Below, piece after piece: positions 1-64,000 of a stretch of 64,000 nucleotides of DNA. This stretch comes from an uncultured Alphaproteobacteria bacterium (GTDB lineage: Bacteria > Pseudomonadota > Alphaproteobacteria > RF32 > CAG-239). The notes beneath the pieces are model-generated. The model saw nothing but the letters and a program-made list of their open reading frames with translations. It did no database searches and was not told the DNA's origin. The position numbers and the translations under genes are program-made. The number at the start of each line of letters is the position of its first letter. Within the stretch, counting starts at the first letter, position 1. Location of the stretch: the NCBI GenBank assembly GCA_944391685.1, contig CALXUM010000008.1, forward strand, positions 13,273 through 77,272, in the 5' to 3' direction.

Positions 1-84
1 TTTTATATGCAAAATATAAAATTTTGAAAAATATAACAATTTTGTAACTATTATTATGCTAGATTTTGGTATATAATAAACTTA

Positions 85-699
85 ATGAGGACGACTATGG
101 AGGTTACCATGGGAAAATTTGCTCTTATTTGTACAGTCGCAAGTGGTGTTTTGTTTGCGACTTCAGCAATGGCTCAATTACCGGCCAACCCTTGGGAAAT
201 TAATCCTAATGACGGATATATGGGTGATAATGTTGCTAATACTGACATTACTCAAGCTCCTGTTTATGATAACACAGCAAACGGAGGCGACATTTTGCCT
301 GTTGACCCTTGGGCAAGAGCCAGAGATAAAAGCGGAATTGTAACATGGCGAGGAAGTGGCCAACATGGTAAGCTAAATTATATTGGTGAAGCAACTACTT
401 ATGGCGATGCAATGGGACAAGAAATGATTGCACCTGAAGTTAATCGCCATAATATGTTGGTAGCAACTCAGCATTTACGTAATTTAGGGTACAAAATTCC
501 AGATAGTTATGATGAAAAAATAAAAGATTTGCCGCAGGCTTATGCCAGACAGCTTAGCGATGCATATAACGGTTTAGGACACCAAAACAATCCGTTTGAC
601 ACCATGTTTTCCGGATTTATTGATATTGTTGAAGATCAATCCGGTCTAGATATGGAAAATATATTGTTTAACAGTATTGACATTTTATCTACGGATTAA
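85..699 (+). CDS. hypothetical secreted protein
   Basis: ORF track. An internal Met at 109 gives MGKFALICTVASGVLFATSAMA-Q, a Sec signal-peptide-like N-terminus. No family recognised. Confidence 0.5.
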   Translation: MRTTMEVTMGKFALICTVASGVLFATSAMAQLPANPWEINPNDGYMGDNVANTDITQAPVYDNTANGGDILPVDPWARARDKSGIVTWRGSGQHGKLNYIGEATTYGDAMGQEMIAPEVNRHNMLVATQHLRNLGYKIPDSYDEKIKDLPQAYARQLSDAYNGLGHQNNPFDTMFSGFIDIVEDQSGLDMENILFNSIDILSTD

Positions 700-703
700 A
701 AAC

Positions 704-1183
704 ATGAACAAAAAACTTTTAATTTCCTTTATTTTCGTCAGTTTATTGCCGGCAATTTCTTATGCTCAATGGTTAGGATTTTCAAAAAAAGAAGAACCTA
801 AAATTGAAGAATCTCAAAAAAATTATGAAGTAAAAGAAATTGTTTCCGATAGCAAAAATATTGCAACAAATGAGGAAACGATTATAGAACCGGCTCCGGT
901 AGCTCCGACTGCAGAAGAAATAGTTAATGCCAAAAAACCTTTAATGAAAAGCATTCAAATATCAACCGTAAATGCCACTCCTCAAGAGAGAGAAAAATTA
1001 ATTGACGCCATTACCACCATAGATAAAATTCAGGCAAGGAGACATAATCGTAAAGTAGCTCCGGAAAAACAGATTAAAATTTCAGACCCTAATGTTAATT
1101 CTAAGGATCGTAAGGCTGTACAAAAGTTTCTTAATGACAAATATGTTGCCCCTATAGGGAAATTTTCTGATAATCAGGAATAA
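704..1183 (+). CDS. hypothetical secreted protein
   Basis: ORF 677..1183 trimmed to the ATG at 704 (MNKKLLISFIFVSLLPAISYA-Q, signal-peptide-like). The rest is low complexity and Lys/Glu-rich. Confidence 0.45.
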   Translation: MNKKLLISFIFVSLLPAISYAQWLGFSKKEEPKIEESQKNYEVKEIVSDSKNIATNEETIIEPAPVAPTAEEIVNAKKPLMKSIQISTVNATPQEREKLIDAITTIDKIQARRHNRKVAPEKQIKISDPNVNSKDRKAVQKFLNDKYVAPIGKFSDNQE

Positions 1184-1186
1184 AAA

Positions 1187-1903
1187 ATGTTACCTTGTGT
1201 TATTTTGGTTGAACCGCAAATGGCTGAAAATGTAGGCATGGCAGCTCGAGCGATGATGAATTGCGGATTAGAAGAGTTGCGATTGGTGAATCCCAGAGAG
1301 AATCATTTATCTGATAAAGCAATAGCGGCATCATCAAATGCAGAAGAAATTTTGTATAATGCCAAAATATTTTCATCTACCAGTGACGCAATTGCCGATT
1401 TAAATTGGGTAGCGGCAACCACGGCCAGACATCGCGACCAAACCAAAACTGTTATGAACGCTGATGAGGCGGCAAAACAGATATCTACACTTATAACAGA
1501 TAATAATAAGTGTGGTATTATGTTTGGACCGGAACGCACCGGACTAAGAAATGAAGATGTTTGTTTGGCAGATGTTATAATTAATGTTCCTCTTAACCCC
1601 AAACATTGTTCGCTTAACCTATCTCAAGCCGTGTTGTTGGTGGGGTATGAATTTTATAAAACTCAAATATCCATTAAACCGGCACATTTGGAAACAAACC
1701 ATACTATCCCTGCCCAAAAAGAAAAAATTTTGCTGTTTTGTAACTATCTTGAAGATAAACTTGAAGATTGCGGAAATTTCAAAATCGGTGAAAAACGTGA
1801 AAAAATGATTATAAATTTGCGTAATATTTTCACACGTGGGCAAATGACTGAACAAGAGTTAAACACTCTTTACGGTGTTGTTAATCATTTACTTAGAAAA
1901 TAA
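1187..1903 (+). CDS. SpoU/TrmH-family RNA 2'-O-methyltransferase (TrmJ-like)
   Basis: The N-terminus VILVEPQMAENVGMAARAMMNCGLEELRLVNP and the later GPERTGL segment are typical of TrmJ/LasT-type SpoU methylases. Confidence 0.7.
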   Translation: MLPCVILVEPQMAENVGMAARAMMNCGLEELRLVNPRENHLSDKAIAASSNAEEILYNAKIFSSTSDAIADLNWVAATTARHRDQTKTVMNADEAAKQISTLITDNNKCGIMFGPERTGLRNEDVCLADVIINVPLNPKHCSLNLSQAVLLVGYEFYKTQISIKPAHLETNHTIPAQKEKILLFCNYLEDKLEDCGNFKIGEKREKMIINLRNIFTRGQMTEQELNTLYGVVNHLLRK

Positions 1904-1977
1904 ATTTTATCCTTTAAGCTAATTTTAGTAGATTAATGACTATATTATAAGAAAATTTCTTATAAGGAGGTATTTTT

Positions 1978-3333
1978 ATGCATGGAGCAGAATTTATAAA
2001 CGTTCCGCAAATGGTATGGGGAATGGATGCCAAAGCAGTGGCAGCGGCAATTATGATTATTGCTTATGTGGTATTATTTACCGAAAAGATGAATCGTGCT
2101 GTAGTAGCTTTATTAGGCGCTTCAGTTATGATATTTGCAGGTATTTTAACTCAAAGTACAGCTATTGCCGGAATTGATTTTAATACTTTAGCTTTATTAA
2201 TCGGTATGATGATGATTGTTGGAATTTCTGAAAAAACAGGAATTTTTCAGTATGTGGCAATTTGGTCAGCAAAAAAAGTACATGCCAACCCTCGAGGAAT
2301 TCTTTTAGTGTTGGCAGTAGTAACCGCGGTTTTCTCTGCTTTTTTGGACAATGTTACAACGGTTTTGCTTATTGTACCGGTTACCTTTCAAATTACTAAA
2401 AAGTTAGGTGTTCCGGCCTACCCTTATTTATTGATTGAGATATTTGCTTCGAATATAGGCGGAACGGCAACTCTTATCGGAGATCCGCCAAATATTCTTA
2501 TAGGTTCTGCTCTTAATTTATCATTTATGGATTTTATGCGTGAACTTACTCCAATTGTTATTTTGTGTATGCTGGTTTTATGTGTCATATTTGACTTTTT
2601 CTTTGGACGTAGACTGGTTTCAACAGCTCAAAGAAGGGATAAAATAATGCAAATGGATGAAAGTTTGGCAATATCAGATAAAGTTTTGCTAAAGAAATCA
2701 TTAATTGTCTTATTTGCTGTAATTATTGGTTTTATATCGGCAGAACATTTTCATATCGCCAACGGAACCATAGCTATGTTTGGCGGTGCCGTTTTATTAA
2801 TGCTTTATACTTTTGGCAAGCCACATGACGAAAGGGAGCACAAAGTTGAACAAGTTTTTGCTTTGGTTGACTGGACAACGATTTTCTTTTTTGCCGGATT
2901 ATTCGTAATTGTTTATGGCTTGGAAGTTACGGGTATTTTGGCAATACTAGGAAATAAGTTTATTGAAATAACTGACGGAAGTATTCAAAAAGCAAGTTTG
3001 CTTATTATTTGGGTTTCGGCAATTGTTTCGGCTGCAATTGATAATATTCCGTTTGTTGCCACGATGATTCCGATGATAAAGTCTATGGAAGAAGCTATGG
3101 GTGGACGTGAAGCAATGATGCCGGTTTGGTGGGCTTTGTCTTTAGGTGCTTGTTTTGGCGGAAACGGGACTCTAATCGGGGCTTCTGCTAATGTTATTGT
3201 AGCCGGAATGGCAACAAGAAACGGACAGCCCATAAGCTTTTTGGGATTTATGAAGTGGTCAGTGCCGATTATGCTCTTAACCGTAGCCTTAGCTACTGTT
3301 TATTTATATATTCAATATTTTGTAATCATGTAA
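1978..3333 (+). CDS. ArsB/NhaD (CitMHS-like) superfamily anion permease
   Basis: A 451 aa polytopic membrane protein. GGTATLIGDPPN and GGNGTLIGASAN are duplicated half-motifs typical of ArsB/NhaD-family transporters. Confidence 0.7.
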   Translation: MHGAEFINVPQMVWGMDAKAVAAAIMIIAYVVLFTEKMNRAVVALLGASVMIFAGILTQSTAIAGIDFNTLALLIGMMMIVGISEKTGIFQYVAIWSAKKVHANPRGILLVLAVVTAVFSAFLDNVTTVLLIVPVTFQITKKLGVPAYPYLLIEIFASNIGGTATLIGDPPNILIGSALNLSFMDFMRELTPIVILCMLVLCVIFDFFFGRRLVSTAQRRDKIMQMDESLAISDKVLLKKSLIVLFAVIIGFISAEHFHIANGTIAMFGGAVLLMLYTFGKPHDEREHKVEQVFALVDWTTIFFFAGLFVIVYGLEVTGILAILGNKFIEITDGSIQKASLLIIWVSAIVSAAIDNIPFVATMIPMIKSMEEAMGGREAMMPVWWALSLGACFGGNGTLIGASANVIVAGMATRNGQPISFLGFMKWSVPIMLLTVALATVYLYIQYFVIM

Positions 3334-3335
3334 TA

Positions 3336-3362
3336 AAAAGCCCCGTTAAACGGGGCTTTTTA
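3336..3362. terminator. bidirectional rho-independent terminator
   Basis: aaaaagccccg-ttaaa-cggggcttttt lies between convergent genes. Confidence 0.8.
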
Positions 3363-3833
3363 TTACATTGAAGAATTACCAACTCCTCCAAAAGGATTGT
3401 ACTGCCCTACTCCACCAAAATACTTACGGAAGAATCCAGGTTCTTGACCAAAAGTTTCGGTTTCATCATTACTTATTTTAACTTTATTACCATCCTCTTG
3501 TCCAAGTCGGATAATCTCACTAACCTCATCTTCATCATTAAATTTTATAGTTAAGACATCGCGATTGATTTCTTCGGGAGCAAAGAAAGCAACTCTTTTA
3601 ATGTCTGATGACATATAAATCCAAGTGTTTTTATCAAAAGATACAACAGTTGACGGTGATCCTAAGACACTGCGAACTTTTCCCATAGTATCTCCTACCG
3701 ATATTTGCGATATGCGTTCCTCTGAAGGCATGTTTCCATTATGGGTAACAAACCACTCATTCATTTTTTGACTTGAACAAGCATTTAGTAACAAAACAAA
3801 AGAAACGGTACCTATAATTTTGTTTATTGACAT
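3363..3833 (-). CDS. bamE: outer membrane assembly lipoprotein BamE (SmpA/OmlA family)
   Basis: Lipobox LLLNAC-S. An SmpA/OmlA-like core (ISVGDTMGKVRSVLGSPSTVVSF..NTWIY). Confidence 0.6.
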   Translation of the reverse strand: MSINKIIGTVSFVLLLNACSSQKMNEWFVTHNGNMPSEERISQISVGDTMGKVRSVLGSPSTVVSFDKNTWIYMSSDIKRVAFFAPEEINRDVLTIKFNDEDEVSEIIRLGQEDGNKVKISNDETETFGQEPGFFRKYFGGVGQYNPFGGVGNSSM

Positions 3834-3897
3834 ATTTATACCCTTGAAGTTATACCTAAAATAAATTAACCAATTTTATAACACAAGGAAACTATTT

Positions 3898-4416
3898 ATG
3901 CAAAATCTTTTTTCCTATCCTTTGATAATTGATGAGTTAACTCCTTCTGAAAAAAAATATCACCTTAAAGCAAATGATAAACAACTAATATACATAAGTG
4001 AGATTATTAAGGTTATTGACACTAAAAGTTTTGAAGCTGATATATTTGTAAAACCTGATAAAAAAAATCATCGCATAGATGTATGGGGAAAAGTTAAAGC
4101 CGAAATTGAACAAATGAGCGTTATTTCTTTAGAAAACTTTGTAAAGCCTTATGAAACGGAATTTTCTTTATTTTATGACACAACCTTAAATGAAGAAGAT
4201 TTGCACTCTATGGAATTTGAATTTGATGACGAAGTCCCTGATGTCGTAATTGGTGGAAAAATAGATTTAGCTGAAATTGCTATGGAGCAAATTGCTTTAG
4301 TTTTAGATGATTTTCCTAGAAAAGACGGGGAAACATTTAACTTTGAATCTGAATTTGATGAAGAAACTACAAAGGCAGCGAATCCTTTTGCTGTTTTGCA
4401 AAAATTAAAGAAATAA
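3898..4416 (+). CDS. yceD: YceD/DUF177 family protein
   Basis: An acidic 172 aa protein immediately upstream of rpmF-plsX, the conserved synteny. The C-terminal FAVLQKLK is typical of the family. Confidence 0.7.
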   Translation: MQNLFSYPLIIDELTPSEKKYHLKANDKQLIYISEIIKVIDTKSFEADIFVKPDKKNHRIDVWGKVKAEIEQMSVISLENFVKPYETEFSLFYDTTLNEEDLHSMEFEFDDEVPDVVIGGKIDLAEIAMEQIALVLDDFPRKDGETFNFESEFDEETTKAANPFAVLQKLKK

Positions 4417-4583
4417 TTTAATTGCTAATTATATTATAAAAAAAGCCTTGCAAAATAATAAAATATTAGGTAAAAGGTTCTCAGAATTTCGCAAATAACG
4501 TTTTATTCGGTTGATTTTTTAAATCAAATGGTTTATGAATGTCGACTGAATCGGAATATAACATTAATTTAGAGTATAAAAAA

Positions 4584-4772
4584 ATGGCTACACCTAAGAA
4601 GAAAACATCTAAATCTCGCCGCGATATGCGTCGTTCACATGATGCTTTGAAGTCTAATGCTTACATGGAATGCCCAAATTGCGGTGAGTTAAAAAAACCT
4701 CACAATATCTGCCCGTCTTGCGGTCAGTATGATAATCGTGAAGTAGTTGCCAAAAAAGCAACCGCCGAATAA
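4584..4772 (+). CDS. rpmF: 50S ribosomal protein L32
   Basis: [22 protein letters not shown] plus a CPNCGE..CPSCG zinc ribbon. The start is trimmed from ORF 4539. Confidence 0.9.
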
Positions 4773-4837
4773 TTGGTTTTTTATTACTGCAACCAGTCTG
4801 ATTAAGACTCAGGCTCATTTTTAGAACGGAGCAAGTT

Positions 4838-5890
4838 TTGTCTACTAATAATCTGGTAATATCAGTTGACGCTATGGGGGGAGATAATTCCCCCCGAGTC
4901 GTTGTTGAAGGTTTGGCTATTGCGGCCAAAAAGAATCCTGACATACGTTTTATTTTGTTTGGAGACTCTGCTAGAGTAACTCCTCTTTTGAATCAGTTTC
5001 CTGATTTACAAAAACTTTGTGAACTCAGGCACTCTCCCGAGATGGTTCATAATGAAGACAAGCCATCACAAGTTATCAGAAACAGAAATACTAGTATGTA
5101 TATGGCTATTGATGCCGTTCGCAAAGGTGAAGCTCAAGCAGTGGTTTCTGCCGGAAACACCGGTGCTCTGATGGCTATTTCAAAACTGGTATTAAAAACA
5201 ATTACCAAAATTCATCGTCCGGCAATTGTAAGCATGATGCCTCATCGGTCAGGTAAATATGTAATGCTTGATTTGGGAGCAAATGCCGAATGTAATGCTA
5301 TAAATTTGGCTGAATTTGCACTTATGGGCGATATTATGGCAAGGCATGCTTTGGGAATTGAACGCCCTAGAGTAGCTCTTTTGAATATAGGTGCTGAAGA
5401 AATGAAGGGTAAAGAAGAAATTCGTCAAGCATCTCATATGATTAAGAATTCACGCATGAATATTGACTTTAGAGGATATATTGAACCTCATGAAATTCCT
5501 AACGGAGTGGCTGACGTTATCGTTGCTGATGGTTTTACCGGAAATATCGCTCTTAAATCAATTGAAGGAACAGCTCGTTTGGTGGTTAGAATGCTTAAAG
5601 ACGCTATTAAGAGTTCTTTTTTGGCAAAACTAGGTCTTCCCTTTATGATTGGAGTTTTATTCAGGATAAAAAAGACTATGGATCCTCGTTTATATAACGG
5701 AGCAATGTTTGTAGGTTTGAACGGATTGTCGGTCAAAAGTCATGGCGGAACCGATGCTATAGGTTTTTCTGTTGCCGTAAATAATGCGGCTCAGCTTGTA
5801 AGACAAAATTTTGTTGCAACCATTCGTGAAGAAATTGAAAAAGTTGATCTTGACGAATTATCTCAGGAAGCTATTTATGAAGTTTATTAG
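4838..5890 (+). CDS. plsX: phosphate acyltransferase PlsX
   Basis: ISVDAMGGDNSP, SAGNTGA and KSHGG motifs. TTG start. Confidence 0.9.
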   Translation: MSTNNLVISVDAMGGDNSPRVVVEGLAIAAKKNPDIRFILFGDSARVTPLLNQFPDLQKLCELRHSPEMVHNEDKPSQVIRNRNTSMYMAIDAVRKGEAQAVVSAGNTGALMAISKLVLKTITKIHRPAIVSMMPHRSGKYVMLDLGANAECNAINLAEFALMGDIMARHALGIERPRVALLNIGAEEMKGKEEIRQASHMIKNSRMNIDFRGYIEPHEIPNGVADVIVADGFTGNIALKSIEGTARLVVRMLKDAIKSSFLAKLGLPFMIGVLFRIKKTMDPRLYNGAMFVGLNGLSVKSHGGTDAIGFSVAVNNAAQLVRQNFVATIREEIEKVDLDELSQEAIYEVY

Positions 5891-6854
5891 ATCTAAAATT
5901 ATTGGTCATGGTCATTATACTCCTAAAAAAGTTTTGACCAACGACGATATGGCTAAAATTGTCGACACAAATGATGAGTGGATTACAACCCGTACTGGGA
6001 TTAAATCTCGTTGTGTTGTTGAGGAAGAAGTAAATTCTGATTTGTCTTTTCATGCTGCGGAAATGGCTTTAAAAACCGCTAAAATATCAGCTCAAGATAT
6101 TAATTTAATTGTTTTAGCTACCATTACTCCGGATAATACGACTCCGGCAACAGCTATAAGAGTAGGACAAAAACTCGGTGTAAAGTCTGGAACACCTGCT
6201 TTTGATTTATCTGCTGCCTGCTCTGGATTTGTATATGCCTTAACAATGGCAGATAACATGATCCGTTTGGGACAAGTTAAAACGGCTTTAGTTATCGGTG
6301 CTGAAACTTTGTCAAAAGTTACAGATTGGACAGATAGAAACACTTGCGTTCTGTTTGGTGACGGAGCCGGTGCCGTTGTTTTGCAAGCTGTTGAAGAAAA
6401 TGGAACCAATCAAGATATCGGAATTTTATCAACAAAGATTTTCGCTGACGGTAATAATTACGATCATTTAAAAACAACCGGTGGAGTTTCAACAACCCAA
6501 ACAACAGGCTTTATTACCATGGATGGTAAAGAGGTATTTAAAGCCGCTATTGGCTGTTTAGCTCAAGCTGCCGAAGAAGCTGCACAAATTGCCGGTATTA
6601 ATGTTAAAGATATTGACTGGCTACTTCCTCATCAGGCAAATATTCGTATTATTGACGGAGTTGGTAAAAAGTTAGAATTGCCGGAAGAAAAAGTTATTGT
6701 TAATATTGCTCCTCATGGTAATACTTCTGCTGCTTCAATTCCACTAGCTTTATCTGAAAAAATAACTGATGGAACGATCAAAAAAGGCGATTTGATAATT
6801 TTGACAGCTATGGGAGCCGGATTTACTTGGGGCGGTGCGGTTATTCGCCTATAA
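5877..6854 (+). CDS. fabH: 3-oxoacyl-ACP synthase III
   Basis: Motifs: TSDEWI-like DEWITTRTGI; active-site AACSGF; HQAN; GNTSAAS. The start is trimmed to the ATG at 5877, overlapping the plsX stop. Confidence 0.9.
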   Translation: MKFIRSKIIGHGHYTPKKVLTNDDMAKIVDTNDEWITTRTGIKSRCVVEEEVNSDLSFHAAEMALKTAKISAQDINLIVLATITPDNTTPATAIRVGQKLGVKSGTPAFDLSAACSGFVYALTMADNMIRLGQVKTALVIGAETLSKVTDWTDRNTCVLFGDGAGAVVLQAVEENGTNQDIGILSTKIFADGNNYDHLKTTGGVSTTQTTGFITMDGKEVFKAAIGCLAQAAEEAAQIAGINVKDIDWLLPHQANIRIIDGVGKKLELPEEKVIVNIAPHGNTSAASIPLALSEKITDGTIKKGDLIILTAMGAGFTWGGAVIRL

Positions 6855-6952
6855 AAAATAAAAAAAACTGTGGATTAGCTCTTGTCATAAGAAATAATTT
6901 GGTATAACAATTTTCCTCAATGGATTTAATTATAAATTTTTAAGGATTTGAT

Positions 6953-7237
6953 ATGAAAACTATTACACGTGCTGATGTTGCTGAAACAATTTATGCTGAG
7001 ATCGGTCTTTCAAGAAAAGACTCTAATGATATTTTAGATATGATTCTTGATGAAATTGTTAAAGAACTTAGTAACGGTAATGATGTAAAATTATCTTCTT
7101 TTGGCACTTTTTCTTTACGTCAGAAAAAAGAGCGTTCCGGTAGGAATCCTAAAACCGGTGTTGAAGCCGTTATAACTCCCAGAAAAGTTATTTCTTTTCG
7201 CCCTTCTCAAACCATGCGTAAAATTATAAATGCTTAA
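6953..7237 (+). CDS. ihfA: integration host factor subunit alpha
   Basis: HU/IHF fold sequence: [36 protein letters not shown]. Confidence 0.85.
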
Positions 7238-7260
7238 AATATTTTGAAGGGACGTTTTTC

Positions 7261-7671
7261 ATGGTTGTAAATAAAAGCAAGGCTGCTTTTCGTACAATTG
7301 CTGAAGTTGCTGAAGAGTTGGGTGTAGCTACGCATGTTTTGCGTTTTTGGGAAACAAAATTTGCTCAAATAAAACCTATGAAACGTAGTGGTGGAAGACG
7401 TTATTATCGTCCTGATGATGTGGAACTGGTTAAAACAATTAAGCATTTTCTTTATGATAAGCGTTACACAATCGAAGGCGTACAAAAGCTTTTTAAAGAA
7501 AAAGGTGTGAAAAATCTGGTTGGTGAAGAAATTCAAAAAGATTTTTTTGAGGAATCTTTGCAGACTACTGGTATAAATGATGATAGTCGCGAGATTATTA
7601 CATCTTTACAAGAACAGCTAAAAGCAATGAAAGCAGAACTAACCGCAGCTTTGGCCAAAGTAGAAAAATAG
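7261..7671 (+). CDS. MerR-family transcriptional regulator
   Basis: [28 protein letters not shown]. The position after ihfA is conserved in Alphaproteobacteria. Confidence 0.8.
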
Positions 7672-7724
7672 CCTATAAAAGATATTGCATAAAAAAATTA
7701 TTATGCTAAAGTACGTTTGTTTTT

Positions 7725-7801
7725 CGGGACGTAGTTCAGCCTGGTAGAGCGCTTGCATGGGGTGCAAGAAGTCGGAGGTTCAAATCCTCTCGTCCCGACC
7801 A
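7725..7801 (+). tRNA. tRNA-Pro (anticodon GGG)
   Basis: Hand-folded cloverleaf. Acceptor CGGGACG/CGTCCCG. Anticodon stem CTTGC/GCAAG with loop ATGGGGT. T-arm GGAGG-TTCAAAT-CCTCT. Encoded CCA. Confidence 0.85.
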
Positions 7802-7832
7802 AATCTAAAATCCGCTTTTATAAGCGGATTTT
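7785..7832 (+). repeat. 48-bp direct repeat copy 1 (tRNA-Pro 3' end plus terminator hairpin)
   Basis: tcctctcgtcccgaccaaatctaaaatccgcttttataagcggatttt is identical to 7965..8012. Confidence 0.9.
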
Positions 7833-7964
7833 TTCTTTGGAGAGGATTATCCTCTTTGGTATCTAATTTCGCTGCAGGCAATTCATATTGCCTTAGCTCA
7901 ATAAGATTTTACAAAGAACTTGCAGATAAAACACACCGGAGCAACGGTGTGTTTTCCTTAGCGT

Positions 7965-8012
7965 TCCTCTCGTCCCGACCAAATCTAAAATCCGCTTTTA
8001 TAAGCGGATTTT
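7965..8012 (+). repeat. 48-bp direct repeat copy 2 (orphan tRNA-Pro 3' end plus terminator)
   Basis: A perfect copy exactly 180 bp downstream of copy 1. Here the hairpin extends to a 17-bp stem (aaatctaaaatccgctt/aagcggattttagattt). Confidence 0.9.
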
Positions 8013-8096
8013 AGATTTTAATGTTTTGACAAAAATATTGACATAAAACATTGTTTGTAATAGAGTGTTAAGCAGTTAATTAAAAATTATTAAATT

Positions 8097-8393
8097 ATGA
8101 TCAATATATTTTATTTTTTTGGAGGGATGCTATTACAATTCATTATTGAAAGAAGCATTAGGTTAGTTTATAAAAAATTTCTAAATCAAAAATATCAAGT
8201 GGTTTGTTTTTCAAGAGAATTGGAAGCGGACGGAACTTATAAAATATGGTTTAGACATCCGTGTGGACGTGTTGTACAAGGATACACAAAAAAATGTCCT
8301 CCTAAAAATATTTTACCTAGTGAACTTATGGTAAAAGTACGTACTTATAATTTAAAAAGACTCAAATACAGAGTCTTCTGGGAAAAACGTTAA
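8097..8393 (+). CDS. hypothetical protein
   Basis: ORF followed by a terminator at 8399..8424. No family recognised. Confidence 0.35.
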   Translation: MINIFYFFGGMLLQFIIERSIRLVYKKFLNQKYQVVCFSRELEADGTYKIWFRHPCGRVVQGYTKKCPPKNILPSELMVKVRTYNLKRLKYRVFWEKR

Positions 8394-8398
8394 TCTCC

Positions 8399-8424
8399 TA
8401 CCCGCCTTAATGGCGGGTTTTTTA
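8399..8424 (+). terminator. rho-independent terminator
   Basis: cccgcc-ttaa-tggcggg followed by a T-run. Confidence 0.7.
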
Positions 8425-8494
8425 TTATAATTTTTATTTTCCCTCTTTTTATATTATTTCTAATATATATATAAATTGCTCGGAGGATATTAAA

Positions 8495-9163
8495 ATGTTT
8501 AATAATGCACATAAAGATTGGAAAGAATTTATTAAAGCAATTTGGGACTTTTTAACCAGTAAAACCGGAGCATTTATAATTGGAGTTTCTGCTATTGCCA
8601 TCGGATGGTATCAATTTTATATAAGTCGACCTATCTTAAAATATGATACCGAAACAGTAACATTTATATCTTCACAAAATGAAAATGATTATAAAGTTAA
8701 TGTTAAAGGAAAAGAATATAAAGATCTTTATATGACCAGAATATTTTTACAAAATAAAGGAGCTGCTGCATTATCGGGAAGTGATGTTTCTAAAATCGGG
8801 CATGATCCGATAAGGATTGTGGTTCCCAAAGATGCAAAAATGGTACATTATACTCTTGATAACACACTTACATCATCTGCAATTACATCAAAATTAACCC
8901 CTGTTGATGATGATTTGGTTATTGAATTTGATTACCTTAATCCTGATTATCAAATCGGAGCATCTATTTTACATGAAAATCCTGATGCAAAATTCAGCAT
9001 TAAAGGCAGTGCTTTGAATGTAAACGAAATTACTCGTGAGTGGAGCGATAAAATGCTTAAATTTTGGGGTATGTGGACACTTGGAATTTTGTATCTGATT
9101 TTGGTTTTGATATATATTTATCATCATTGGTATAAAAAACGCAAAATCTGGCAAAAGATTTAA
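8495..9163 (+). CDS. hypothetical membrane protein
   Basis: RBS ggagga upstream. Hydrophobic helices near both the N- and C-termini. Confidence 0.45.
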   Translation: MFNNAHKDWKEFIKAIWDFLTSKTGAFIIGVSAIAIGWYQFYISRPILKYDTETVTFISSQNENDYKVNVKGKEYKDLYMTRIFLQNKGAAALSGSDVSKIGHDPIRIVVPKDAKMVHYTLDNTLTSSAITSKLTPVDDDLVIEFDYLNPDYQIGASILHENPDAKFSIKGSALNVNEITREWSDKMLKFWGMWTLGILYLILVLIYIYHHWYKKRKIWQKI

Positions 9164-9234
9164 AAATAAACTTGAAAAAATTTTCCCTTGGCATAAAGTA
9201 TTGGCAGGATAAATTTTATACAAAGGAGTTTGAC

Positions 9235-9876
9235 ATGAAAAAATCTCTTGTTTATGCGGTGCTGGCTTTTTCTTTGCTTAGTGCTTGTGCTATAGATCCT
9301 TATACTGGAGAATCAAAAGTATCTAAAACAACTTGGGGTACAGGTATCGGAGCAGCTGCCGGTGCTGGAATTGGAGCTCTTGCCGGTGGCGAAAAAGGAG
9401 CTTTAATCGGAGCCGGAGTTGGTGCTTTGGCAGGAGCCGGAACCGGCGCTTATATGGATGTTCAAGCACGTAAGTTGCGTGAAGAATTAGTGGGAACGGG
9501 AGTACAAGTTAAAGAAGTTGACGGCAGAGTTTATTTGATTATGCCTGGCAATATTACTTTTGATACCAATGAAGCCGTGATTAAACCGAGTTTTCAGCCT
9601 GTGTTGAATTCAATTGCCAAAGTTATCAAAGAATATAACAAAACCATGGTTCAAGTATATGGATACACTGACAATACCGGAAGTGCAGCCACCAATAATG
9701 CATTGTCTTTACGCAGAGCTACGGCTGTATCAAATTACTTACGTTTGCAAGGTGTTAACGGCAACCGCATAATTACCGACGGACTTGGTTCATCAAACCC
9801 AATTGCATCAAATGCAACAGCTAGCGGTCGTGAACAAAATCGTCGTGTTGAGATTGCTTTAATTAATCAACAATAA
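9235..9876 (+). CDS. OmpA-family lipoprotein (glycine-zipper N-terminus, OmpA/MotB C-terminal domain)
   Basis: RBS aaggag 6 nt before the ATG at 9235. Lipobox LLSAC. Gly-zipper GIGAAAGAGIGALAGG. OmpA_C motifs GYTDNTGS..NN.LS..RA..V and REQNRRVEI. Confidence 0.8.
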   Translation: MKKSLVYAVLAFSLLSACAIDPYTGESKVSKTTWGTGIGAAAGAGIGALAGGEKGALIGAGVGALAGAGTGAYMDVQARKLREELVGTGVQVKEVDGRVYLIMPGNITFDTNEAVIKPSFQPVLNSIAKVIKEYNKTMVQVYGYTDNTGSAATNNALSLRRATAVSNYLRLQGVNGNRIITDGLGSSNPIASNATASGREQNRRVEIALINQQ

Positions 9877-9892
9877 TAATTTTTAGTTTTTA

Positions 9893-9918
9893 CCCCCCTC
9901 TTTTTAGAGGGGGTTTTT
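9893..9918. terminator. rho-independent terminator
   Basis: ccccctc-tttttag-aggggg then ttttt, between convergent genes. Confidence 0.7.
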
Positions 9919-9921
9919 ATA

Positions 9922-10593
9922 TTAAATAAAATCTTCTATCAATAAACCATCTTGTCGTAATTGTTCCCAGATTTCGGCCAAAAACCATTTTTCTTTATAA
10001 TGCAGTTTACCGTCTGAAAGAGCTATTTTCAGAAGTTCATTTAAAAGTTGTTCAGCTTCTTTAGGCGGTTTACGTTTTAGTTGTTTGAGAGCATCATAAA
10101 AAACCTTTTCATTACAATTCAAACTTTTCAGAAAACCGCTTATATATTGGTTGCTGAGATTGGAAGCTTCAGGAATCTTACCTCTTATATACTCAATTAT
10201 AATTTTTTCTTTTACGGGTAACAGCTTGCCAATCTCACACATGGAGACAAATAGCATTATAACCAAATCAATTTCTATTGATTCAAAAAGTTTGGCTGCC
10301 GGAGCATAAATTTTGGTTTCTGGTAATGGTGTGTTATCTTTATTTGAATGCTTAAAATCTTTTACAAAACTTTTTACGTCTTTATAATATTTTTCATTAC
10401 TCAAATCCATAATATCATGAATAAAAACACCATCAAAAATATAAGATTTACGGCGACGGTAAAAATAGATATCAAAAAATGTATTTCCGTCTTTTTCCCA
10501 AACATTACGAATGGCGGCATTTTCTTCATAAATACGATTATTGCGAACCAGATGGATTAACATATTGTAAAAGCGTACTTTAGTATCGTTCAT
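9922..10593 (-). CDS. hypothetical protein (C-terminal TerB-like region possible)
   Basis: Clean 223 aa ORF. The C-terminal ALSDGKLHYKEKWFLAEI resembles TerB/DjlA-N type repeats, but the match is weak. Confidence 0.4.
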   Translation of the reverse strand: MNDTKVRFYNMLIHLVRNNRIYEENAAIRNVWEKDGNTFFDIYFYRRRKSYIFDGVFIHDIMDLSNEKYYKDVKSFVKDFKHSNKDNTPLPETKIYAPAAKLFESIEIDLVIMLFVSMCEIGKLLPVKEKIIIEYIRGKIPEASNLSNQYISGFLKSLNCNEKVFYDALKQLKRKPPKEAEQLLNELLKIALSDGKLHYKEKWFLAEIWEQLRQDGLLIEDFI

Positions 10594-10739
10594 CCCTCAC
10601 CTCTGAAAAAATAATAATGTATGTTGTAAAATCAGTAAATATTTATTCCTGTTTTTTTGTAAAAATTACCCAATGTTGATAGAAAAACATAATTAGAAAT
10701 ATAAAATAGTAATTTTCATATTTGAAATGAACATTTTTG

Positions 10740-13700
10740 TTAATCCAACAATGCTTTGATTTTACTTATATATTTTTTTATGGTTTCTACTCTTTCAGCA
10801 TAGCTTTCAAGATTTTTTTCGATAAAAATCTTTTGATCAGGTCTTATTTTAACCACACCAAATTGTGAAGCAACAAAGTCTATTAATTTTTCAGGTTTGG
10901 GAAACGTATTGCCCCTTAACGCGATTAAAATTCCTTTGGCTCCGGCATCAACCTTATCAATATTGGCTTGACGGCACAAAATTTTAATTTCTACGGTTTT
11001 GAGCAAATTATCAACTTCTGTCGGAAGTTCGCCAAAACGGTCTATCAACTCCTCTTTCATATCGGCAATGCCATCAATATCCTTAATTTCACCAATACGT
11101 TTATAAAGCCCTAAGCGAACTCCTAAATCACGAACGTATGTTTGCGGAATCATAATTGGAATGCCGGTGGTAATTTGCGGAGCCCAATCTTGGATTTCTT
11201 TGGCTTGCTCGTCTGCCATAACTCCTGAACGCAAACGTAAGATTTCTTCTTCCAACATGTGTTGATATAAAGATATACCAACTTCTTTAATATGACCTGA
11301 CTGCTCCTCACCCAAAATATTGCCAGAACCTCTGATGTCCATATCATGGCTGGCGAGCGAAAAACCTGCTCCCAAGCTATCTAAAGCTTGTAGAATACTC
11401 AAACGGCGTTCGGCAATTGGTTTTAACCTAATTTTGGGCTGAACAGTAAAATATGCATATCCCCTCACCTTGCCTCGGCCGATACGCCCTTTAAGTTGAT
11501 AAAGCTGAGCAAGACCAAACATATCTGAGCGATAAACTATCATGGTGTTAACGCTTGGCATATCAATACCGGATTCAATTATAGTGGTGGAAAGGAGCAA
11601 ATCCGCCTTGCCGTCGGCAAAGTCATTCATAACCTCTTCCAGTTGTTTGACCGGCATTTGTCCATGAGCAACCGATATCTTAACATCTGGCACCAGATCA
11701 TGAAGCTCTTTTTCAACACCAAAAATATCTGAAACCCTTGGACATACAAAAAATATTTGCCCATGACGAAACTTTTCACGATAAATGGCCTCTTTAATCA
11801 TAACTCTGTCAAAAGGCATAACAAAAGTTCTGGCGGCCAAACGATCAACCGGTGGAGTGGCAATGATACTCAGCTGTTTTACCCCGGTTAATGATAACTG
11901 CAATGTTCTGGGTATGGGGGTGGCAGTTAAGGTCAAGACATGGACATCTGATTTAAGTTGTTTTAGCTTTTCCTTGTGAGCAACCCCAAAATGCTGCTCT
12001 TCATCAATTATCAACAAGCCTAAATTGCAGAATTTGATATCTTTTGATAGTAAGGCGTGTGTGCCGATAACAATTTCTACCGAGCCTTCCTCAAGTCCTT
12101 TTTTGGTTTCTGCCGCTTCTTTGGGAGTAACCAAACGTGATAACATTTTAACCCTTATCGGGAAACCTTCCATGCGTTTTTTGAAGTTATAATAATGTTG
12201 CCTAGCTAACAAAGTTGTGGGAACAATCAATGCAACCTGTGCTCCGGATGCAGCTACGGCAAAAGCAGCTCTTAGAGCAACCTCGGTTTTACCAAAACCG
12301 ACATCTCCGCAAACAAGTCTGTCCATCGGTACGGAGGCGTTTAAGTCGGCCAAAACATCGTGAATTGCGTTGAGCTGGTCATCAGTTTCATTATAAGGAA
12401 AGCGAGAACAAAAGTCGTCAAACATGCCCTGTGGCGGAATATAACAGTCTGCTTTTTTTAACTGGCGTTCGGCAGCAATTTTTATCAGTTTTTCGGCAAT
12501 ATCTCGAATTTTTTGCTTAACTTTAGCTTTTTTTGCCTGCCATGCGGCTCCGCCCAAGGTATCAAGCTGAATGTTATCGTCTTCTATGCCGTAACGAGAT
12601 ATGACGTCAATATTTTCAACCGGAACGAATAATTTAGCATCATTGGCATAAATAATTTTTAAGCAATCATGAGGAGCCCCGCCGGCCGTGATATTTTCAA
12701 GCCCCATAAAACGACCGATACCATGCTCAATATGAACAACCAACTCACCTACATTCAACGAAGAAACATCGGCAATAAAGTCTTTGGCGGTAACTTTTTT
12801 AGCATGACGACGGTTTTGCCGTTCACCCAAAATATCTTGTTCAGAAATAAGAGTAAAGCCACCTCCTCTGAAACCTCTGGGTAACGGCATGATAACCAAA
12901 ACACTTTTGCTTTTACTCTTGCTTAAAGCTTCTTGCCAATTTTCAGCAAATGTCAGTTCCGGAATTTCATATTCATTCATTAGGGAAAAAATGCGTTCTC
13001 TGGATCCTTCGGAATAACAAGCAATAATACGGCAACTTTTAGAATTTTCACTTAAATAACTCTTAAGCTCGGTATAGACCTGGCCGGCAGCAATATTTTT
13101 GGCATTAGAGAAATCCCTGCCCGGCAAAACATCACAATTGAACACTTTTTCTCCGGTGGGAATGCTTAAACCACTGAATGATATTGATTGTTTGGTCTTT
13201 AGTATGTTTTCAAGTTCTTTGGCATTAAGATATAAAAGCTCCGGCTTAATCGGGCGGTAAATATCTATATCGGTGGAGCTTTTGACTTTTAGAGCCTCCA
13301 ACCTGGCTTGATAATAATCGGCAATGCTTTCGGTTTTGGAAATGGCTGCATCACCAACATGGGTTCCGCAGATTATGCCGGCAGAAGGGATATAGTCAAA
13401 AATTGTCGGTAATGCATCTTCATAAAAAAACGGCAACCATTGTTCTTGCCCCAAATATTTGTGACCGTTGGAAATTGCTTCATAAATTTCATCTTCTTGA
13501 AAAGCTGCACCAAAGGCTTCTCTATATTTACCGCGGAAATTTTTGATGGTATCTGTATTTAAAACCGCCTCACTCATAACTTTGAATGTATAGCTTTTAA
13601 TCTCGCCGTTAGTGCGTTGAGACATCGCATCAAAAAGTCTGATGCGTTCAATTTCATCATCAAACAAATCTATACGCAGCGGCTCTTCGCTTCCGAGCGG

Positions 13701-14213
13701 AAAAATATCTATGATATCACCACGTACGGCATACTCACCAGGCTCCATAACCTGTTCTACACGATTGTACCCGTTGATAGACACATAATGTAAAAAATCA
13801 TTAAAATTCAATTTCTTACCAGTAGAAACTTCACGCGATGAATTAAGAAAAATCTTCTTTGGAGGAAGTTTCTGTAATACGGCTCCGACACTGGCAATAA
13901 TTACTCTTGGCTTTTTAGAAGAAGGAGTTAGTGCCAACTCAGATAATGTCTCTATACGCTGAGCCACAACATTAACATTAGGCGAAACACGGTCATAAGG
14001 AACCGTATCCCATGCCGGAAAACGCAATATTTTTAGCTTGGGATTAATATATTCCAACAAGTCAGCCGTACGAGCCAAGCTAACACCATCGCTGACAATG
14101 TATAAAATATCTTTAGCTGAATTTTGGGTAAAGTAATCCACCAAAAAGGCATCATAGCCTTCAGGAACAGAGGAAACGGTATAACCCGCAAGTTTATCAA
14201 TATCATATTGCAT
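10740..14213 (-). CDS. mfd: transcription-repair coupling factor
   Basis: 1157 aa. Motifs: CGDVGFGKTEVALRAAF; DEEQHFGV; TATPIPRTL; C-terminal TRG region. Confidence 0.95.
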   Translation of the reverse strand: MQYDIDKLAGYTVSSVPEGYDAFLVDYFTQNSAKDILYIVSDGVSLARTADLLEYINPKLKILRFPAWDTVPYDRVSPNVNVVAQRIETLSELALTPSSKKPRVIIASVGAVLQKLPPKKIFLNSSREVSTGKKLNFNDFLHYVSINGYNRVEQVMEPGEYAVRGDIIDIFPLGSEEPLRIDLFDDEIERIRLFDAMSQRTNGEIKSYTFKVMSEAVLNTDTIKNFRGKYREAFGAAFQEDEIYEAISNGHKYLGQEQWLPFFYEDALPTIFDYIPSAGIICGTHVGDAAISKTESIADYYQARLEALKVKSSTDIDIYRPIKPELLYLNAKELENILKTKQSISFSGLSIPTGEKVFNCDVLPGRDFSNAKNIAAGQVYTELKSYLSENSKSCRIIACYSEGSRERIFSLMNEYEIPELTFAENWQEALSKSKSKSVLVIMPLPRGFRGGGFTLISEQDILGERQNRRHAKKVTAKDFIADVSSLNVGELVVHIEHGIGRFMGLENITAGGAPHDCLKIIYANDAKLFVPVENIDVISRYGIEDDNIQLDTLGGAAWQAKKAKVKQKIRDIAEKLIKIAAERQLKKADCYIPPQGMFDDFCSRFPYNETDDQLNAIHDVLADLNASVPMDRLVCGDVGFGKTEVALRAAFAVAASGAQVALIVPTTLLARQHYYNFKKRMEGFPIRVKMLSRLVTPKEAAETKKGLEEGSVEIVIGTHALLSKDIKFCNLGLLIIDEEQHFGVAHKEKLKQLKSDVHVLTLTATPIPRTLQLSLTGVKQLSIIATPPVDRLAARTFVMPFDRVMIKEAIYREKFRHGQIFFVCPRVSDIFGVEKELHDLVPDVKISVAHGQMPVKQLEEVMNDFADGKADLLLSTTIIESGIDMPSVNTMIVYRSDMFGLAQLYQLKGRIGRGKVRGYAYFTVQPKIRLKPIAERRLSILQALDSLGAGFSLASHDMDIRGSGNILGEEQSGHIKEVGISLYQHMLEEEILRLRSGVMADEQAKEIQDWAPQITTGIPIMIPQTYVRDLGVRLGLYKRIGEIKDIDGIADMKEELIDRFGELPTEVDNLLKTVEIKILCRQANIDKVDAGAKGILIALRGNTFPKPEKLIDFVASQFGVVKIRPDQKIFIEKNLESYAERVETIKKYISKIKALLD

Positions 14214-14297
14214 TGTTGTTCTTTGACTTTACTTCTGAAATAAAATATATACAATATCCCTTGTATAGCAACATTTATTTTGTGGTTTTGAAAGAAT

Positions 14298-16382
14298 TTG
14301 ATGCGGCCGGAGATATTATACCCGCTTTTTGCCGATATTTCATCTATCAAAGGCATCGGCGACAGAGCTTATAAACTTGTGAGCAACTTGATTGGGGGCT
14401 CAAAAGTGGTTAATTTGCTGTGGCATTTGCCTTCAGGCAGAATTGACCGAAGTTATCGACCCATTTTGGCCGAGGCCGTTCCCGGAAGGATTTGCACAAT
14501 AACAGCTAAAGTTGTGCAACATATTCCCCCAAAAAACAACAAACAACCATACAGAGTTGTGGTAGAAGACGGAAGCGGAGAACTTACATTAATATTTTTT
14601 AAAATATATGCCGACTCGATAAGAAAAAACCTGCCACTGGGGGCAACCAGAATTATCAGCGGTAAGTTGGAAAGCTTTAATGGGGCTTTGCAAATGAGCC
14701 ATCCGGACTATATTGTAAGTTTGGATAATGCCGAAAAACTTCCGCTTTCAGAGACCGTTTATCCTCTGACTGCCGGGATATCCAATAAAATGATTAATAA
14801 ATATATGCAACAGGCTTTAAGCCGTGTACCCAACCTTCCCAACTGGCTGGATGAAAACTTTTGCCGACAACAAAAATGGGATGATTTCAAGACATCGCTT
14901 ATTAGAGCTCATCATCCGCAATATCAAACAGATTTGGAACCTTTTGCCAAAGAACGGTGTCGTTTGGCTTATGATGAACTATTGGCTAACCAATTAGCTT
15001 TGGCAATTGTTCGTCAGAAAGTAAAAAAACAAGCCGGACGTTCATTACGTGGTAATCAGATGTTGAGGAAGAAGCTTTTGGAGATTTTGCCTTTTAAATT
15101 AACTAAGGCTCAACAAAATGTATTAAAAGAAATTTATGATGACCAGGCATCTCCTTACAGAATGCTCAGATTATTACAAGGTGATGTGGGCTCAGGAAAA
15201 ACAATCGTGGCTTTGCTTTCCATGCTTAATGCCGTGGAATGTGGTGCTCAGGCAACAATTATGGCTCCAACAGAAATTTTGGCAAAACAACATTTGGAAA
15301 CCATGGCTCCATTGTGTGAAGAGTTGCACCTTAGAGCGGAACTCTTGACCGGAAAGACCAAAGGCAAAGCCAGACAAAAAATTTTAACCGAGCTTGAAGA
15401 AGGAAAAATAAACATCTTAATCGGTACTCATGCCCTGTTTCAGGAAGATGTTAAGTTCAAAGATTTGGCTTATGTGGTGGTTGATGAGCAACACCGTTTT
15501 GGCGTTCATCAACGTTTGAGCTTGTCTGAAAAAGGCAACAAAGCAGATATTTTAGTGATGACTGCCACCCCCATTCCCAGAACATTGGTACTGACAGCAT
15601 ACGGAGATATGGAATATTCTAAAATCGACCAAGTTCCTGAAGGACGCAAACCGGTTGATACCAGAACCATACCTCTGGAAAAAATTGCTGAGGTTGTGCA
15701 GGCTCTTAAACGCAAGCTGCAAAGCGGAGCAAGAGCTTATTGGGTTTGCCCGTTAGTGGAAGAATCTGAAAAGTCTGATTTGGCGGCGGCTGAAGAACGT
15801 TTTGCTTCTTTGGAAAAAATTTTTGGTAAGGATGTGGGGCTTGTGCACGGCAAAATGAAGGAAAAAGAAAAAGATGCCGTAATGGAAAAATTCAAAAAAG
15901 GAGAAATTAAGCTTTTGGTGGCAACCACGGTTATTGAAGTGGGTGTTAATGTGCCGGAGGCAACGGTTATGGTGATTGAACATGCGGAACGTTTCGGCTT
16001 GGCTCAACTGCACCAACTACGCGGAAGAATTAAACGCGGATATGAGGCATCAACTTGTCTTTTGCTTTATAATTACCCTTTAAGCGAAACCGCACGTGAA
16101 AGATTAAATATCATGCGGGAAAGTGAAGATGGTTTTTTGATTGCCGAAAAAGACTTGGAGCTGCGAGGCGGAGGGGAAATATTGGGCACCAGACAAAGCG
16201 GATTTACCGAGTTTAAGCTGGCTGACATGAATTTTCATAAAAACCTTTTGCACATTGCCAACCAGGATGCCAAAATGATTTTGGAGCTGGATCCTAATCT
16301 GGAAACTCCTCGCGGAAAAGCTTTGCGTATTTTGCTTTATTTATTTGAAAAAGATGACAGCGTTAAAACTTATCGCAGTTAA
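14298..16382 (+). CDS. recG: ATP-dependent DNA helicase RecG
   Basis: QGDVGSGKT, VVDEQHRFGV, TATPIPRTL and QLHQLRGR motifs. TTG at 14298 or ATG at 14301. Confidence 0.95.
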   Translation: MMRPEILYPLFADISSIKGIGDRAYKLVSNLIGGSKVVNLLWHLPSGRIDRSYRPILAEAVPGRICTITAKVVQHIPPKNNKQPYRVVVEDGSGELTLIFFKIYADSIRKNLPLGATRIISGKLESFNGALQMSHPDYIVSLDNAEKLPLSETVYPLTAGISNKMINKYMQQALSRVPNLPNWLDENFCRQQKWDDFKTSLIRAHHPQYQTDLEPFAKERCRLAYDELLANQLALAIVRQKVKKQAGRSLRGNQMLRKKLLEILPFKLTKAQQNVLKEIYDDQASPYRMLRLLQGDVGSGKTIVALLSMLNAVECGAQATIMAPTEILAKQHLETMAPLCEELHLRAELLTGKTKGKARQKILTELEEGKINILIGTHALFQEDVKFKDLAYVVVDEQHRFGVHQRLSLSEKGNKADILVMTATPIPRTLVLTAYGDMEYSKIDQVPEGRKPVDTRTIPLEKIAEVVQALKRKLQSGARAYWVCPLVEESEKSDLAAAEERFASLEKIFGKDVGLVHGKMKEKEKDAVMEKFKKGEIKLLVATTVIEVGVNVPEATVMVIEHAERFGLAQLHQLRGRIKRGYEASTCLLLYNYPLSETARERLNIMRESEDGFLIAEKDLELRGGGEILGTRQSGFTEFKLADMNFHKNLLHIANQDAKMILELDPNLETPRGKALRILLYLFEKDDSVKTYRS

Positions 16383-16435
16383 CATGAAAAAACCGCCACC
16401 TTTTAGGGTAGCGGTTATTTTTCTCTTCTTTCCTT

Positions 16436-16804
16436 CTATAGGGTTCTGCACCATTTAAGACAAACTTGTTGATGCCTATTGGTCCAGATACGGCCAATCT
16501 CATGATATATTTGACCTTGTTTTACCCTTTGGCGTCGATACGTTTGTCCCAAATCTACAAAAATTTTTGGCTTGAGGGGGCCATAATAAATATATAGGTT
16601 ACGAGACACACTCTCATATACGGCATAGTTAGTCTCTTTACCGAGATAAAGTCTCATTACCCATACAGGTTCTTTAACCCCCTCTAACTCACAGAGTTCT
16701 GCGTTTGAGTAGCCAGCAAATTGCACAAATTCCCTATACAATCTGCGGTTGAGGTACTTACACATTAAATTGGTTATTCCCTCAGGATTTTCTGTTGATC
16801 CCAT
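16436..16804 (-). CDS. hypothetical protein
   Basis: ORF only. No family recognised. Confidence 0.35.
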   Translation of the reverse strand: MGSTENPEGITNLMCKYLNRRLYREFVQFAGYSNAELCELEGVKEPVWVMRLYLGKETNYAVYESVSRNLYIYYGPLKPKIFVDLGQTYRRQRVKQGQIYHEIGRIWTNRHQQVCLKWCRTL

Positions 16805-16823
16805 AGTAAAAAAATTTTAAAGG

Positions 16824-17201
16824 TTATTGTATTTTTTGAACAATCTTAGAGAATGTTATTACATACTCATTGTTCATTTTTTCTATTTTAGCGTTGCCTT
16901 TTTTGGAGGCAAGAAGCATTTCTTCCTCTACGGGAACAAATGAAGTGAGATTTGCTACCCGAACAAAGACCTCTTTTATTGGATAGTAAATCAGCCACGA
17001 CTTCTGCTCAGAGTGAATGTCATTGAGACGATATACAATCCCTATCCGATAATGTTCTGATGAATGTTCCAAATGGCATAAAACACCATTTGAAATCCTA
17101 AAAAAGGCTCGCAAATTGGGAAATGTTTCCTCAATTTTGTCAGCAATGACTGTTGGAGTTTCCGTCCAGGACAGCATTTGAGTGGTTAATTTTCTGTTCA
17201 T
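16824..17201 (-). CDS. hypothetical protein
   Basis: ORF only, co-directional with 16436..16804. Confidence 0.35.
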   Translation of the reverse strand: MNRKLTTQMLSWTETPTVIADKIEETFPNLRAFFRISNGVLCHLEHSSEHYRIGIVYRLNDIHSEQKSWLIYYPIKEVFVRVANLTSFVPVEEEMLLASKKGNAKIEKMNNEYVITFSKIVQKIQ

Positions 17202-17377
17202 ATTGAGAAAATTTTTAGGTTAATAATAGTGATAATTCTTTTTGTGTTCTTTTAGGTTATAAACTTAATAGACAAAAGTCAAGTGGTTATTGTCTTAGTT
17301 TGTCTATTTTTCACCTCTTTAAATTCAATATATTTATAATATATCAAACATGTATTTAATTTTTTGAGGAAAAATAA

Positions 17378-18619
17378 ATGAATAGGAAGTTTTTATTAGT
17401 TAACACTGCTTTAGTTTGCGGATTAGTATTTTCTACTTTTACATCGGCAAATGCACAAGAAAGTGTTCTAGATCATGAAAAAACTCGCAGTGCCAAACAA
17501 CGAGTCGCTGCTGCTCAAGTCAGACGAAACTACGATTTTACAGATTTTGGAAAAGAATATAGCGATTTTAAGGACTATTTGCAGAATAATTATGGTGTTG
17601 GATATTCCGTTGATGTTTCTTTTATGCCGCAATATGGTTCACCCAGCGGTAAAAAAACCGCTTTTCAAACAATTGTTTATCCCTCTCTTACATGGCAAAT
17701 GTTTGATAATGAGTATGGAAATGCAACCATGAATGTAGCTTACAATATGGTGCAATACTCCGGTAAAAACGGTAACTATATAGGAAACAATATCGGTACG
17801 GTCACCGGTATTAATGACTATACCTCCCAATCAAATTCTTTTGATGAATTATATCTTTCTTATCAACTTCCCGGGAAATGGAACTGGTTGACGGTAGCTG
17901 TCGGTCAGTTTCCTCTTTATAATTTTGACGGTACACAATATGATGCAAACCAACAGGTTAACTTTATTAACTATGCTCTGGCTCAAAACGCATCTTCAAC
18001 CTACCCAACAGCATCTATGGGAGGGTATATGCAAATATCACCTAATGACGAGTGGTCTTTTGCTTTTGGGGCTCAAGATGCAACAAATTTAGATGGGGAT
18101 GGAATTTCAACATCTAACTTAGGTGATGCCAATTATACTTCATTTGCATCACTTTCCTATACTCCAACCATTAAAAATTTGGGAAGCGGACAATATTCGG
18201 TTATGGTGTATAATCAACCTTATGTTAGCGAACAACCGCAAACAACGAATGGTTGGTCATTAAATATGAGCCAAAATATAGGTGAAAAATGGGCTGTATT
18301 TGCAAGAGTTAACGGCGTTTCCGGTTCCCAAGCCGAAATTAACCAATCTTGGGTGCTGGGTGCAGTTTATAATGACCCTCTCAACCGTAATCCTCTTGAT
18401 CAAATCGGCTTTGCCGGTGCTTATAATAAAATTGATGAAGAGGCTGTTGGCGAAGAGTTAAATCATGATGCAGAAACGGTTTTGGAAGCTTATTGGGCTT
18501 GGGGTATTTCAAAATGGATGACAATTACTCCTGATGTCCAATTTTATATTAATCCGGCACTTAATCCAAATTCTGATTATGCAACAGTATTTAGCTTAAG
18601 AGGAACTGTATTTTTCTAA
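17378..18619 (+). CDS. carbohydrate-selective porin, OprB family
   Basis: Signal peptide ending in ANA-Q. A beta-strand-rich, aromatic-rich sequence. C-terminus ...YATVFSLRGTVFF ends in the terminal Phe typical of OM barrels and OprB. Confidence 0.7.
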   Translation: MNRKFLLVNTALVCGLVFSTFTSANAQESVLDHEKTRSAKQRVAAAQVRRNYDFTDFGKEYSDFKDYLQNNYGVGYSVDVSFMPQYGSPSGKKTAFQTIVYPSLTWQMFDNEYGNATMNVAYNMVQYSGKNGNYIGNNIGTVTGINDYTSQSNSFDELYLSYQLPGKWNWLTVAVGQFPLYNFDGTQYDANQQVNFINYALAQNASSTYPTASMGGYMQISPNDEWSFAFGAQDATNLDGDGISTSNLGDANYTSFASLSYTPTIKNLGSGQYSVMVYNQPYVSEQPQTTNGWSLNMSQNIGEKWAVFARVNGVSGSQAEINQSWVLGAVYNDPLNRNPLDQIGFAGAYNKIDEEAVGEELNHDAETVLEAYWAWGISKWMTITPDVQFYINPALNPNSDYATVFSLRGTVFF

Positions 18620-18625
18620 AAATGA

Positions 18626-18657
18626 AAAGAGCTGCCTTTAAAAGGCAGCTCTTTTTA
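18626..18657. terminator. bidirectional rho-independent terminator
   Basis: aaaagagctgcc-tttaaaa-ggcagctctttt. Confidence 0.8.
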
Positions 18658-19770
18658 AGAACGAGAATTATAATGATTATATAACTTATTCATTTCTGCC
18701 CTGGCAAAGGTTAGTTTATTTTTATGCAAATTGTCGACCATAACCATTGCTGTAAATATTTTTTTCTTCTCTGGAGATAGTTGTTTTATTTGAGGGATTA
18801 AATTTATTACATTATGTTTACTAAAAGATAAGACTGGAGACACTGTTTTTGCAATATTATTTGTATTATTCATAATATAATCAGTAAATAAAGCATCTTT
18901 TTCTTCTTGCGGCATTTTTATATATTCATCAATGCAAGTTTCATATGCTTGTTTTTGAAATTGTAAAGAATTTTTTTCAACTTCTTTGGTTATATTCATC
19001 ATATATCCTTTATTCATACCTTTTTGGGAACTACTTTGAAAGTAATCAGAAATATCCTTTATTTGCTCACGATTGAAACTTATTACTTTGTTATTTGCAA
19101 CTAAAACAAAATGATACCCACTACTGGTATTACCACTACTTTTATGAATGACCATAAAAACATCATCAGGATTATTTTTGCTTTCTTCTTTTAATCTTTG
19201 CCCAAGATTATTACAGAATATATATTCCGGATTTTTATTATAAACTTGCATGGCTGAAAAACAGCTGTTGGGATTTACGTCTTCAATTGATTTTACAAAA
19301 CCTTCATAAAATTCTTTATTACCTGTTACTTCTGCAGCTTCTTTGAGAAGTTCAAGACCAGAACGAATACAATAAAACTTAAGATTAACTTGCCCCCCGC
19401 TGTTTTTACCCCAACGTTGTTGTAAAATCTGACGACCTTTTGATTTTATTTCAGTTTGAATATTTTGAGCTTTAGTTAATAAACTATCTGCCAAATCAGA
19501 AGAACGCATTTTACAAAATTGATCAAATAAATCTTGATTATTTAGCAAACTTTGTTTTAATTTTTCTTGTTCAATGTTGTATTTAATATTTTCCAGAGCT
19601 TCTTTTTTTCCATTGTTTTCGGCTGCCGATAATTTTTGAATAATATTAGCTCCGCTACTACTGAATAACAATGTTGCAACGGCACCCCATTTTACCATGT
19701 TTTTAGATATTCCATATTTCTTCTCACGAAGTTTTTCTTGAAAAAATTTTATTTTTTCTTCTCTCGTCAT
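18655..19770 (-). CDS. hypothetical protein with N-terminal hydrophobic segment
   Basis: 371 aa ORF. WGAVATLLFSSSGANII is a hydrophobic stretch. No family recognised. Confidence 0.45.
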   Translation of the reverse strand: MTREEKIKFFQEKLREKKYGISKNMVKWGAVATLLFSSSGANIIQKLSAAENNGKKEALENIKYNIEQEKLKQSLLNNQDLFDQFCKMRSSDLADSLLTKAQNIQTEIKSKGRQILQQRWGKNSGGQVNLKFYCIRSGLELLKEAAEVTGNKEFYEGFVKSIEDVNPNSCFSAMQVYNKNPEYIFCNNLGQRLKEESKNNPDDVFMVIHKSSGNTSSGYHFVLVANNKVISFNREQIKDISDYFQSSSQKGMNKGYMMNITKEVEKNSLQFQKQAYETCIDEYIKMPQEEKDALFTDYIMNNTNNIAKTVSPVLSFSKHNVINLIPQIKQLSPEKKKIFTAMVMVDNLHKNKLTFARAEMNKLYNHYNSRS

Positions 19771-19959
19771 TTTGCGATTCTCTGCTGATAATTTTTGATT
19801 TGTTTTGGAACATAAAGTAAAATGTTTAAAATTTCATATAAAAATATAAAAATTCCACTGTTTTTTTTAATGAAGATATTTTAAATTTTAGCTTTGACTT
19901 TTAGATAAATTTGGAGATAAATATATTTACTTTATAACAACAACTTAAATGAAACATCT

Positions 19960-20490
19960 ATGTCTAAAATTTCCAAACTTTCAATATTGTTAACTCTTAT
20001 GATTTGCTGTTCATGTCAAAGTACAAAAAAACCGGTTATAATCCCTGCTGTTGAGGTAGTTAAGTCATCTTCTTCAAACAGAGGCTTAGAAGTTATTGGA
20101 GGTGTTGAACCAGTATATTTTCTTCCAATGAAAACTCCTTTTGATTCAAGAATCGATACAGGAGCAGAAACTTCTTCTATTGACGTTACTAATATTCGTT
20201 TTTTTGAACGTGACGGAGAAAAATGGGTAAGTTTTGATTTAAATCACGGAGAAAATAGTGAGAACTATAATTTTGAAAAAAGAATCTTGAGAAAGACTAC
20301 CATTCGCAGAATCGGGAAAAATGAGCAAAGGGTGGTTGTTGATATGGATGTAAAAATCGGTGATAATATTATCAACGCTGAATTTACACTAGCAAACAGA
20401 GAAAAGTTTTCATATCAAGGACTTATAGGACGAAATATATTAAACGGACGTTTTATGGTTGATCCTTCGGTTGAAAATACTTTACGTTGA
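19960..20490 (+). CDS. retropepsin-like aspartic protease (DUF785, RimB-like; annotated elsewhere as ATP-dependent zinc protease)
   Basis: Lipobox-like MICCSC. IGGVEPVYF...SRIDTGAETSSIDV..FERDGEKWVSF matches the DUF785 core. Confidence 0.6.
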   Translation: MSKISKLSILLTLMICCSCQSTKKPVIIPAVEVVKSSSSNRGLEVIGGVEPVYFLPMKTPFDSRIDTGAETSSIDVTNIRFFERDGEKWVSFDLNHGENSENYNFEKRILRKTTIRRIGKNEQRVVVDMDVKIGDNIINAEFTLANREKFSYQGLIGRNILNGRFMVDPSVENTLR

Positions 20491-22040
20491 AATCAGGACT
20501 AGACATGCTTAAAAAATTTGCTTCGGTGCGTTTTATTCTTTTTGTTTTTTTACTAATATCAGTATTATTTGCAGCCTATAGTATTTATTATAAAATAGAA
20601 TATTGGGGTTTTAGTTTTATGCCCAAAACCAACACCAATGTCTGGACCGTGGAAGCTCATATTTCCTTTGATCCTACGGGTGATCCAATAAAAGTTTCTT
20701 TAACGACACCTCGTAGCAACGCTGCTTTTAAAGTATTGGAAGAAAATGTTATAGCTCCTGATTATAAAGTAACTAAAAATCAATCGGCATCTCGTTTGAT
20801 TTTATCGGCTTCTGCACAAGATAAGCCTCAAGATATTTACTATAAAATCATGTTGTTTGATAATGTGGCATCACGCGGTAAAATGTGGGCTCCTCAGCCT
20901 GATGAACCGGAAGCTCCTTTTTTTGATGAGCAAAAGTTGGCCGCGGCAAAACAAATTCTTGAATTATCCAAGAAAAAATATCAAGGTGACAGAGTTGTAC
21001 AAATTATAAAGTTATTAAACGAAACTCCTCTTGAGCCAGCCGTTCAGGCTTATCTGCCAATTAAGAACACCCAAAGTGTTATGGTTGAAATAATCAGTCA
21101 ATTATTGGCTTTAGAAAAAATCTCGGCCAGAGCCGCCAGAGGTTTTAAATTGGAAGAAAGCAAAAAATCTCTTTCTCCTGATTTGATGTTAGAGGCTTAT
21201 GTTAATGGTTCGTGGCGTGTTTATGATATTAAAACAGCCAAAAAGGGTGTGCCTGATAACTTTATTTTATTCCAACGCGGCGGAAAGTCTTTGATTGATG
21301 TTGAAGGTGGAGAAAACTCGGTTATTAAGTTCTCGGTATTGAAATCGGTTACCCCGTCTTTTAATCTGGCCAAGCAAAGAGCTAAAATCAGTAACAGCAA
21401 ATCTTGGTTTGATTATTCAATTTATAATTTACCGTTGGCTCAACAAAATACATTAAAATGGCTTTCTATTTTTCCTTTAGCAATTTTGGTTATTGTAATT
21501 GTACGTAATATTATCGGTTTGCAAACGATGGGAACATTTACTCCAATGTTACTGGCAATGTCTTTGGTTAAAACCGGTTTTTGGCCAGGGTTGCTTTGTT
21601 TTGCCATTATCATGGGATTGGGTCTTTCTATACGTTTTGTGATGTCAAAGCTTAATCTTTTGTTGGTTCCTAGAATTTCGGCCGTGGTTATTTTTGTAAT
21701 CTTGATTATGCAGATTTTGACAATAACAGGATATCGTCTGCATTTTGCAATTGCTCAATCTGCGGTATTTTTCCCTATCATCATTATGTCTTGGATTATT
21801 GAGAGAGCTTCAATTACGTGGGAGGAAGACGGTGCTTTGAATGCCGGAAGAGAAATTATATACAGTTTAGTTGCGGCAATTGCCACCTATTTTGTTATCA
21901 ACAGTGAATATATTCGCCATATTATGTTTGCTTTCAATGAGCTTAATTTGGTGATTTTATTTATTGTGATGTTGCTTGGAACTTATACCGGTTATCGTTT
22001 GGTTGAACTAAAACGTTTTCGTCCGTTGGTAAGAGGATAA
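20487..22040 (+). CDS. inactive-transglutaminase / 7-TM fusion membrane protein (UUP1-type)
   Basis: N-terminal TM, a periplasmic domain and then about 7 C-terminal TM helices. Sandwiched between the DUF785 and RimK-like genes, as in the known conserved triad. TTG at 20487 overlaps the upstream stop; there is an alternative ATG at 20505. Confidence 0.55.
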   Translation: MKSGLDMLKKFASVRFILFVFLLISVLFAAYSIYYKIEYWGFSFMPKTNTNVWTVEAHISFDPTGDPIKVSLTTPRSNAAFKVLEENVIAPDYKVTKNQSASRLILSASAQDKPQDIYYKIMLFDNVASRGKMWAPQPDEPEAPFFDEQKLAAAKQILELSKKKYQGDRVVQIIKLLNETPLEPAVQAYLPIKNTQSVMVEIISQLLALEKISARAARGFKLEESKKSLSPDLMLEAYVNGSWRVYDIKTAKKGVPDNFILFQRGGKSLIDVEGGENSVIKFSVLKSVTPSFNLAKQRAKISNSKSWFDYSIYNLPLAQQNTLKWLSIFPLAILVIVIVRNIIGLQTMGTFTPMLLAMSLVKTGFWPGLLCFAIIMGLGLSIRFVMSKLNLLLVPRISAVVIFVILIMQILTITGYRLHFAIAQSAVFFPIIIMSWIIERASITWEEDGALNAGREIIYSLVAAIATYFVINSEYIRHIMFAFNELNLVILFIVMLLGTYTGYRLVELKRFRPLVRG

Positions 22041-22043
22041 AGC

Positions 22044-23009
22044 TTGATGTTTGAGTGGCTTAAAAAATGGACTTCACCAAGCAAGCTTAAGCGTGCCGGC
22101 GTAATGGGCATGAACGCTCGTAACTTCCATGTTATTTCCAAATATAACAATCGTCGTTTATATCCTTTGGTTGATGATAAGGTTAAAACCAAGACCTTAG
22201 CGAGCAAAATAGGCATCAGCACGCCAAAGCTTATTGGTAAGATAGAATTTCAATATGAAGTTAAAAATATTTTGCAGATAATCGGAGCTGAAAGAGAATT
22301 TGTAATAAAACCGGCACAAGGCAGCGGCGGAAAAGGTGTGTTGGTTATTAAAGATTATAGTGAAGGTATTTTTACCACTGCATCGGGAAAAAAAATAACT
22401 TATAATGATGTTTATAAGCATATTTCCAATATATTAAGCGGATTATACAGTCTTGGCGGAAAATATGATGCGGCAATAATTGAAGAACTGGTTCATTTTT
22501 CCGATATATTTAAAGAATATAGTTATCAAGGTGTTCCTGATGTCCGTTTGATTATATACAAAGGATATCCTATTCTGGCTATGACAAGGTTGCCTACCAA
22601 AGCATCGGGAGGAAGAGCAAATTTGCATCAGGGAGCCGTGGGAGTTGGTTTGGATATTCAGACCGGAAAGGCTTTACATGGAGTATGCCGCGACAAACCA
22701 ATAACCATTCAACCCGACACCGGAGCTGATTTGATGCAAATTGAAGTTCCTTTTTGGAGAGAACATTTGCTTATCGGAGCATTAGCTTATGATATGACCG
22801 GATTGGGATATTTGGGAGCCGATATTGTATTAGATGCCCGTAAAGGACCTATGATGCTTGAATTAAATGCCAGACCTGGGCTTGCAATTCAGATTGCCAA
22901 TGGTATCGGCTTAAAATCAAGAATTAAAGAAGTGGATAAAGACTATCCCGAAGGTTTAAGTGCTGAAGAAAGAGTTGATTTTGTTTTGAACTATAAACGT
23001 GAAAAATAA
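22044..23009 (+). CDS. alpha-L-glutamate ligase-related ATP-grasp protein (RimK-like)
   Basis: GVMGMNARNFHVISKYNNRRLYPLVDDKVKTK N-terminus plus ATP-grasp motifs (KPAQGSGGKGV, ELNARPGL). Confidence 0.7.
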   Translation: MMFEWLKKWTSPSKLKRAGVMGMNARNFHVISKYNNRRLYPLVDDKVKTKTLASKIGISTPKLIGKIEFQYEVKNILQIIGAEREFVIKPAQGSGGKGVLVIKDYSEGIFTTASGKKITYNDVYKHISNILSGLYSLGGKYDAAIIEELVHFSDIFKEYSYQGVPDVRLIIYKGYPILAMTRLPTKASGGRANLHQGAVGVGLDIQTGKALHGVCRDKPITIQPDTGADLMQIEVPFWREHLLIGALAYDMTGLGYLGADIVLDARKGPMMLELNARPGLAIQIANGIGLKSRIKEVDKDYPEGLSAEERVDFVLNYKREK

Positions 23010-23062
23010 AAATAATGTACCTATATAAATATAAGAACTAGATTTTATAAAGGGGAAAAGTT

Positions 23063-23677
23063 ATGGCTAAAGAAGTGAAATCGTTGGCTAAAAGTGCCAC
23101 AAAAAGTTTGAAAGCATCTGAAACTAAAGGTTTGAAAACATCTGAAACAAAGAAAATTACACAAAGTAAAACAAGAGCTAAGAAAATTAAACACTCATAT
23201 AAAGTAAAAGACGCCGAAAACGCTTTGCTATTAAAATTGAAAGACGGAGATGTCGTAATTGAGATGTTTCCGGAAGATGCTCCAAACCATGTGGCCAGAA
23301 TTAAGGAATTGGTGAGAGCCGGATTTTATAACGGACTAAAGTTTCATAGGGTTATTGACGGTTTTATGGCTCAAACCGGATGCCCTTATGGTAACGGTAC
23401 CGGTGGAAGCGGCAAAAAGCTTAAAGCCGAATTCAATCGCAACCACCATAAGAGAGGAACGGTTTCAATGGCTCGCTCAATGTTTCCTGACTCTGCCGAC
23501 AGTCAGTTCTTTATTTGTTTTAACGACTGTGATTGGTTGGACGGACAATACACCGTTTGGGGAGAAGTAACATCGGGTATGGAGCATGTTGATGCCATTA
23601 AAAAGGGAAAAGGTGCAAACGGAGAGGTTGACAAACCTGATGAAATTATTTCAATGACGGTAATTGCCGATATATAA
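23063..23677 (+). CDS. cyclophilin-type peptidyl-prolyl isomerase with Lys-rich N-terminal extension
   Basis: FHRVIDGFMAQTG, SMAR and SQFFI motifs. Confidence 0.85.
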   Translation: MAKEVKSLAKSATKSLKASETKGLKTSETKKITQSKTRAKKIKHSYKVKDAENALLLKLKDGDVVIEMFPEDAPNHVARIKELVRAGFYNGLKFHRVIDGFMAQTGCPYGNGTGGSGKKLKAEFNRNHHKRGTVSMARSMFPDSADSQFFICFNDCDWLDGQYTVWGEVTSGMEHVDAIKKGKGANGEVDKPDEIISMTVIADI

Positions 23678-23711
23678 AAAAAAGGCCTCGCAAAAGCGAG
23701 GCTTTTTTTTA
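23676..23711. terminator. bidirectional rho-independent terminator
   Basis: A-run, gcctcgc-aaaa-gcgaggc, T-run. Confidence 0.8.
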
Positions 23712-23969
23712 TATGCATGACATTATAAATGTTGCAAAAAATATTCCTATAATAATAGCTAACAAAGAGCTATGAACACCTATTTTGTCTGCTGTTTTTA
23801 TAAAAATACACATTACAAAAAAAATTGTAATAAAACATAAAAAAATATTCCAAATGTTTTGAAAAAGAAGATTACAAAACATTAATCCGACAAGTACATT
23901 CAAAATTGTTTGCAAAAAAACAGATGTTAAAAAAAACATCTTGGAATTAGTTTTATTCTTTCTTTTCAT
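23709..23969 (-). CDS. small hypothetical membrane protein
   Basis: An 86 aa ORF that is almost entirely hydrophobic. Weak support. Confidence 0.3.
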   Translation of the reverse strand: MKRKNKTNSKMFFLTSVFLQTILNVLVGLMFCNLLFQNIWNIFLCFITIFFVMCIFIKTADKIGVHSSLLAIIIGIFFATFIMSCI

Positions 23970-24304
23970 AATAATATCTTTTTAATTTATTTTTTAAGAT
24001 AGGTAACTTAATTTTTAAATTATGTAAAGTTTTTTATTTGAAGTTATTAATATAATATTTTACATTACCAATATAAAAGTCGTTTTTTTATAATAATTAT
24101 TGTATTTTTTAATTATTATTTTAGAATATAGGCTATAGAAGATATTAGTTCTATTTTTTGTTAAGATTATGTATATATATTGAATTTCTGTTATCTGAAA
24201 CATGATATAGGAGGTAAATTGTTGTTATTCTCCTATTTCAAGTAGGATAAATTGAGTAAAATATCTGAAAAGCTTGGAGCTTTTAGATATTAAATAAAGA
24301 AAGT

Positions 24305-25765
24305 TTATTTATTTTGCATAAACTTATTTAATAATCTAATACCAAACGCTGTAGCTCCTTTAGAATTGAGAGCATTACCTTTGGTTTCTTTATCTACACC
24401 GGCAATATCTAAGTGAGCCCAAGATACTCCGTCTTTGATAAACCTTTGTAAAAAGCAGGCAGCGGTACTGCCGCCGGCATTGGCTCCGCCAATATTCTTC
24501 ATATCAGCAATATCAGAGTTTATCATTTTGTTATACCCCTCACCTATGGGTAAACGCCATAATCTTTCACCACTTTCTTCACCGGCAGCGATCAGCTTTT
24601 GAGCCAGCTTGTCATCATTGGCAAAAAGTCCGGCATATTCACTGCCTAAAGCCCGCATAGTGGCTCCGGTTAGAGTTGCAATATCGATAACCTCTTTAAC
24701 ACCGTATTTATCTTGGACATACCACAGACAATCACCCAAGACCAAACGACCTTCGGCATCGGTATTAATAATTTCAACCGTTTGGCCGGACATTGAAGTT
24801 ACAACATCTCCGGGGTGTGTTGCCGAACCAGAGGGCATATTTTCAACCAGCCCCACAATTCCGACCACATTAACCGAAGCACATTGTAAAGCTAAAGCTT
24901 TCATGCTGGCAACCACAACTGCGGCACCTGTCATGTCTTGTTTCATATCTTCCATGCCGCCGGCGGGCTTGATAGATATTCCTCCGGCATCAAAAGTTAC
25001 TCCCTTACCGACCAAGGCCAAATCATATTCTTTGTTATCAGGATTGCCTTTCCATTTGATGATAACGGCTTTAGGCTCTTTAATCGATCCTTGAGCGACA
25101 GATAAAAGCAGATTAAACTCTTTTTCTTTTAAGCTTTCTTTATCCAAAACTTCAACTTCAAGCCCCAAATATTCAAGTCTTTTGATATCCGCGGCAAAAA
25201 CATCTGGTGTTAGGGTATTGGCAGGTTCATTACACAAATCACGACCATAACGAACAGCATTGCCAAGAGCGGCAAAGTCTTTAAAGTTCTCATTTACATC
25301 AGCTGAATTTTTGACTTTGAAAATGATTTGCTCCAATGCCGGATATTCATTTTGTTTCTTTTTGGTAAAATATTTATCAAAACGATAAGACCCAAGCATC
25401 ATACCAAAAGCAACATTGTGAGCAATTTCTTCCAAGCTTAACCTACACCCTTTTATTTCTTCAACATAAAAGCAGGCACTGGTATCTTTAAATAATTTCT
25501 TTGCCAGCCTACCGCCCAAATTTTGCAAATCCAGAGCCTCGGGTTTTTCTCCCATGCCGGCAATTATAATTTTGCCACCGGAGCCGAACACCTCCAAAAA
25601 AGTATCTTTTTTGCCTGTAAACTCATATTGTTGAGCAGCTTTTTTTAATAAATTTATTTCATCTTTGCTTAATGCCTCAAAAGTAAGGCGTGAATTTTCA
25701 GAAACAGCAAAAATTTTGGTGGTTTTGGAACTGATTCGTTCATTCGTAAAGATAATTTCAAGCAT
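24305..25765 (-). CDS. pepA: leucyl aminopeptidase (M17)
   Basis: VGKGVTFDAGGISIKP and NTDAEGRLVLGD motifs. Confidence 0.9.
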   Translation of the reverse strand: MLEIIFTNERISSKTTKIFAVSENSRLTFEALSKDEINLLKKAAQQYEFTGKKDTFLEVFGSGGKIIIAGMGEKPEALDLQNLGGRLAKKLFKDTSACFYVEEIKGCRLSLEEIAHNVAFGMMLGSYRFDKYFTKKKQNEYPALEQIIFKVKNSADVNENFKDFAALGNAVRYGRDLCNEPANTLTPDVFAADIKRLEYLGLEVEVLDKESLKEKEFNLLLSVAQGSIKEPKAVIIKWKGNPDNKEYDLALVGKGVTFDAGGISIKPAGGMEDMKQDMTGAAVVVASMKALALQCASVNVVGIVGLVENMPSGSATHPGDVVTSMSGQTVEIINTDAEGRLVLGDCLWYVQDKYGVKEVIDIATLTGATMRALGSEYAGLFANDDKLAQKLIAAGEESGERLWRLPIGEGYNKMINSDIADMKNIGGANAGGSTAACFLQRFIKDGVSWAHLDIAGVDKETKGNALNSKGATAFGIRLLNKFMQNK

Positions 25766-25925
25766 TTGTTTATCTCCTAGTGTTTATTTTTTTGTATTTT
25801 AAGAAAATTTTATTAAAAAATAGTATGTTTTAAGTAAAAAAATATCCACCAAATATAATTATATGTAGACGCCTTATAATATTTATTGTACAATTTAGAC
25901 AAATTATAAAATTTCGGGGTAACCG

Positions 25926-27002
25926 ATGGGGCGTAAAAAGAAAATATCAATAGAAAAAGCTGTTCGTGAAGAAATCAGATTTGCCAATGCAATTCGCGAT
26001 AAGCTTAATGCCCTCAGCAATGCTCAACTAAAAGAAAATGATTTTGCTTCTAAGAGCAAGAATTATTTTAGTGAAGCAAAAAAAGCTCCTCATAAAACAT
26101 CAAAGAAAAGCAGCGGTCTGCTGAAAGAAGAGTTGAATATTTTATTGCAAAGCACAGGTTGTTTGAAACCTCATGTAATAGATCCTGCAACCCCAACCCC
26201 TACCAGAATACAAAAACTTATGACCAGATTTGACTTTGATGGTATGATTATCAAGCCAAATGAAAATGATTTATCCGATGCTTACAGCTCGGCAATGAAA
26301 CAGCGTAGTGATGAACTTTATAAAATATATGGTCTTTATGAACCAAATAAATATTGGCCTTCAGATTATAATCTGGATGATATTCCGGTTTGGCAAGATA
26401 TGAAAAAATTTGACACCATAAGTACATTAGGTAAAAGGCTTAGAACGCAAATGGCAAAACAAGATATTCCTCCCTATATTTTGCCTGAGATGAATTATTT
26501 TGACCTTATGCATCTGGCTCTTAATTATTTGCGTGAAACCAAAATTCCGCCTTTTGAAAGTGCAAGATCCAGAAACTTTAAAATGTTTGCCGCTTGTTAC
26601 CATGAGGAATTTTCTTATGCCATGGGATTATTAGGGTACAAACCACAATATACACAAAAACTTTTACAAAAAATGCGACAAGGCACTTGTGATGATATTT
26701 TACATTTTCATCATAACCCTAACATTCAATACTGTACGGATAATAATGACATATCTAAAACCAGTCATTTTTCTAACATGGTTTTAACCTTTTATATGCC
26801 GTACCATCGTAGTTTTCATTATCCCAATAATATGGATGTTAATAAAGATATTGTATTTTTTGGCGGATATGGCCCTCTTTTGCAAATTAAACATAATATT
26901 GAACGTGAACGGCAATATATTTTAAGAAACCCAATAGCACATCGCAACGAATTTAAACTAATTAAACAAGCATTGATACCAGATAATGGAAAATCTCGTT
27001 AA
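25926..27002 (+). CDS. hypothetical protein with C-terminal HNH/His-Me-finger-like motif
   Basis: LHFHHNPN...SNMVLTFYMPYHRSFH fits the HH-x(n)-N-x(9)-H-x3-H pattern. No signal peptide. Confidence 0.5.
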   Translation: MGRKKKISIEKAVREEIRFANAIRDKLNALSNAQLKENDFASKSKNYFSEAKKAPHKTSKKSSGLLKEELNILLQSTGCLKPHVIDPATPTPTRIQKLMTRFDFDGMIIKPNENDLSDAYSSAMKQRSDELYKIYGLYEPNKYWPSDYNLDDIPVWQDMKKFDTISTLGKRLRTQMAKQDIPPYILPEMNYFDLMHLALNYLRETKIPPFESARSRNFKMFAACYHEEFSYAMGLLGYKPQYTQKLLQKMRQGTCDDILHFHHNPNIQYCTDNNDISKTSHFSNMVLTFYMPYHRSFHYPNNMDVNKDIVFFGGYGPLLQIKHNIERERQYILRNPIAHRNEFKLIKQALIPDNGKSR

Positions 27003-27408
27003 ATTTATAAACACTCTCGGTTCCGCCGCCCATACCGGACCAAAATTAAAAAACAAAGATATTATTCTTTGCCAAAAAGAGCTTTGTTTTAACGGAATTG
27101 CGGCCATTCCTGATGAATATTTAAAATTTTTACATCATTTTAATGCCTTAACCTACGGTTCTGCCGCGTTTTTTGGTATTGTTCCGCAAGGTGATTTTTA
27201 CTTGGATATTTTGCGAGAAAATATTTTGCTCAATCATCCTCAAAAAGAGACAAATATTATTCTTGGATTTGATGAAATGAGTTACATAGGCTATGATAAT
27301 AAAAATTCATTATATCAAATAATTGACAAATCAGATTTAGAAGTGCTACATACTTATAACAATTGTGTTGATGCCTTAATGTATGCCTTAAAGATTTATG
27401 ATGTTTGA
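26986..27408 (+). CDS. SUKH (SMI1/KNR4)-like putative immunity protein
   Basis: Overlaps the upstream ORF by 17 nt. CQKELCFNGIAAIPDEYLKFLHHFNAL...FFGI resembles the SUKH N-terminal signature. Confidence 0.45.
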   Translation: MENLVKFINTLGSAAHTGPKLKNKDIILCQKELCFNGIAAIPDEYLKFLHHFNALTYGSAAFFGIVPQGDFYLDILRENILLNHPQKETNIILGFDEMSYIGYDNKNSLYQIIDKSDLEVLHTYNNCVDALMYALKIYDV

Positions 27409-28357
27409 TAATATATACGAATATAATCCTCAATCTTTGCAAAAAGCTGCCGAAACAATTAAAAAAGGTGGCTTGGTTGCTTTTCCGACCGAAACCGTTT
27501 ACGGACTTGGAGCAAATGTTTATAATTCTCAAGCCGTTGCCAATATTTTTGCGGCTAAAGGAAGACCTGCTTTTAATCCTTTAATATCTCATATTGCTGA
27601 TTTAGACTTTTTGCCGGAATATGCCTTAACAGATTCAAGAGTTATGGAATTAGCCAAACGCTTTTGGCCCGGTCCTCTTACCTTTGTTTTACGTCGTAAA
27701 GACGAAAATCCAGCTCTTGATCTTGCTTGTGCAGGCCTTCCAACGGTAACGGTCAGAATGCCGGATCATAAAATTGCCCTTAAGCTTATTAAGGCTTCCG
27801 GTGTTCCGATAGTTGCTCCGTCTGCCAATCGTTCCACTACCATAAGCCCTACCACCGCCGAACATGTTGCCGCAAGTTTAGGCGACAAGGTTGATATGAT
27901 TCTTGATGGCGGACCATGTCGTGTTGGTGTTGAATCAACAATTATTGATCTCACGACCGAAAATATTGTGCTTTTGCGTGCCGGAGGTATAAGTCTTGAG
28001 GAACTAGAAGCATTTACCGGAGAAAAAATTATAATTTCTCATGGAAATCCTGATCAACCAAAATCACCAGGACAATTACTAAAACACTATGCACCATCCC
28101 TGCCTATGCGAATTAATGTTGATGAAAAAGATGTGCATCAAGATGAATTTTTTATTGGTTTTGGCAATGTCTCCCATGCTCAATTAAACTTGAGCCCAAG
28201 CGGAGATTTAAGACAAGCGGCTGCCAATTTATTTGCATATATGAGAGAGGCTGAAAAACACACCGAATATAAGGGAATTGCCATGTCTCCTATTCCTGAA
28301 AATGGCTTGGGACTAGCCATAAATGACCGTATACGTCGTGCTTCATATAAAAAATAA
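27398..28357 (+). CDS. L-threonylcarbamoyladenylate synthase (Sua5/YwlC long form)
   Basis: VAFPTETVYGLGAN and APSANRS motifs plus a C-terminal Sua5 domain. Confidence 0.85.
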   Translation: MMFDNIYEYNPQSLQKAAETIKKGGLVAFPTETVYGLGANVYNSQAVANIFAAKGRPAFNPLISHIADLDFLPEYALTDSRVMELAKRFWPGPLTFVLRRKDENPALDLACAGLPTVTVRMPDHKIALKLIKASGVPIVAPSANRSTTISPTTAEHVAASLGDKVDMILDGGPCRVGVESTIIDLTTENIVLLRAGGISLEELEAFTGEKIIISHGNPDQPKSPGQLLKHYAPSLPMRINVDEKDVHQDEFFIGFGNVSHAQLNLSPSGDLRQAAANLFAYMREAEKHTEYKGIAMSPIPENGLGLAINDRIRRASYKK

Positions 28358-28443
28358 TTCATACAAATACGTTTGACAAAAATAAATATTATGCTTATCT
28401 TTAAGGTATAAATTTATTATTGTTAAACTAAAAATCTAAAAAC

Positions 28444-28599
28444 ATGACAATTATTTTAAACATATTATTATTTTTGGTGTGCATAGAGTTTTGTATTCTG
28501 CTTCTTGTAGGTATTTATAGTATTGTTTTAGAAGGTTACAATACCTTTAGCAGAATTATAAAAAAAATACATGAAAAGAAAAATTTACCGCAGACATAA
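28444..28599 (+). CDS. possible 51-aa small membrane protein
   Basis: Hand-translated: MTIILNILLFLVCIEFCILLLVGIYSIVLEGYNTFSRIIKKIHEKKNLPQT. Below the ORF-track cutoff, and followed by a terminator. Confidence 0.25.
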   Translation: MTIILNILLFLVCIEFCILLLVGIYSIVLEGYNTFSRIIKKIHEKKNLPQT

Positions 28600-28604
28600 T
28601 CTTA

Positions 28605-28640
28605 AAAAGCTCCAAAACTATAAAAGTTTCGGAGCTTTTT
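28605..28640. terminator. bidirectional rho-independent terminator
   Basis: aaaaagctccaaaac-tataaaa-gtttcggagcttttt (one mismatch). Confidence 0.7.
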
Positions 28641-28658
28641 AATGTTTTTACAGATAAT

Positions 28659-30023
28659 CTATTTCAAAAAATATTCTCTCAGATAGTTCGGCAAATCGGC
28701 AACATTAACTCTAGTTTGCTCCATAGTATCACGATCACGAACCGTAACTGATTCCGGTTGTTGTTCTATTGTTTCAAAATCAACCGTAACACAAAGCGGT
28801 GTACCTACTTCATCATGACGACGATAAGCTTTTCCGATGTTACCGGTATTTTCTAGAGCAACACGACCAATGCCTAATTTTAAAAGGTTTTGCTTTATCT
28901 CATGACACTTAGCCATAATCTGCTCATTGTTCTTTTTCAAAGGAATTACAGCTACCTTTATCGGAGCAAGATGCTTCTTCAGCTTCAAGACAATACGACT
29001 GTTGCCATCACCCAAATCTTCTTCGGTATAAGCCTCAGTCATAACGGCCAAAACTCCGCGATCAACACCCATTGATGGCTCAATCACAAAAGGAACCACC
29101 CATTTATTATTATCATCCATAATACATAATTTCTGTGTTGAATCCTTATTTTCATGACAATGTGAGGTTAAATTCATATCCTCTTGTGCTTTGGTATGAT
29201 TACCCAAATCATAGTCCGTACGATTGGCAATTCCTTCCAATTCTTCCATACCGTGCGGAAACTGATATTCAATATCATAACAAGCTTTAGCATAGTGAGC
29301 CAAGTCTTCTTTGGGAGTAGTGTAGATATTCATATTTTCACGCTTTAGCCCTTGCTCTTCCCACCATTTTATGCGTTCTTCTTTCCAGATCTCATGCCAT
29401 TTTTCATCTTCACCGGGCATTACAAAATATTCAAGCTCGGCTTGTTCAAACTCACGTACACGGAATATAAAGTTACGTGGTGTAATTTCATTACGAAAAG
29501 ATTTACCAATTTGGGCAATACCAAAAGGTAATTTGCGTGAAGTTGAATCAACAACATTTTTAAACTGCGTAAAAATAGCTTGTGCCGTTTCCGGACGCAA
29601 ATAACCAAAAGAAGAACCATCGTCAACCGGACCAATAGAGGTCTTAAACATCAAATTAAAGGGTCTTGGCTCGGTCAAATCGGTTGAACCACAGTTCGGA
29701 CATTTGCCGTCTTTAATATGGTCTGCTCTGAAACGACCTTTACACTTGCGGCAATCAGTCATCGGGTCTGAAAAAGTGTCCTCGTGTCCGGAATAATGCA
29801 AAACTTTTTGATTGGTCAAAATCGCCGCATCCAAACCTTCAACATCATCACGTTCATAAACCATTGAACGCCACCAAGCAGCTTTAAGATTATTTTTTAG
29901 CTCAACTCCCAGCGGACCATAATCATAAACACCTTGTAAACCGCCATATATATCAGAATTTTGAAAAATAAAACCACGACGTTTGCAAAGAGAAACCAAC
30001 TGATCCATAGTTTTCGCAACCAT
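28659..30023 (-). CDS. glyQS: glycine--tRNA ligase (homodimeric GlyQS type)
   Basis: Motifs: [17 protein letters not shown]; class II motifs; Cys-cluster insertion. The start is set at 30023, where aagga lies 8 nt upstream. The ORF track extends to 30047. Confidence 0.9.
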
Positions 30024-30114
30024 TTTAACCATCCTTATCAAAATCAATAGTAAAAAATTAACTTCTTACGTTTTATAATGATTATTCTTAAAAAGCAAGC
30101 GGAGATATAATAAA

Positions 30115-30972
30115 ATGGCAAAAAACCTTACTAAAGTCGCTTTAATTTATGACTTTGATGAAACATTGAGTGTTACTTATATGCAGGATTATATCTTAAT
30201 CCCTTCTCTTGGTATGAAACCAAAAACTTTTTGGCAAAAAGCCAATCAGTGGTCTGCAGATAATTGTGCAGATCAAATAACTGGAACCATGTATTATATC
30301 CAGCATACCGCAAAAGAAAAAGGTATCTCCCTTACAAAAGAATTTTTTGCTCATGCTGCTCAAAGTATTGAATATTTTGACGGTGTTGAAGACTGGTTTG
30401 ATCGTATCAATAATTATGGAGCTGATCTTGACTTACAAATAGAACATTATATCATATCCTCAGGCATGGAAGAAATTATTGCCGGAAGCACTATCAGAAA
30501 ACATTTTAACGATGTTTTTGGCTGCTCTTATGCCTATGGTGAAGACGGAACACCTATTTGGCCGGCCAGAGTTGTTAACTACTCAACCAAAACTCAATAT
30601 CTTTCAAAAATAAATAAAGGTTTGGGTAAAACGGAAGATCGTGCCGTTAATGAATTTATGCCCGATGAAAAACGTCCCATACCTTTCCGCAGAATGATAT
30701 ATTTTGGTGACGGAATGACTGATATTCCTTCAATGAAATTGACTAAAGAACGCGGAGGAACGGCCATCGCCGTTTATAGACCCAAAAGCAAACATAAAAA
30801 AAATGCTATAAAGTTGTTAAGAGATGATCGTGTAAACTTTGCTTTACCGGCTGATTACAGAGAAAATACCCAAATTGATATGGTAGTAAAAACAGTTTTA
30901 GATAAAATTGCTAAAGAACGGGATTTGGAAAATTTGCAAGCCAAAGAAGAAAAGAAAAAATTCATAAAATAA
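30115..30972 (+). CDS. HAD-superfamily hydrolase-like protein
   Basis: N-terminal IYDFDETLS (DxDxT) and a late FGDGMTD motif. Confidence 0.55.
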   Translation: MAKNLTKVALIYDFDETLSVTYMQDYILIPSLGMKPKTFWQKANQWSADNCADQITGTMYYIQHTAKEKGISLTKEFFAHAAQSIEYFDGVEDWFDRINNYGADLDLQIEHYIISSGMEEIIAGSTIRKHFNDVFGCSYAYGEDGTPIWPARVVNYSTKTQYLSKINKGLGKTEDRAVNEFMPDEKRPIPFRRMIYFGDGMTDIPSMKLTKERGGTAIAVYRPKSKHKKNAIKLLRDDRVNFALPADYRENTQIDMVVKTVLDKIAKERDLENLQAKEEKKKFIK

Positions 30973-31827
30973 CTAGAAAACCTCTATAACATCCGTAAAT
31001 GCAGCGGCCACACCAAAAACCAAGCTTGATCCGGCTTTGTTTTGTTCTCTTTCTTCGGCTCTGAAATATGACACATACGGCTCAACAAAAAAATTATCGA
31101 AAACGGCCACGTTTACTTTGGCAATGGCAAAAAATTCATATCTGAAATCTGTCGGCTCATAATGAGAATAACTTAAGTAATCCCTATAATAGCTCTCAAA
31201 CTCAAAACGATATTTTTCTAAAAAAGGATATTTATAAGTAAAGCTTATCTGCCATGCTGTTTTAGTGTCTTCTTTGGCATACGTAAAATCAAACTCCTCC
31301 AATACTGCCAAATGAAAATCCGTAAGTCCTTCTGCCCCGTTAATCATCTTAATACCTTGCATGCTACCGGCTATTTTTTGTCTTTCGGCTAAAGAATCGG
31401 TAGTAAACTCGGTTTGATATGATAAATTAGCAAAAGGTCCCAAATCAGCATTATTATCATAGTGCCAAATTTTATAAACATAATCAGTAGTCAATTTAAG
31501 ACTGTCGGCATTTTCAACATAATTTTTTTTACCGGGATTGCCATAAATCCTGCTTTTGCCATATTCGGCATAAACAGAATTATCCCAGCGAAAGTTTGGT
31601 TGCTCATATTCAAAAGCAAAATCAAATACCCCTTTTAATACCCCTTGAGTATTTTGATTTATAGCCGTGTTTGGAGAATCTTCATATTCTTGATAATTAC
31701 CAACCTTACTGGTGCCTAAATCTAACCCTACCCGCTTAAAATTTGCATATAACCCATTCCGTTCATAAGCAAAAGCCGGTTTGATTAAAACAAAGAATAA
31801 CATAAGTAATAGAAATTTTTTCATCAA
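30973..31827 (-). CDS. hypothetical outer-membrane beta-barrel protein
   Basis: Signal peptide ending in AFA-Y. Alternating aromatic pattern. C-terminal ...VIEVF. Confidence 0.5.
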   Translation of the reverse strand: MMKKFLLLMLFFVLIKPAFAYERNGLYANFKRVGLDLGTSKVGNYQEYEDSPNTAINQNTQGVLKGVFDFAFEYEQPNFRWDNSVYAEYGKSRIYGNPGKKNYVENADSLKLTTDYVYKIWHYDNNADLGPFANLSYQTEFTTDSLAERQKIAGSMQGIKMINGAEGLTDFHLAVLEEFDFTYAKEDTKTAWQISFTYKYPFLEKYRFEFESYYRDYLSYSHYEPTDFRYEFFAIAKVNVAVFDNFFVEPYVSYFRAEEREQNKAGSSLVFGVAAAFTDVIEVF

Positions 31828-31972
31828 ATTATTCTTTCCGTTTTTAATAAAGTTAACATTTATCTAATCGCAAAAAATGTTGAAACAAGACGGATAAAAA
31901 TAAAATGATAAAAATATAAAAAAATGCTTGCGTTTATGTTTTTTTTATTCTACATATATTGCGAAAAGTAAT

Positions 31973-32047
31973 TGGGGTGTCGCCAAGTGGTAAGGCAACG
32001 GTTTTTGGTATCGTCATTCGTTGGTTCGAATCCAGCCACCCCAGCCA
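31973..32047 (+). tRNA. tRNA-Gln (anticodon UUG)
   Basis: Hand-folded. Acceptor TGGGGTG/CACCCCA. 3-bp D stem GCC/GGC. Anticodon stem ACGGT/ATCGT with loop TTTTGGT. T-arm GTTGG-TTCGAAT-CCAGC. Discriminator G plus CCA. Confidence 0.85.
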
Positions 32048-32055
32048 AGCTTTGT

Positions 32056-32091
32056 AGAGGTTAGATTTTATAGTCTAACCTCTTGTTTTTT
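32056..32091 (+). terminator. rho-independent terminator of tRNA-Gln
   Basis: agaggttaga-8 nt loop-tctaacctct followed by tgtttttt. Confidence 0.75.
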
Positions 32092-32247
32092 AAGAATATT
32101 TTGCGGTTCGTATAATATGTTTTCAAACCTAGCCTTTTTTACTATCCATACGAACCAACTCTCTCAACTATCTTTATTTTTCAATAACTTAACCAGTTCG
32201 AATACAGTTTGTCGTTTTGAGATTATCATTTATCCAAAGCCGGATTT

Positions 32248-32453
32248 GAAGCCTGCCTAAAATAAAAATTTTTGACGTTACCGACGATTTATTTTGGCTC
32301 CAACGGCTAGCCCCAGAGGTTACAGCATACGGCTCTGGCCTGCTGGTTGTCGCACCTGTACTCTCCGGTCGGGATATGCCTATCCTCTGCCCCACATCGG
32401 CTAAGCTTAAAAATGACTAGTCAAAATTGAAGGAGCCCTTTACGTGCAGGCTT
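32248..32453. ncRNA. candidate structured RNA (unassigned family)
   Basis: A GC-rich core (about 32296-32405) in an AT-rich intergenic region. Possible 8-9 bp closing helix gaagcctgc (32248-56) / gcaggctt (32446-53). Internal pairs cagagg/cctctg and tagcc/ggcta. No credible ORF. Confidence 0.3.
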
Positions 32454-32582
32454 AAAATAGATGTATGCGTTTTTAGTAGATAATTAAATTACAAAATAAA
32501 CCCTAAAACCAATCTTTTATAAAAATGACCCCTTGCCTTTAAGGGCAAGAGGTTTAAAATGTTACATTTTAAGTCTTACTAT

Positions 32583-32921
32583 TTACTTTAAACGGTAAGT
32601 TCCTTGTTCTCCTTCAACTTTCTCCAAGGGATATTTACCATTTGCTGCCATTGCAAACAATTTATTCATAATCTGCACATTGGTTTTTACCTTACAACCA
32701 TCTTTTTCAACATATCGGCGATAATACGCAACAGTAACCTGGTTGACAGTCAATTTTTCAATACCGGCATCCTTAGCCAATATAAACAGCTCTATAAGCT
32801 GCTGACCGAAAACATCTTGCTTGCCTCTTCCGATTTTTACTCTGTCTTTCTCTTTTATATCCGACAAGTCATCTGTATCAAAGAGCTTCTGTGCCTTTTT
32901 AATCTGTTCACTATTCACCAT
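32583..32921 (-). CDS. hypothetical protein (possible winged-helix DNA-binding)
   Basis: AGGAG Shine-Dalgarno 8 nt before the ATG at 32921. The composition is protein-like, unlike the antisense ORF 32604..32984. Confidence 0.5.
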   Translation of the reverse strand: MVNSEQIKKAQKLFDTDDLSDIKEKDRVKIGRGKQDVFGQQLIELFILAKDAGIEKLTVNQVTVAYYRRYVEKDGCKVKTNVQIMNKLFAMAANGKYPLEKVEGEQGTYRLK

Positions 32922-33473
32922 TTTACAACTCCTAAAATGCTTTATTTTAATTTATTATATAATATATATTTTAAAAGTAAATAGATAAAATAAAATACGC
33001 ATTATCTAGGCTACAAAAAAATAAAAAAATAATTCATAATTTGCTTTACAAATTAATTTAAATATAATATAAATGGATTTGAAAGTAGAAAAAATAGAAT
33101 ACAAAAAAGAGTAAAAAACAGATTCTCTTGTTATAAAGACATCGTAAATATGACTAGATTACAAGCACTTATAGCATACCGCCGCTGGTTGGTTGCGATT
33201 CGCAAATTTCAAAAAGGAGGTGATAAAAAAAACAAACGAATTTTTGGCTGACGCCACAAAACTTTTAAAGCAAAAAAAAGACTAAATATGTTGATGCATA
33301 TCTAGTCCGTTTTGAAAGTTAAGCCGAGATTGTTAAATCAGGTTAACTATTTCAGACAAATAGTTTATATCGCAAATATTTTTATTTGTAAACGATTTTT
33401 TCAGTCTCGGCTTTTCTAACCCCAAGCTTTATGCTTGGATTTAATTTTTAATACCTAAAAAGAGGATAATAAT

Positions 33474-35429
33474 ATGGGAATATCAAAAAAAGAAGCCTTT
33501 GAGGCTGAAATTTATGATGAAACTGAAAATATTAAAATCTCATCAACAATGAATGAGCAGGAAGTTGAAAACCTTTCCGACTCAAATGTTAATGACAATG
33601 GTGACGGAGATTTTACTCCGCCACCGTTACAAAATAAAGGTAACGAAATCGGTGTACCTATTGAAGATATTATAAAGAATAAACAGCTTTCGCCGGAAAC
33701 ACTGACGGAAATAATAAATGCGGCTCAGAATGACAACTTATTTCCTACTAAAAAATTAAATGGCAAAGAGTTAACGGATAAAATCAATGAACTTCGCGAA
33801 TGGGTTGACACCGAAGAAAACCGGTTAAAAAGCATTCCGTTTTCAATAGAGCTGTACAGCCAGAAGAAAGCTGTTTTGCAAGTGCGGGCTGCGTATGTAT
33901 TGGTTCTTGAGTGCCTAATTGGCGAGGCATTACGTCAAATTCCCAGACTAAACGGAACCAACTCAAAATCTGAAGGACGGGCATCAGGACAAGAAAGGAC
34001 AAAATCCCAAATTATTAAGGAAGATTACGGACTTTCTCCTCGCTTGGCTCGGGATTTTCAGCACTTAACTTGGGACGGTGTAAAAGCTGCACTTGAACTT
34101 GCTTTACGGCAAAATGATGTACCAACCAGAGCCCTGGCTTTGTCAAAGTCTGCTTCAATTAGAGCAAAGCAAAATAAAAATAATAAGAAAATTAAACATA
34201 CAAAATTTATACTGGACTATATGGAAGAGACGGAAACTAAAACTTTAGAGTTGGAAAAACCGATGTATATAACAACGTTGTTTTCAAATATTTCCATTGG
34301 ATTGTCCAGAATTCACGAGTTAAATTTACATTGCCGAGTAGCTGCGGAATGGGACAAAACACGAGCTCATTGGCACGAACTTTTATATCCCGACTGTCAC
34401 ATGGTGCAAGGTGATTTTACTTCCGATGAGTGTTTTAATGAAACACTGGAATGGCATAAAAAACAAGGCTGTGAAATCGTCATGGCTAGCTGTTGTTGTG
34501 AGCCTTTTTCTAATCTTAACAATTCACCAAATAAAGGTAATGTACCTGAGGCCAAGCAATTTTATTATGCCGCAGATTTTATTCTCAAAGCAAAGCCTAA
34601 ATATTTTGTGTTTGAGAATGTTCCGGGATTTGTTGATGCCAAACCTAAGATTGCCCATGACGTCCTTAAAGATAAAGACGGTGAAATCCGTTGTATCGGA
34701 CAATATTTGCGCGATGTTTTAGGCGAAGAATATCATCTTAATTTTGGCATCTATACGGCAGCTGATTATGGTTGTGTTGAAGACAGATCTCGCTTGCTAA
34801 TCCTTGGTTGTCGCAAAGATATAAGCACCGAACCGTGGAAATTTCCTAAAAAACACTCGGTCAGAAAAATGTTATGGGAAGTCATTGGGGATTTAATGAG
34901 CTTAGGCAACGGAGAAATCGATCCAAACGACCCATGGCATTATGCCAGAGAACTACCAGAACATATTATTAAAATCTTGGCACATACTCCGACAGGCTGC
35001 ACTGCTTGGGATAATGAAGCTGAATACCAGCCTTTAACGGATAACGGTGAATATAGCAATGGTAATTATGGTACAGGCGTTACAAGAGTTCCGTGGCAAG
35101 ATCAATGTCCAACAATTACAACTGGTAATGGTAGCATCAGCGATGTGTATTCGCTTCATCCGGGAAGATATAATCCTGAAACACAGGAATATAGTGATTG
35201 CCGCGTTTTTTCGCTTAGGGAGTTAGGACGTATCATGGATATTCCACCAGACTTCTTTGACAAACTAAATCTTAAGAGAGAAGAAAACGGTATGTTGAAC
35301 AAAACAGAAGAAAACAATCTTCGCAAAGCAATCGGTCAACACTTCTGTCCTCTGCATGTAAATGCTTTATTCAGCACCTTGCCTCTCCCGGCAAATGATA
35401 ATAATAAACCTGATGATAATGCGGCTTAA
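33474..35429 (+). CDS. C5 cytosine DNA methyltransferase homolog with N-terminal extension and degenerate catalytic motifs
   Basis: Alignable by eye to 58751..60547. ENV motif present (FVFENVPGF). Motif I reads LFSNISIG, motif IV SCCCEPFS (not PPCQSFS) and motif VIII VEDRSR (not AQDRKR). RBS agagga. Confidence 0.7.
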   Translation: MGISKKEAFEAEIYDETENIKISSTMNEQEVENLSDSNVNDNGDGDFTPPPLQNKGNEIGVPIEDIIKNKQLSPETLTEIINAAQNDNLFPTKKLNGKELTDKINELREWVDTEENRLKSIPFSIELYSQKKAVLQVRAAYVLVLECLIGEALRQIPRLNGTNSKSEGRASGQERTKSQIIKEDYGLSPRLARDFQHLTWDGVKAALELALRQNDVPTRALALSKSASIRAKQNKNNKKIKHTKFILDYMEETETKTLELEKPMYITTLFSNISIGLSRIHELNLHCRVAAEWDKTRAHWHELLYPDCHMVQGDFTSDECFNETLEWHKKQGCEIVMASCCCEPFSNLNNSPNKGNVPEAKQFYYAADFILKAKPKYFVFENVPGFVDAKPKIAHDVLKDKDGEIRCIGQYLRDVLGEEYHLNFGIYTAADYGCVEDRSRLLILGCRKDISTEPWKFPKKHSVRKMLWEVIGDLMSLGNGEIDPNDPWHYARELPEHIIKILAHTPTGCTAWDNEAEYQPLTDNGEYSNGNYGTGVTRVPWQDQCPTITTGNGSISDVYSLHPGRYNPETQEYSDCRVFSLRELGRIMDIPPDFFDKLNLKREENGMLNKTEENNLRKAIGQHFCPLHVNALFSTLPLPANDNNKPDDNAA

Positions 35430-35437
35430 GGATAATC

Positions 35438-35469
35438 GGAGGTAGTTTCGGCTGCCTCCTTCCTTTTTC
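35438..35469 (+). terminator. rho-independent terminator
   Basis: ggaggtag-tttcgg-ctgcctcc then ttcctttttc. Confidence 0.65.
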
Positions 35470-35635
35470 AAAGTTTATGACGTTAATGACACAAACTTTT
35501 TATGTAACCGTTTGTCTGTTTTTTTATATACATCAAAAAATCTCAAAAGTACGCATAAAAAAACGTTTTGGAAAAATTTTTTTATCAAATCCGCATGAAG
35601 TGACAATTCTAAATCAAAAAAGAAAGGATATTTTC

Positions 35636-36427
35636 ATGCGAAAAAAACAGAAAATAAAAAAGAAGAAACAAAGCCAACGTGCTTACAAAGGCTTTATTTC
35701 CATAGTTAATTGGTACAAAAATAAGTTCGACGTCATATCTCATATAAGTAATATATATGGGAATGAGGGTAAAAAAGAAGTTATCGTTTATAGATTGCCA
35801 TTATGGAGAGATATAACTTTGGTACAGAAACTGGCATACTTCTTTTATTTTATGGCAGAAACGCAACCTTTTGAGAATATTAAACCATTTACATTAGACT
35901 TAAGTAAATCATTCCGTAATAGATATAAAAAATTAACATACAAAAATCTGAAAGCCGTCATCATCAAAAAAATATATGGTAACCTAGACTATATCCTTAA
36001 ATCATCAAATAAGCCGATGATATCATTTATCCTAGAAAATAAGACTAAGGATAAAAGAAAAGATATAAACGACAAAGAAACACATATACACGGGATAAGA
36101 GAAGTATTTGATGAAACGACTGATAGTAAAATAAGACTAGCCTTAAAGACATCTGTATGTAATGGCAAGAAAGAATATAACGAGCCGGAATATCGCAATA
36201 TGCTTCAAACCAAGAAAAAATATAATGATGATAAATATGGTGCAAAAGGCTGGTTATGGTATCTTAATAAAGGTGTGTGTTGTAATCATGGACTTTATAT
36301 ATCCCAACCTCTTTTAGAAAAAATACGTAATGACTATGAACAGCTATACCAAGAATATAAAGAAAGCATCCAAATATTAAAAGAAAAAGGTATCAAGATA
36401 AAATATAAAAGACCGGAGATGTCATAA
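35636..36427 (+). CDS. Lys-rich hypothetical protein; candidate HUH-superfamily Rep/relaxase
   Basis: ORF 35477 trimmed to the ATG at 35636 (RBS aaagga). Ordered short motifs FTLDLS, THIHGI and WYLNKG resemble Rep motifs I, II (HUH) and III (YxxK). Confidence 0.35.
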   Translation: MRKKQKIKKKKQSQRAYKGFISIVNWYKNKFDVISHISNIYGNEGKKEVIVYRLPLWRDITLVQKLAYFFYFMAETQPFENIKPFTLDLSKSFRNRYKKLTYKNLKAVIIKKIYGNLDYILKSSNKPMISFILENKTKDKRKDINDKETHIHGIREVFDETTDSKIRLALKTSVCNGKKEYNEPEYRNMLQTKKKYNDDKYGAKGWLWYLNKGVCCNHGLYISQPLLEKIRNDYEQLYQEYKESIQILKEKGIKIKYKRPEMS

Positions 36428-36793
36428 TTGTAAGTATTATAAACTATATGAAAGATACAGCATATATTTTGTTTTATCCTCAAATGTTTGAAAAAAGGTA
36501 AATCTTAAGTAAAAACACTTCCATTAACAAGCCAAAATCAACCCATAATAAGCCGTCTAATGAAAATCTGAGTAATCCTATACCAAATAAAACAACTGAG
36601 TCATACGGTCAAAAAACAAGATATTAATAAAAATAACAACTTCTGTACCTTGAGGTCAAAAAGTTAAATTATAAAAAACATCATAATGGAAATTTAACCG
36701 TTTACAAATCCCAAGAATCACGACATTACAATGTTATCAGATTCCTTTTGATAGTTATAACACATTGTAAATAGGTATTATTATGTTTATTCC

Positions 36794-36900
36794 AAATCTC
36801 CATAAATGACCCGTGGACTTAAGAATTACTTTTTCATAATAAAACCTATACAAAAAATAAAATCGTTATCCACGGGTCGAAATATGAGATTTATGGATTT
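36794..36900. repeat. imperfect inverted repeat (candidate origin, oriT or terminator)
   Basis: Left arm tccataaatgacccgtgga (36799-36817). Right arm tccacgggtc (36869-78) + 10 nt + atttatgga (36889-97). Confidence 0.6.
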
Positions 36901-37216
36901 AATATTCGCTTGCTAACATAATAGTCATGACACGGTTTGTTACTTCTGGATTGCTTGGATTTTCAGATAAATAACGGTAATCCTTGTCATAGTAATCAAT
37001 TTTCCAATATATCTTTTCGCCTTTATAGTTAAAACTGCCAAAATCGTGTTCATTATATGGGTCGTTGGCTTTGGTAAAATTGTTAAAATTCCTAACTTTT
37101 GCTAAAATCCTTGCAATATCTCTTGGAGTTTTGACGTTAATACCTTGGGTTAAGATAACTCTGCCGCCGATAAAACTCTTTCTAAGATTGTCATTTAAGG
37201 TTTTGATATCTGTCAT
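36899..37216 (-). CDS. DUF3768 family protein
   Basis: NDPYNEHDFGSF...IYWKIDYYDKDY...SENPSNPEVTNRVMTIMLASEY matches my recollection of the DUF3768 signature, which is common on plasmids and ICEs. Confidence 0.65.
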   Translation of the reverse strand: MTDIKTLNDNLRKSFIGGRVILTQGINVKTPRDIARILAKVRNFNNFTKANDPYNEHDFGSFNYKGEKIYWKIDYYDKDYRYLSENPSNPEVTNRVMTIMLASEY

Positions 37217-37226
37217 GACACGCGCC

Positions 37227-37484
37227 TTATACTAACTTTTCAGCCGACAGAAACATCTTAAATCTTCTTAAGGCTTGTCTGACAGAAGTATGCGAACGTT
37301 TGCCATAACTGGATTTTTCACCGGTAATTTCATATTGAGGCAGGATAGAAGCAATATTTTCCACCAGATAAGCAAGCGTAAATTCTTCTTTCCGGCAAAG
37401 TCTTTCAATTCGTCCCATATAATCGGCTGAGGTGCTTGCGCTGTAATTATTTTCCAAAAGCCAGTTTTCAAAATTCTTCAACAT
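37227..37484 (-). CDS. hypothetical protein
   Basis: 85 aa ORF directly upstream of the DUF3768 gene on the same strand. Confidence 0.4.
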   Translation of the reverse strand: MLKNFENWLLENNYSASTSADYMGRIERLCRKEEFTLAYLVENIASILPQYEITGEKSSYGKRSHTSVRQALRRFKMFLSAEKLV

Positions 37485-37789
37485 AACAAATCTCCTTTAT
37501 CAAAAATTTAGCCAATCAAGACTGGTTCGGAAAATACAGCCACCATAACCCGCTGCAATCTTTTACACTCAGCCAGGCAATCGCTAAAATATTGATAAGG
37601 TGTTGGAAGAATTGTATTGTTAAGTTTTACATACCACATTGTTTTTCCTTTCATAAATAGTTGTTTTGCTCATTAACTATTTATATTATGCGGTATATTT
37701 CCCCATTCGCGAGCCCCTAAAATGCAACTTGCCAACGACATTTTGCTACGATTGGAAAATTTAAAGTAAAAACAATAAGTTATTATGAG

Positions 37790-39259
37790 TTATTTTTGAT
37801 TAAGGGAATCTTGTTTTAAGAAGAAATCTTTATAATTTGTATTTTTTAAAGCATTGCGATAGAAATCCATTATGAATTTTGTTAGTCCTTCTTTATTTTC
37901 ATCATACATTTGCTGAATTTCAGGAGTGGCACATCTAAATGTATTTATATAGGAAGTAAGTAAATTGAATAATTCATCTTGAGTTTTCGGATGAGAATTA
38001 TATAACATAGTCACACTATTTCCCATAAATAATAACATTTCTTTATTATAACAATACCAATCATACGTATGGATATTATCTAAAATAATTTTAGATAAAT
38101 CATAAAAACAACCTTCTGGTAAAAACTCCATATTATGACATTTTTTCATAGCTTCAAAGAATAATGAGGTAAAGCTATTTCTATAGTTTTCTTCTGTAAG
38201 CATCTCATTTCTAAATACTAATTTTTGAAAAACAGATTGTTTTACTTCATCAATTTTTTTCAGAATATAATTTTGTCGATCTCTCAACATAAAAAAGTTC
38301 ATAAATTGATTGAAATTTTGCTGAATAATTGTAACAGCACAATCTTCAACTAAAATTCTGTTTATTTGTTCTAAAGAAAAATTATATGACATATTATGAG
38401 GACTAGGTGTATTTTTTAAAATATCATAGTTATAACTCTCTTCTATTTCTACACCTTCATAACTATCGGAAAGTAAGAAGAATATATTAAATACACCATA
38501 TAAAGAAACAATTGCATATAATGTTTTACTTATCGTATTTCCTTTTAGATATAATGTATGATATACACTATTTTTAGGTAATTGGCTGTTATCATTAAAG
38601 TAATTGGCTATTTTATAACAAGCACTAACATCTTGTTTTTTCAAAATTTCGACGACCGATTCTAGATATTTTTTATCAACCTTCTTAAAAGCGCAAAAAC
38701 CTAAGATAATTTTTAAGCTTCCCAAAAATGAATATCCTGATTTGTTAGAAATAAATTGAAAATGATGTATTCCACTTTCTTTTGAATTAATAACAGACTG
38801 GTTTAGTGCTTTGCTAATTTGTTGTTGTATCCACTCATCATTTTTATTATTTTTTTTGGCAAATTGTCTGAGAATGTTTTGTAACATTTGAAAATCTGTT
38901 TTTTCAGCTTCTGAATTAGGAGTATGAGAAAAGCTAAAATGTAATGTTTTACCATCAAATTGTATATTATTTTTATTCTTTCTGTAAGAACCATCTGCGA
39001 CTCTATCAAATGTTTCACCATCACATATTGTCTCTATAATGGGTATAGTATTTTTGTTGTTTTCACGTTTGGGAGAAATAAAGTTAGTTAATAATTCTAA
39101 ATCGGAGCATAGCTTCCTATCAATATCAGATAACTTATTATTACAGTCACTACATAAAATATTTCTGCTTTTCAGATGTCCTCCAAATGCATTAGGTATA
39201 ATATGTTCAGGCTTTTCATTACAAAGTTTTTTACCACATAAATAACAGTAAGACATCAT
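37790..39259 (-). CDS. HNH endonuclease (HNH_5-like N-terminus) with large uncharacterised C-terminal domain
   Basis: CYLCGKKL..EHIIPNAFGG..LCSDCNNKLS. The start overlaps the stop of the upstream Type IIG gene by 4 nt. Confidence 0.65.
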   Translation of the reverse strand: MMSYCYLCGKKLCNEKPEHIIPNAFGGHLKSRNILCSDCNNKLSDIDRKLCSDLELLTNFISPKRENNKNTIPIIETICDGETFDRVADGSYRKNKNNIQFDGKTLHFSFSHTPNSEAEKTDFQMLQNILRQFAKKNNKNDEWIQQQISKALNQSVINSKESGIHHFQFISNKSGYSFLGSLKIILGFCAFKKVDKKYLESVVEILKKQDVSACYKIANYFNDNSQLPKNSVYHTLYLKGNTISKTLYAIVSLYGVFNIFFLLSDSYEGVEIEESYNYDILKNTPSPHNMSYNFSLEQINRILVEDCAVTIIQQNFNQFMNFFMLRDRQNYILKKIDEVKQSVFQKLVFRNEMLTEENYRNSFTSLFFEAMKKCHNMEFLPEGCFYDLSKIILDNIHTYDWYCYNKEMLLFMGNSVTMLYNSHPKTQDELFNLLTSYINTFRCATPEIQQMYDENKEGLTKFIMDFYRNALKNTNYKDFFLKQDSLNQK

Positions 39260-42200
39260 ATATTCTCTATAATTTTGATTTCCTCGTCTGTTAAATTGTA
39301 GAGTTTATAAATTAAAGAGTCAATTTGCTTATCTGTTTCATCTATTGTTTTTTGCAATTCTTTAATTTCAGTGGATACACGATTAAAACGTTCAAACCAA
39401 TCATCCTTTTGTGAACCAGAAAAAACAATTTTTTGCTTTTTTAATTCATTAGTAAATTGCTTCCAATCTAATTCATACCAATTATTTAATTTTCCCGAGA
39501 TTTCTATAGTTTCATATTCAGCTTTTAATAAATTTATAAAATGAGATGACTTTTCATGCAGTTCCTTATTTTGTAATAAAATAATATCAGCAAAGTTTAT
39601 TAAATTTATTTTGAATTCTTGTTTTATCTGCACTATAGGAAATTGTTTTAATTCATTCACTTTAAATTGAGGGAATGTTCCTCTTTGTAATTTATCAAAT
39701 GTATAAATAAACCAAAATGACATTAATTTGCTATTCAATAATGCTAACAATAATTTAGGATTTTCTTTAAAATCTAAAATTATCATACTATTCCTGTCAT
39801 TTAATAACCTCTCATTAGTGTAAACGGCATTAATGCAATAAGGAAGTTTTGAAGGAATTTGCCGAACAAGTATCCTTTCTTTTTCATAATACTCAGGTTT
39901 TCTAGGAGCGGCAAGCCAATTACCATAACTTAAATATTCTCCACTCCATCCTAAAAAATATCTACATACATCACTTCCCTCAAGATATTTTTTATATGTT
40001 GTATTTATAGGATTGTTGGAATGATACACTCTATTTTTTTTCATATCTTCTGTTTGTTTAGGTGTTCCTTTTCCTGTTTCATATGCTTGTAAGCCAGCTA
40101 CCACATTTGAAAAATCTTGAATTTTTTGAGACTTGCTATTTATTTTATTTAATATTTTAGAAATTATAGGATTCTGATGTGTTGATATATTAATAATATA
40201 TTCATCAATCATGACATCTTTCTTATCTACATTTTGATTAAGAGTTAATATCCGTTCTCTCATTTCACCTAAGGATAACTTACTTCCTAATTCTTTTTTC
40301 AGAATCATAATGCAAGTATCAACAGCAGCATCATTAAAAACTTTATCAAAAATATTTATAATTTGTATATCATTTGTTTCTTTTAGAATAAAAGCTCTTA
40401 ACTCTTTAAAACTATTAATCGTTAAAAATGTATTTGGAACAATATATCCTAAATAACTATGTCTTTTAATTAAATTATATGCTTGTTCAATAAATAATAC
40501 ATAAGTATTTATTTGATATAAGGCCTGTTTATATTTTTTATAATAATAATTTTTTTCCCGTTCACTAAAACTTTTATTTCTAGCAAAAATATACGGTGGA
40601 TTTCCAACTACAACATCAAAACCTCCATTTTCCATAATTTCAGGAAATTCTTTGTTCCAGTTAAAAGCTTTATCACCGGCAACGGTGACATCATCTATTA
40701 ATGAATTACCGCATTTAATGTTATTATCTAAAGCTGTCAATGGATCTTTTTTGTTGGCTGTTTTTAGCCATAAAGCTAATTTTGTAATCTCTACAGACTC
40801 AGCATTTAAATCTACACCATAAATATTGTTTGATAAAATATGTGTATCTTGGTTAAATAATTCAGATTGTGTTCCCTCAAAGGTAGCGATTTCTTCATTT
40901 ACCTGATTCCTTTGTTCTTTTAAGTAATCAAATACCTGAACCAAAAAAGAACCAGAACCGCAGGCAGGATCCAAAACTTTAATATTATCTAGTGCTTTAC
41001 GATATTCTAACCAAAAATTTAAATGCGCTTTGATTGTTTTATTATTTTTTTGAACTTTACCTGTTTTTATTCTTCTCCATTGTTCATCATCAATTTTGGG
41101 TAATCCATAATAACCGAGTTCTTTTTTCTTATCTTCCAACCAACTTCCAACTGCTTCATTAACGATATATTTTGTAATATATTCAGGAGTATAGAATACA
41201 CCGTCTTTTTTGCGTTTACCTTTTTTCTTATCAAAATTTTCGCCATTTATGACTGATTTTAGTTCTTCTAAATCTGTAATTGATTGCTCAAAAATATGTC
41301 CCAAGATATTGACATTGAGGTCTGAATCAAAGCTATATCTTTCAATAGAAAGAATTTCTTTTAAAATGCTATCCCGGATAATCAGATTATCAATGACATC
41401 ATCGGCTTTAAATAAACCACCATTAAACCGATTGATATTTTCTTGCGGATAACCTTTGTCTATAGCTGTAAACAAACCTTTGATTTCTTCCCACAATCTT
41501 GTATCCGTCATAATGAAACGGGCTGTTTGTGTTTGATGTAGAATTTCTTTAAATACTTTGTATGGCAACAATCCTAAATCTTCACAAAAACAGATAAATA
41601 TAATCCGGTCTAAGATTTTTTGTGACTTGGTTAATATTGTATTCTCATCAATAGAAGGATTGTTTTCTTTAATATGTTTAAATAATTGACTTCTTAAATT
41701 TTTATAAACACCATAAAATTCGTTTGTAATATTTTCATCTGCTTCAATTTTTACTTTCAGCAAATCATCAATTTTAGAATTTCCTCTTTGAATAAATAAA
41801 TTATCTTTGGCCAATAAAGCATAAAATTCTTTAAATTTCTCAGATTTTATCAAATCTACAATATTAAAAGATTGATAAACCGATGAATCATTGGCCGGAT
41901 ACAAACGAATTTCCACAAAATTAGATACAATAACCCATTTACATTTACCACCACATTTTGAAACATACGAGAAAGCTTGTTCTACTGGAGTTCTGCTATC
42001 ATTTTTGCGGTTTTGTTTATGGTCTAGATTGGTATAAGCGTCTTTTAACTCAATAACAACACGAATATCTTTATTATCTGCTGTCAGATACCCCAAAACA
42101 CCGTCAGGCTTTGTTCCGTCAGTTTTTGATTTTTGTTCTTTTTCTAAATTTAATTCATCTAACCCACGCTCATAAGCATAACCTAAAACTTTTCCAAAAA

Positions 42201-42384
42201 TATCATTTAAGAAATCTGACTGTAATTGTTCTTCTTTTTTCGTATAAATAGATTTTGTATCTATTTCATATTTCCAACGCTCAACAATTGATTGTTTCTC
42301 TTTCATATCTTCAATGTTTAATGCAGAAAGGTGTAAACGATCTTGCAAATATTTTGTCGGAAATAATGTATTGTATTTAGTCAT
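39256..42384 (-). CDS. Type IIG restriction enzyme/N6-adenine methyltransferase fusion
   Basis: N-terminal PD-ExK (KPDGVLGY...VVIELKD). Motif I VLDPACGSGSFL. Motif IV VVGNPPYIFAR. TaqI-like C-terminal specificity region LLALLNSKLMSFWF. Confidence 0.8.
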   Translation of the reverse strand: MTKYNTLFPTKYLQDRLHLSALNIEDMKEKQSIVERWKYEIDTKSIYTKKEEQLQSDFLNDIFGKVLGYAYERGLDELNLEKEQKSKTDGTKPDGVLGYLTADNKDIRVVIELKDAYTNLDHKQNRKNDSRTPVEQAFSYVSKCGGKCKWVIVSNFVEIRLYPANDSSVYQSFNIVDLIKSEKFKEFYALLAKDNLFIQRGNSKIDDLLKVKIEADENITNEFYGVYKNLRSQLFKHIKENNPSIDENTILTKSQKILDRIIFICFCEDLGLLPYKVFKEILHQTQTARFIMTDTRLWEEIKGLFTAIDKGYPQENINRFNGGLFKADDVIDNLIIRDSILKEILSIERYSFDSDLNVNILGHIFEQSITDLEELKSVINGENFDKKKGKRKKDGVFYTPEYITKYIVNEAVGSWLEDKKKELGYYGLPKIDDEQWRRIKTGKVQKNNKTIKAHLNFWLEYRKALDNIKVLDPACGSGSFLVQVFDYLKEQRNQVNEEIATFEGTQSELFNQDTHILSNNIYGVDLNAESVEITKLALWLKTANKKDPLTALDNNIKCGNSLIDDVTVAGDKAFNWNKEFPEIMENGGFDVVVGNPPYIFARNKSFSEREKNYYYKKYKQALYQINTYVLFIEQAYNLIKRHSYLGYIVPNTFLTINSFKELRAFILKETNDIQIINIFDKVFNDAAVDTCIMILKKELGSKLSLGEMRERILTLNQNVDKKDVMIDEYIINISTHQNPIISKILNKINSKSQKIQDFSNVVAGLQAYETGKGTPKQTEDMKKNRVYHSNNPINTTYKKYLEGSDVCRYFLGWSGEYLSYGNWLAAPRKPEYYEKERILVRQIPSKLPYCINAVYTNERLLNDRNSMIILDFKENPKLLLALLNSKLMSFWFIYTFDKLQRGTFPQFKVNELKQFPIVQIKQEFKINLINFADIILLQNKELHEKSSHFINLLKAEYETIEISGKLNNWYELDWKQFTNELKKQKIVFSGSQKDDWFERFNRVSTEIKELQKTIDETDKQIDSLIYKLYNLTDEEIKIIENI

Positions 42385-42629
42385 CTTATAAAATCTTTAT
42401 CAGTTTATACTAATGTGATTTTATAAGAATAAAGATTAAGGAAAGTTTAATATTATATTACCCCATCTCTTGACATTATGTCTAAAAATTAACTTTTGTT
42501 TTTATGGATGATAAGCGTAACAACCTTTAACATCGCTATGTCATAAGTTAAAACAAAAAAATATACTATTTGGAAAATTCATCTCAAAAAATTTAGTAGA
42601 AAAAGCCAAGTCATATACTTCTATAATAT

Positions 42630-42818
42630 ATGACTGATACATACAACCAACTCAAAGACGAGTTATCAATTCTCTATCCCGATGTTACGGATATTGAGTT
42701 AAACGAAATGACGGATAATCTTATAAACTTTTATAAAATTGCGGTTGAAGCTGTTTTAGAACAAGAAAATAAATTGTCGTTAACGTCACAAACTAAAAAA
42801 ACAACCTGTTTCCCTTAA
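42630..42818 (+). CDS. small hypothetical protein
   Basis: ORF only. Confidence 0.25.
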   Translation: MTDTYNQLKDELSILYPDVTDIELNEMTDNLINFYKIAVEAVLEQENKLSLTSQTKKTTCFP

Positions 42819-42969
42819 GGTAAAGAAGTTGACATTCAACCTTATTTATTTTGTAAATCAGGTTAATGCTTTGAAAAATAAATAAAAAAATATTTTCAAA
42901 ATCTGTTTTACATTTATTTTCAAACACGACATTACAAAATTGTTTTTAATAATAAAAGGAAAATTTAAA

Positions 42970-43452
42970 ATGACAAATGCTATAATTTTCACAAGAGTAA
43001 ACACTCAAAATTCTAATATTGATACCAAAATTGACAAACTGATAAACTATTGTTGTGATAACAAATTATCTATAATTAAAGAATATTCTATTTGTGTAAG
43101 ACGTAAAAATACACATTACATTAAAAATCTACTTGCAGATATTGCGACTATCCCAAGTGAACATATAAATGTAGTGTTTTATAGTATTAACGATTTACCT
43201 TCTAATACAAAATTCATTGAGTTATTTGAAAATCTGATTAAAGCAGGAAAAGTTAGTCTTCATTTTTATAAAGAAGCATTGATATACAACTCTCAAACTC
43301 CAATGTCTGAGATAGTTAGGCTGCATTTGGTAACTTTGAAATATAAATATCACAATGTTATACCTGAGAAAGAATTGCAAGACTTAGCTGATAAGATATA
43401 TATAGCTCAAATGCAAGAAACCATCAAAGTTAACATTTTGAAAAATCAGTAA
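42970..43452 (+). CDS. serine-recombinase catalytic-domain paralog lacking the nucleophile
   Basis: Aligns by eye to the N-terminus of 44069..45646: AIIFTRVNTQNS vs AILFARVSSKKQ, and YSINDLPSN vs YVDRLQRNY. It has no DNA-binding or recombinase domain. Confidence 0.55.
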   Translation: MTNAIIFTRVNTQNSNIDTKIDKLINYCCDNKLSIIKEYSICVRRKNTHYIKNLLADIATIPSEHINVVFYSINDLPSNTKFIELFENLIKAGKVSLHFYKEALIYNSQTPMSEIVRLHLVTLKYKYHNVIPEKELQDLADKIYIAQMQETIKVNILKNQ

Positions 43453-43552
43453 AATATTAGTAAAAAAGTTACAAACGGGCTCATTTTTTTGCGTACATTC
43501 CCATTTTAACACGACATAATAAATATACTGTAAAAACAATGAAGTAATAAAA

Positions 43553-44065
43553 ATGAGTCTACTTGTAAAATATGTCATTACAGACCCTTGCTATATCTTA
43601 AATAATGATACTTGGGACGAATGCTGTAAATTTTTAGATGACAGTCCGAAAGCATTTAATGAAGCTGTTTCTAAGGCTTTGACGGATTTAAGCGGTTTTC
43701 CGGCTTTTGCTTGTGATACCGGTTTTGGCGATTGGAACAATAAAATTTATGGCAGCTATATTATTCATAAAGAATTTTGCGCTGATTCCGGCATGGTTTG
43801 CGTTTGTCGTCTAACATCAGAAATTGAAAACCATTTTGCAAAAGAATACTCAGATATTTATTCGCATGGTGCGGCAGTTTTTGAAGGTTCCGATGATATT
43901 AACATTGATTTTGACATATCGGATCCTTCTTGGACTGTTGTAAAAATCCATGACAACCAAACCGGAAACTTTATCGAAACTATGAGTGCAGACGATTTTT
44001 ACGCAGAAAACGAAGATTTTGATGATGAAGATGATAACTATTTTGATGAAGAGGAGGATTATTAA
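43553..44065 (+). CDS. hypothetical highly acidic protein
   Basis: The C-terminal tail is DDFYAENEDFDDEDDNYFDEEEDY. The stop lies 3 nt before the recombinase start. Confidence 0.45.
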   Translation: MSLLVKYVITDPCYILNNDTWDECCKFLDDSPKAFNEAVSKALTDLSGFPAFACDTGFGDWNNKIYGSYIIHKEFCADSGMVCVCRLTSEIENHFAKEYSDIYSHGAAVFEGSDDINIDFDISDPSWTVVKIHDNQTGNFIETMSADDFYAENEDFDDEDDNYFDEEEDY

Positions 44066-44068
44066 GCC

Positions 44069-45646
44069 ATGATTAGAAGAAAAAAGAAAATGCAAAACGA
44101 AAAATGCACCCAAGCTATTCTATTTGCTCGAGTATCATCTAAAAAGCAGAAGGATAAAGGTGTATCTCTTGATGTGCAAATGGAAACAATCACTAAATAC
44201 TGTCATGATAAAGGATTAAAAATTATCAAAGATTTTAGTATTGATGAAAGTTCGACTAAAGGGGAACGCAAACAATATCACGAAATGCTTGATTTTGCTA
44301 AAAGCTGTCTAGGTAAAGTTGCGATTGTTGTCAATTATGTAGATAGACTTCAACGTAATTATGACGATACCTATGAATTAAACAAATTACGTAAAGAGGG
44401 TAAAATTGAAGTCCATTTTTTACGAGAACAACTCATTATCCATAAAGATTCCAATTCTCTTGAAATAAACTTTTGGAATATGCATGTTTTAATGGCTAAC
44501 GCTCAAGTCAACAATATGATTGATAAAGTTAAAGCCAGTCAGGCAAAGAATTGGTCACTTGGTAAATGTCAAGGTTACGCTCCTTTGGGATACTTAAATA
44601 CAAAAGATGAAAATTATCGTTCAACCGTGATTTTAGATGAAGTTCGGGCTCCAATTATAACCAAACTGTTTGAAGAGTATGCAACCGGGAATCATTCTAT
44701 TGATTCAATTTGGCAACTTTCCAAGAATTTAGGATTATACACCAAGATGAAAAGCCGTAGAGGTAACTTTGTCAGCAAAAATACTATATATGATATTCTA
44801 ACCAATCCTTTCTATTATGGAGAGATGTGTATTAAAGGTGAATTTATGCCTCATGTCTATCCGCATATTGTTTCAAGAAGTTTGTTTGATAAAGTTCAGG
44901 AAATCTTTGCTCAAAACGGCAATCACAATCGAAATAATTCAGAAAACCAAGCAAAATATACTTATGCTTTCAGGGGACTGATTAAATGTAAAGAATGCGG
45001 AGGCTTAATTACTCCGGCAACGGCAATAAAGAAAAACGGCTTAAAATACAGACATCTCCGTTGTGCCAATTATAAAAAATGTTGTCATCAATCATCTGTC
45101 ATGGAATATGTTATTTTTGAACAGCTTGAAAAAGATGTATTTAGTAAATTATCCTTGCCATTAAATATGCAGGAACCACTTAAAGAACAAATTCTTCGTA
45201 GTTTAACCGATACATCTAAGTTAAACACAACCATAAAAATAAATGTCACAAAGAAAATCAACGAATTAAAGATTAAAGAAGATAAATTGCTTGATTTTTA
45301 TCTTGAAGGTAAATTAACGCAAGATATATACGATATGAAAAAAGCCAGTATAGATAAGGAAATAAAAGGTTTAGAAAATACTCAAGAAAAATATAAGACT
45401 ATTGATAACGACGCAAAAAATAAAATTGTCAACATATTCACCATAGCTGGAAACATCTCATACATCTTCCAACATGCCTCTCCCTCTCGCCAAAATGAAT
45501 TATTAAAAATGTTACTCAAAGATTGTCAACTTAATGGTAAACGGCTTGAATATACCTTAAGAAAACCTTTTGATATGCTTGTAAAAACACACAATGTCAA
45601 AGATTGGAAAGATATTGCTATTGAGATGATTGAAGATATTATCTGA
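44069..45646 (+). CDS. large serine recombinase
   Basis: Features: resolvase domain (AILFARVSSKKQ..DRLQR); recombinase domain (GYAPLGY); zinc-ribbon CKECGG...LRCANYKKC; C-terminal coiled coil. Confidence 0.85.
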   Translation: MIRRKKKMQNEKCTQAILFARVSSKKQKDKGVSLDVQMETITKYCHDKGLKIIKDFSIDESSTKGERKQYHEMLDFAKSCLGKVAIVVNYVDRLQRNYDDTYELNKLRKEGKIEVHFLREQLIIHKDSNSLEINFWNMHVLMANAQVNNMIDKVKASQAKNWSLGKCQGYAPLGYLNTKDENYRSTVILDEVRAPIITKLFEEYATGNHSIDSIWQLSKNLGLYTKMKSRRGNFVSKNTIYDILTNPFYYGEMCIKGEFMPHVYPHIVSRSLFDKVQEIFAQNGNHNRNNSENQAKYTYAFRGLIKCKECGGLITPATAIKKNGLKYRHLRCANYKKCCHQSSVMEYVIFEQLEKDVFSKLSLPLNMQEPLKEQILRSLTDTSKLNTTIKINVTKKINELKIKEDKLLDFYLEGKLTQDIYDMKKASIDKEIKGLENTQEKYKTIDNDAKNKIVNIFTIAGNISYIFQHASPSRQNELLKMLLKDCQLNGKRLEYTLRKPFDMLVKTHNVKDWKDIAIEMIEDII

Positions 45647-45788
45647 AATACTCCAAAATTTCAAATTCAACGACTATAACTCATCTATCACTTCTATGTA
45701 TACTCAAGAATTTATTTTTTACTGAATTTAAACCAATTATTTAAAATTTATAACATTATAATTTTGAATACATAGTGTGTAATAACTG

Positions 45789-46001
45789 TCATTTTTGTAT
45801 TAGAAATTCTAACTTATCCATTTTTTCACTTTCTTTCTCATCTAGTTTATAGCTGTTTACAAAACCACTAGTCATTACGTAGCCATTGTTTTCACCACAA
45901 TACGGACAATCAATATCTTCTTTTTCTTTTCCTCCCGGATATATATCTCCGCCAACAGAATAATCGAATAATTTACCGCATTTTTTACATTTAATAGACA
46001 T
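45789..46001 (-). CDS. small zinc-ribbon protein
   Basis: CKKCGK...CPYCGE, two CxxC pairs in 70 aa. Confidence 0.45.
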   Translation of the reverse strand: MSIKCKKCGKLFDYSVGGDIYPGGKEKEDIDCPYCGENNGYVMTSGFVNSYKLDEKESEKMDKLEFLIQK

Positions 46002-46544
46002 GATAACTCTCCTTATTAAACTTTATATGACATATATAGGTTTTAATATTCAATAACTCAAGCCTCTAGATAAAAATGCTAAAATTTACAATCATCATTA
46101 ATTCGCGTATTACACGACAAGTCCAGCCACAGAATACAAACCGTCAGAAATGACGGTTTTTTCTTTGTATATCAAGCACTTATACTGGTTCGGATGTTTA
46201 AAAGTCAAAATAGGCTTTTTTTGAGCAACATCCGAACTTTTTTATTGCCAATCTTTGTATTTCAATAGCTTACGGGATTTTAATCAATTTCGTATCTCAC
46301 CTGAAAGATATTATCCCTCCCCCAGACTCGATATTGTTTTTTTCAATTTATCGCCATCAATGACTTGAGGTTGATACATCAAAAACTTACGCACAGGTTG
46401 AATTTTTACCGCTCCAATTTAATAAACAATACGACAATATAACTTCGGAGTTCAAAAACTGTATAGCACAGCACATAGAAAGGCAAGGATGTCAAAGTCC
46501 TTGTCTTTTTTTTAACATAATGCCTCTGATGACAATATGTTACT

Positions 46545-47249
46545 TCATACAGCATAGTAACTATTTAATAATTTTTTTCTTTCTTTCCAATCTGGCATAT
46601 GAAGTTCTATAAAATTATAAAAATTTTTATCATGATACGGATATATTAGATGAGATAATTCATGAAGGACTATATACTCTATGCATAGCGGTGAAGCTTT
46701 ATAGAGAAATTCATTCATCGTAATAATTTGCTTAGAACGATTACAATTTCCCCAACAAGATTGCATTTTCCTTATTTTTAACTCTGGTTTTGCAATATGG
46801 TAGCTGCGAACGACGGGATATAATCTATCGAGAACATCACTAAAAAACGTATACATTTTTTGTTTTATATAAGAATTATATTCTTGCTGAATAAATTCTA
46901 AATTTTCTTTATCTTTGCAATAAATATTAATTGTCAAATCATCAAACTCTATATGAAAATTTTGAGATTGTGTTATATTAATTCTATAATGACGTCCCAA
47001 AAGTTGAACAGAACCACCATTTTTTAAAATATCAATTGATTTTACATTTTGGAGTTTTTTATATTTTTCTACTTTCTGAAGAATCCATGAACTTTTCTTA
47101 TGAAGAAAAGCCATAACATCTTTTTCTTCAACATTATCTGGAACAGAACAAGTCACAACACCATTACTTAAGACACGTAGATTAAAATTTTTAATTTTTT
47201 TCTTTTTAATCTCGATGCTGATATCTTTATTTAATTTATAAAAATCCAT
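46545..47249 (-). CDS. M48-like metallopeptidase (YgjP/DUF45 family), Type I R-M associated
   Basis: HExxH in VLHELSHLIYPYH. The ATG overlaps the hsdR TAA by 1 nt. Confidence 0.75.
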   Translation of the reverse strand: MDFYKLNKDISIEIKKKKIKNFNLRVLSNGVVTCSVPDNVEEKDVMAFLHKKSSWILQKVEKYKKLQNVKSIDILKNGGSVQLLGRHYRINITQSQNFHIEFDDLTINIYCKDKENLEFIQQEYNSYIKQKMYTFFSDVLDRLYPVVRSYHIAKPELKIRKMQSCWGNCNRSKQIITMNEFLYKASPLCIEYIVLHELSHLIYPYHDKNFYNFIELHMPDWKERKKLLNSYYAV

Positions 47250-50200
47250 TATAAATTACTCTTTGCTGTTGTAAGAATATCGTCTTCAATTCGATCCATC
47301 TGGTCCATAGACAATTCAATATCATTAGCATCTAGAAACTCAAAAATTTCATCTTCAATTTGTTGTTTAAGTTGATTTATCAATACATTATTGTGTTTCC
47401 ATCCTGGTTTCCGTGCACTTCTAATGATACTTTTGACTTTTGTTGCTAATTCTCCCATTTGTAAATCTATTGCATCATTTTCATTTATTGTAATTTTTTT
47501 ACTTATTTCTAGCTTCAAATTTCCATAAAATCCTTTGGCGTCATCATCATCTGTAATATTTGAAGGATATTTATTGCCAATAAAGCCTTTCTCATAATCA
47601 CTTTCAAGATTTTTCATCTGAGCTAAATAAGCTTCTTCATCTCTATTTTTATTATACTCATCAATAGTTTCATCAATTCTCTCTTTAAAAGTCTTATAAA
47701 AAATAGGATCTGAATATTGCTTTTCTGAGATAGAACTATACATTGCAGTTGCCATTGCTTCCGCCTTTGCTCTATCGGAAGGAAGTTTATCCAACTCTTT
47801 TTGCATACTTTCTTTATCACTAAGATATATCGGATTTATAACAATTTGGTCTGCATCTGCTGCTACAAATTGATTTAATAAATTACGAATAGTTGGCTCA
47901 TATTTAGAAAAATCAACCGTTTCTCCAAATCTCAATCTAACTGCACTTCTTAACTTTTGCAAATACACAAAGTCTTTTTGCATTTTTTTAATTTCATCAA
48001 GACCAATTCCTTTATAAATCTCATAATTACTAATTGCAGTATCTAAAGAATTTGAAAAATCTAATAATTTATTACTAAAATCTTCTCTAATATCCTTATC
48101 TTTAAACAGCAACTGAACTTCTTCTGCATCATCCGTATTATGCCCATCAAAAAACTTCATGACTTGTTCATATCTGGCATATAAGTCTTTTTTTACATCT
48201 TCTGGACCAAAAATTGTTTTTTGAATATCTTCCGCATCAAAACCATCCATACCTGATGTCTTATCCGTATATAAGTCCAATGCCGTATTCAAATTTGCAA
48301 AGATTCCATAAAAATCTACAATTTTTCCATTTTTCTTGGCAGGATAAACTCTATTAACCCTTGCTATTGCTTGCAATAAGTTATGCGTTTTCATCGGTTT
48401 ATCAACATATAAAGCTTGAGCAATTGGAGCATCAAAACCGGTAAGGAGTTTATCTTTTACAACCAAAATATCAACATCTTCACCATTGTTAAAACTATTT
48501 TTTGCCCAATCTTCATAAGCTTCATAATTTTGCCCAAACAATGGTTCAATTTCTTTCTTAAAGAACTGCGCAATTTTCTCTTTATCATCAGACAATAAGT
48601 TTTCTTCTCCCTCCTCTTTATTTTCAGGAGAAATAACAACAGCAGCTTTCAGGCCTAATTCTTTTAATAGATAATACAAATTTATAGCATTTACTCGAGA
48701 AGATTCGGCAACCATTGCCTTAAAACCTTTCGGCTGCACAAAACGCTGAAAATGTTCTTTAATAGCATAGGCCAAACAGGTTAATCTGGGCGTTGTTGAT
48801 GCAATTTTAGAAAACTTACTATATTTTCTCTTTAAATCTTCTTGTTGTTCCTTATCTAACCCTATTAAACTTTGTTCTAAATATTGATTAATTGCATCAC
48901 TAGTCGTTTTTTGCGGAATTTTTCTTCCTTCATATACCAATGGAACAATAACTTTATCTTCCTCTGCCTGATCAATTGTATAACTATCAATTAATGGACC
49001 TATTCGTTCAAAGGTGTTTAATTTTTCAGCTTTTAACAAAGGAGTTCCTGTAAAACCAATTTTCACAGCATTCGGCAAGACATCAAGCATAAAATTATGA
49101 AAATTACCACTTTGTGTTCTATGGCATTCATCAATTAGAATAAAAATATTTTTACTATCTACTTGAGTCTTCTGTTTTGCAGCCTTTTCAAATTTATTAA
49201 TAACCGCTGTAATTAAAGTTTCTCCTTCATCTTCCAGCAAGGTTATCAATCCCTTCCCTGTAGTAGCTCGAGTTGGGTGCATTTGAGTATTATTAAAATT
49301 ATCTCGCAATTGTTTATCTAAATTAATTCGATCATTAACCAAGATAAAACGAGGATTTTTAATACCACTCGCAGGATTTTCAGATAATGCCATAATTTTC
49401 TTCACAAGCATGACCATTGTCAAGGATTTACCACTACCTTGAGTATGCCAAATCACACCATTTCTGGTATTTTTATTATCTTCATTCAAAATACGCTTCA
49501 CAGCTTTCTGAATTCCAAAATATTGCTGATATCGCGTAATTTTTTTAATGTTATTATCATACAAGATAAAATATCGAACAATTTCAAAAAACCTTTGAAC
49601 AGATAACATTGAAATAATGCTTTTATCTTGCTCTTTTGGTGTTCTGCCGACAACCAAACGTTCTAATTCTGTTTTTAACCATTCGGAATCTTTTTCTTTC
49701 CACGGCACAAAAAACTCAGCTTTTGTTCCACAAGTACCATATTTGAAGGTATGTGGATTCATCGCAATCACAATCTGAGAAAATTTAAATAGTTGCGGAA
49801 TTTCATCAACTTTCCAATTTTTGATATTTTGTTTAATCCCCTCATCTACGCTAACGGCAGATTTTTTGCATTCGATAACAACCAAAGGAATACCATTGAC
49901 AGTTAAAACAATATCTGGCCTACGCTTGGAATGATCTAACTTTTGCACTGAGAATTCATCCGTTACACGCAAAATATTTTCTTCCGGATGCTCCCAATCA
50001 ATAAATTTCAAATCAAAAGAAGACTTTCCGCCATCATACAAATCTTCTTCATAGCTTTTTCCATAAAGCAATAAATCGTATATTTCTTTTGATGTTTTCA
50101 TTAATCCTGATTGCAAAGGGACATCAATATCTGAAATTGCTTTAGCTATATTGCTGGAAGAAAATTGAAATTTTTCATTTCTGTAGTCATATCTTTGCTT

Positions 50201-50371
50201 TTTTAAAAATGCTAATAAATCATCTTTCAAAATAACATTTGAAAGAGAACCTCTTTGCTTTTCAGCATCTTCGGGAGCAATATAATCCCATCCGAGTTTT
50301 GTCAGTAACTCAATTGCAGGATCTTGGCTCTCTGGTCTTTCGTTATATTGATAATGATTTAATGTTGTCAT
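47249..50371 (-). CDS. hsdR: Type I restriction enzyme R subunit
   Basis: Features: N-terminal nuclease region (RPDIVLTVNGIPLVVIECK); HTQGSGKSLT; LIDECHRTQSG; helicase C domain. Confidence 0.9.
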   Translation of the reverse strand: MTTLNHYQYNERPESQDPAIELLTKLGWDYIAPEDAEKQRGSLSNVILKDDLLAFLKKQRYDYRNEKFQFSSSNIAKAISDIDVPLQSGLMKTSKEIYDLLLYGKSYEEDLYDGGKSSFDLKFIDWEHPEENILRVTDEFSVQKLDHSKRRPDIVLTVNGIPLVVIECKKSAVSVDEGIKQNIKNWKVDEIPQLFKFSQIVIAMNPHTFKYGTCGTKAEFFVPWKEKDSEWLKTELERLVVGRTPKEQDKSIISMLSVQRFFEIVRYFILYDNNIKKITRYQQYFGIQKAVKRILNEDNKNTRNGVIWHTQGSGKSLTMVMLVKKIMALSENPASGIKNPRFILVNDRINLDKQLRDNFNNTQMHPTRATTGKGLITLLEDEGETLITAVINKFEKAAKQKTQVDSKNIFILIDECHRTQSGNFHNFMLDVLPNAVKIGFTGTPLLKAEKLNTFERIGPLIDSYTIDQAEEDKVIVPLVYEGRKIPQKTTSDAINQYLEQSLIGLDKEQQEDLKRKYSKFSKIASTTPRLTCLAYAIKEHFQRFVQPKGFKAMVAESSRVNAINLYYLLKELGLKAAVVISPENKEEGEENLLSDDKEKIAQFFKKEIEPLFGQNYEAYEDWAKNSFNNGEDVDILVVKDKLLTGFDAPIAQALYVDKPMKTHNLLQAIARVNRVYPAKKNGKIVDFYGIFANLNTALDLYTDKTSGMDGFDAEDIQKTIFGPEDVKKDLYARYEQVMKFFDGHNTDDAEEVQLLFKDKDIREDFSNKLLDFSNSLDTAISNYEIYKGIGLDEIKKMQKDFVYLQKLRSAVRLRFGETVDFSKYEPTIRNLLNQFVAADADQIVINPIYLSDKESMQKELDKLPSDRAKAEAMATAMYSSISEKQYSDPIFYKTFKERIDETIDEYNKNRDEEAYLAQMKNLESDYEKGFIGNKYPSNITDDDDAKGFYGNLKLEISKKITINENDAIDLQMGELATKVKSIIRSARKPGWKHNNVLINQLKQQIEDEIFEFLDANDIELSMDQMDRIEDDILTTAKSNL

Positions 50372-51321
50372 TTCATTTCTCTTTCTTCAAATGGTATTAA
50401 TTCATGTATATCATAAACATAATCAATCTGTTCCCCATTCTTAAATGGATAAGAAACGCCTAATTTTCCTTGATAGCTCTTTCTCCCTTCAAAAATAGGA
50501 ATATAAAAATCTTTACTATTTTCAACTTTATAATCTAATGCACTACGTGCTAAATTTGAGCAAACATCATTTTCATTATATAAAGACATAGGAGAATACC
50601 GCACTGCAAAAAGAATCAAATTTGCTGCAATTGCATTTATACAATTCTCTAGTGTTGCTAAAGGAAAATTTTTTTCTCTATCATGTTTTAATTTATTATA
50701 TGCTTCATACCAAGACAATGATTTCGCAGGTTTATCAGCATTCCAATTCTCAAATGGACTACATTTATAAGGATTAGCATATCCTACTAAAGAAATCTTA
50801 TATTTTGTTAAATCAACATATTTAAGTATTTCAATATAATCTTTCATTCGCTCATTTTTACCAAACTGGTATTTTTTAAGAGTGCTTTCTAAATCTGAGC
50901 AGGATAGAAACAGCAATTCTCTAATTTTATGGCTATAAGCTTGCAAGCCACTTTCTGAAGGCTCTACAAACAATAAAATCTCTTGTAGTTTCTGTATTAA
51001 AATTCCCAAATCTCTTTTTGCATGAAATAATTCAACTTGTTTAATATTAAGTTCTCTTTCTATATGGATATTCATCAAAGGTTTCCAAACATGTTTATAT
51101 TTCCAACCGATATCCATATCTTCTACTTTAGTTAGTGAATATTGAAATGCATTTTGAATCACTTTTTCAATATTATATTCTTTATCACAAATAAGAATAC
51201 TGCATATTTGTGGTGCATAATCAACAGCTGCTATTTGCAAAAAAACGTTTTGTTTCTTTGCATTTTCATATGCAATCACTCCAAAATCTTTATCTCGTGC
51301 AAAATAGACATCTGTTTTCAT
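50368..51321 (-). CDS. hypothetical protein embedded between hsdS and hsdR
   Basis: 317 aa. The stop overlaps the hsdR start by 4 nt, and the start lies 2 nt after the hsdS stop. No family recognised; the segment SWYEAYNKLKHDREKNF is noted. Confidence 0.5.
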   Translation of the reverse strand: MKTDVYFARDKDFGVIAYENAKKQNVFLQIAAVDYAPQICSILICDKEYNIEKVIQNAFQYSLTKVEDMDIGWKYKHVWKPLMNIHIERELNIKQVELFHAKRDLGILIQKLQEILLFVEPSESGLQAYSHKIRELLFLSCSDLESTLKKYQFGKNERMKDYIEILKYVDLTKYKISLVGYANPYKCSPFENWNADKPAKSLSWYEAYNKLKHDREKNFPLATLENCINAIAANLILFAVRYSPMSLYNENDVCSNLARSALDYKVENSKDFYIPIFEGRKSYQGKLGVSYPFKNGEQIDYVYDIHELIPFEEREMK

Positions 51322-51323
51322 TA

Positions 51324-52562
51324 TTAATTCACTTTCACTCTGATTTTGCCGGTAAGGAGTTGTTGCATCAGAGCTTTTTTCTCTTGTTTGAAAGCCTCAA
51401 GCTTTTTGTTTAAGAGCTCAATTTCTTCATCAGCTTTAGATAAAATCTCCGCAATAGCCTTTTGCTCTGCAAGGTCTGAAGGGATATATATATAAGATTT
51501 TAAAAATTCTGTTTTTGACAGATTAAATCTCGTAGCTCCTTGAGCTAACATATACATTGTTTTTCTTATTTGTTCTGAACGACACAAATATGCTGCATAA
51601 AAAGGAAGTAAAATTGAAAAATCATGTAGTCTAAAACCAAAACCAAAACTATTCAGATATGTTTCTTCTTTGGGCTCTTCTAACAATACAGATGATATTC
51701 CAACTTCATCGGGAGTTTCCGATGATGTCGTAAAAAATATATCACCATATTTAACTGTATTCTGATTTTCTCCATCCTTAATTGCAACTAGCTCAAACTG
51801 ATTAGTGTCGATAACAAAATTTTGGTAAATATTTAAATAAGGTATGTATGGTTTTCCATAACCAAAAGATTCTTTATCTTTACCACTTAATCCCGTGTAT
51901 GTTGTGCCAATATTCCCCAATTTGACTTCATGCCAAGGAGTGGAGAAGCCTTTGAGGCGGTGTTTGCCGGTGAGGAGTTGTTGCATTAAGGCTTTTTTCT
52001 GAATTTTCTTTTTTTCAATCAAAGCCGACAATTTTTCAATTCCATCATCCCAACAGCTCAAAATCCCCGCAATCTTCTCTTGCTCTGGCAAAGGTGGAAG
52101 TAGAAAGTTCAAATTAGATACATCCTTTTTTGATATTTCCAAGAAGGTACTACCACATGCTTTTCTTATAAATTGAAATTTATTATTTGCTATTAAGTAA
52201 TATAAATAGATGATATTACTCCCTTCATATAAAATAATATTTTTAAAACCTTGATTCGTGGACATGGGAACTGCATTTATACAGCAATCACCTACCGTAG
52301 CTCTAGTACAAATAATTAATGAATTTTTGGGTAGCAACTTAGCTGAACTGTTTTTCAATCCTTCTTTAGTTATGGTGCGTTCAGTTTGATAAACATATTT
52401 TGTTGGTAATTTAGTTACCTCTGAAGGTGTTAACCAATAAATATCGCCATCCCAAAAAGTAGAATTTTCTGTATCTGGAGTTCCTCCTGATACTATATCT
52501 CCTAATTCTCCTAGCTTTTTAACACTCCACCCCTCAGGTATCTTCTGCTCAATCTTTGTCAT
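51324..52562 (-). CDS. hsdS: Type I restriction enzyme S subunit (two TRDs)
   Basis: Duplicated conserved spacer KKALMQQLLTGKHRLKGF / KKALMQQLLTGKIRVKVN. N-terminal WSVKKLGELGDIVSGGTP. Confidence 0.9.
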   Translation of the reverse strand: MTKIEQKIPEGWSVKKLGELGDIVSGGTPDTENSTFWDGDIYWLTPSEVTKLPTKYVYQTERTITKEGLKNSSAKLLPKNSLIICTRATVGDCCINAVPMSTNQGFKNIILYEGSNIIYLYYLIANNKFQFIRKACGSTFLEISKKDVSNLNFLLPPLPEQEKIAGILSCWDDGIEKLSALIEKKKIQKKALMQQLLTGKHRLKGFSTPWHEVKLGNIGTTYTGLSGKDKESFGYGKPYIPYLNIYQNFVIDTNQFELVAIKDGENQNTVKYGDIFFTTSSETPDEVGISSVLLEEPKEETYLNSFGFGFRLHDFSILLPFYAAYLCRSEQIRKTMYMLAQGATRFNLSKTEFLKSYIYIPSDLAEQKAIAEILSKADEEIELLNKKLEAFKQEKKALMQQLLTGKIRVKVN

Positions 52563-53283
52563 TAAATAAATTCCTTGGTTTATTATCTATTAAGTCAATA
52601 ATTTCATATTTTGCTACTGATTTATCTGGATTATAATAGACATTAATATCTACTACATAACTTTGTTTAAACGGTTCAGATGTCTCTGAAAAATTAAATA
52701 ATTGTTTCACATCTAGCGATTTAAAAGAAACTTTTTTAACATTTTCATCCAAAGATTTTATGATACCACTGCAATTATTATTTTTTAGCGTATCAATCTT
52801 AGAAAATACTAAGACTTGGCTTTCAAACTTTTCTACAAGAGGTTCAATATTTTTAGTGTCATCCTCTTTAAAATCCGTATTTAAAGTAATTGCTCCTAGA
52901 GTTGAAGTATCGTAATTCTTTCCATTATAATTGATATTAGTAATGTTAACTTTGGAATTAACCGCCAATATCGGTTGAACCTGCCTAATTTCGTATTCGT
53001 TTATAGGAATATTGTTACTTATTTTTTCAAAAACTCCATCTAGCGGTTCTAAAACAGAAGCAATCGTAATCAGAGCATTTCCTAATTTTCGAAATTTTGG
53101 TATGAAAGATCCTGTCCTTGCTTCATAAATTTCAAGTTCCACTCCATGAGCTAGAAAAAAGTTTTCTAATCGACTTAAGTATGCCGATAAATCTTTCAAA
53201 TCTAAAGGATTTTCTTTATCAAATGGTATTCTAATTTCAAAAAAATCATCTTTATCTATTTTATTTTCTACTGAATTTGTCAT
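52549..53283 (-). CDS. hypothetical protein embedded between hsdM and hsdS
   Basis: 244 aa. Overlaps the hsdS start by 14 nt and the upstream ORF by 4 nt. No motif recognised. Confidence 0.5.
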   Translation of the reverse strand: MTNSVENKIDKDDFFEIRIPFDKENPLDLKDLSAYLSRLENFFLAHGVELEIYEARTGSFIPKFRKLGNALITIASVLEPLDGVFEKISNNIPINEYEIRQVQPILAVNSKVNITNINYNGKNYDTSTLGAITLNTDFKEDDTKNIEPLVEKFESQVLVFSKIDTLKNNNCSGIIKSLDENVKKVSFKSLDVKQLFNFSETSEPFKQSYVVDINVYYNPDKSVAKYEIIDLIDNKPRNLFNDKD

Positions 53284-53807
53284 AAAGAATCCTTTTCTTC
53301 TCCATCTATTACAAATTTAAATGAAGGGTTGTCTTTACCTAATAAAACCCATACTCCTATAAGATATTTATAATCTCCATTTGGGTCGGTTAAATCTTTC
53401 AATTTTTTGATATCTTTGCTCGATTTATTATTCCACCATCCTTTAAATTCTATGGCAATTTTGTTTTCCTCATTGCTCCACATTCTATGTAAAATAATAT
53501 CGGGACGTACTCCTTTAGAAAAATTTGGCGTAGCTTTTACAGAATCGCAATTTTTGTTATATTCAGAATTCAAATCTAAATCTGCATATTCTGACGCTGA
53601 AACTTCTTGAAACAACTGAGCGTATATTAACGCGGCAACACACTGTTCAAGTCCTTTTATTTTAATAACTTTAGGATAATTGCTATAAATTTTGTTTACT
53701 GATGTCTTTAGTAAATTAAACAGTCCTTTTCTTTCTTTTGCTATATCTACTGAAGACATCTCACAATTTTTCATTTTTTCCTCCTTCTTGTCCTTTAAAA
53801 ATCTCAT
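53280..53807 (-). CDS. PD-(D/E)xK nuclease-like hypothetical protein
   Basis: GVRPDIILH...KIAIEFKGWW fits the PD...ExK signature. The start codon is uncertain, with internal Mets nearby. Confidence 0.5.
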   Translation of the reverse strand: MRFLKDKKEEKMKNCEMSSVDIAKERKGLFNLLKTSVNKIYSNYPKVIKIKGLEQCVAALIYAQLFQEVSASEYADLDLNSEYNKNCDSVKATPNFSKGVRPDIILHRMWSNEENKIAIEFKGWWNNKSSKDIKKLKDLTDPNGDYKYLIGVWVLLGKDNPSFKFVIDGEEKDSL

Positions 53808-53849
53808 CGGATTTTTTCACCAATATATCCCATACTTGTTGGGGAATAA

Positions 53850-54329
53850 TCATTGTTTGCCCCCGTCACTTTGTAAAATCCCTTTATTTTCTAGTTTACA
53901 CAAAAAACTTAAGACTTTTTCCTTCGTCACTAAATCATCACGATAAGGCACCTTAGTATTATAAGCAACATATTGGTAAAAGTATGAATCTTCTTTAAAA
54001 TCAATGCTTCGCGCATTGTGTTCTTCAAAAATTCGATTATATAAAAATCTCTTTTCTTGTACTGTGCAGTTTTTCAATCTGTTGAGCAATATTTTCTCGT
54101 AAACTAGAGAAAATACAAACCGTAAGATTGCACCACCTAATATAGTCCAACAAACAATTGCTAAAACTAAGGCTACAAAAAATAAGAAATCAAAAGATAA
54201 CTCAAAACTCCATAATTTTACGTAACCAAACGTTCTATATTTTCCGACTATACACACCACAGTACAAGTTAAAGCAACAATGATACATTTGTATACGTCA
54301 GTAAATATATCAAAGAAGATTTTAATCAC
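53850..54329 (-). CDS. small two-TM membrane protein (architecture reminiscent of SieB-type exclusion proteins)
   Basis: Hydrophobic helices CIIVALTCTVVCIVG and FLFFVALVLAIVCWTILGGAILRFVF, then a soluble tail with LKNCTVQEKRFLYNRIF. Starts 1 nt after the hsdM stop. Confidence 0.45.
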   Translation of the reverse strand: MIKIFFDIFTDVYKCIIVALTCTVVCIVGKYRTFGYVKLWSFELSFDFLFFVALVLAIVCWTILGGAILRFVFSLVYEKILLNRLKNCTVQEKRFLYNRIFEEHNARSIDFKEDSYFYQYVAYNTKVPYRDDLVTKEKVLSFLCKLENKGILQSDGGKQ

Positions 54330-54330
54330 T

Positions 54331-55884
54331 CTACACTCCTAATTCTTTCAGATATGCAGACATTTTGTCCTGAACGGCACTAAGTTGTAATTCCAAATCG
54401 GCAATTTCAGCTTTAACAGCTGCCAAATCAATTTCTTCTTCCTCTTCAAAGGTATCTACATAACGCGGGATATTAAGGTTAAAGTCGTTTTCTTTAATCT
54501 CGTCCAAGCTGGCTAAATGCGAGAATTTCGCTACTTCTTGCCGATTATCATAGACTTCTCTTATTTTTTGAATGCTTTGTGGCGTCAGTACATTTTGAGC
54601 ACTGTCTTTGATATAATTTTCCTTATCTGCAGCATTAATAAACAACACATCTTTATTAGGACGGTTTTTCTTTATTACCATAAGGCAGGCCGGAATAGAA
54701 GTTCCAAAAAATAGGTTTTCTGGTAACCCAATAACAGCATCTAATAAATTTTCTTCTATAACTTTTCTTCTAATTGCTCCTTCTGAGGCACCTCGAAAAA
54801 GCACGCCATGAGGAACAACAGCAACCATTCGTCCATTTGGTTTCAGGCTATGAATCATGTGTAATAAGAATGCCCAATCTCCTTTACTTGCAGGAGGCAC
54901 TCCCCATTCAAAGCGATTATATGGATCTAAAGACGCTTCCATCTGGAACTTTTTATCTTTTTTATTATTACCATCTTCATTTCCGCCTGGATTAAAACCC
55001 TCGGCCCATTTATCTTGAGAAAATGGCATATTTGCAACAACTACATCAAATTGCATCAAATTGCCATCATCATCTAAATGTGCCGGATTAGATAGCGTAT
55101 TACCCCAAGCCAATTTTGCATCCATAATACCATGAATAAACATATTCATTTTACCCATAGACCATGATGAGCCATTCATCTCCTGTCCATAGATTGACAC
55201 ATTTTTTACTCCGGCATATTTTGCAGCTCTAATCAACAAGGAGCTTGAGCCGGAGGTTGGATCATAAATACTATCTCCGGCTTTAGGCTTAGCAATTTGA
55301 GCCATAAGTTCGGAAACCATCATCGGCGTGAAGAATGAACCTGCTTTTTTACCCGCTTGGCTTGCAAACTCGCCAATCATATATTCAAAAGCATCACCCA
55401 ACACATCTGATGGAACTTGTCCCTCTCCTACTTCAATTTGGGAGGGCCTTAAATCAAGGGAGCGAAAATCTTCAAGCAAATTTCTTAAAGTGGTAATTTT
55501 TTGTTTTTGATTACCTAAATTAGACTGACTATTAAAATCAACATTTCTAAAAACACCATTCAGTTGAATGTTGCTGTCTTCAATAGCTCTTAACGCAGCA
55601 TTAATTTTTTGCCCAATTTCAGCATCATATCTGTTATCATACAAATAATCAAAAGTCTGCTCTTGCTTCAACACAAATGGCATGCGGGATTTTGCACGTT
55701 CAAGTCTGATTTCATCTGGATATTTTTTTTGTAATTCAGCCAGATTTTCAGCATATGTATCTGTTAAATATTTTACAAACAGCATAGATAATACATAGTC
55801 TTTATAATTTGCTGCATCTATTTGCCCTCTAAAGGTATTTGCTCCACGCCATAATGCTGCTTTTATGTCTTCTTTAGTGGTCAT
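54331..55884 (-). CDS. hsdM: Type I restriction enzyme M subunit (N6-adenine methyltransferase)
   Basis: HsdM N-terminal domain (LWRGANTFRG). Motif I DPTSGSSSLL. Motif IV VVANMPFS. Confidence 0.92.
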   Translation of the reverse strand: MTTKEDIKAALWRGANTFRGQIDAANYKDYVLSMLFVKYLTDTYAENLAELQKKYPDEIRLERAKSRMPFVLKQEQTFDYLYDNRYDAEIGQKINAALRAIEDSNIQLNGVFRNVDFNSQSNLGNQKQKITTLRNLLEDFRSLDLRPSQIEVGEGQVPSDVLGDAFEYMIGEFASQAGKKAGSFFTPMMVSELMAQIAKPKAGDSIYDPTSGSSSLLIRAAKYAGVKNVSIYGQEMNGSSWSMGKMNMFIHGIMDAKLAWGNTLSNPAHLDDDGNLMQFDVVVANMPFSQDKWAEGFNPGGNEDGNNKKDKKFQMEASLDPYNRFEWGVPPASKGDWAFLLHMIHSLKPNGRMVAVVPHGVLFRGASEGAIRRKVIEENLLDAVIGLPENLFFGTSIPACLMVIKKNRPNKDVLFINAADKENYIKDSAQNVLTPQSIQKIREVYDNRQEVAKFSHLASLDEIKENDFNLNIPRYVDTFEEEEEIDLAAVKAEIADLELQLSAVQDKMSAYLKELGV

Positions 55885-55886
55885 TC

Positions 55887-56519
55887 TTAATTATCTCCCG
55901 TTGTCATTTTTTTCAAAATCTCTTTAAAATACAAATTCTTACAATTTTGTAATTTACTTTCGATTGCTTTTTGTTGTTGCACCAATTTATAAAAATCAAT
56001 TATTTTTTTCTGTGTTTGTATATCTGGTATGTTCAACTCCATATCTGCAAGACTAGAAACACTCAATGTTCTAAGCTGTGAACCTTTGCTTGCCTTTTCT
56101 ATTTGATTACAAAAATATGGTTGTTGCATCAAAACAAATAAATACTCCACAAGAATTTGTTCACTATCAACTCGAATTATTGCAAACTGAGATGGCACAA
56201 TCAAATTTTCCTGCTCTTTTGTCACTAATCCAACTTTAATAGGACTGAATAAACGCATCAAAATATCATTTTTTTGCGTAAAATATTGGAAGGGTATTTT
56301 CTCCGTTACTTCAAAAGTATCGCATTCTGAAATATTCAACATCCCGTCATCACTTATTGCCCTTAATGTAACAGACTTATATATCGCCTTATCTGCCAGT
56401 CCAATATGAGTATACCCTAGTTCTTTTGGCTTCTCACCATACCTCGAAAGAACCAGTCCAACATTAAGTTTAGCAATTTTGCCTAATTTAACTTTTTTCA
56501 AATCAACTTCTCCAAACAA
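55887..56519 (-). CDS. half-size (single-TRD) Type I S-subunit-like protein
   Basis: 210 aa with a TTG start. One TRD followed by the helical spacer QKKIIDFYKLVQQQKAIESKL. Ends 2 nt before the hsdM start. Confidence 0.55.
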   Translation of the reverse strand: MFGEVDLKKVKLGKIAKLNVGLVLSRYGEKPKELGYTHIGLADKAIYKSVTLRAISDDGMLNISECDTFEVTEKIPFQYFTQKNDILMRLFSPIKVGLVTKEQENLIVPSQFAIIRVDSEQILVEYLFVLMQQPYFCNQIEKASKGSQLRTLSVSSLADMELNIPDIQTQKKIIDFYKLVQQQKAIESKLQNCKNLYFKEILKKMTTGDN

Positions 56520-56558
56520 GGAAATAGATGTGGGGCGAATAAATCGCCCCTAATTATG

Positions 56559-56768
56559 TTAACTTTCATGCACAGAATTGCAGCAAAAGAAGCATCCGTC
56601 AGCCTTAGCATAACGCATTTTAGCCACAGCTAAAGCATCAGACGCACTTTCAAATTCGCCTAAATATGCCACATCTTTTGCCATTGCCAACCATCTACAA
56701 CCTTCCACGTGAACTTCATGGTCACCGTTGTATTGCGCTGAATTATTTACAAAATATTTCTTTTTCAT
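56559..56768 (-). CDS. small conserved Cys/His-rich protein
   Basis: NGDHEVHVEGCRWL...GCFFCCNSVH. I recall this pattern from a widespread small-protein family but cannot name it. Confidence 0.5.
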   Translation of the reverse strand: MKKKYFVNNSAQYNGDHEVHVEGCRWLAMAKDVAYLGEFESASDALAVAKMRYAKADGCFFCCNSVHES

Positions 56769-57199
56769 TATTTTTCTCCATGGGCAAAGTTAATAAAATT
56801 CAGCACTTGATTTTTCACATCTCATGGTATAGCATAGAATTGTTAATATATACGCAAGGCCATATTGTGTTCTTGTGCTGATAAGTCCTCAGGATTCGCC
56901 CATAAAAAATTCTGAGGACTTTTTTGTTCTGTGACAATATTTGCATTTAAAATTTTTAAAGTCAAGAGTTTTTTACAATATTGTTTTGTTATTTTTGTTA
57001 ATTTGCATAAAAAATGAAGCAGATATACTTAAAAATGGCAGAAATACGGGTATAAGGTCTTCACCGCAACCCGATATCACTTAAAAAATATATTTGATTT
57101 GCATACCACAATATAAAGTAATTCAAATTTTTACATAGTTAAATATTAACTTCGCGCCTCAACGACACCAAGTTTTAAATTTCTTAAAAGTTCACCTAA

Positions 57200-57709
57200 T
57201 TAATAGCCAATCTCTGCAATTTTATAGGGGCTAAAATCAGTCTTATCAGAAAGAACATTTATTAAAGTTCTTGTGTCTAACGCTATTGCCAACATCTTTC
57301 CCTTGTTTCTGTGAGGAAAATCTTTAGACGTAAACGTATTTTTGGGAATATTGAGTAAATACAACTTTCTTTTCTTTGTATCATTTAAAATAAAGCTCCA
57401 ATCATGCTTAAGAAATTCAACATTAGGATTAGCCCAAAACTCTTCTCTGCTGGCATTTGTACTTGCAAATGTGACGCATAAATGCAGATCATAATTTTTA
57501 TGAGAAAATAAAGCTACAGCCTTTTTCTTAGTCATTTTGTTTTTGTTGGCTATCTTAGTTCCGTCTGATTCTGCTGTTTTAGTAAGTTGTTTCTTTTGTT
57601 TTATATAAGACCTTATTAACTTTTCAATCATTGAGCCAACCTTTTCTTCTGAAACATATCGCTTTAATTCATCCAAAAGATTCGAATCAATTTTAATATT
57701 ATAATCCAT
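57200..57709 (-). CDS. hypothetical protein
   Basis: 169 aa ORF with aaggag before the ATG at 57709. Confidence 0.45.
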   Translation of the reverse strand: MDYNIKIDSNLLDELKRYVSEEKVGSMIEKLIRSYIKQKKQLTKTAESDGTKIANKNKMTKKKAVALFSHKNYDLHLCVTFASTNASREEFWANPNVEFLKHDWSFILNDTKKRKLYLLNIPKNTFTSKDFPHRNKGKMLAIALDTRTLINVLSDKTDFSPYKIAEIGY

Positions 57710-57866
57710 AAAAAAAACTCCTTTTTATTTAGATAGTAGGAAAGCAATCCATTTTACAATGAATAGTATAGTAACTGCTAAATCTTATACATTCAAGCAC
57801 TAAGTTAAACAATCACCACCTTATATATCATTAAGTGTATTCGTCCTGCTTACATAAATATATTTA

Positions 57867-57990
57867 CCATAGGCCTCAGATATGGAGTATGGAAGTAGGG
57901 TACACCGGCACCTTCCCGCCAGGGATACCTCCATGGTAGTTTTTTGATAAGATTCTTTAATACCCACCTATAGCCGGGTAAAAAAGGCCT
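57867..57990. ncRNA. candidate structured RNA or leader (unassigned)
   Basis: A GC-rich patch in an AT-rich spacer. Nested pairs atggag/ctccat and ggaag/cttcc. Palindromic aggcct at both ends. Confidence 0.2.
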
Positions 57991-58089
57991 TACACGTATA
58001 GGTTATTTAAGCATGCTCATTTTCAGTAAAACCATAAATTATAAAAACTTATAGACTTCAACGACATAAGTAAAAAATATAATTTAATG

Positions 58090-58380
58090 TTAATCATCAA
58101 AATATTTTTTATTGGAATAATATAAATTAATATATTCCAAATTTCTATAAAGACCAGGCAGTTCATTTTCTAACCTATAAATTGCCGAATCCCAATTTAA
58201 AAAAATTGCTAATCTAAGAAAACCATCAAATGATATATTGCCTGTTTCTTCAAAACGTCTTAATGTCCCATAAGAAACTCCTGCCCAAAGAGCTAATTTC
58301 TTTCGAGAAATTTTATATCTTGTTCTTTGAGTTTTTAGATTCTGAGAAATTTTCAATTTCTTTTGCGATATACTAATCAA
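58090..58380 (-). CDS. XRE-family helix-turn-helix protein
   Basis: ISRKKLALWAGVSYGTLRRFEETGNISFDGFLRLA. TTG start. Confidence 0.6.
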   Translation of the reverse strand: MISISQKKLKISQNLKTQRTRYKISRKKLALWAGVSYGTLRRFEETGNISFDGFLRLAIFLNWDSAIYRLENELPGLYRNLEYINLYYSNKKYFDD

Positions 58381-58750
58381 TTTCCGCTCCTTTTACCAAT
58401 TATTATTGCTAATATATTAGCAAATAGCCCTTAAAAAAATGCTAACATATTAGCAATATTTTTCAGTTTTTTTTATATAACTATTTAATAATAAACAATA
58501 AAAATTACTCTGTTTTTTTCTCTCTTTATTCTGTTTTAAATTCTTCATACACTCTCCTTATCAAACGAAATAATCGTTTTGATGAATAAATAACAATGAA
58601 AGGAGAAATGAAAAAAAGAAAAGCTCTTTAAGCACTTTCCTAAAATAATCAGGAAAACTCTTAATATCAAATAATCTAAAAAACAACATTCCCAATTTTC
58701 AGCCGGTAAGACCATGTTTTTCCGGATAGGGAGAACTTTAACTTTAATTT

Positions 58751-60547
58751 ATGAAAGGAAATAAAATGAATAATACCGTATCAACTTTAACACAAACTCA
58801 AAATTTAGCTGATATTGACCAAAATCCAGCAATTGAGACACCTAATATTATCGACGTCGAATATACTATTACGAGTGAAGATATTCCGCATGAGTTATCT
58901 GAATCTAAAGAACTTGTTGCCGTTAATGACAATAACTTCCCTACTCTTCCTACAGATCCGACAGCATTGCCCAAATATATTACTTTAGCAAAAAAATATA
59001 TTGAAGCTGAAACAAAGTTGTTAAATGGGTTAAAATTAACACCCAATAGATACCATCTTGCTTTAAGAACAACACAAGAGCATGCTTCTTTACTATTGTT
59101 AGCTGAACTAAGATTAAGCGAAATGTTAAAAGGAATTAAAACTTGCCGTGGCATGAGAACGGATATCAATAAGAAAAAAATGCTTTCTAAATTTAACCAC
59201 TTGGTAAAATCAAAGAAAGAAATCATAAAACAGGATTTCAAGTTATCGCCTAGACAAGCCAGAGATATTGAAAAACTAACGCCAGAATGCATCAAAAAAG
59301 CCTTAGAAGTAGCCAAAGAAAACAATACTATTCCAACCAGATCTCTTGCTTTATCCCAATTGCCCAAAAGGGAAAAAGATGAAACCGGCAATGTAGTATT
59401 TACTCCAATTGAAGAAACTGAAGATAAAGTATTTTCATCAGAAGAACCGCTTTATTATACTTCTTTGTTTGCTAATGTCGGAATTGGAACTTACTACCTT
59501 CACAATCAAAATATCCATTGTGCCGTAGCCAATGAATTACCAAAAGAAAGAGCCGAATGGCACGATTATATTTATCCAAATGCTGAAATGGTTCAAGGAG
59601 ACATAACTGATCCAAAGGTATATAACAAACTTGTAGAATTGCATAAACAACATGGTTGTAAACTTGTTTTGGCTTCTCCTCCGTGCCAATCATTCAGCAA
59701 AGCCAACACCTCCAAAGGAAAGGTTTCTGATATTCGCACACCTTTATTCAGAACAAACTTAGACTTTATTCTCGATACAGACACTGATTATGCATTGATT
59801 GAAAATGTTCCTGATTTTTTAAATGCTAAACCTAAACAATTAAAAGAACTGTTAGGAGACTTAACAATTGGGGAATATATCAAACAAGAATTAGAAAATA
59901 TGGGATATATCGTTAACATTGGAGTTTATAGTGCTGCTGATTATGGAACAGCTCAAGATAGAAAACGTGCCATTATCCTTGCTGCTAAAAAAGAGTTAGG
60001 TTTATGGAAATTCCCTAAAAAAGATAAATTCAGAAAGATTTTATTTGAAGCAATCGGAGATTTACCATCTTTGGAACCAGGACAACAAGACCCTGAAAGA
60101 CCAATGCACTATGCTTTAGATTTACCGGCTTGTCAAATTGAGTTCCTCAAACATACCCCTACGGCATCTTCTGCTTGGCAAAATAAAAAGGAATACCAAC
60201 CGGTTAATATTGATGGAAGTGAAAGCTGTGCAAACTTTAAAGCCAGTTTTTCTAGAAAAGATTGGAACAAACCATCTAATACAATTTTAACTGATAATGG
60301 TAGCATTGGAGGAATAATAAATATACATCCTGGTCGCCCATTATCTGATGGAACATATTCTGATTGCAGACCTTTATCTATTCTTGAGCTCTTTAGAGTA
60401 ACAGGACTTCCCGATGATTATCCTGTACCTGGAAAGTTTATTAAAAACGATAAATTAATCAGAGAGGTTATCGGAGAATGCTTTGCTCCACTTCATGTGG
60501 CAAGACTAATGACAACAATTCCTAATAAAAACAAAGTAAAAGCATAA
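58751..60547 (+). CDS. C5 cytosine DNA methyltransferase with N-terminal extension
   Basis: Motif I LFANVGIG. Motif IV ASPPCQSFS. Motif VI IENVPDF. Motif VIII AQDRKR. The likely true start is the ATG at 58766, after aaagga. Confidence 0.85.
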   Translation: MKGNKMNNTVSTLTQTQNLADIDQNPAIETPNIIDVEYTITSEDIPHELSESKELVAVNDNNFPTLPTDPTALPKYITLAKKYIEAETKLLNGLKLTPNRYHLALRTTQEHASLLLLAELRLSEMLKGIKTCRGMRTDINKKKMLSKFNHLVKSKKEIIKQDFKLSPRQARDIEKLTPECIKKALEVAKENNTIPTRSLALSQLPKREKDETGNVVFTPIEETEDKVFSSEEPLYYTSLFANVGIGTYYLHNQNIHCAVANELPKERAEWHDYIYPNAEMVQGDITDPKVYNKLVELHKQHGCKLVLASPPCQSFSKANTSKGKVSDIRTPLFRTNLDFILDTDTDYALIENVPDFLNAKPKQLKELLGDLTIGEYIKQELENMGYIVNIGVYSAADYGTAQDRKRAIILAAKKELGLWKFPKKDKFRKILFEAIGDLPSLEPGQQDPERPMHYALDLPACQIEFLKHTPTASSAWQNKKEYQPVNIDGSESCANFKASFSRKDWNKPSNTILTDNGSIGGIINIHPGRPLSDGTYSDCRPLSILELFRVTGLPDDYPVPGKFIKNDKLIREVIGECFAPLHVARLMTTIPNKNKVKA

Positions 60548-60560
60548 TTAAACTACCTGT

Positions 60561-60587
60561 AAGGGAGCTAGCAAGCTCCCTTTTTTA
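60561..60587. terminator. rho-independent terminator
   Basis: aagggagct-agca-agctccctt then tttt. Confidence 0.75.
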
Positions 60588-61220
60588 TTTGTATGAATTT
60601 CTTCTTCTCTCTTCTTCTATTATGTCTTCAGATAGTGGTGCTCCATAACTAATTAACAACCGATGTGTTTCTACATTTAACTTATATAAATAATTGTTCT
60701 TTTTTACCCAATCATAATATTTCTGTATTTCAATACCACAATTTACATAATCTGATAACTGAAAAAATTCCAATGGATAACCTTGATCATCAATTAACAA
60801 CTTTGATTTTTTTGAACTCGATGTTTCGGATTTTTGAGCATTCTTTTTGGCTTTTTTTGACATACTTTTTTTAATATTAGTCTTATAAGTATTTTTCCAA
60901 AGCTCATCTTTATTCTGATTAAAATATTTATCCATTTCAAAAATCAGCTCTGTTGTATCCATTATCATATGCCTTTCTGTTGATGTTGGCTTTTCAATAA
61001 GCAATTCTTTTGTTTCTATATTGTAAGACCATTGGGATTTCCCCATCCGTTCAATTGAAATTTCGATTGAACCTCCAAACATTAAAATATTACAAATATC
61101 GATTGTATTCATAACTGGATATGAAAAATTGTATCCAGGAATTTTATTGTCTATATCTATGTTTTTAACAGCTCGAGCATTAAATTCTGAGCTTTTTACA
61201 ATGTCAACCATGTATTTCAC
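60585..61220 (-). CDS. hypothetical protein
   Basis: 211 aa ORF. No family recognised. Confidence 0.4.
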   Translation of the reverse strand: MKYMVDIVKSSEFNARAVKNIDIDNKIPGYNFSYPVMNTIDICNILMFGGSIEISIERMGKSQWSYNIETKELLIEKPTSTERHMIMDTTELIFEMDKYFNQNKDELWKNTYKTNIKKSMSKKAKKNAQKSETSSSKKSKLLIDDQGYPLEFFQLSDYVNCGIEIQKYYDWVKKNNYLYKLNVETHRLLISYGAPLSEDIIEEERRRNSYK

Positions 61221-62005
61221 CTTTCTATAATTGGTTAAAACATGATATAGAATTGTAAAAATTATGGTTTCTACTAAAAAAATTTTCCAAACAGTATATT
61301 TTTTCCTTGTCAGTTTTCTGTTTATTTCCTGTTTGACACCTATATATAAAGATATTCAAATAATTAATAATAAAATTAATTATTTGATAATAAAGAAAGC
61401 TACTTAGAAATCTACAAAAGAAATATATTTAGAAAGTGACGTATCAAGCCATAAAGTATTCTTTCTGTAATTTAAAATTGTTTATAATACTTAATATTAT
61501 TTGAATAAAATGCATAATTTTAAAATTTAAACATAACAGATTATAACAACAAACATCTTTTTCTTAATCTTATAAAAAATATATCATCAAAAATATTAGG
61601 GGCGGACTTCTTTTCTTGTAAAATTATAATTAACTTCTGCTAAATTTTGCAAAAGTTGATTAATTGGTGTTCACAAAACCAAAGTATATATTTGTAAAAA
61701 ACACAAATAAACTATATGAGGGAAATAGTTAATAAAATGCATTCTATCTATAAATGATTCTATACTTCATTTAAAACGCTCACATAAACAAGCCTAAAAC
61801 AACCCCAGATTACAAAAAATATTAAACATAATTAAAATCTATACCAAATAAAAACATTGTGTCCACGGGGCAAAAAAATATTAAGAAAAACATATTGGCA
61901 TTGATGTCATAAAGTTATGTTATTAATATAATACAACACTGATTTTTATCTTGCTATCTTGTTATAATTGTATAATCTTATAAAAAACAAATATGGAGAT
62001 TATCA

Positions 62006-63937
62006 ATGACCAGTATTGCAAACATTTTAGGACTTATTGATTCGGGAAATTATGCTATACCTGTATTTCAACGTGGATATGTCTGGAATCGTGATCAAGT
62101 TAAGAAACTTATGAATTCACTATATAATGGTTATCCTATAGGTATCTTATTAGTATGGAATACAACAACTGATCCTACAATTGCTCGAGGAGAAGGAGAG
62201 CTAGTTCCTGGAAATGTCAATATGATTTTAGATGGTCAACAAAGAATTACGAGTTTATACGGAATTATAAGAGGTAAAGCCCCCAAGTTTTTTGAAGGAA
62301 ATTCTAACTCTTTTACTGGTCTATATTTTAATGTTGAAGAAGAGATTTTCGAATTTTATACTCCAGCAAAAATGAAAAATAATCCTTTATGGTTTAGTGT
62401 AACAGATGTTATGCAAAAAGATGCTTGGTCGTGTGTTTCTGAAAAAAAAGCAACGTCTGACATTGAAAATCCTGATGCTTATACTAATCTATGTATGCCC
62501 AAATTACAAAAATTAGCTAATATTAAAGATAGAGAACTCCATATCGAAATTGTTTCTGGTCCAGATAAAACGATTGATGTTGTTGTAGAAATATTCAATC
62601 AGGTTAACAGTGGAGGCACAAAATTAAGTAAAGGTGATTTGGCTCTTGCTAAAATATGCAGTGAATGGCCTGAAGCTAGAGAACAGATGAAAAATATTTT
62701 GCTTAGATATCAAAATTCTGGTTATGATTTTTCTATGGATTGGCTTTTGCGTTGTTTAACTGTATATATGACGGGACAACCTTATTTTAATGTACTAAGT
62801 AAAATCAGCATCCAAGAAGTTAAAGAGGCATTGCCCAATGTTGATAAAATGATAGGTACATGCCTTGATCATATTGGAACGAGATTAGGTCTTGACCACT
62901 CAAGAGTTCTCGGTGGTGTCTTTGCCATAGCAACCATGATTGGCTATTTGCGCTATAACAATTGGAAACTTTCTGACAGCAAAGAGTGGGACAAATTACT
63001 TTACTGGTATGTTCATTCATTTTTGCTTGGGCGCTATGCTGGTTCAACAGAAAGTGTATTAGCTAGAGATTTAAAATGCATTTCTGATGGGCTAGGTATC
63101 GAAGGATTGTTAAATTTATTAAAACTTTCACGAGGAAATTTAACAGTACGTCCAGAAGATTTCTGGGGCTGGAGTACCGGTGCTCGTTTTTACCCACTTT
63201 TATATTTGCTTACAAGAACAAACCATGCTCGCGACTGGAGCAGTAATCTTGAATTAAGTAATAATTTATTAGGTAAAAACTCAACACTAGATGTACATCA
63301 TATTTTTCCTAAAGATGTATTATACAAAGCCGGAAAATCAAAATCTATTGTAAATTCATTAGCTAATTATGCTTTTCTTACAAAAGATACAAATTTAGAA
63401 ATTTCTAATAAATTTCCTACGGATTACATTCCTGTATATAATACAAAATGTCCTGGAGCATTAGAATCTCACTGGATCCCAATGGATCCTGAGTTATGGA
63501 AAGTTGAAAATTATGAAGAGTTTCTCGCTCAGCGCAGAATTCTCTTAGCCGAAGCTGCAAATAACTTATTGGTCTCATTATATCAAGGAAAATTAGCTTC
63601 AAAAGATGTTCAATCTTTTTCTACGAAAGAATTCAAAAATGATACAGAAAATTCAAATGAAGAAGCAGAGATTGAAGAAATATCTCATTGGATGATAGAA
63701 CAAGGTTTATATGAAGGTTGTAGTAATTTTGAATTAATTAATCCAACGACAGGAGCTGTTGAAGCTATAATTGATTTAGCTTGGCCGGACGGAATCCAAT
63801 ATGGTTTAAGCGAACCAATTGCTTTACTATTAAATGAAACTGCTGAAACACAGGCTATTGTCAGCAAATATGGTTATAAATATTATACAAGTGGAGATGA
63901 ATTAAAAGAATTTATTAAATCCACTTATTTAAAATAG
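62006..63937 (+). CDS. GmrSD-like Type IV restriction enzyme (DUF262 + DUF1524) with extra C-terminal domain
   Basis: DUF262 IPVFQRGYVWNRDQVKKLMNSLYNGYPIG and DGQQR. DUF1524 LDVHHIFPK...NSLANYAFLTKDTNLEISNK. RBS tggaga. Confidence 0.8.
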   Translation: MTSIANILGLIDSGNYAIPVFQRGYVWNRDQVKKLMNSLYNGYPIGILLVWNTTTDPTIARGEGELVPGNVNMILDGQQRITSLYGIIRGKAPKFFEGNSNSFTGLYFNVEEEIFEFYTPAKMKNNPLWFSVTDVMQKDAWSCVSEKKATSDIENPDAYTNLCMPKLQKLANIKDRELHIEIVSGPDKTIDVVVEIFNQVNSGGTKLSKGDLALAKICSEWPEAREQMKNILLRYQNSGYDFSMDWLLRCLTVYMTGQPYFNVLSKISIQEVKEALPNVDKMIGTCLDHIGTRLGLDHSRVLGGVFAIATMIGYLRYNNWKLSDSKEWDKLLYWYVHSFLLGRYAGSTESVLARDLKCISDGLGIEGLLNLLKLSRGNLTVRPEDFWGWSTGARFYPLLYLLTRTNHARDWSSNLELSNNLLGKNSTLDVHHIFPKDVLYKAGKSKSIVNSLANYAFLTKDTNLEISNKFPTDYIPVYNTKCPGALESHWIPMDPELWKVENYEEFLAQRRILLAEAANNLLVSLYQGKLASKDVQSFSTKEFKNDTENSNEEAEIEEISHWMIEQGLYEGCSNFELINPTTGAVEAIIDLAWPDGIQYGLSEPIALLLNETAETQAIVSKYGYKYYTSGDELKEFIKSTYLK

Positions 63938-63946
63938 TAAAAAAAA

Positions 63947-63987
63947 TAAGCCCGATTTGATTAAACTCTCTTCGGGCTTGGTGTTTT
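63947..63987 (+). terminator. rho-independent terminator
   Basis: aagcccga-16 nt-tcgggctt then ggtgtttt. Confidence 0.6.
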
Positions 63988-64000
63988 AATATTCGTGAGA

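What the first reader, a model, noticed from the sequence alone, without database searches (positions are those of the whole stretch)
46545..56519. Nine-ORF co-directional Type I R-M operon in which four ORFs are passengers
Reading the minus strand from 56519 to 46545, the order is as follows: half-hsdS, hsdM, TM protein, PD-ExK protein, unknown-244, hsdS, unknown-317, hsdR and a YgjP-like M48 peptidase. Every junction is either an overlap or a gap of at most 42 nt. Type I loci are known to host passenger genes, for example prrC inside the EcoprrI locus and the rlo genes in Campylobacter hsd loci. The YgjP-type peptidase is a recurrent hsdR neighbour. Four passengers in one operon is dense, and suggests R-M activity is functionally wired to other effectors.
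Basis: partly seen in the sequence, partly recalled or inferred. Interest (0 to 1): 0.65.

Follow-up and report, generated by a model that had tools for sequence, protein, structure and literature searches.

The report
Restriction operon carrying swappable defence genes
This is a real nine-gene Type I restriction-modification operon from an uncultured gut bacterium, in which three inserted genes sit in a slot that related strains fill with other anti-phage genes and a fourth is a fixed partner of unknown fold, making it a clear but not unprecedented case of defence genes nested inside a restriction system.

Summary
The nine co-directional minus-strand ORFs exist as described. HsdM, HsdS, HsdR (closest solved relative EcoR124I, Type IC) and the YgjP-like peptidase are intact.

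The four "passengers" fall into two classes.

- **Swappable cargo.** TM159, p175 and p244 lie between hsdM and hsdS. A near-identical locus (L002) carries three different genes there, including a CAP12-type TIR protein. Homology breaks 12 nt after the hsdM stop and resumes at the hsdS start. In 29 related loci this slot is never empty. It holds 1-5 genes, including RhuM, Fic, OLD-like ATPase, kinase, AbiJ_NTD4, SieB-like, DUF4238 and DUF6119.
- **Fixed partner.** p317 lies between hsdS and hsdR, the position of prrC. It keeps that position in almost all close relatives, across two HsdR lineages only 33% identical and across several gut phyla.

p317 has a confident predicted fold with no PDB, Pfam or PADLOC match. 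It belongs to a superfamily of about 2,500 clusters. The distant members stand alone, often beside defence genes, and one sits in the P2-phage defence hotspot. p175 is a PD-(D/E)xK protein by motif and fold.

Embedding of genes in Type I systems is already published, so this is a new member of a known kind. p317 is the part worth testing.

The parts
56559..56768 (-). u69: a 69-aa Cys/His-rich protein just upstream. It is conserved in the same position in related loci and may be the first gene of the unit.
   Evidence: tblastn 55-62% identity upstream of the half-S in L014-L019. No Pfam hit.
56532..56550 (.). GC-rich 7-bp hairpin between u69 and the half-S, with a poor T-tract. It leaves no room for a promoter before the half-S start.
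55887..56519 (-). Half-size HsdS-like protein with one TRD and one helical region. The likely start is TTG 56501 (204 aa).
   Evidence: PADLOC Specificity_I 2.9e-17. PDB S-subunits 7vru_C 2e-7 and the Esub1 half-S dimer 7e-3. A homologous 184-211 aa gene lies upstream of hsdM in 21 loci.
54331..55884 (-). hsdM, the N6-adenine methyltransferase subunit.
   Evidence: Pfam N6_Mtase 2e-101 and HsdM_N. TIGR00497. EcoR124II M 1.8e-63.
53850..54329 (-). TM159: cargo gene 1, a two-TM membrane protein with a soluble C-terminal domain.
   Evidence: Hydropathy. Homologous to the C-terminal part of a DUF4238 fusion protein (L010) and to a 292-aa slot protein (L027). Absent from L002.
53280..53807 (-). p175: cargo gene 2, a small PD-(D/E)xK nuclease-fold protein. 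The likely start is 53774 (164 aa).
   Evidence: Invariant E43, D92, E109-x-K111 in 32 homologues. AF2 pLDDT 92. Foldseek 3ijm_A prob 1.0, then Cas4, MGME1, DrdV and NucC. It lies between hsdM and hsdS, abutting hsdS, in 4 of 5 independent contexts.
52549..53283 (-). p244: cargo gene 3, a rare protein of unknown function that overlaps the hsdS start by 14 nt.
   Evidence: Only 2 clusters in 5.8 billion proteins. Homologues in L032, L033 and L041 are also directly upstream of hsdS.
51324..52562 (-). hsdS, the full two-TRD specificity subunit with an internal conserved-region repeat.
   Evidence: Pfam Methylase_S, two stretches. Direct repeat 51332-51382 / 51950-52000. TRDs are swapped between otherwise identical loci.
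50368..51321 (-). p317: the fixed accessory gene in the prrC position. It belongs to an uncharacterised superfamily, and its predicted fold has no solved match.
   Evidence: AF2 pLDDT 90. No PDB or BFVD fold match. No Pfam or PADLOC hit. Order hsdS-p317-hsdR in 23 of 27 genome loci and in all close metagenome relatives. 2,528 representative clusters.
47249..50371 (-). hsdR, the restriction/translocase subunit, with the PD..ExK, GSGKS and DECH motifs intact.
   Evidence: Pfam HSDR_N, SWI2_SNF2, T1R_D3. TIGR00348. Its only PDB sequence relatives are EcoR124I/II HsdR. Motifs read from the translation.
46545..47249 (-). YgjP-like (DUF45 / SprT-WLM-like) zinc metallopeptidase, overlapping the hsdR stop.
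   Evidence: Pfam YgjP-like 4e-45 and SprT-like 7.7e-6. HELSH motif. It follows hsdR in essentially every related locus.
46123..46503 (.). Conserved 3' flank with two terminator-like hairpins (46484-46503 and 46138-46159). Homology to island-free relatives ends at 46123.

Best explanation
The region is a Type IC-like restriction-modification operon of an uncultured low-GC gut alphaproteobacterium that also serves as a carrier for other defence genes.

**Conserved skeleton.** (u69)-halfS-hsdM-[cargo slot]-hsdS-p317-hsdR-YgjP. This skeleton is shared by two divergent hsd lineages and several gut phyla.

**Cargo slot.** The hsdM-hsdS slot always holds 1-5 unrelated, mostly single-gene modules. 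In this window they are a two-TM membrane protein, a small PD-(D/E)xK nuclease-fold protein and a rare 244-aa protein. I infer that the modules are expressed from the operon's promoter by read-through and translational coupling. I also infer that they are exchanged by homologous recombination, using the conserved hsdM 3' end and the conserved parts of hsdS, p317 and hsdR as arms. That is the same process that shuffles the TRDs. The modules most likely act as independent anti-phage genes that cover what restriction misses.

**p317.** It sits where prrC sits in the prr locus. It is retained, with allelic swapping, in nearly all close relatives, while its distant relatives stand alone in defence and mobile contexts. 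I infer it is a defence effector that this clade has made dependent on the R-M complex. The most likely form is a latent protein released or activated when the Type I enzyme is inhibited or engaged.

**Shown:** gene identities, synteny, breakpoints, the p175 fold, and the absence of known domains in p317. **Inferred:** co-transcription, defence function of the cargo, and any physical coupling of p317 to the enzyme.
For: - **Gene identities.**
- **Cargo replacement with sharp breakpoints.** Against L002, homology breaks at 54319 and resumes at 52562. Only the TRD differs in L001.
- **Breakpoint at the p317/hsdR junction in L013.** p317 shows 56-82% nt identity against 96-100% in hsdR.
- **Slot never empty.** M-S gap 693-3037 bp with 1-5 ORFs in 29 loci.
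- **Cargo families are largely defence-associated.** RhuM, Fic+wHTH, DUF6119, OLD-like AAA_15+TOPRIM, CAP12 TIR, SieB-like, Ser/Thr kinase, DUF3644, AbiJ_NTD4, DUF3800, DUF4238, and Shedu SduA_C between p317 and hsdR in L031.
- **The three window cargo genes occur independently of each other**.
- **p317 synteny.** 23 of 27 genome loci and all 10 close metagenome relatives.
- **p317 identity tracks host group more than hsd lineage.** It is 85% in L009, where hsdR is 34%.
- **Distant relatives (30-42% identical) are never next to hsd genes.** They sit beside Eco57I/ResIII R-M, Schlafen-AlbA2, AAA_15/21, KAP NTPases and recombinases.
- **A 33%-identical homologue is gp01 of the P2-like Salmonella phage SEN8, between cos and gpQ**. 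This is the defence hotspot defined in PMC9122126.
- **Published precedents.** The prr locus order is hsdM-hsdS-prrC-hsdR, with PrrC latent on EcoprrI (PMC3014915). TgvAB is embedded in a V. cholerae Type I system (PMC11411939). 'Guilt-by-embedding' covers Type I systems (bioRxiv 10.1101/2024.01.29.577857).
Against: - No expression data. A 75-nt gap before p175 could hold an internal promoter.
- No passenger has a demonstrated function, and p244 and TM159 have no informative domain.
- p317 lacks the ABC-ATPase and recognisable nuclease domains of PrrC. Its only structural hints are HEPN toxins at E>1, TM about 0.46, which are not significant.
- p317 alleles recombine freely between hsd backbones whose HsdR is only 33% identical. 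This argues against a finely co-adapted protein-protein interface.
- Two close relatives (L029, L030) are not in a Type I locus.
- Most related loci are MAG or metagenome contigs, so mis-binning cannot be excluded when assigning hosts.
Confidence: 0.62

Rival explanations
1. All four passengers are functionally wired to the Type I enzyme, as PrrC is. Each would be a latent effector silenced by the R-M complex and triggered when phage proteins disable restriction.
For: Tight junctions and overlaps with hsdS and hsdR. p175 and p244 homologues nearly always abut hsdS and overlap its start. The PrrC precedent.
Against: The three M-S genes are replaced wholesale in a locus with 98-100% identical hsdM, p317 and hsdR. 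They occur in any combination, on hsd backbones down to 29-32% identity (L039). One p175 homologue lies in a NACHT/CHAT island with no hsd genes. Embedded systems tested so far, such as TgvAB, work when cloned alone.
Confidence: 0.15
2. p317, and perhaps the half-S and YgjP, are accessory or regulatory parts of the R-M enzyme itself rather than defence effectors. Possible roles are assembly, control of restriction after acquisition, or clearing stalled complexes.
For: p317, the half-S and YgjP form a conserved skeleton with hsdRMS across lineages and phyla. YgjP has SprT/WLM-like similarity. The half-S resembles Esub1, a homodimeric S-like protein proposed to be a DNA-binding regulator (PMC11754733).
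Against: The great majority of the p317 superfamily is free-standing, away from any hsd genes, and often in defence or mobile contexts including a phage defence hotspot. That is not expected of an R-M subunit. Most Type I systems function without such a gene.
Confidence: 0.18
3. The passengers are selfish or neutral hitchhikers, such as addiction modules or remnants, that accumulate in a recombination-prone interval and give the host no defence benefit.
For: Some slot contents elsewhere resemble toxin-antitoxin-type genes (Fic, DUF4160). p244 is extremely rare.
Against: The slot is never empty in 29 loci. All ORFs are intact and translationally coupled. Many slot families have experimental or strong genomic defence links: TIR, OLD-like, AbiJ, SduA, and DUF4238, which was shown to protect against T7 in PMC9122126.
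Confidence: 0.1
4. The half-S plus the full hsdS form a phase-variable specificity switch (shufflon) driven by the nearby serine recombinases.
For: Two S-type genes lie in one locus, and a large serine recombinase gene is 900 bp downstream.
Against: The two S genes are co-directional. They share no DNA repeats, direct or inverted, and no significant protein similarity. The recombinases belong to a 14-kb island that is absent from otherwise identical loci.
Confidence: 0.02

Closest known systems
E. coli prr locus (EcoprrI Type IC R-M with the embedded anticodon nuclease PrrC)
   Same: The gene order hsdM-hsdS-X-hsdR matches, with X tightly packed between S and R. The hsd genes are closest to the Type IC enzyme EcoR124I among solved structures. 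X is almost always R-M-linked in its clade, while more distant relatives are free-standing, as with PrrC versus RloC (PMC3458546 abstract).
   Different: p317 has no ABC-ATPase domain and no Walker A motif. It has no detectable similarity to PrrC-type domains in Pfam or PADLOC. Silencing by the R-M complex is untested. The window also has a second, variable slot, a half-S and a YgjP gene, none of which is listed in the gene order given for the prr locus.
Campylobacter jejuni hsd loci with rlo/mlo genes (Miller et al. 2005, Microbiology 151:337; cited in PMC11411939)
   Same: Extra ORFs lie between hsdM and hsdS and between hsdS and hsdR in a co-directional operon, with strain-to-strain variation. 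The genome is also low-GC.
   Different: I could not compare sequences because the rlo/mlo proteins were not at hand. The domain types reported for them (as I recall, ATPase, DUF262-type RloF, RloC) did not appear in the window's passengers. The window's clade comes from gut Alphaproteobacteria, Melainabacteria and others, not Campylobacter.
Embedded defence systems ('guilt-by-embedding', Payne et al. 2024; TgvAB in Vibrio cholerae VPI-2 Type I R-M)
   Same: Defence genes are nested co-directionally inside a Type I R-M operon. Many embedded families are unannotated. The same families also occur non-embedded.
   Different: None of the four window passengers, nor distant p317 relatives, matches any model in PADLOC-DB v2.0.0. 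The clade here shows a fixed skeleton with one always-filled slot and one always-present accessory, which the parts of that paper I read (abstract and two sections) do not mention.
PD-(D/E)xK nuclease superfamily (for p175)
   Same: The catalytic E...PD...ExK constellation is invariant. The predicted fold matches restriction-endonuclease-like proteins (3ijm, Cas4 SSO0001, MGME1, DrdV nuclease domain, NucC).
   Different: There is no Pfam family (AHJR-like only at E=0.1). It is a very small stand-alone protein (about 157 aa) with a conserved N-terminal helical hairpin. Substrate and partners are unknown.

Membership tests
Type I restriction-modification system | HsdM with HsdM_N and N6-adenine MTase domains, including an NPPF-type motif | tested here: met
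   Pfam N6_Mtase 2e-101 and HsdM_N 4e-23. TIGR00497 above its cut-off. 'NMPF' and 'DPTSGSSSLL' read in the translation.
Type I restriction-modification system | HsdS with two TRDs separated by conserved helical regions | tested here: met
   Two Methylase_S stretches. Internal 51-nt repeat of the conserved regions.
Type I restriction-modification system | HsdR with an N-terminal PD-(D/E)xK nuclease and SF2 translocase motifs | tested here: met
   HSDR_N, SWI2_SNF2, ResIII, T1R_D3. TIGR00348 495 bits. PDIV...IECK, GSGKS and DECH in the translation.
Type I restriction-modification system | Active bipartite m6A methylation and ATP-dependent restriction | not testable with these tools
   Needs a methylome or biochemistry.
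PrrC-type R-M-embedded anticodon nuclease (for p317) | Gene located between hsdS and hsdR of a Type I locus | tested here: met
   The prr locus order is from PMC3014915.
PrrC-type R-M-embedded anticodon nuclease (for p317) | N-terminal ABC-type NTPase domain | tested here: not met
   No P-loop motif in the sequence. No AAA/ABC hit in Pfam, PADLOC or NCBIfam.
PrrC-type R-M-embedded anticodon nuclease (for p317) | C-terminal HEPN-type RNase domain with an R-x4-6-H motif | tested here: inconclusive
   The only fold hints are HEPN toxins 7ae8 and 1wwp at E>1, TM about 0.46. The conserved 'Y-N-x-x-K-H' resembles RNxxxH but lacks the Arg.
PrrC-type R-M-embedded anticodon nuclease (for p317) | Held latent by physical association with the R-M complex and activated by an anti-restriction protein | not testable with these tools
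   Needs co-purification and phage or Ocr/Stp challenge.
PD-(D/E)xK nuclease superfamily (for p175) | Conserved acidic/lysine catalytic motif on the core beta-strands, plus the restriction-endonuclease-like fold | tested here: met
   Invariant E43, D92, E109, K111. Foldseek 3ijm_A prob 1.0, TM 0.52-0.57, followed only by PD-(D/E)xK nucleases.
SieB superinfection-exclusion family (for TM159) | Match to Pfam PF14163 above its cut-off | tested here: not met
   No hit for TM159 even at E<=5. Its homologue in L010 reaches only E=0.0067, below the cut-off. A profile of the TM159 group hits a SieB-positive slot protein (L012) only at E=0.004 in a small database.
YgjP-like (PF01863) metallopeptidase | Full-length Pfam match and an HExxH zinc motif | tested here: met
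   154.8 bits against a cut-off of 26. 'HELSH' in the translation.
Phase-variable hsdS inverton/shufflon | Inverted repeats shared by oppositely oriented hsdS copies, with a dedicated recombinase | tested here: not met
   Both S genes are co-directional and share no repeats. The recombinases belong to a separate 14-kb island.
PADLOC known or candidate defence systems (for the four passengers) | Match to a PADLOC-DB v2.0.0 model | tested here: not met
   No hits, apart from p175 to PD-Lambda-3_A at E=0.017. No hits for ten distant p317 relatives.

The most novel reading that the evidence does not exclude
p317 may define a large, unannotated anti-phage protein superfamily with a fold that has no solved counterpart. 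Its gut clade may have become a dedicated guard of Type I restriction enzymes, a PrrC-like 'second line' built from an entirely different protein. It would fire when phage anti-restriction proteins disable the enzyme. Its alleles would be shuffled together with hsdS between co-resident R-M backbones.
Probability: 0.25. Interest if true: 0.7.

Novelty: new member of a known kind. Interest (0 to 1): 0.45.

Why it matters
Defence genes nested in Type I R-M operons are an established source of new anti-phage systems. This clade offers a clean natural experiment.

- The same backbone carries different cargo in near-identical strains. That gives matched controls for testing each cargo gene, including three unannotated ones.
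- p317 is the most useful lead. It has a high-confidence model with no structural or family match. It belongs to about 2,500 sequence clusters. It sits in the same position as the only mechanistically understood R-M-guarded effector, PrrC, and it has a phage-borne relative in a proven defence hotspot.
- If p317 senses inhibition of restriction, that would generalise the PrrC principle beyond anticodon nucleases.

If none of this holds, the locus is still a well-documented ordinary example of embedding.

Tried and rejected
- **HEPN assignment for p317.** The Foldseek hits to HEPN toxins are not significant. Profile searches against PDB sequences found nothing. There was no Pfam hit for 39 family members or 10 distant relatives, even at lax thresholds. 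It is kept only as a lead.
- **BFVD fold search for p317.** It found only one uncharacterised gut-phage fragment.
- **SieB identity for TM159.** Not supported directly.
- **Phase variation between the half-S and hsdS.** No shared repeats and no protein similarity.
- **Structured RNA in the 2.2-kb upstream region.** No Rfam match at E<=0.1. The GC-rich patch 57900-57960 folds no better than shuffles, z=0.43.
- **Internal promoters and terminators.** The counts do not exceed the shuffled controls, so the consensus scan is uninformative either way.
- **A trio-level system (TM159+p175+p244).** Rejected because each gene occurs without the others.
- **p244.** Too few homologues for a useful structure model or motif analysis.
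- **First metagenome scan.** The attempt with a very divergent alignment failed for lack of a conserved stretch. It was repeated with a narrower alignment.

Full report
**Observation.** The minus strand of 46545-56519 carries nine consecutive ORFs exactly as listed.

- Family searches identify a half-size HsdS-like protein (PADLOC 2.9e-17; Pfam Methylase_S just under its cut-off).
- They also identify HsdM, a full two-TRD HsdS, HsdR and a YgjP-like zinc peptidase.
- HsdR keeps its PD..ExK, GSGKS and DECH motifs, and YgjP keeps HELSH.
- Among solved structures, the only sequence relatives of HsdR are EcoR124I/II, and HsdM matches the EcoR124II M protein at 1.8e-63. The system is therefore Type IC-like.
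- The other four ORFs (159, 175, 244 and 317 aa) match nothing in Pfam, NCBIfam or PADLOC-DB v2.0.0.
- Junctions are overlaps or a few nucleotides.

There are two corrections. The half-S probably starts at TTG 56501. The 175-aa ORF probably starts at ATG 53774, behind a GAAGGAGG site. The largest gap is therefore 75 nt. The consensus scan gives no internal terminator of any strength, and its counts do not exceed the shuffled controls. Co-transcription is therefore plausible but untested.

**Where it comes from.** The exact 317-aa protein occurs on 11 gut-metagenome contigs. The closest genome records are uncultured gut Alphaproteobacteria MAGs. One of them (L013) has an HsdR 99.8% identical to the window's.

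**Two kinds of passenger.** Locus L002 has hsdM 98.5%, p317 100%, hsdR 99.9% and YgjP 100% identical to the window. Between hsdM and hsdS, however, it carries a 97-aa protein, a DUF7508 protein and a CAP12-type TIR protein in place of the window's three genes.

- At the DNA level, identity stops 12 nt after the hsdM stop (54319). It resumes for 58 nt at the hsdS start (52562).
- It then skips each TRD, returns in the central conserved region, and is continuous from 51490 onward.
- L001 differs from the window only in one TRD.
- L013 has hsdR at 96-100% nt identity but p317 at only 56-82%, with the break at the p317/hsdR junction.

The whole hsdM-to-hsdR interval is therefore recombination-prone. 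Within it the M-S genes are replaceable, while p317 is always kept, in different alleles.

**The clade.** An alignment-based scan of one genome per species found 27 loci. In 23 of them the order is hsdS-p317-hsdR-YgjP.

- These loci fall into two hsd lineages. One is window-like, with HsdR 75-100% identical. The other has HsdR only 33% and HsdM 45% identical.
- They come from MAGs labelled Alphaproteobacteria, Gastranaerophilales/Melainabacteria, Clostridia and Elusimicrobia.
- Three of the four loci where p317 is not beside hsd genes come from a Treponema MAG (L030, a truncated copy), a Fusobacterium MAG (L035) and a Melainabacteria MAG (L034). The fourth (L029) is an uncultured proteobacterium MAG.
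- p317 identity follows host group more than hsd lineage. It is 85% in an alphaproteobacterial locus of the other lineage and about 65% in melainabacterial loci of the same lineage.
- A homologous 184-211-aa half-S gene precedes hsdM in all 21 loci where that flank is present.
- In 29 loci holding hsdM, hsdS and p317, the M-S interval is never empty. It measures 693-3037 bp and holds 1-5 ORFs.

The slot contents include RhuM, Fic+wHTH, DUF4160 with a DSP-like phosphatase, DUF7508, DUF6119, an OLD-like AAA_15+TOPRIM protein, a TIR protein and SieB-like membrane proteins. They also include a Ser/Thr kinase, DUF3644, AbiJ_NTD4, DUF3800 and DUF4238. One locus has a Shedu SduA_C protein between p317 and hsdR. 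Three cargo genes plus p317 is therefore ordinary for this clade.

**The window's cargo.**

- **TM159** has two hydrophobic segments and a soluble tail. It is homologous to the C-terminal part of a DUF4238 fusion protein in L010 and to a 292-aa slot protein in L027. A SieB relationship is only hinted at.
- **p175** belongs to a family of 69 clusters with invariant E43, D92 and E109-x-K111. Its model (pLDDT 92) matches a restriction-endonuclease-like protein (3ijm_A, prob 1.0), followed by Cas4, MGME1, DrdV and NucC. In four of five independent contexts it lies between hsdM and hsdS with its stop overlapping the hsdS start, including in loci that lack p317 and YgjP. The fifth context is a NACHT/CHAT island.
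- **p244** is very rare, with two clusters in the large database. In L032, L033 and L041 it also lies directly upstream of hsdS, without p175 or TM159.

The three are therefore separate modules, not one system.

**p317.** The AlphaFold model is confident (pLDDT 90, pTM 0.87). It has an N-terminal beta domain, a helical core (about residues 87-261) and C-terminal beta hairpins.

- Nothing in the PDB or BFVD matches significantly. The best meaningful hints are HEPN toxins at E>1.
- A profile search of 1.84 billion representatives finds 2,528 clusters at E<=1e-3, mostly about 330-aa proteins that share the helical core.
- Across the superfamily the invariant residues are G72, W79-x-P81, P121, H131, R134, E143/E145, D161-Y162, P189-F190, W193, W204-Y205, Y208-N209, K212-H213 and Y273-x-P275.
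- The 'YNxxKH' segment resembles the HEPN RNxxxH motif with Tyr in place of Arg. This is my reading and is unproven.
- Ten distant members have no Pfam or PADLOC match.

A metagenome scan returned 80 loci. All 10 close relatives with flanking sequence lie hsdS-p317-hsdR. None of the roughly 65 distant relatives (30-42% identity) is next to hsd genes. Sampled neighbours of the distant ones include an Eco57I/ResIII enzyme, a Schlafen-AlbA2 protein, AAA_15/21 ATPases, KAP NTPases and tyrosine recombinases. Homologues also occur on Klebsiella, Chryseobacterium and Rhizobium plasmids.

One homologue is gp01 of the P2-like Salmonella phage SEN8, between cos and the portal gene. That cos-proximal interval is the experimentally defined defence hotspot of P2-like phages (PMC9122126).

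**Mechanism.** I commit to the following.

- The locus is a working Type I R-M that doubles as a carrier. The M-S slot holds independent anti-phage genes that use the operon's expression and travel with it. They are exchanged by homologous recombination on the conserved hsd segments.
- p317 is a defence effector of a new family that this clade has tied to the R-M, most likely in a PrrC-like latent form.
- The PrrC parallel rests on position (the prr order is hsdM-hsdS-prrC-hsdR, with PrrC latent on EcoprrI; PMC3014915). It also rests on near-obligate linkage in the clade and on free-standing distant relatives.
- It is weakened by the lack of any PrrC-like domain and by free allele exchange between backbones with 33%-identical HsdR.
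- The half-S may give a second, palindromic specificity. Alternatively, like the homodimeric S-like protein Esub1 (PMC11754733), it may be a DNA-binding regulator. I cannot decide between these.

**Comparison and novelty.** Genes embedded in Type I systems are well known.

- Examples are PrrC, the Campylobacter rlo/mlo genes and TgvAB (PMC11411939).
- A systematic survey of Type I, BREX and DISARM systems found 17,432 embedded genes in 3,231 families, and in each host system more than half of the embedded genes have no clear function (bioRxiv 10.1101/2024.01.29.577857).

The window is a new member of that kind. Its specific points of interest are the fixed skeleton, the always-filled slot, cross-phylum spread, and p317 as a large unannotated family with an unmatched fold.

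**Surroundings.** Homology to island-free relatives ends at 46123, and in those relatives it continues directly into tRNA-Gln (window 31973-32047). The window therefore carries a roughly 14-kb insertion (32048-46122). It encodes serine recombinases, an MmeI-like Type IIG enzyme, an HNH protein and a C5 methyltransferase. This insertion is unrelated to the operon.

Noticed in passing
window 32048-46122: A roughly 14-kb island is inserted between tRNA-Gln (31973-32047) and the R-M locus. It is absent from L001, L002 and L013, where the R-M flank abuts the tRNA. It encodes a large serine recombinase (44069-45646), a second small resolvase-like ORF (42940-43452), an MmeI-like Type IIG R-M enzyme (39256-42384), an HNH protein (37790-39259) and a C5 DNA methyltransferase (33474-35429).
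   Followed up: partly
window 58751-60547 (+): A 598-aa C5 cytosine DNA methyltransferase lies divergently upstream of the operon region and is conserved in L001-L004. No partner endonuclease was identified. The 211-aa ORF at 60585-61220 has no Pfam hit.
   Followed up: no
window 56559-56768 (-) and hairpin 56532-56550: A 69-aa Cys/His-rich protein with no family is conserved upstream of the half-S in melainabacterial loci (55-62% identity). It is followed by a GC-rich hairpin that leaves no room for a promoter before the half-S. The unit may therefore have ten genes, with the hairpin acting as an attenuator or processing site.
   Followed up: partly
L125 (Salmonella phage SEN8, NC_047753.1) 128-1126: gp01 of this P2-like phage is a 33%-identical member of the p317 superfamily. 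It sits between cos and the portal gene next to an HNH endonuclease, which is the known P2 defence hotspot.
   Followed up: partly
L031 10952-12160: In 'Candidatus Enterousia onthequi' a Shedu-type SduA_C protein is inserted between p317 and hsdR. This shows that a second junction of the operon can also take cargo. Several loci carry an extra 115-125-aa or 209-356-aa gene between hsdS and p317.
   Followed up: partly
L002 7350-8820: The near-identical sister locus carries a 97-aa protein, a DUF7508 protein and a CAP12/Pycsar-type TIR protein in the M-S slot. DUF7508 also accompanies the p244 homologue in L041, which suggests that DUF7508 is a recurrent slot module.
   Followed up: no
window 57900-57960: A GC-rich patch (up to 60% GC in a 30% GC region) lies in the non-coding stretch upstream of the 169-aa ORF. 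It is conserved only in the near-identical loci. There is no Rfam match, and folding is no better than shuffles.
   Followed up: yes
L014-L019 versus the window: HsdM (78-80%) and HsdR (75-76%) are highly similar between the alphaproteobacterial window and Gastranaerophilales MAGs. This points to recent transfer of the whole operon between gut phyla, provided the MAG binning is correct.
   Followed up: no
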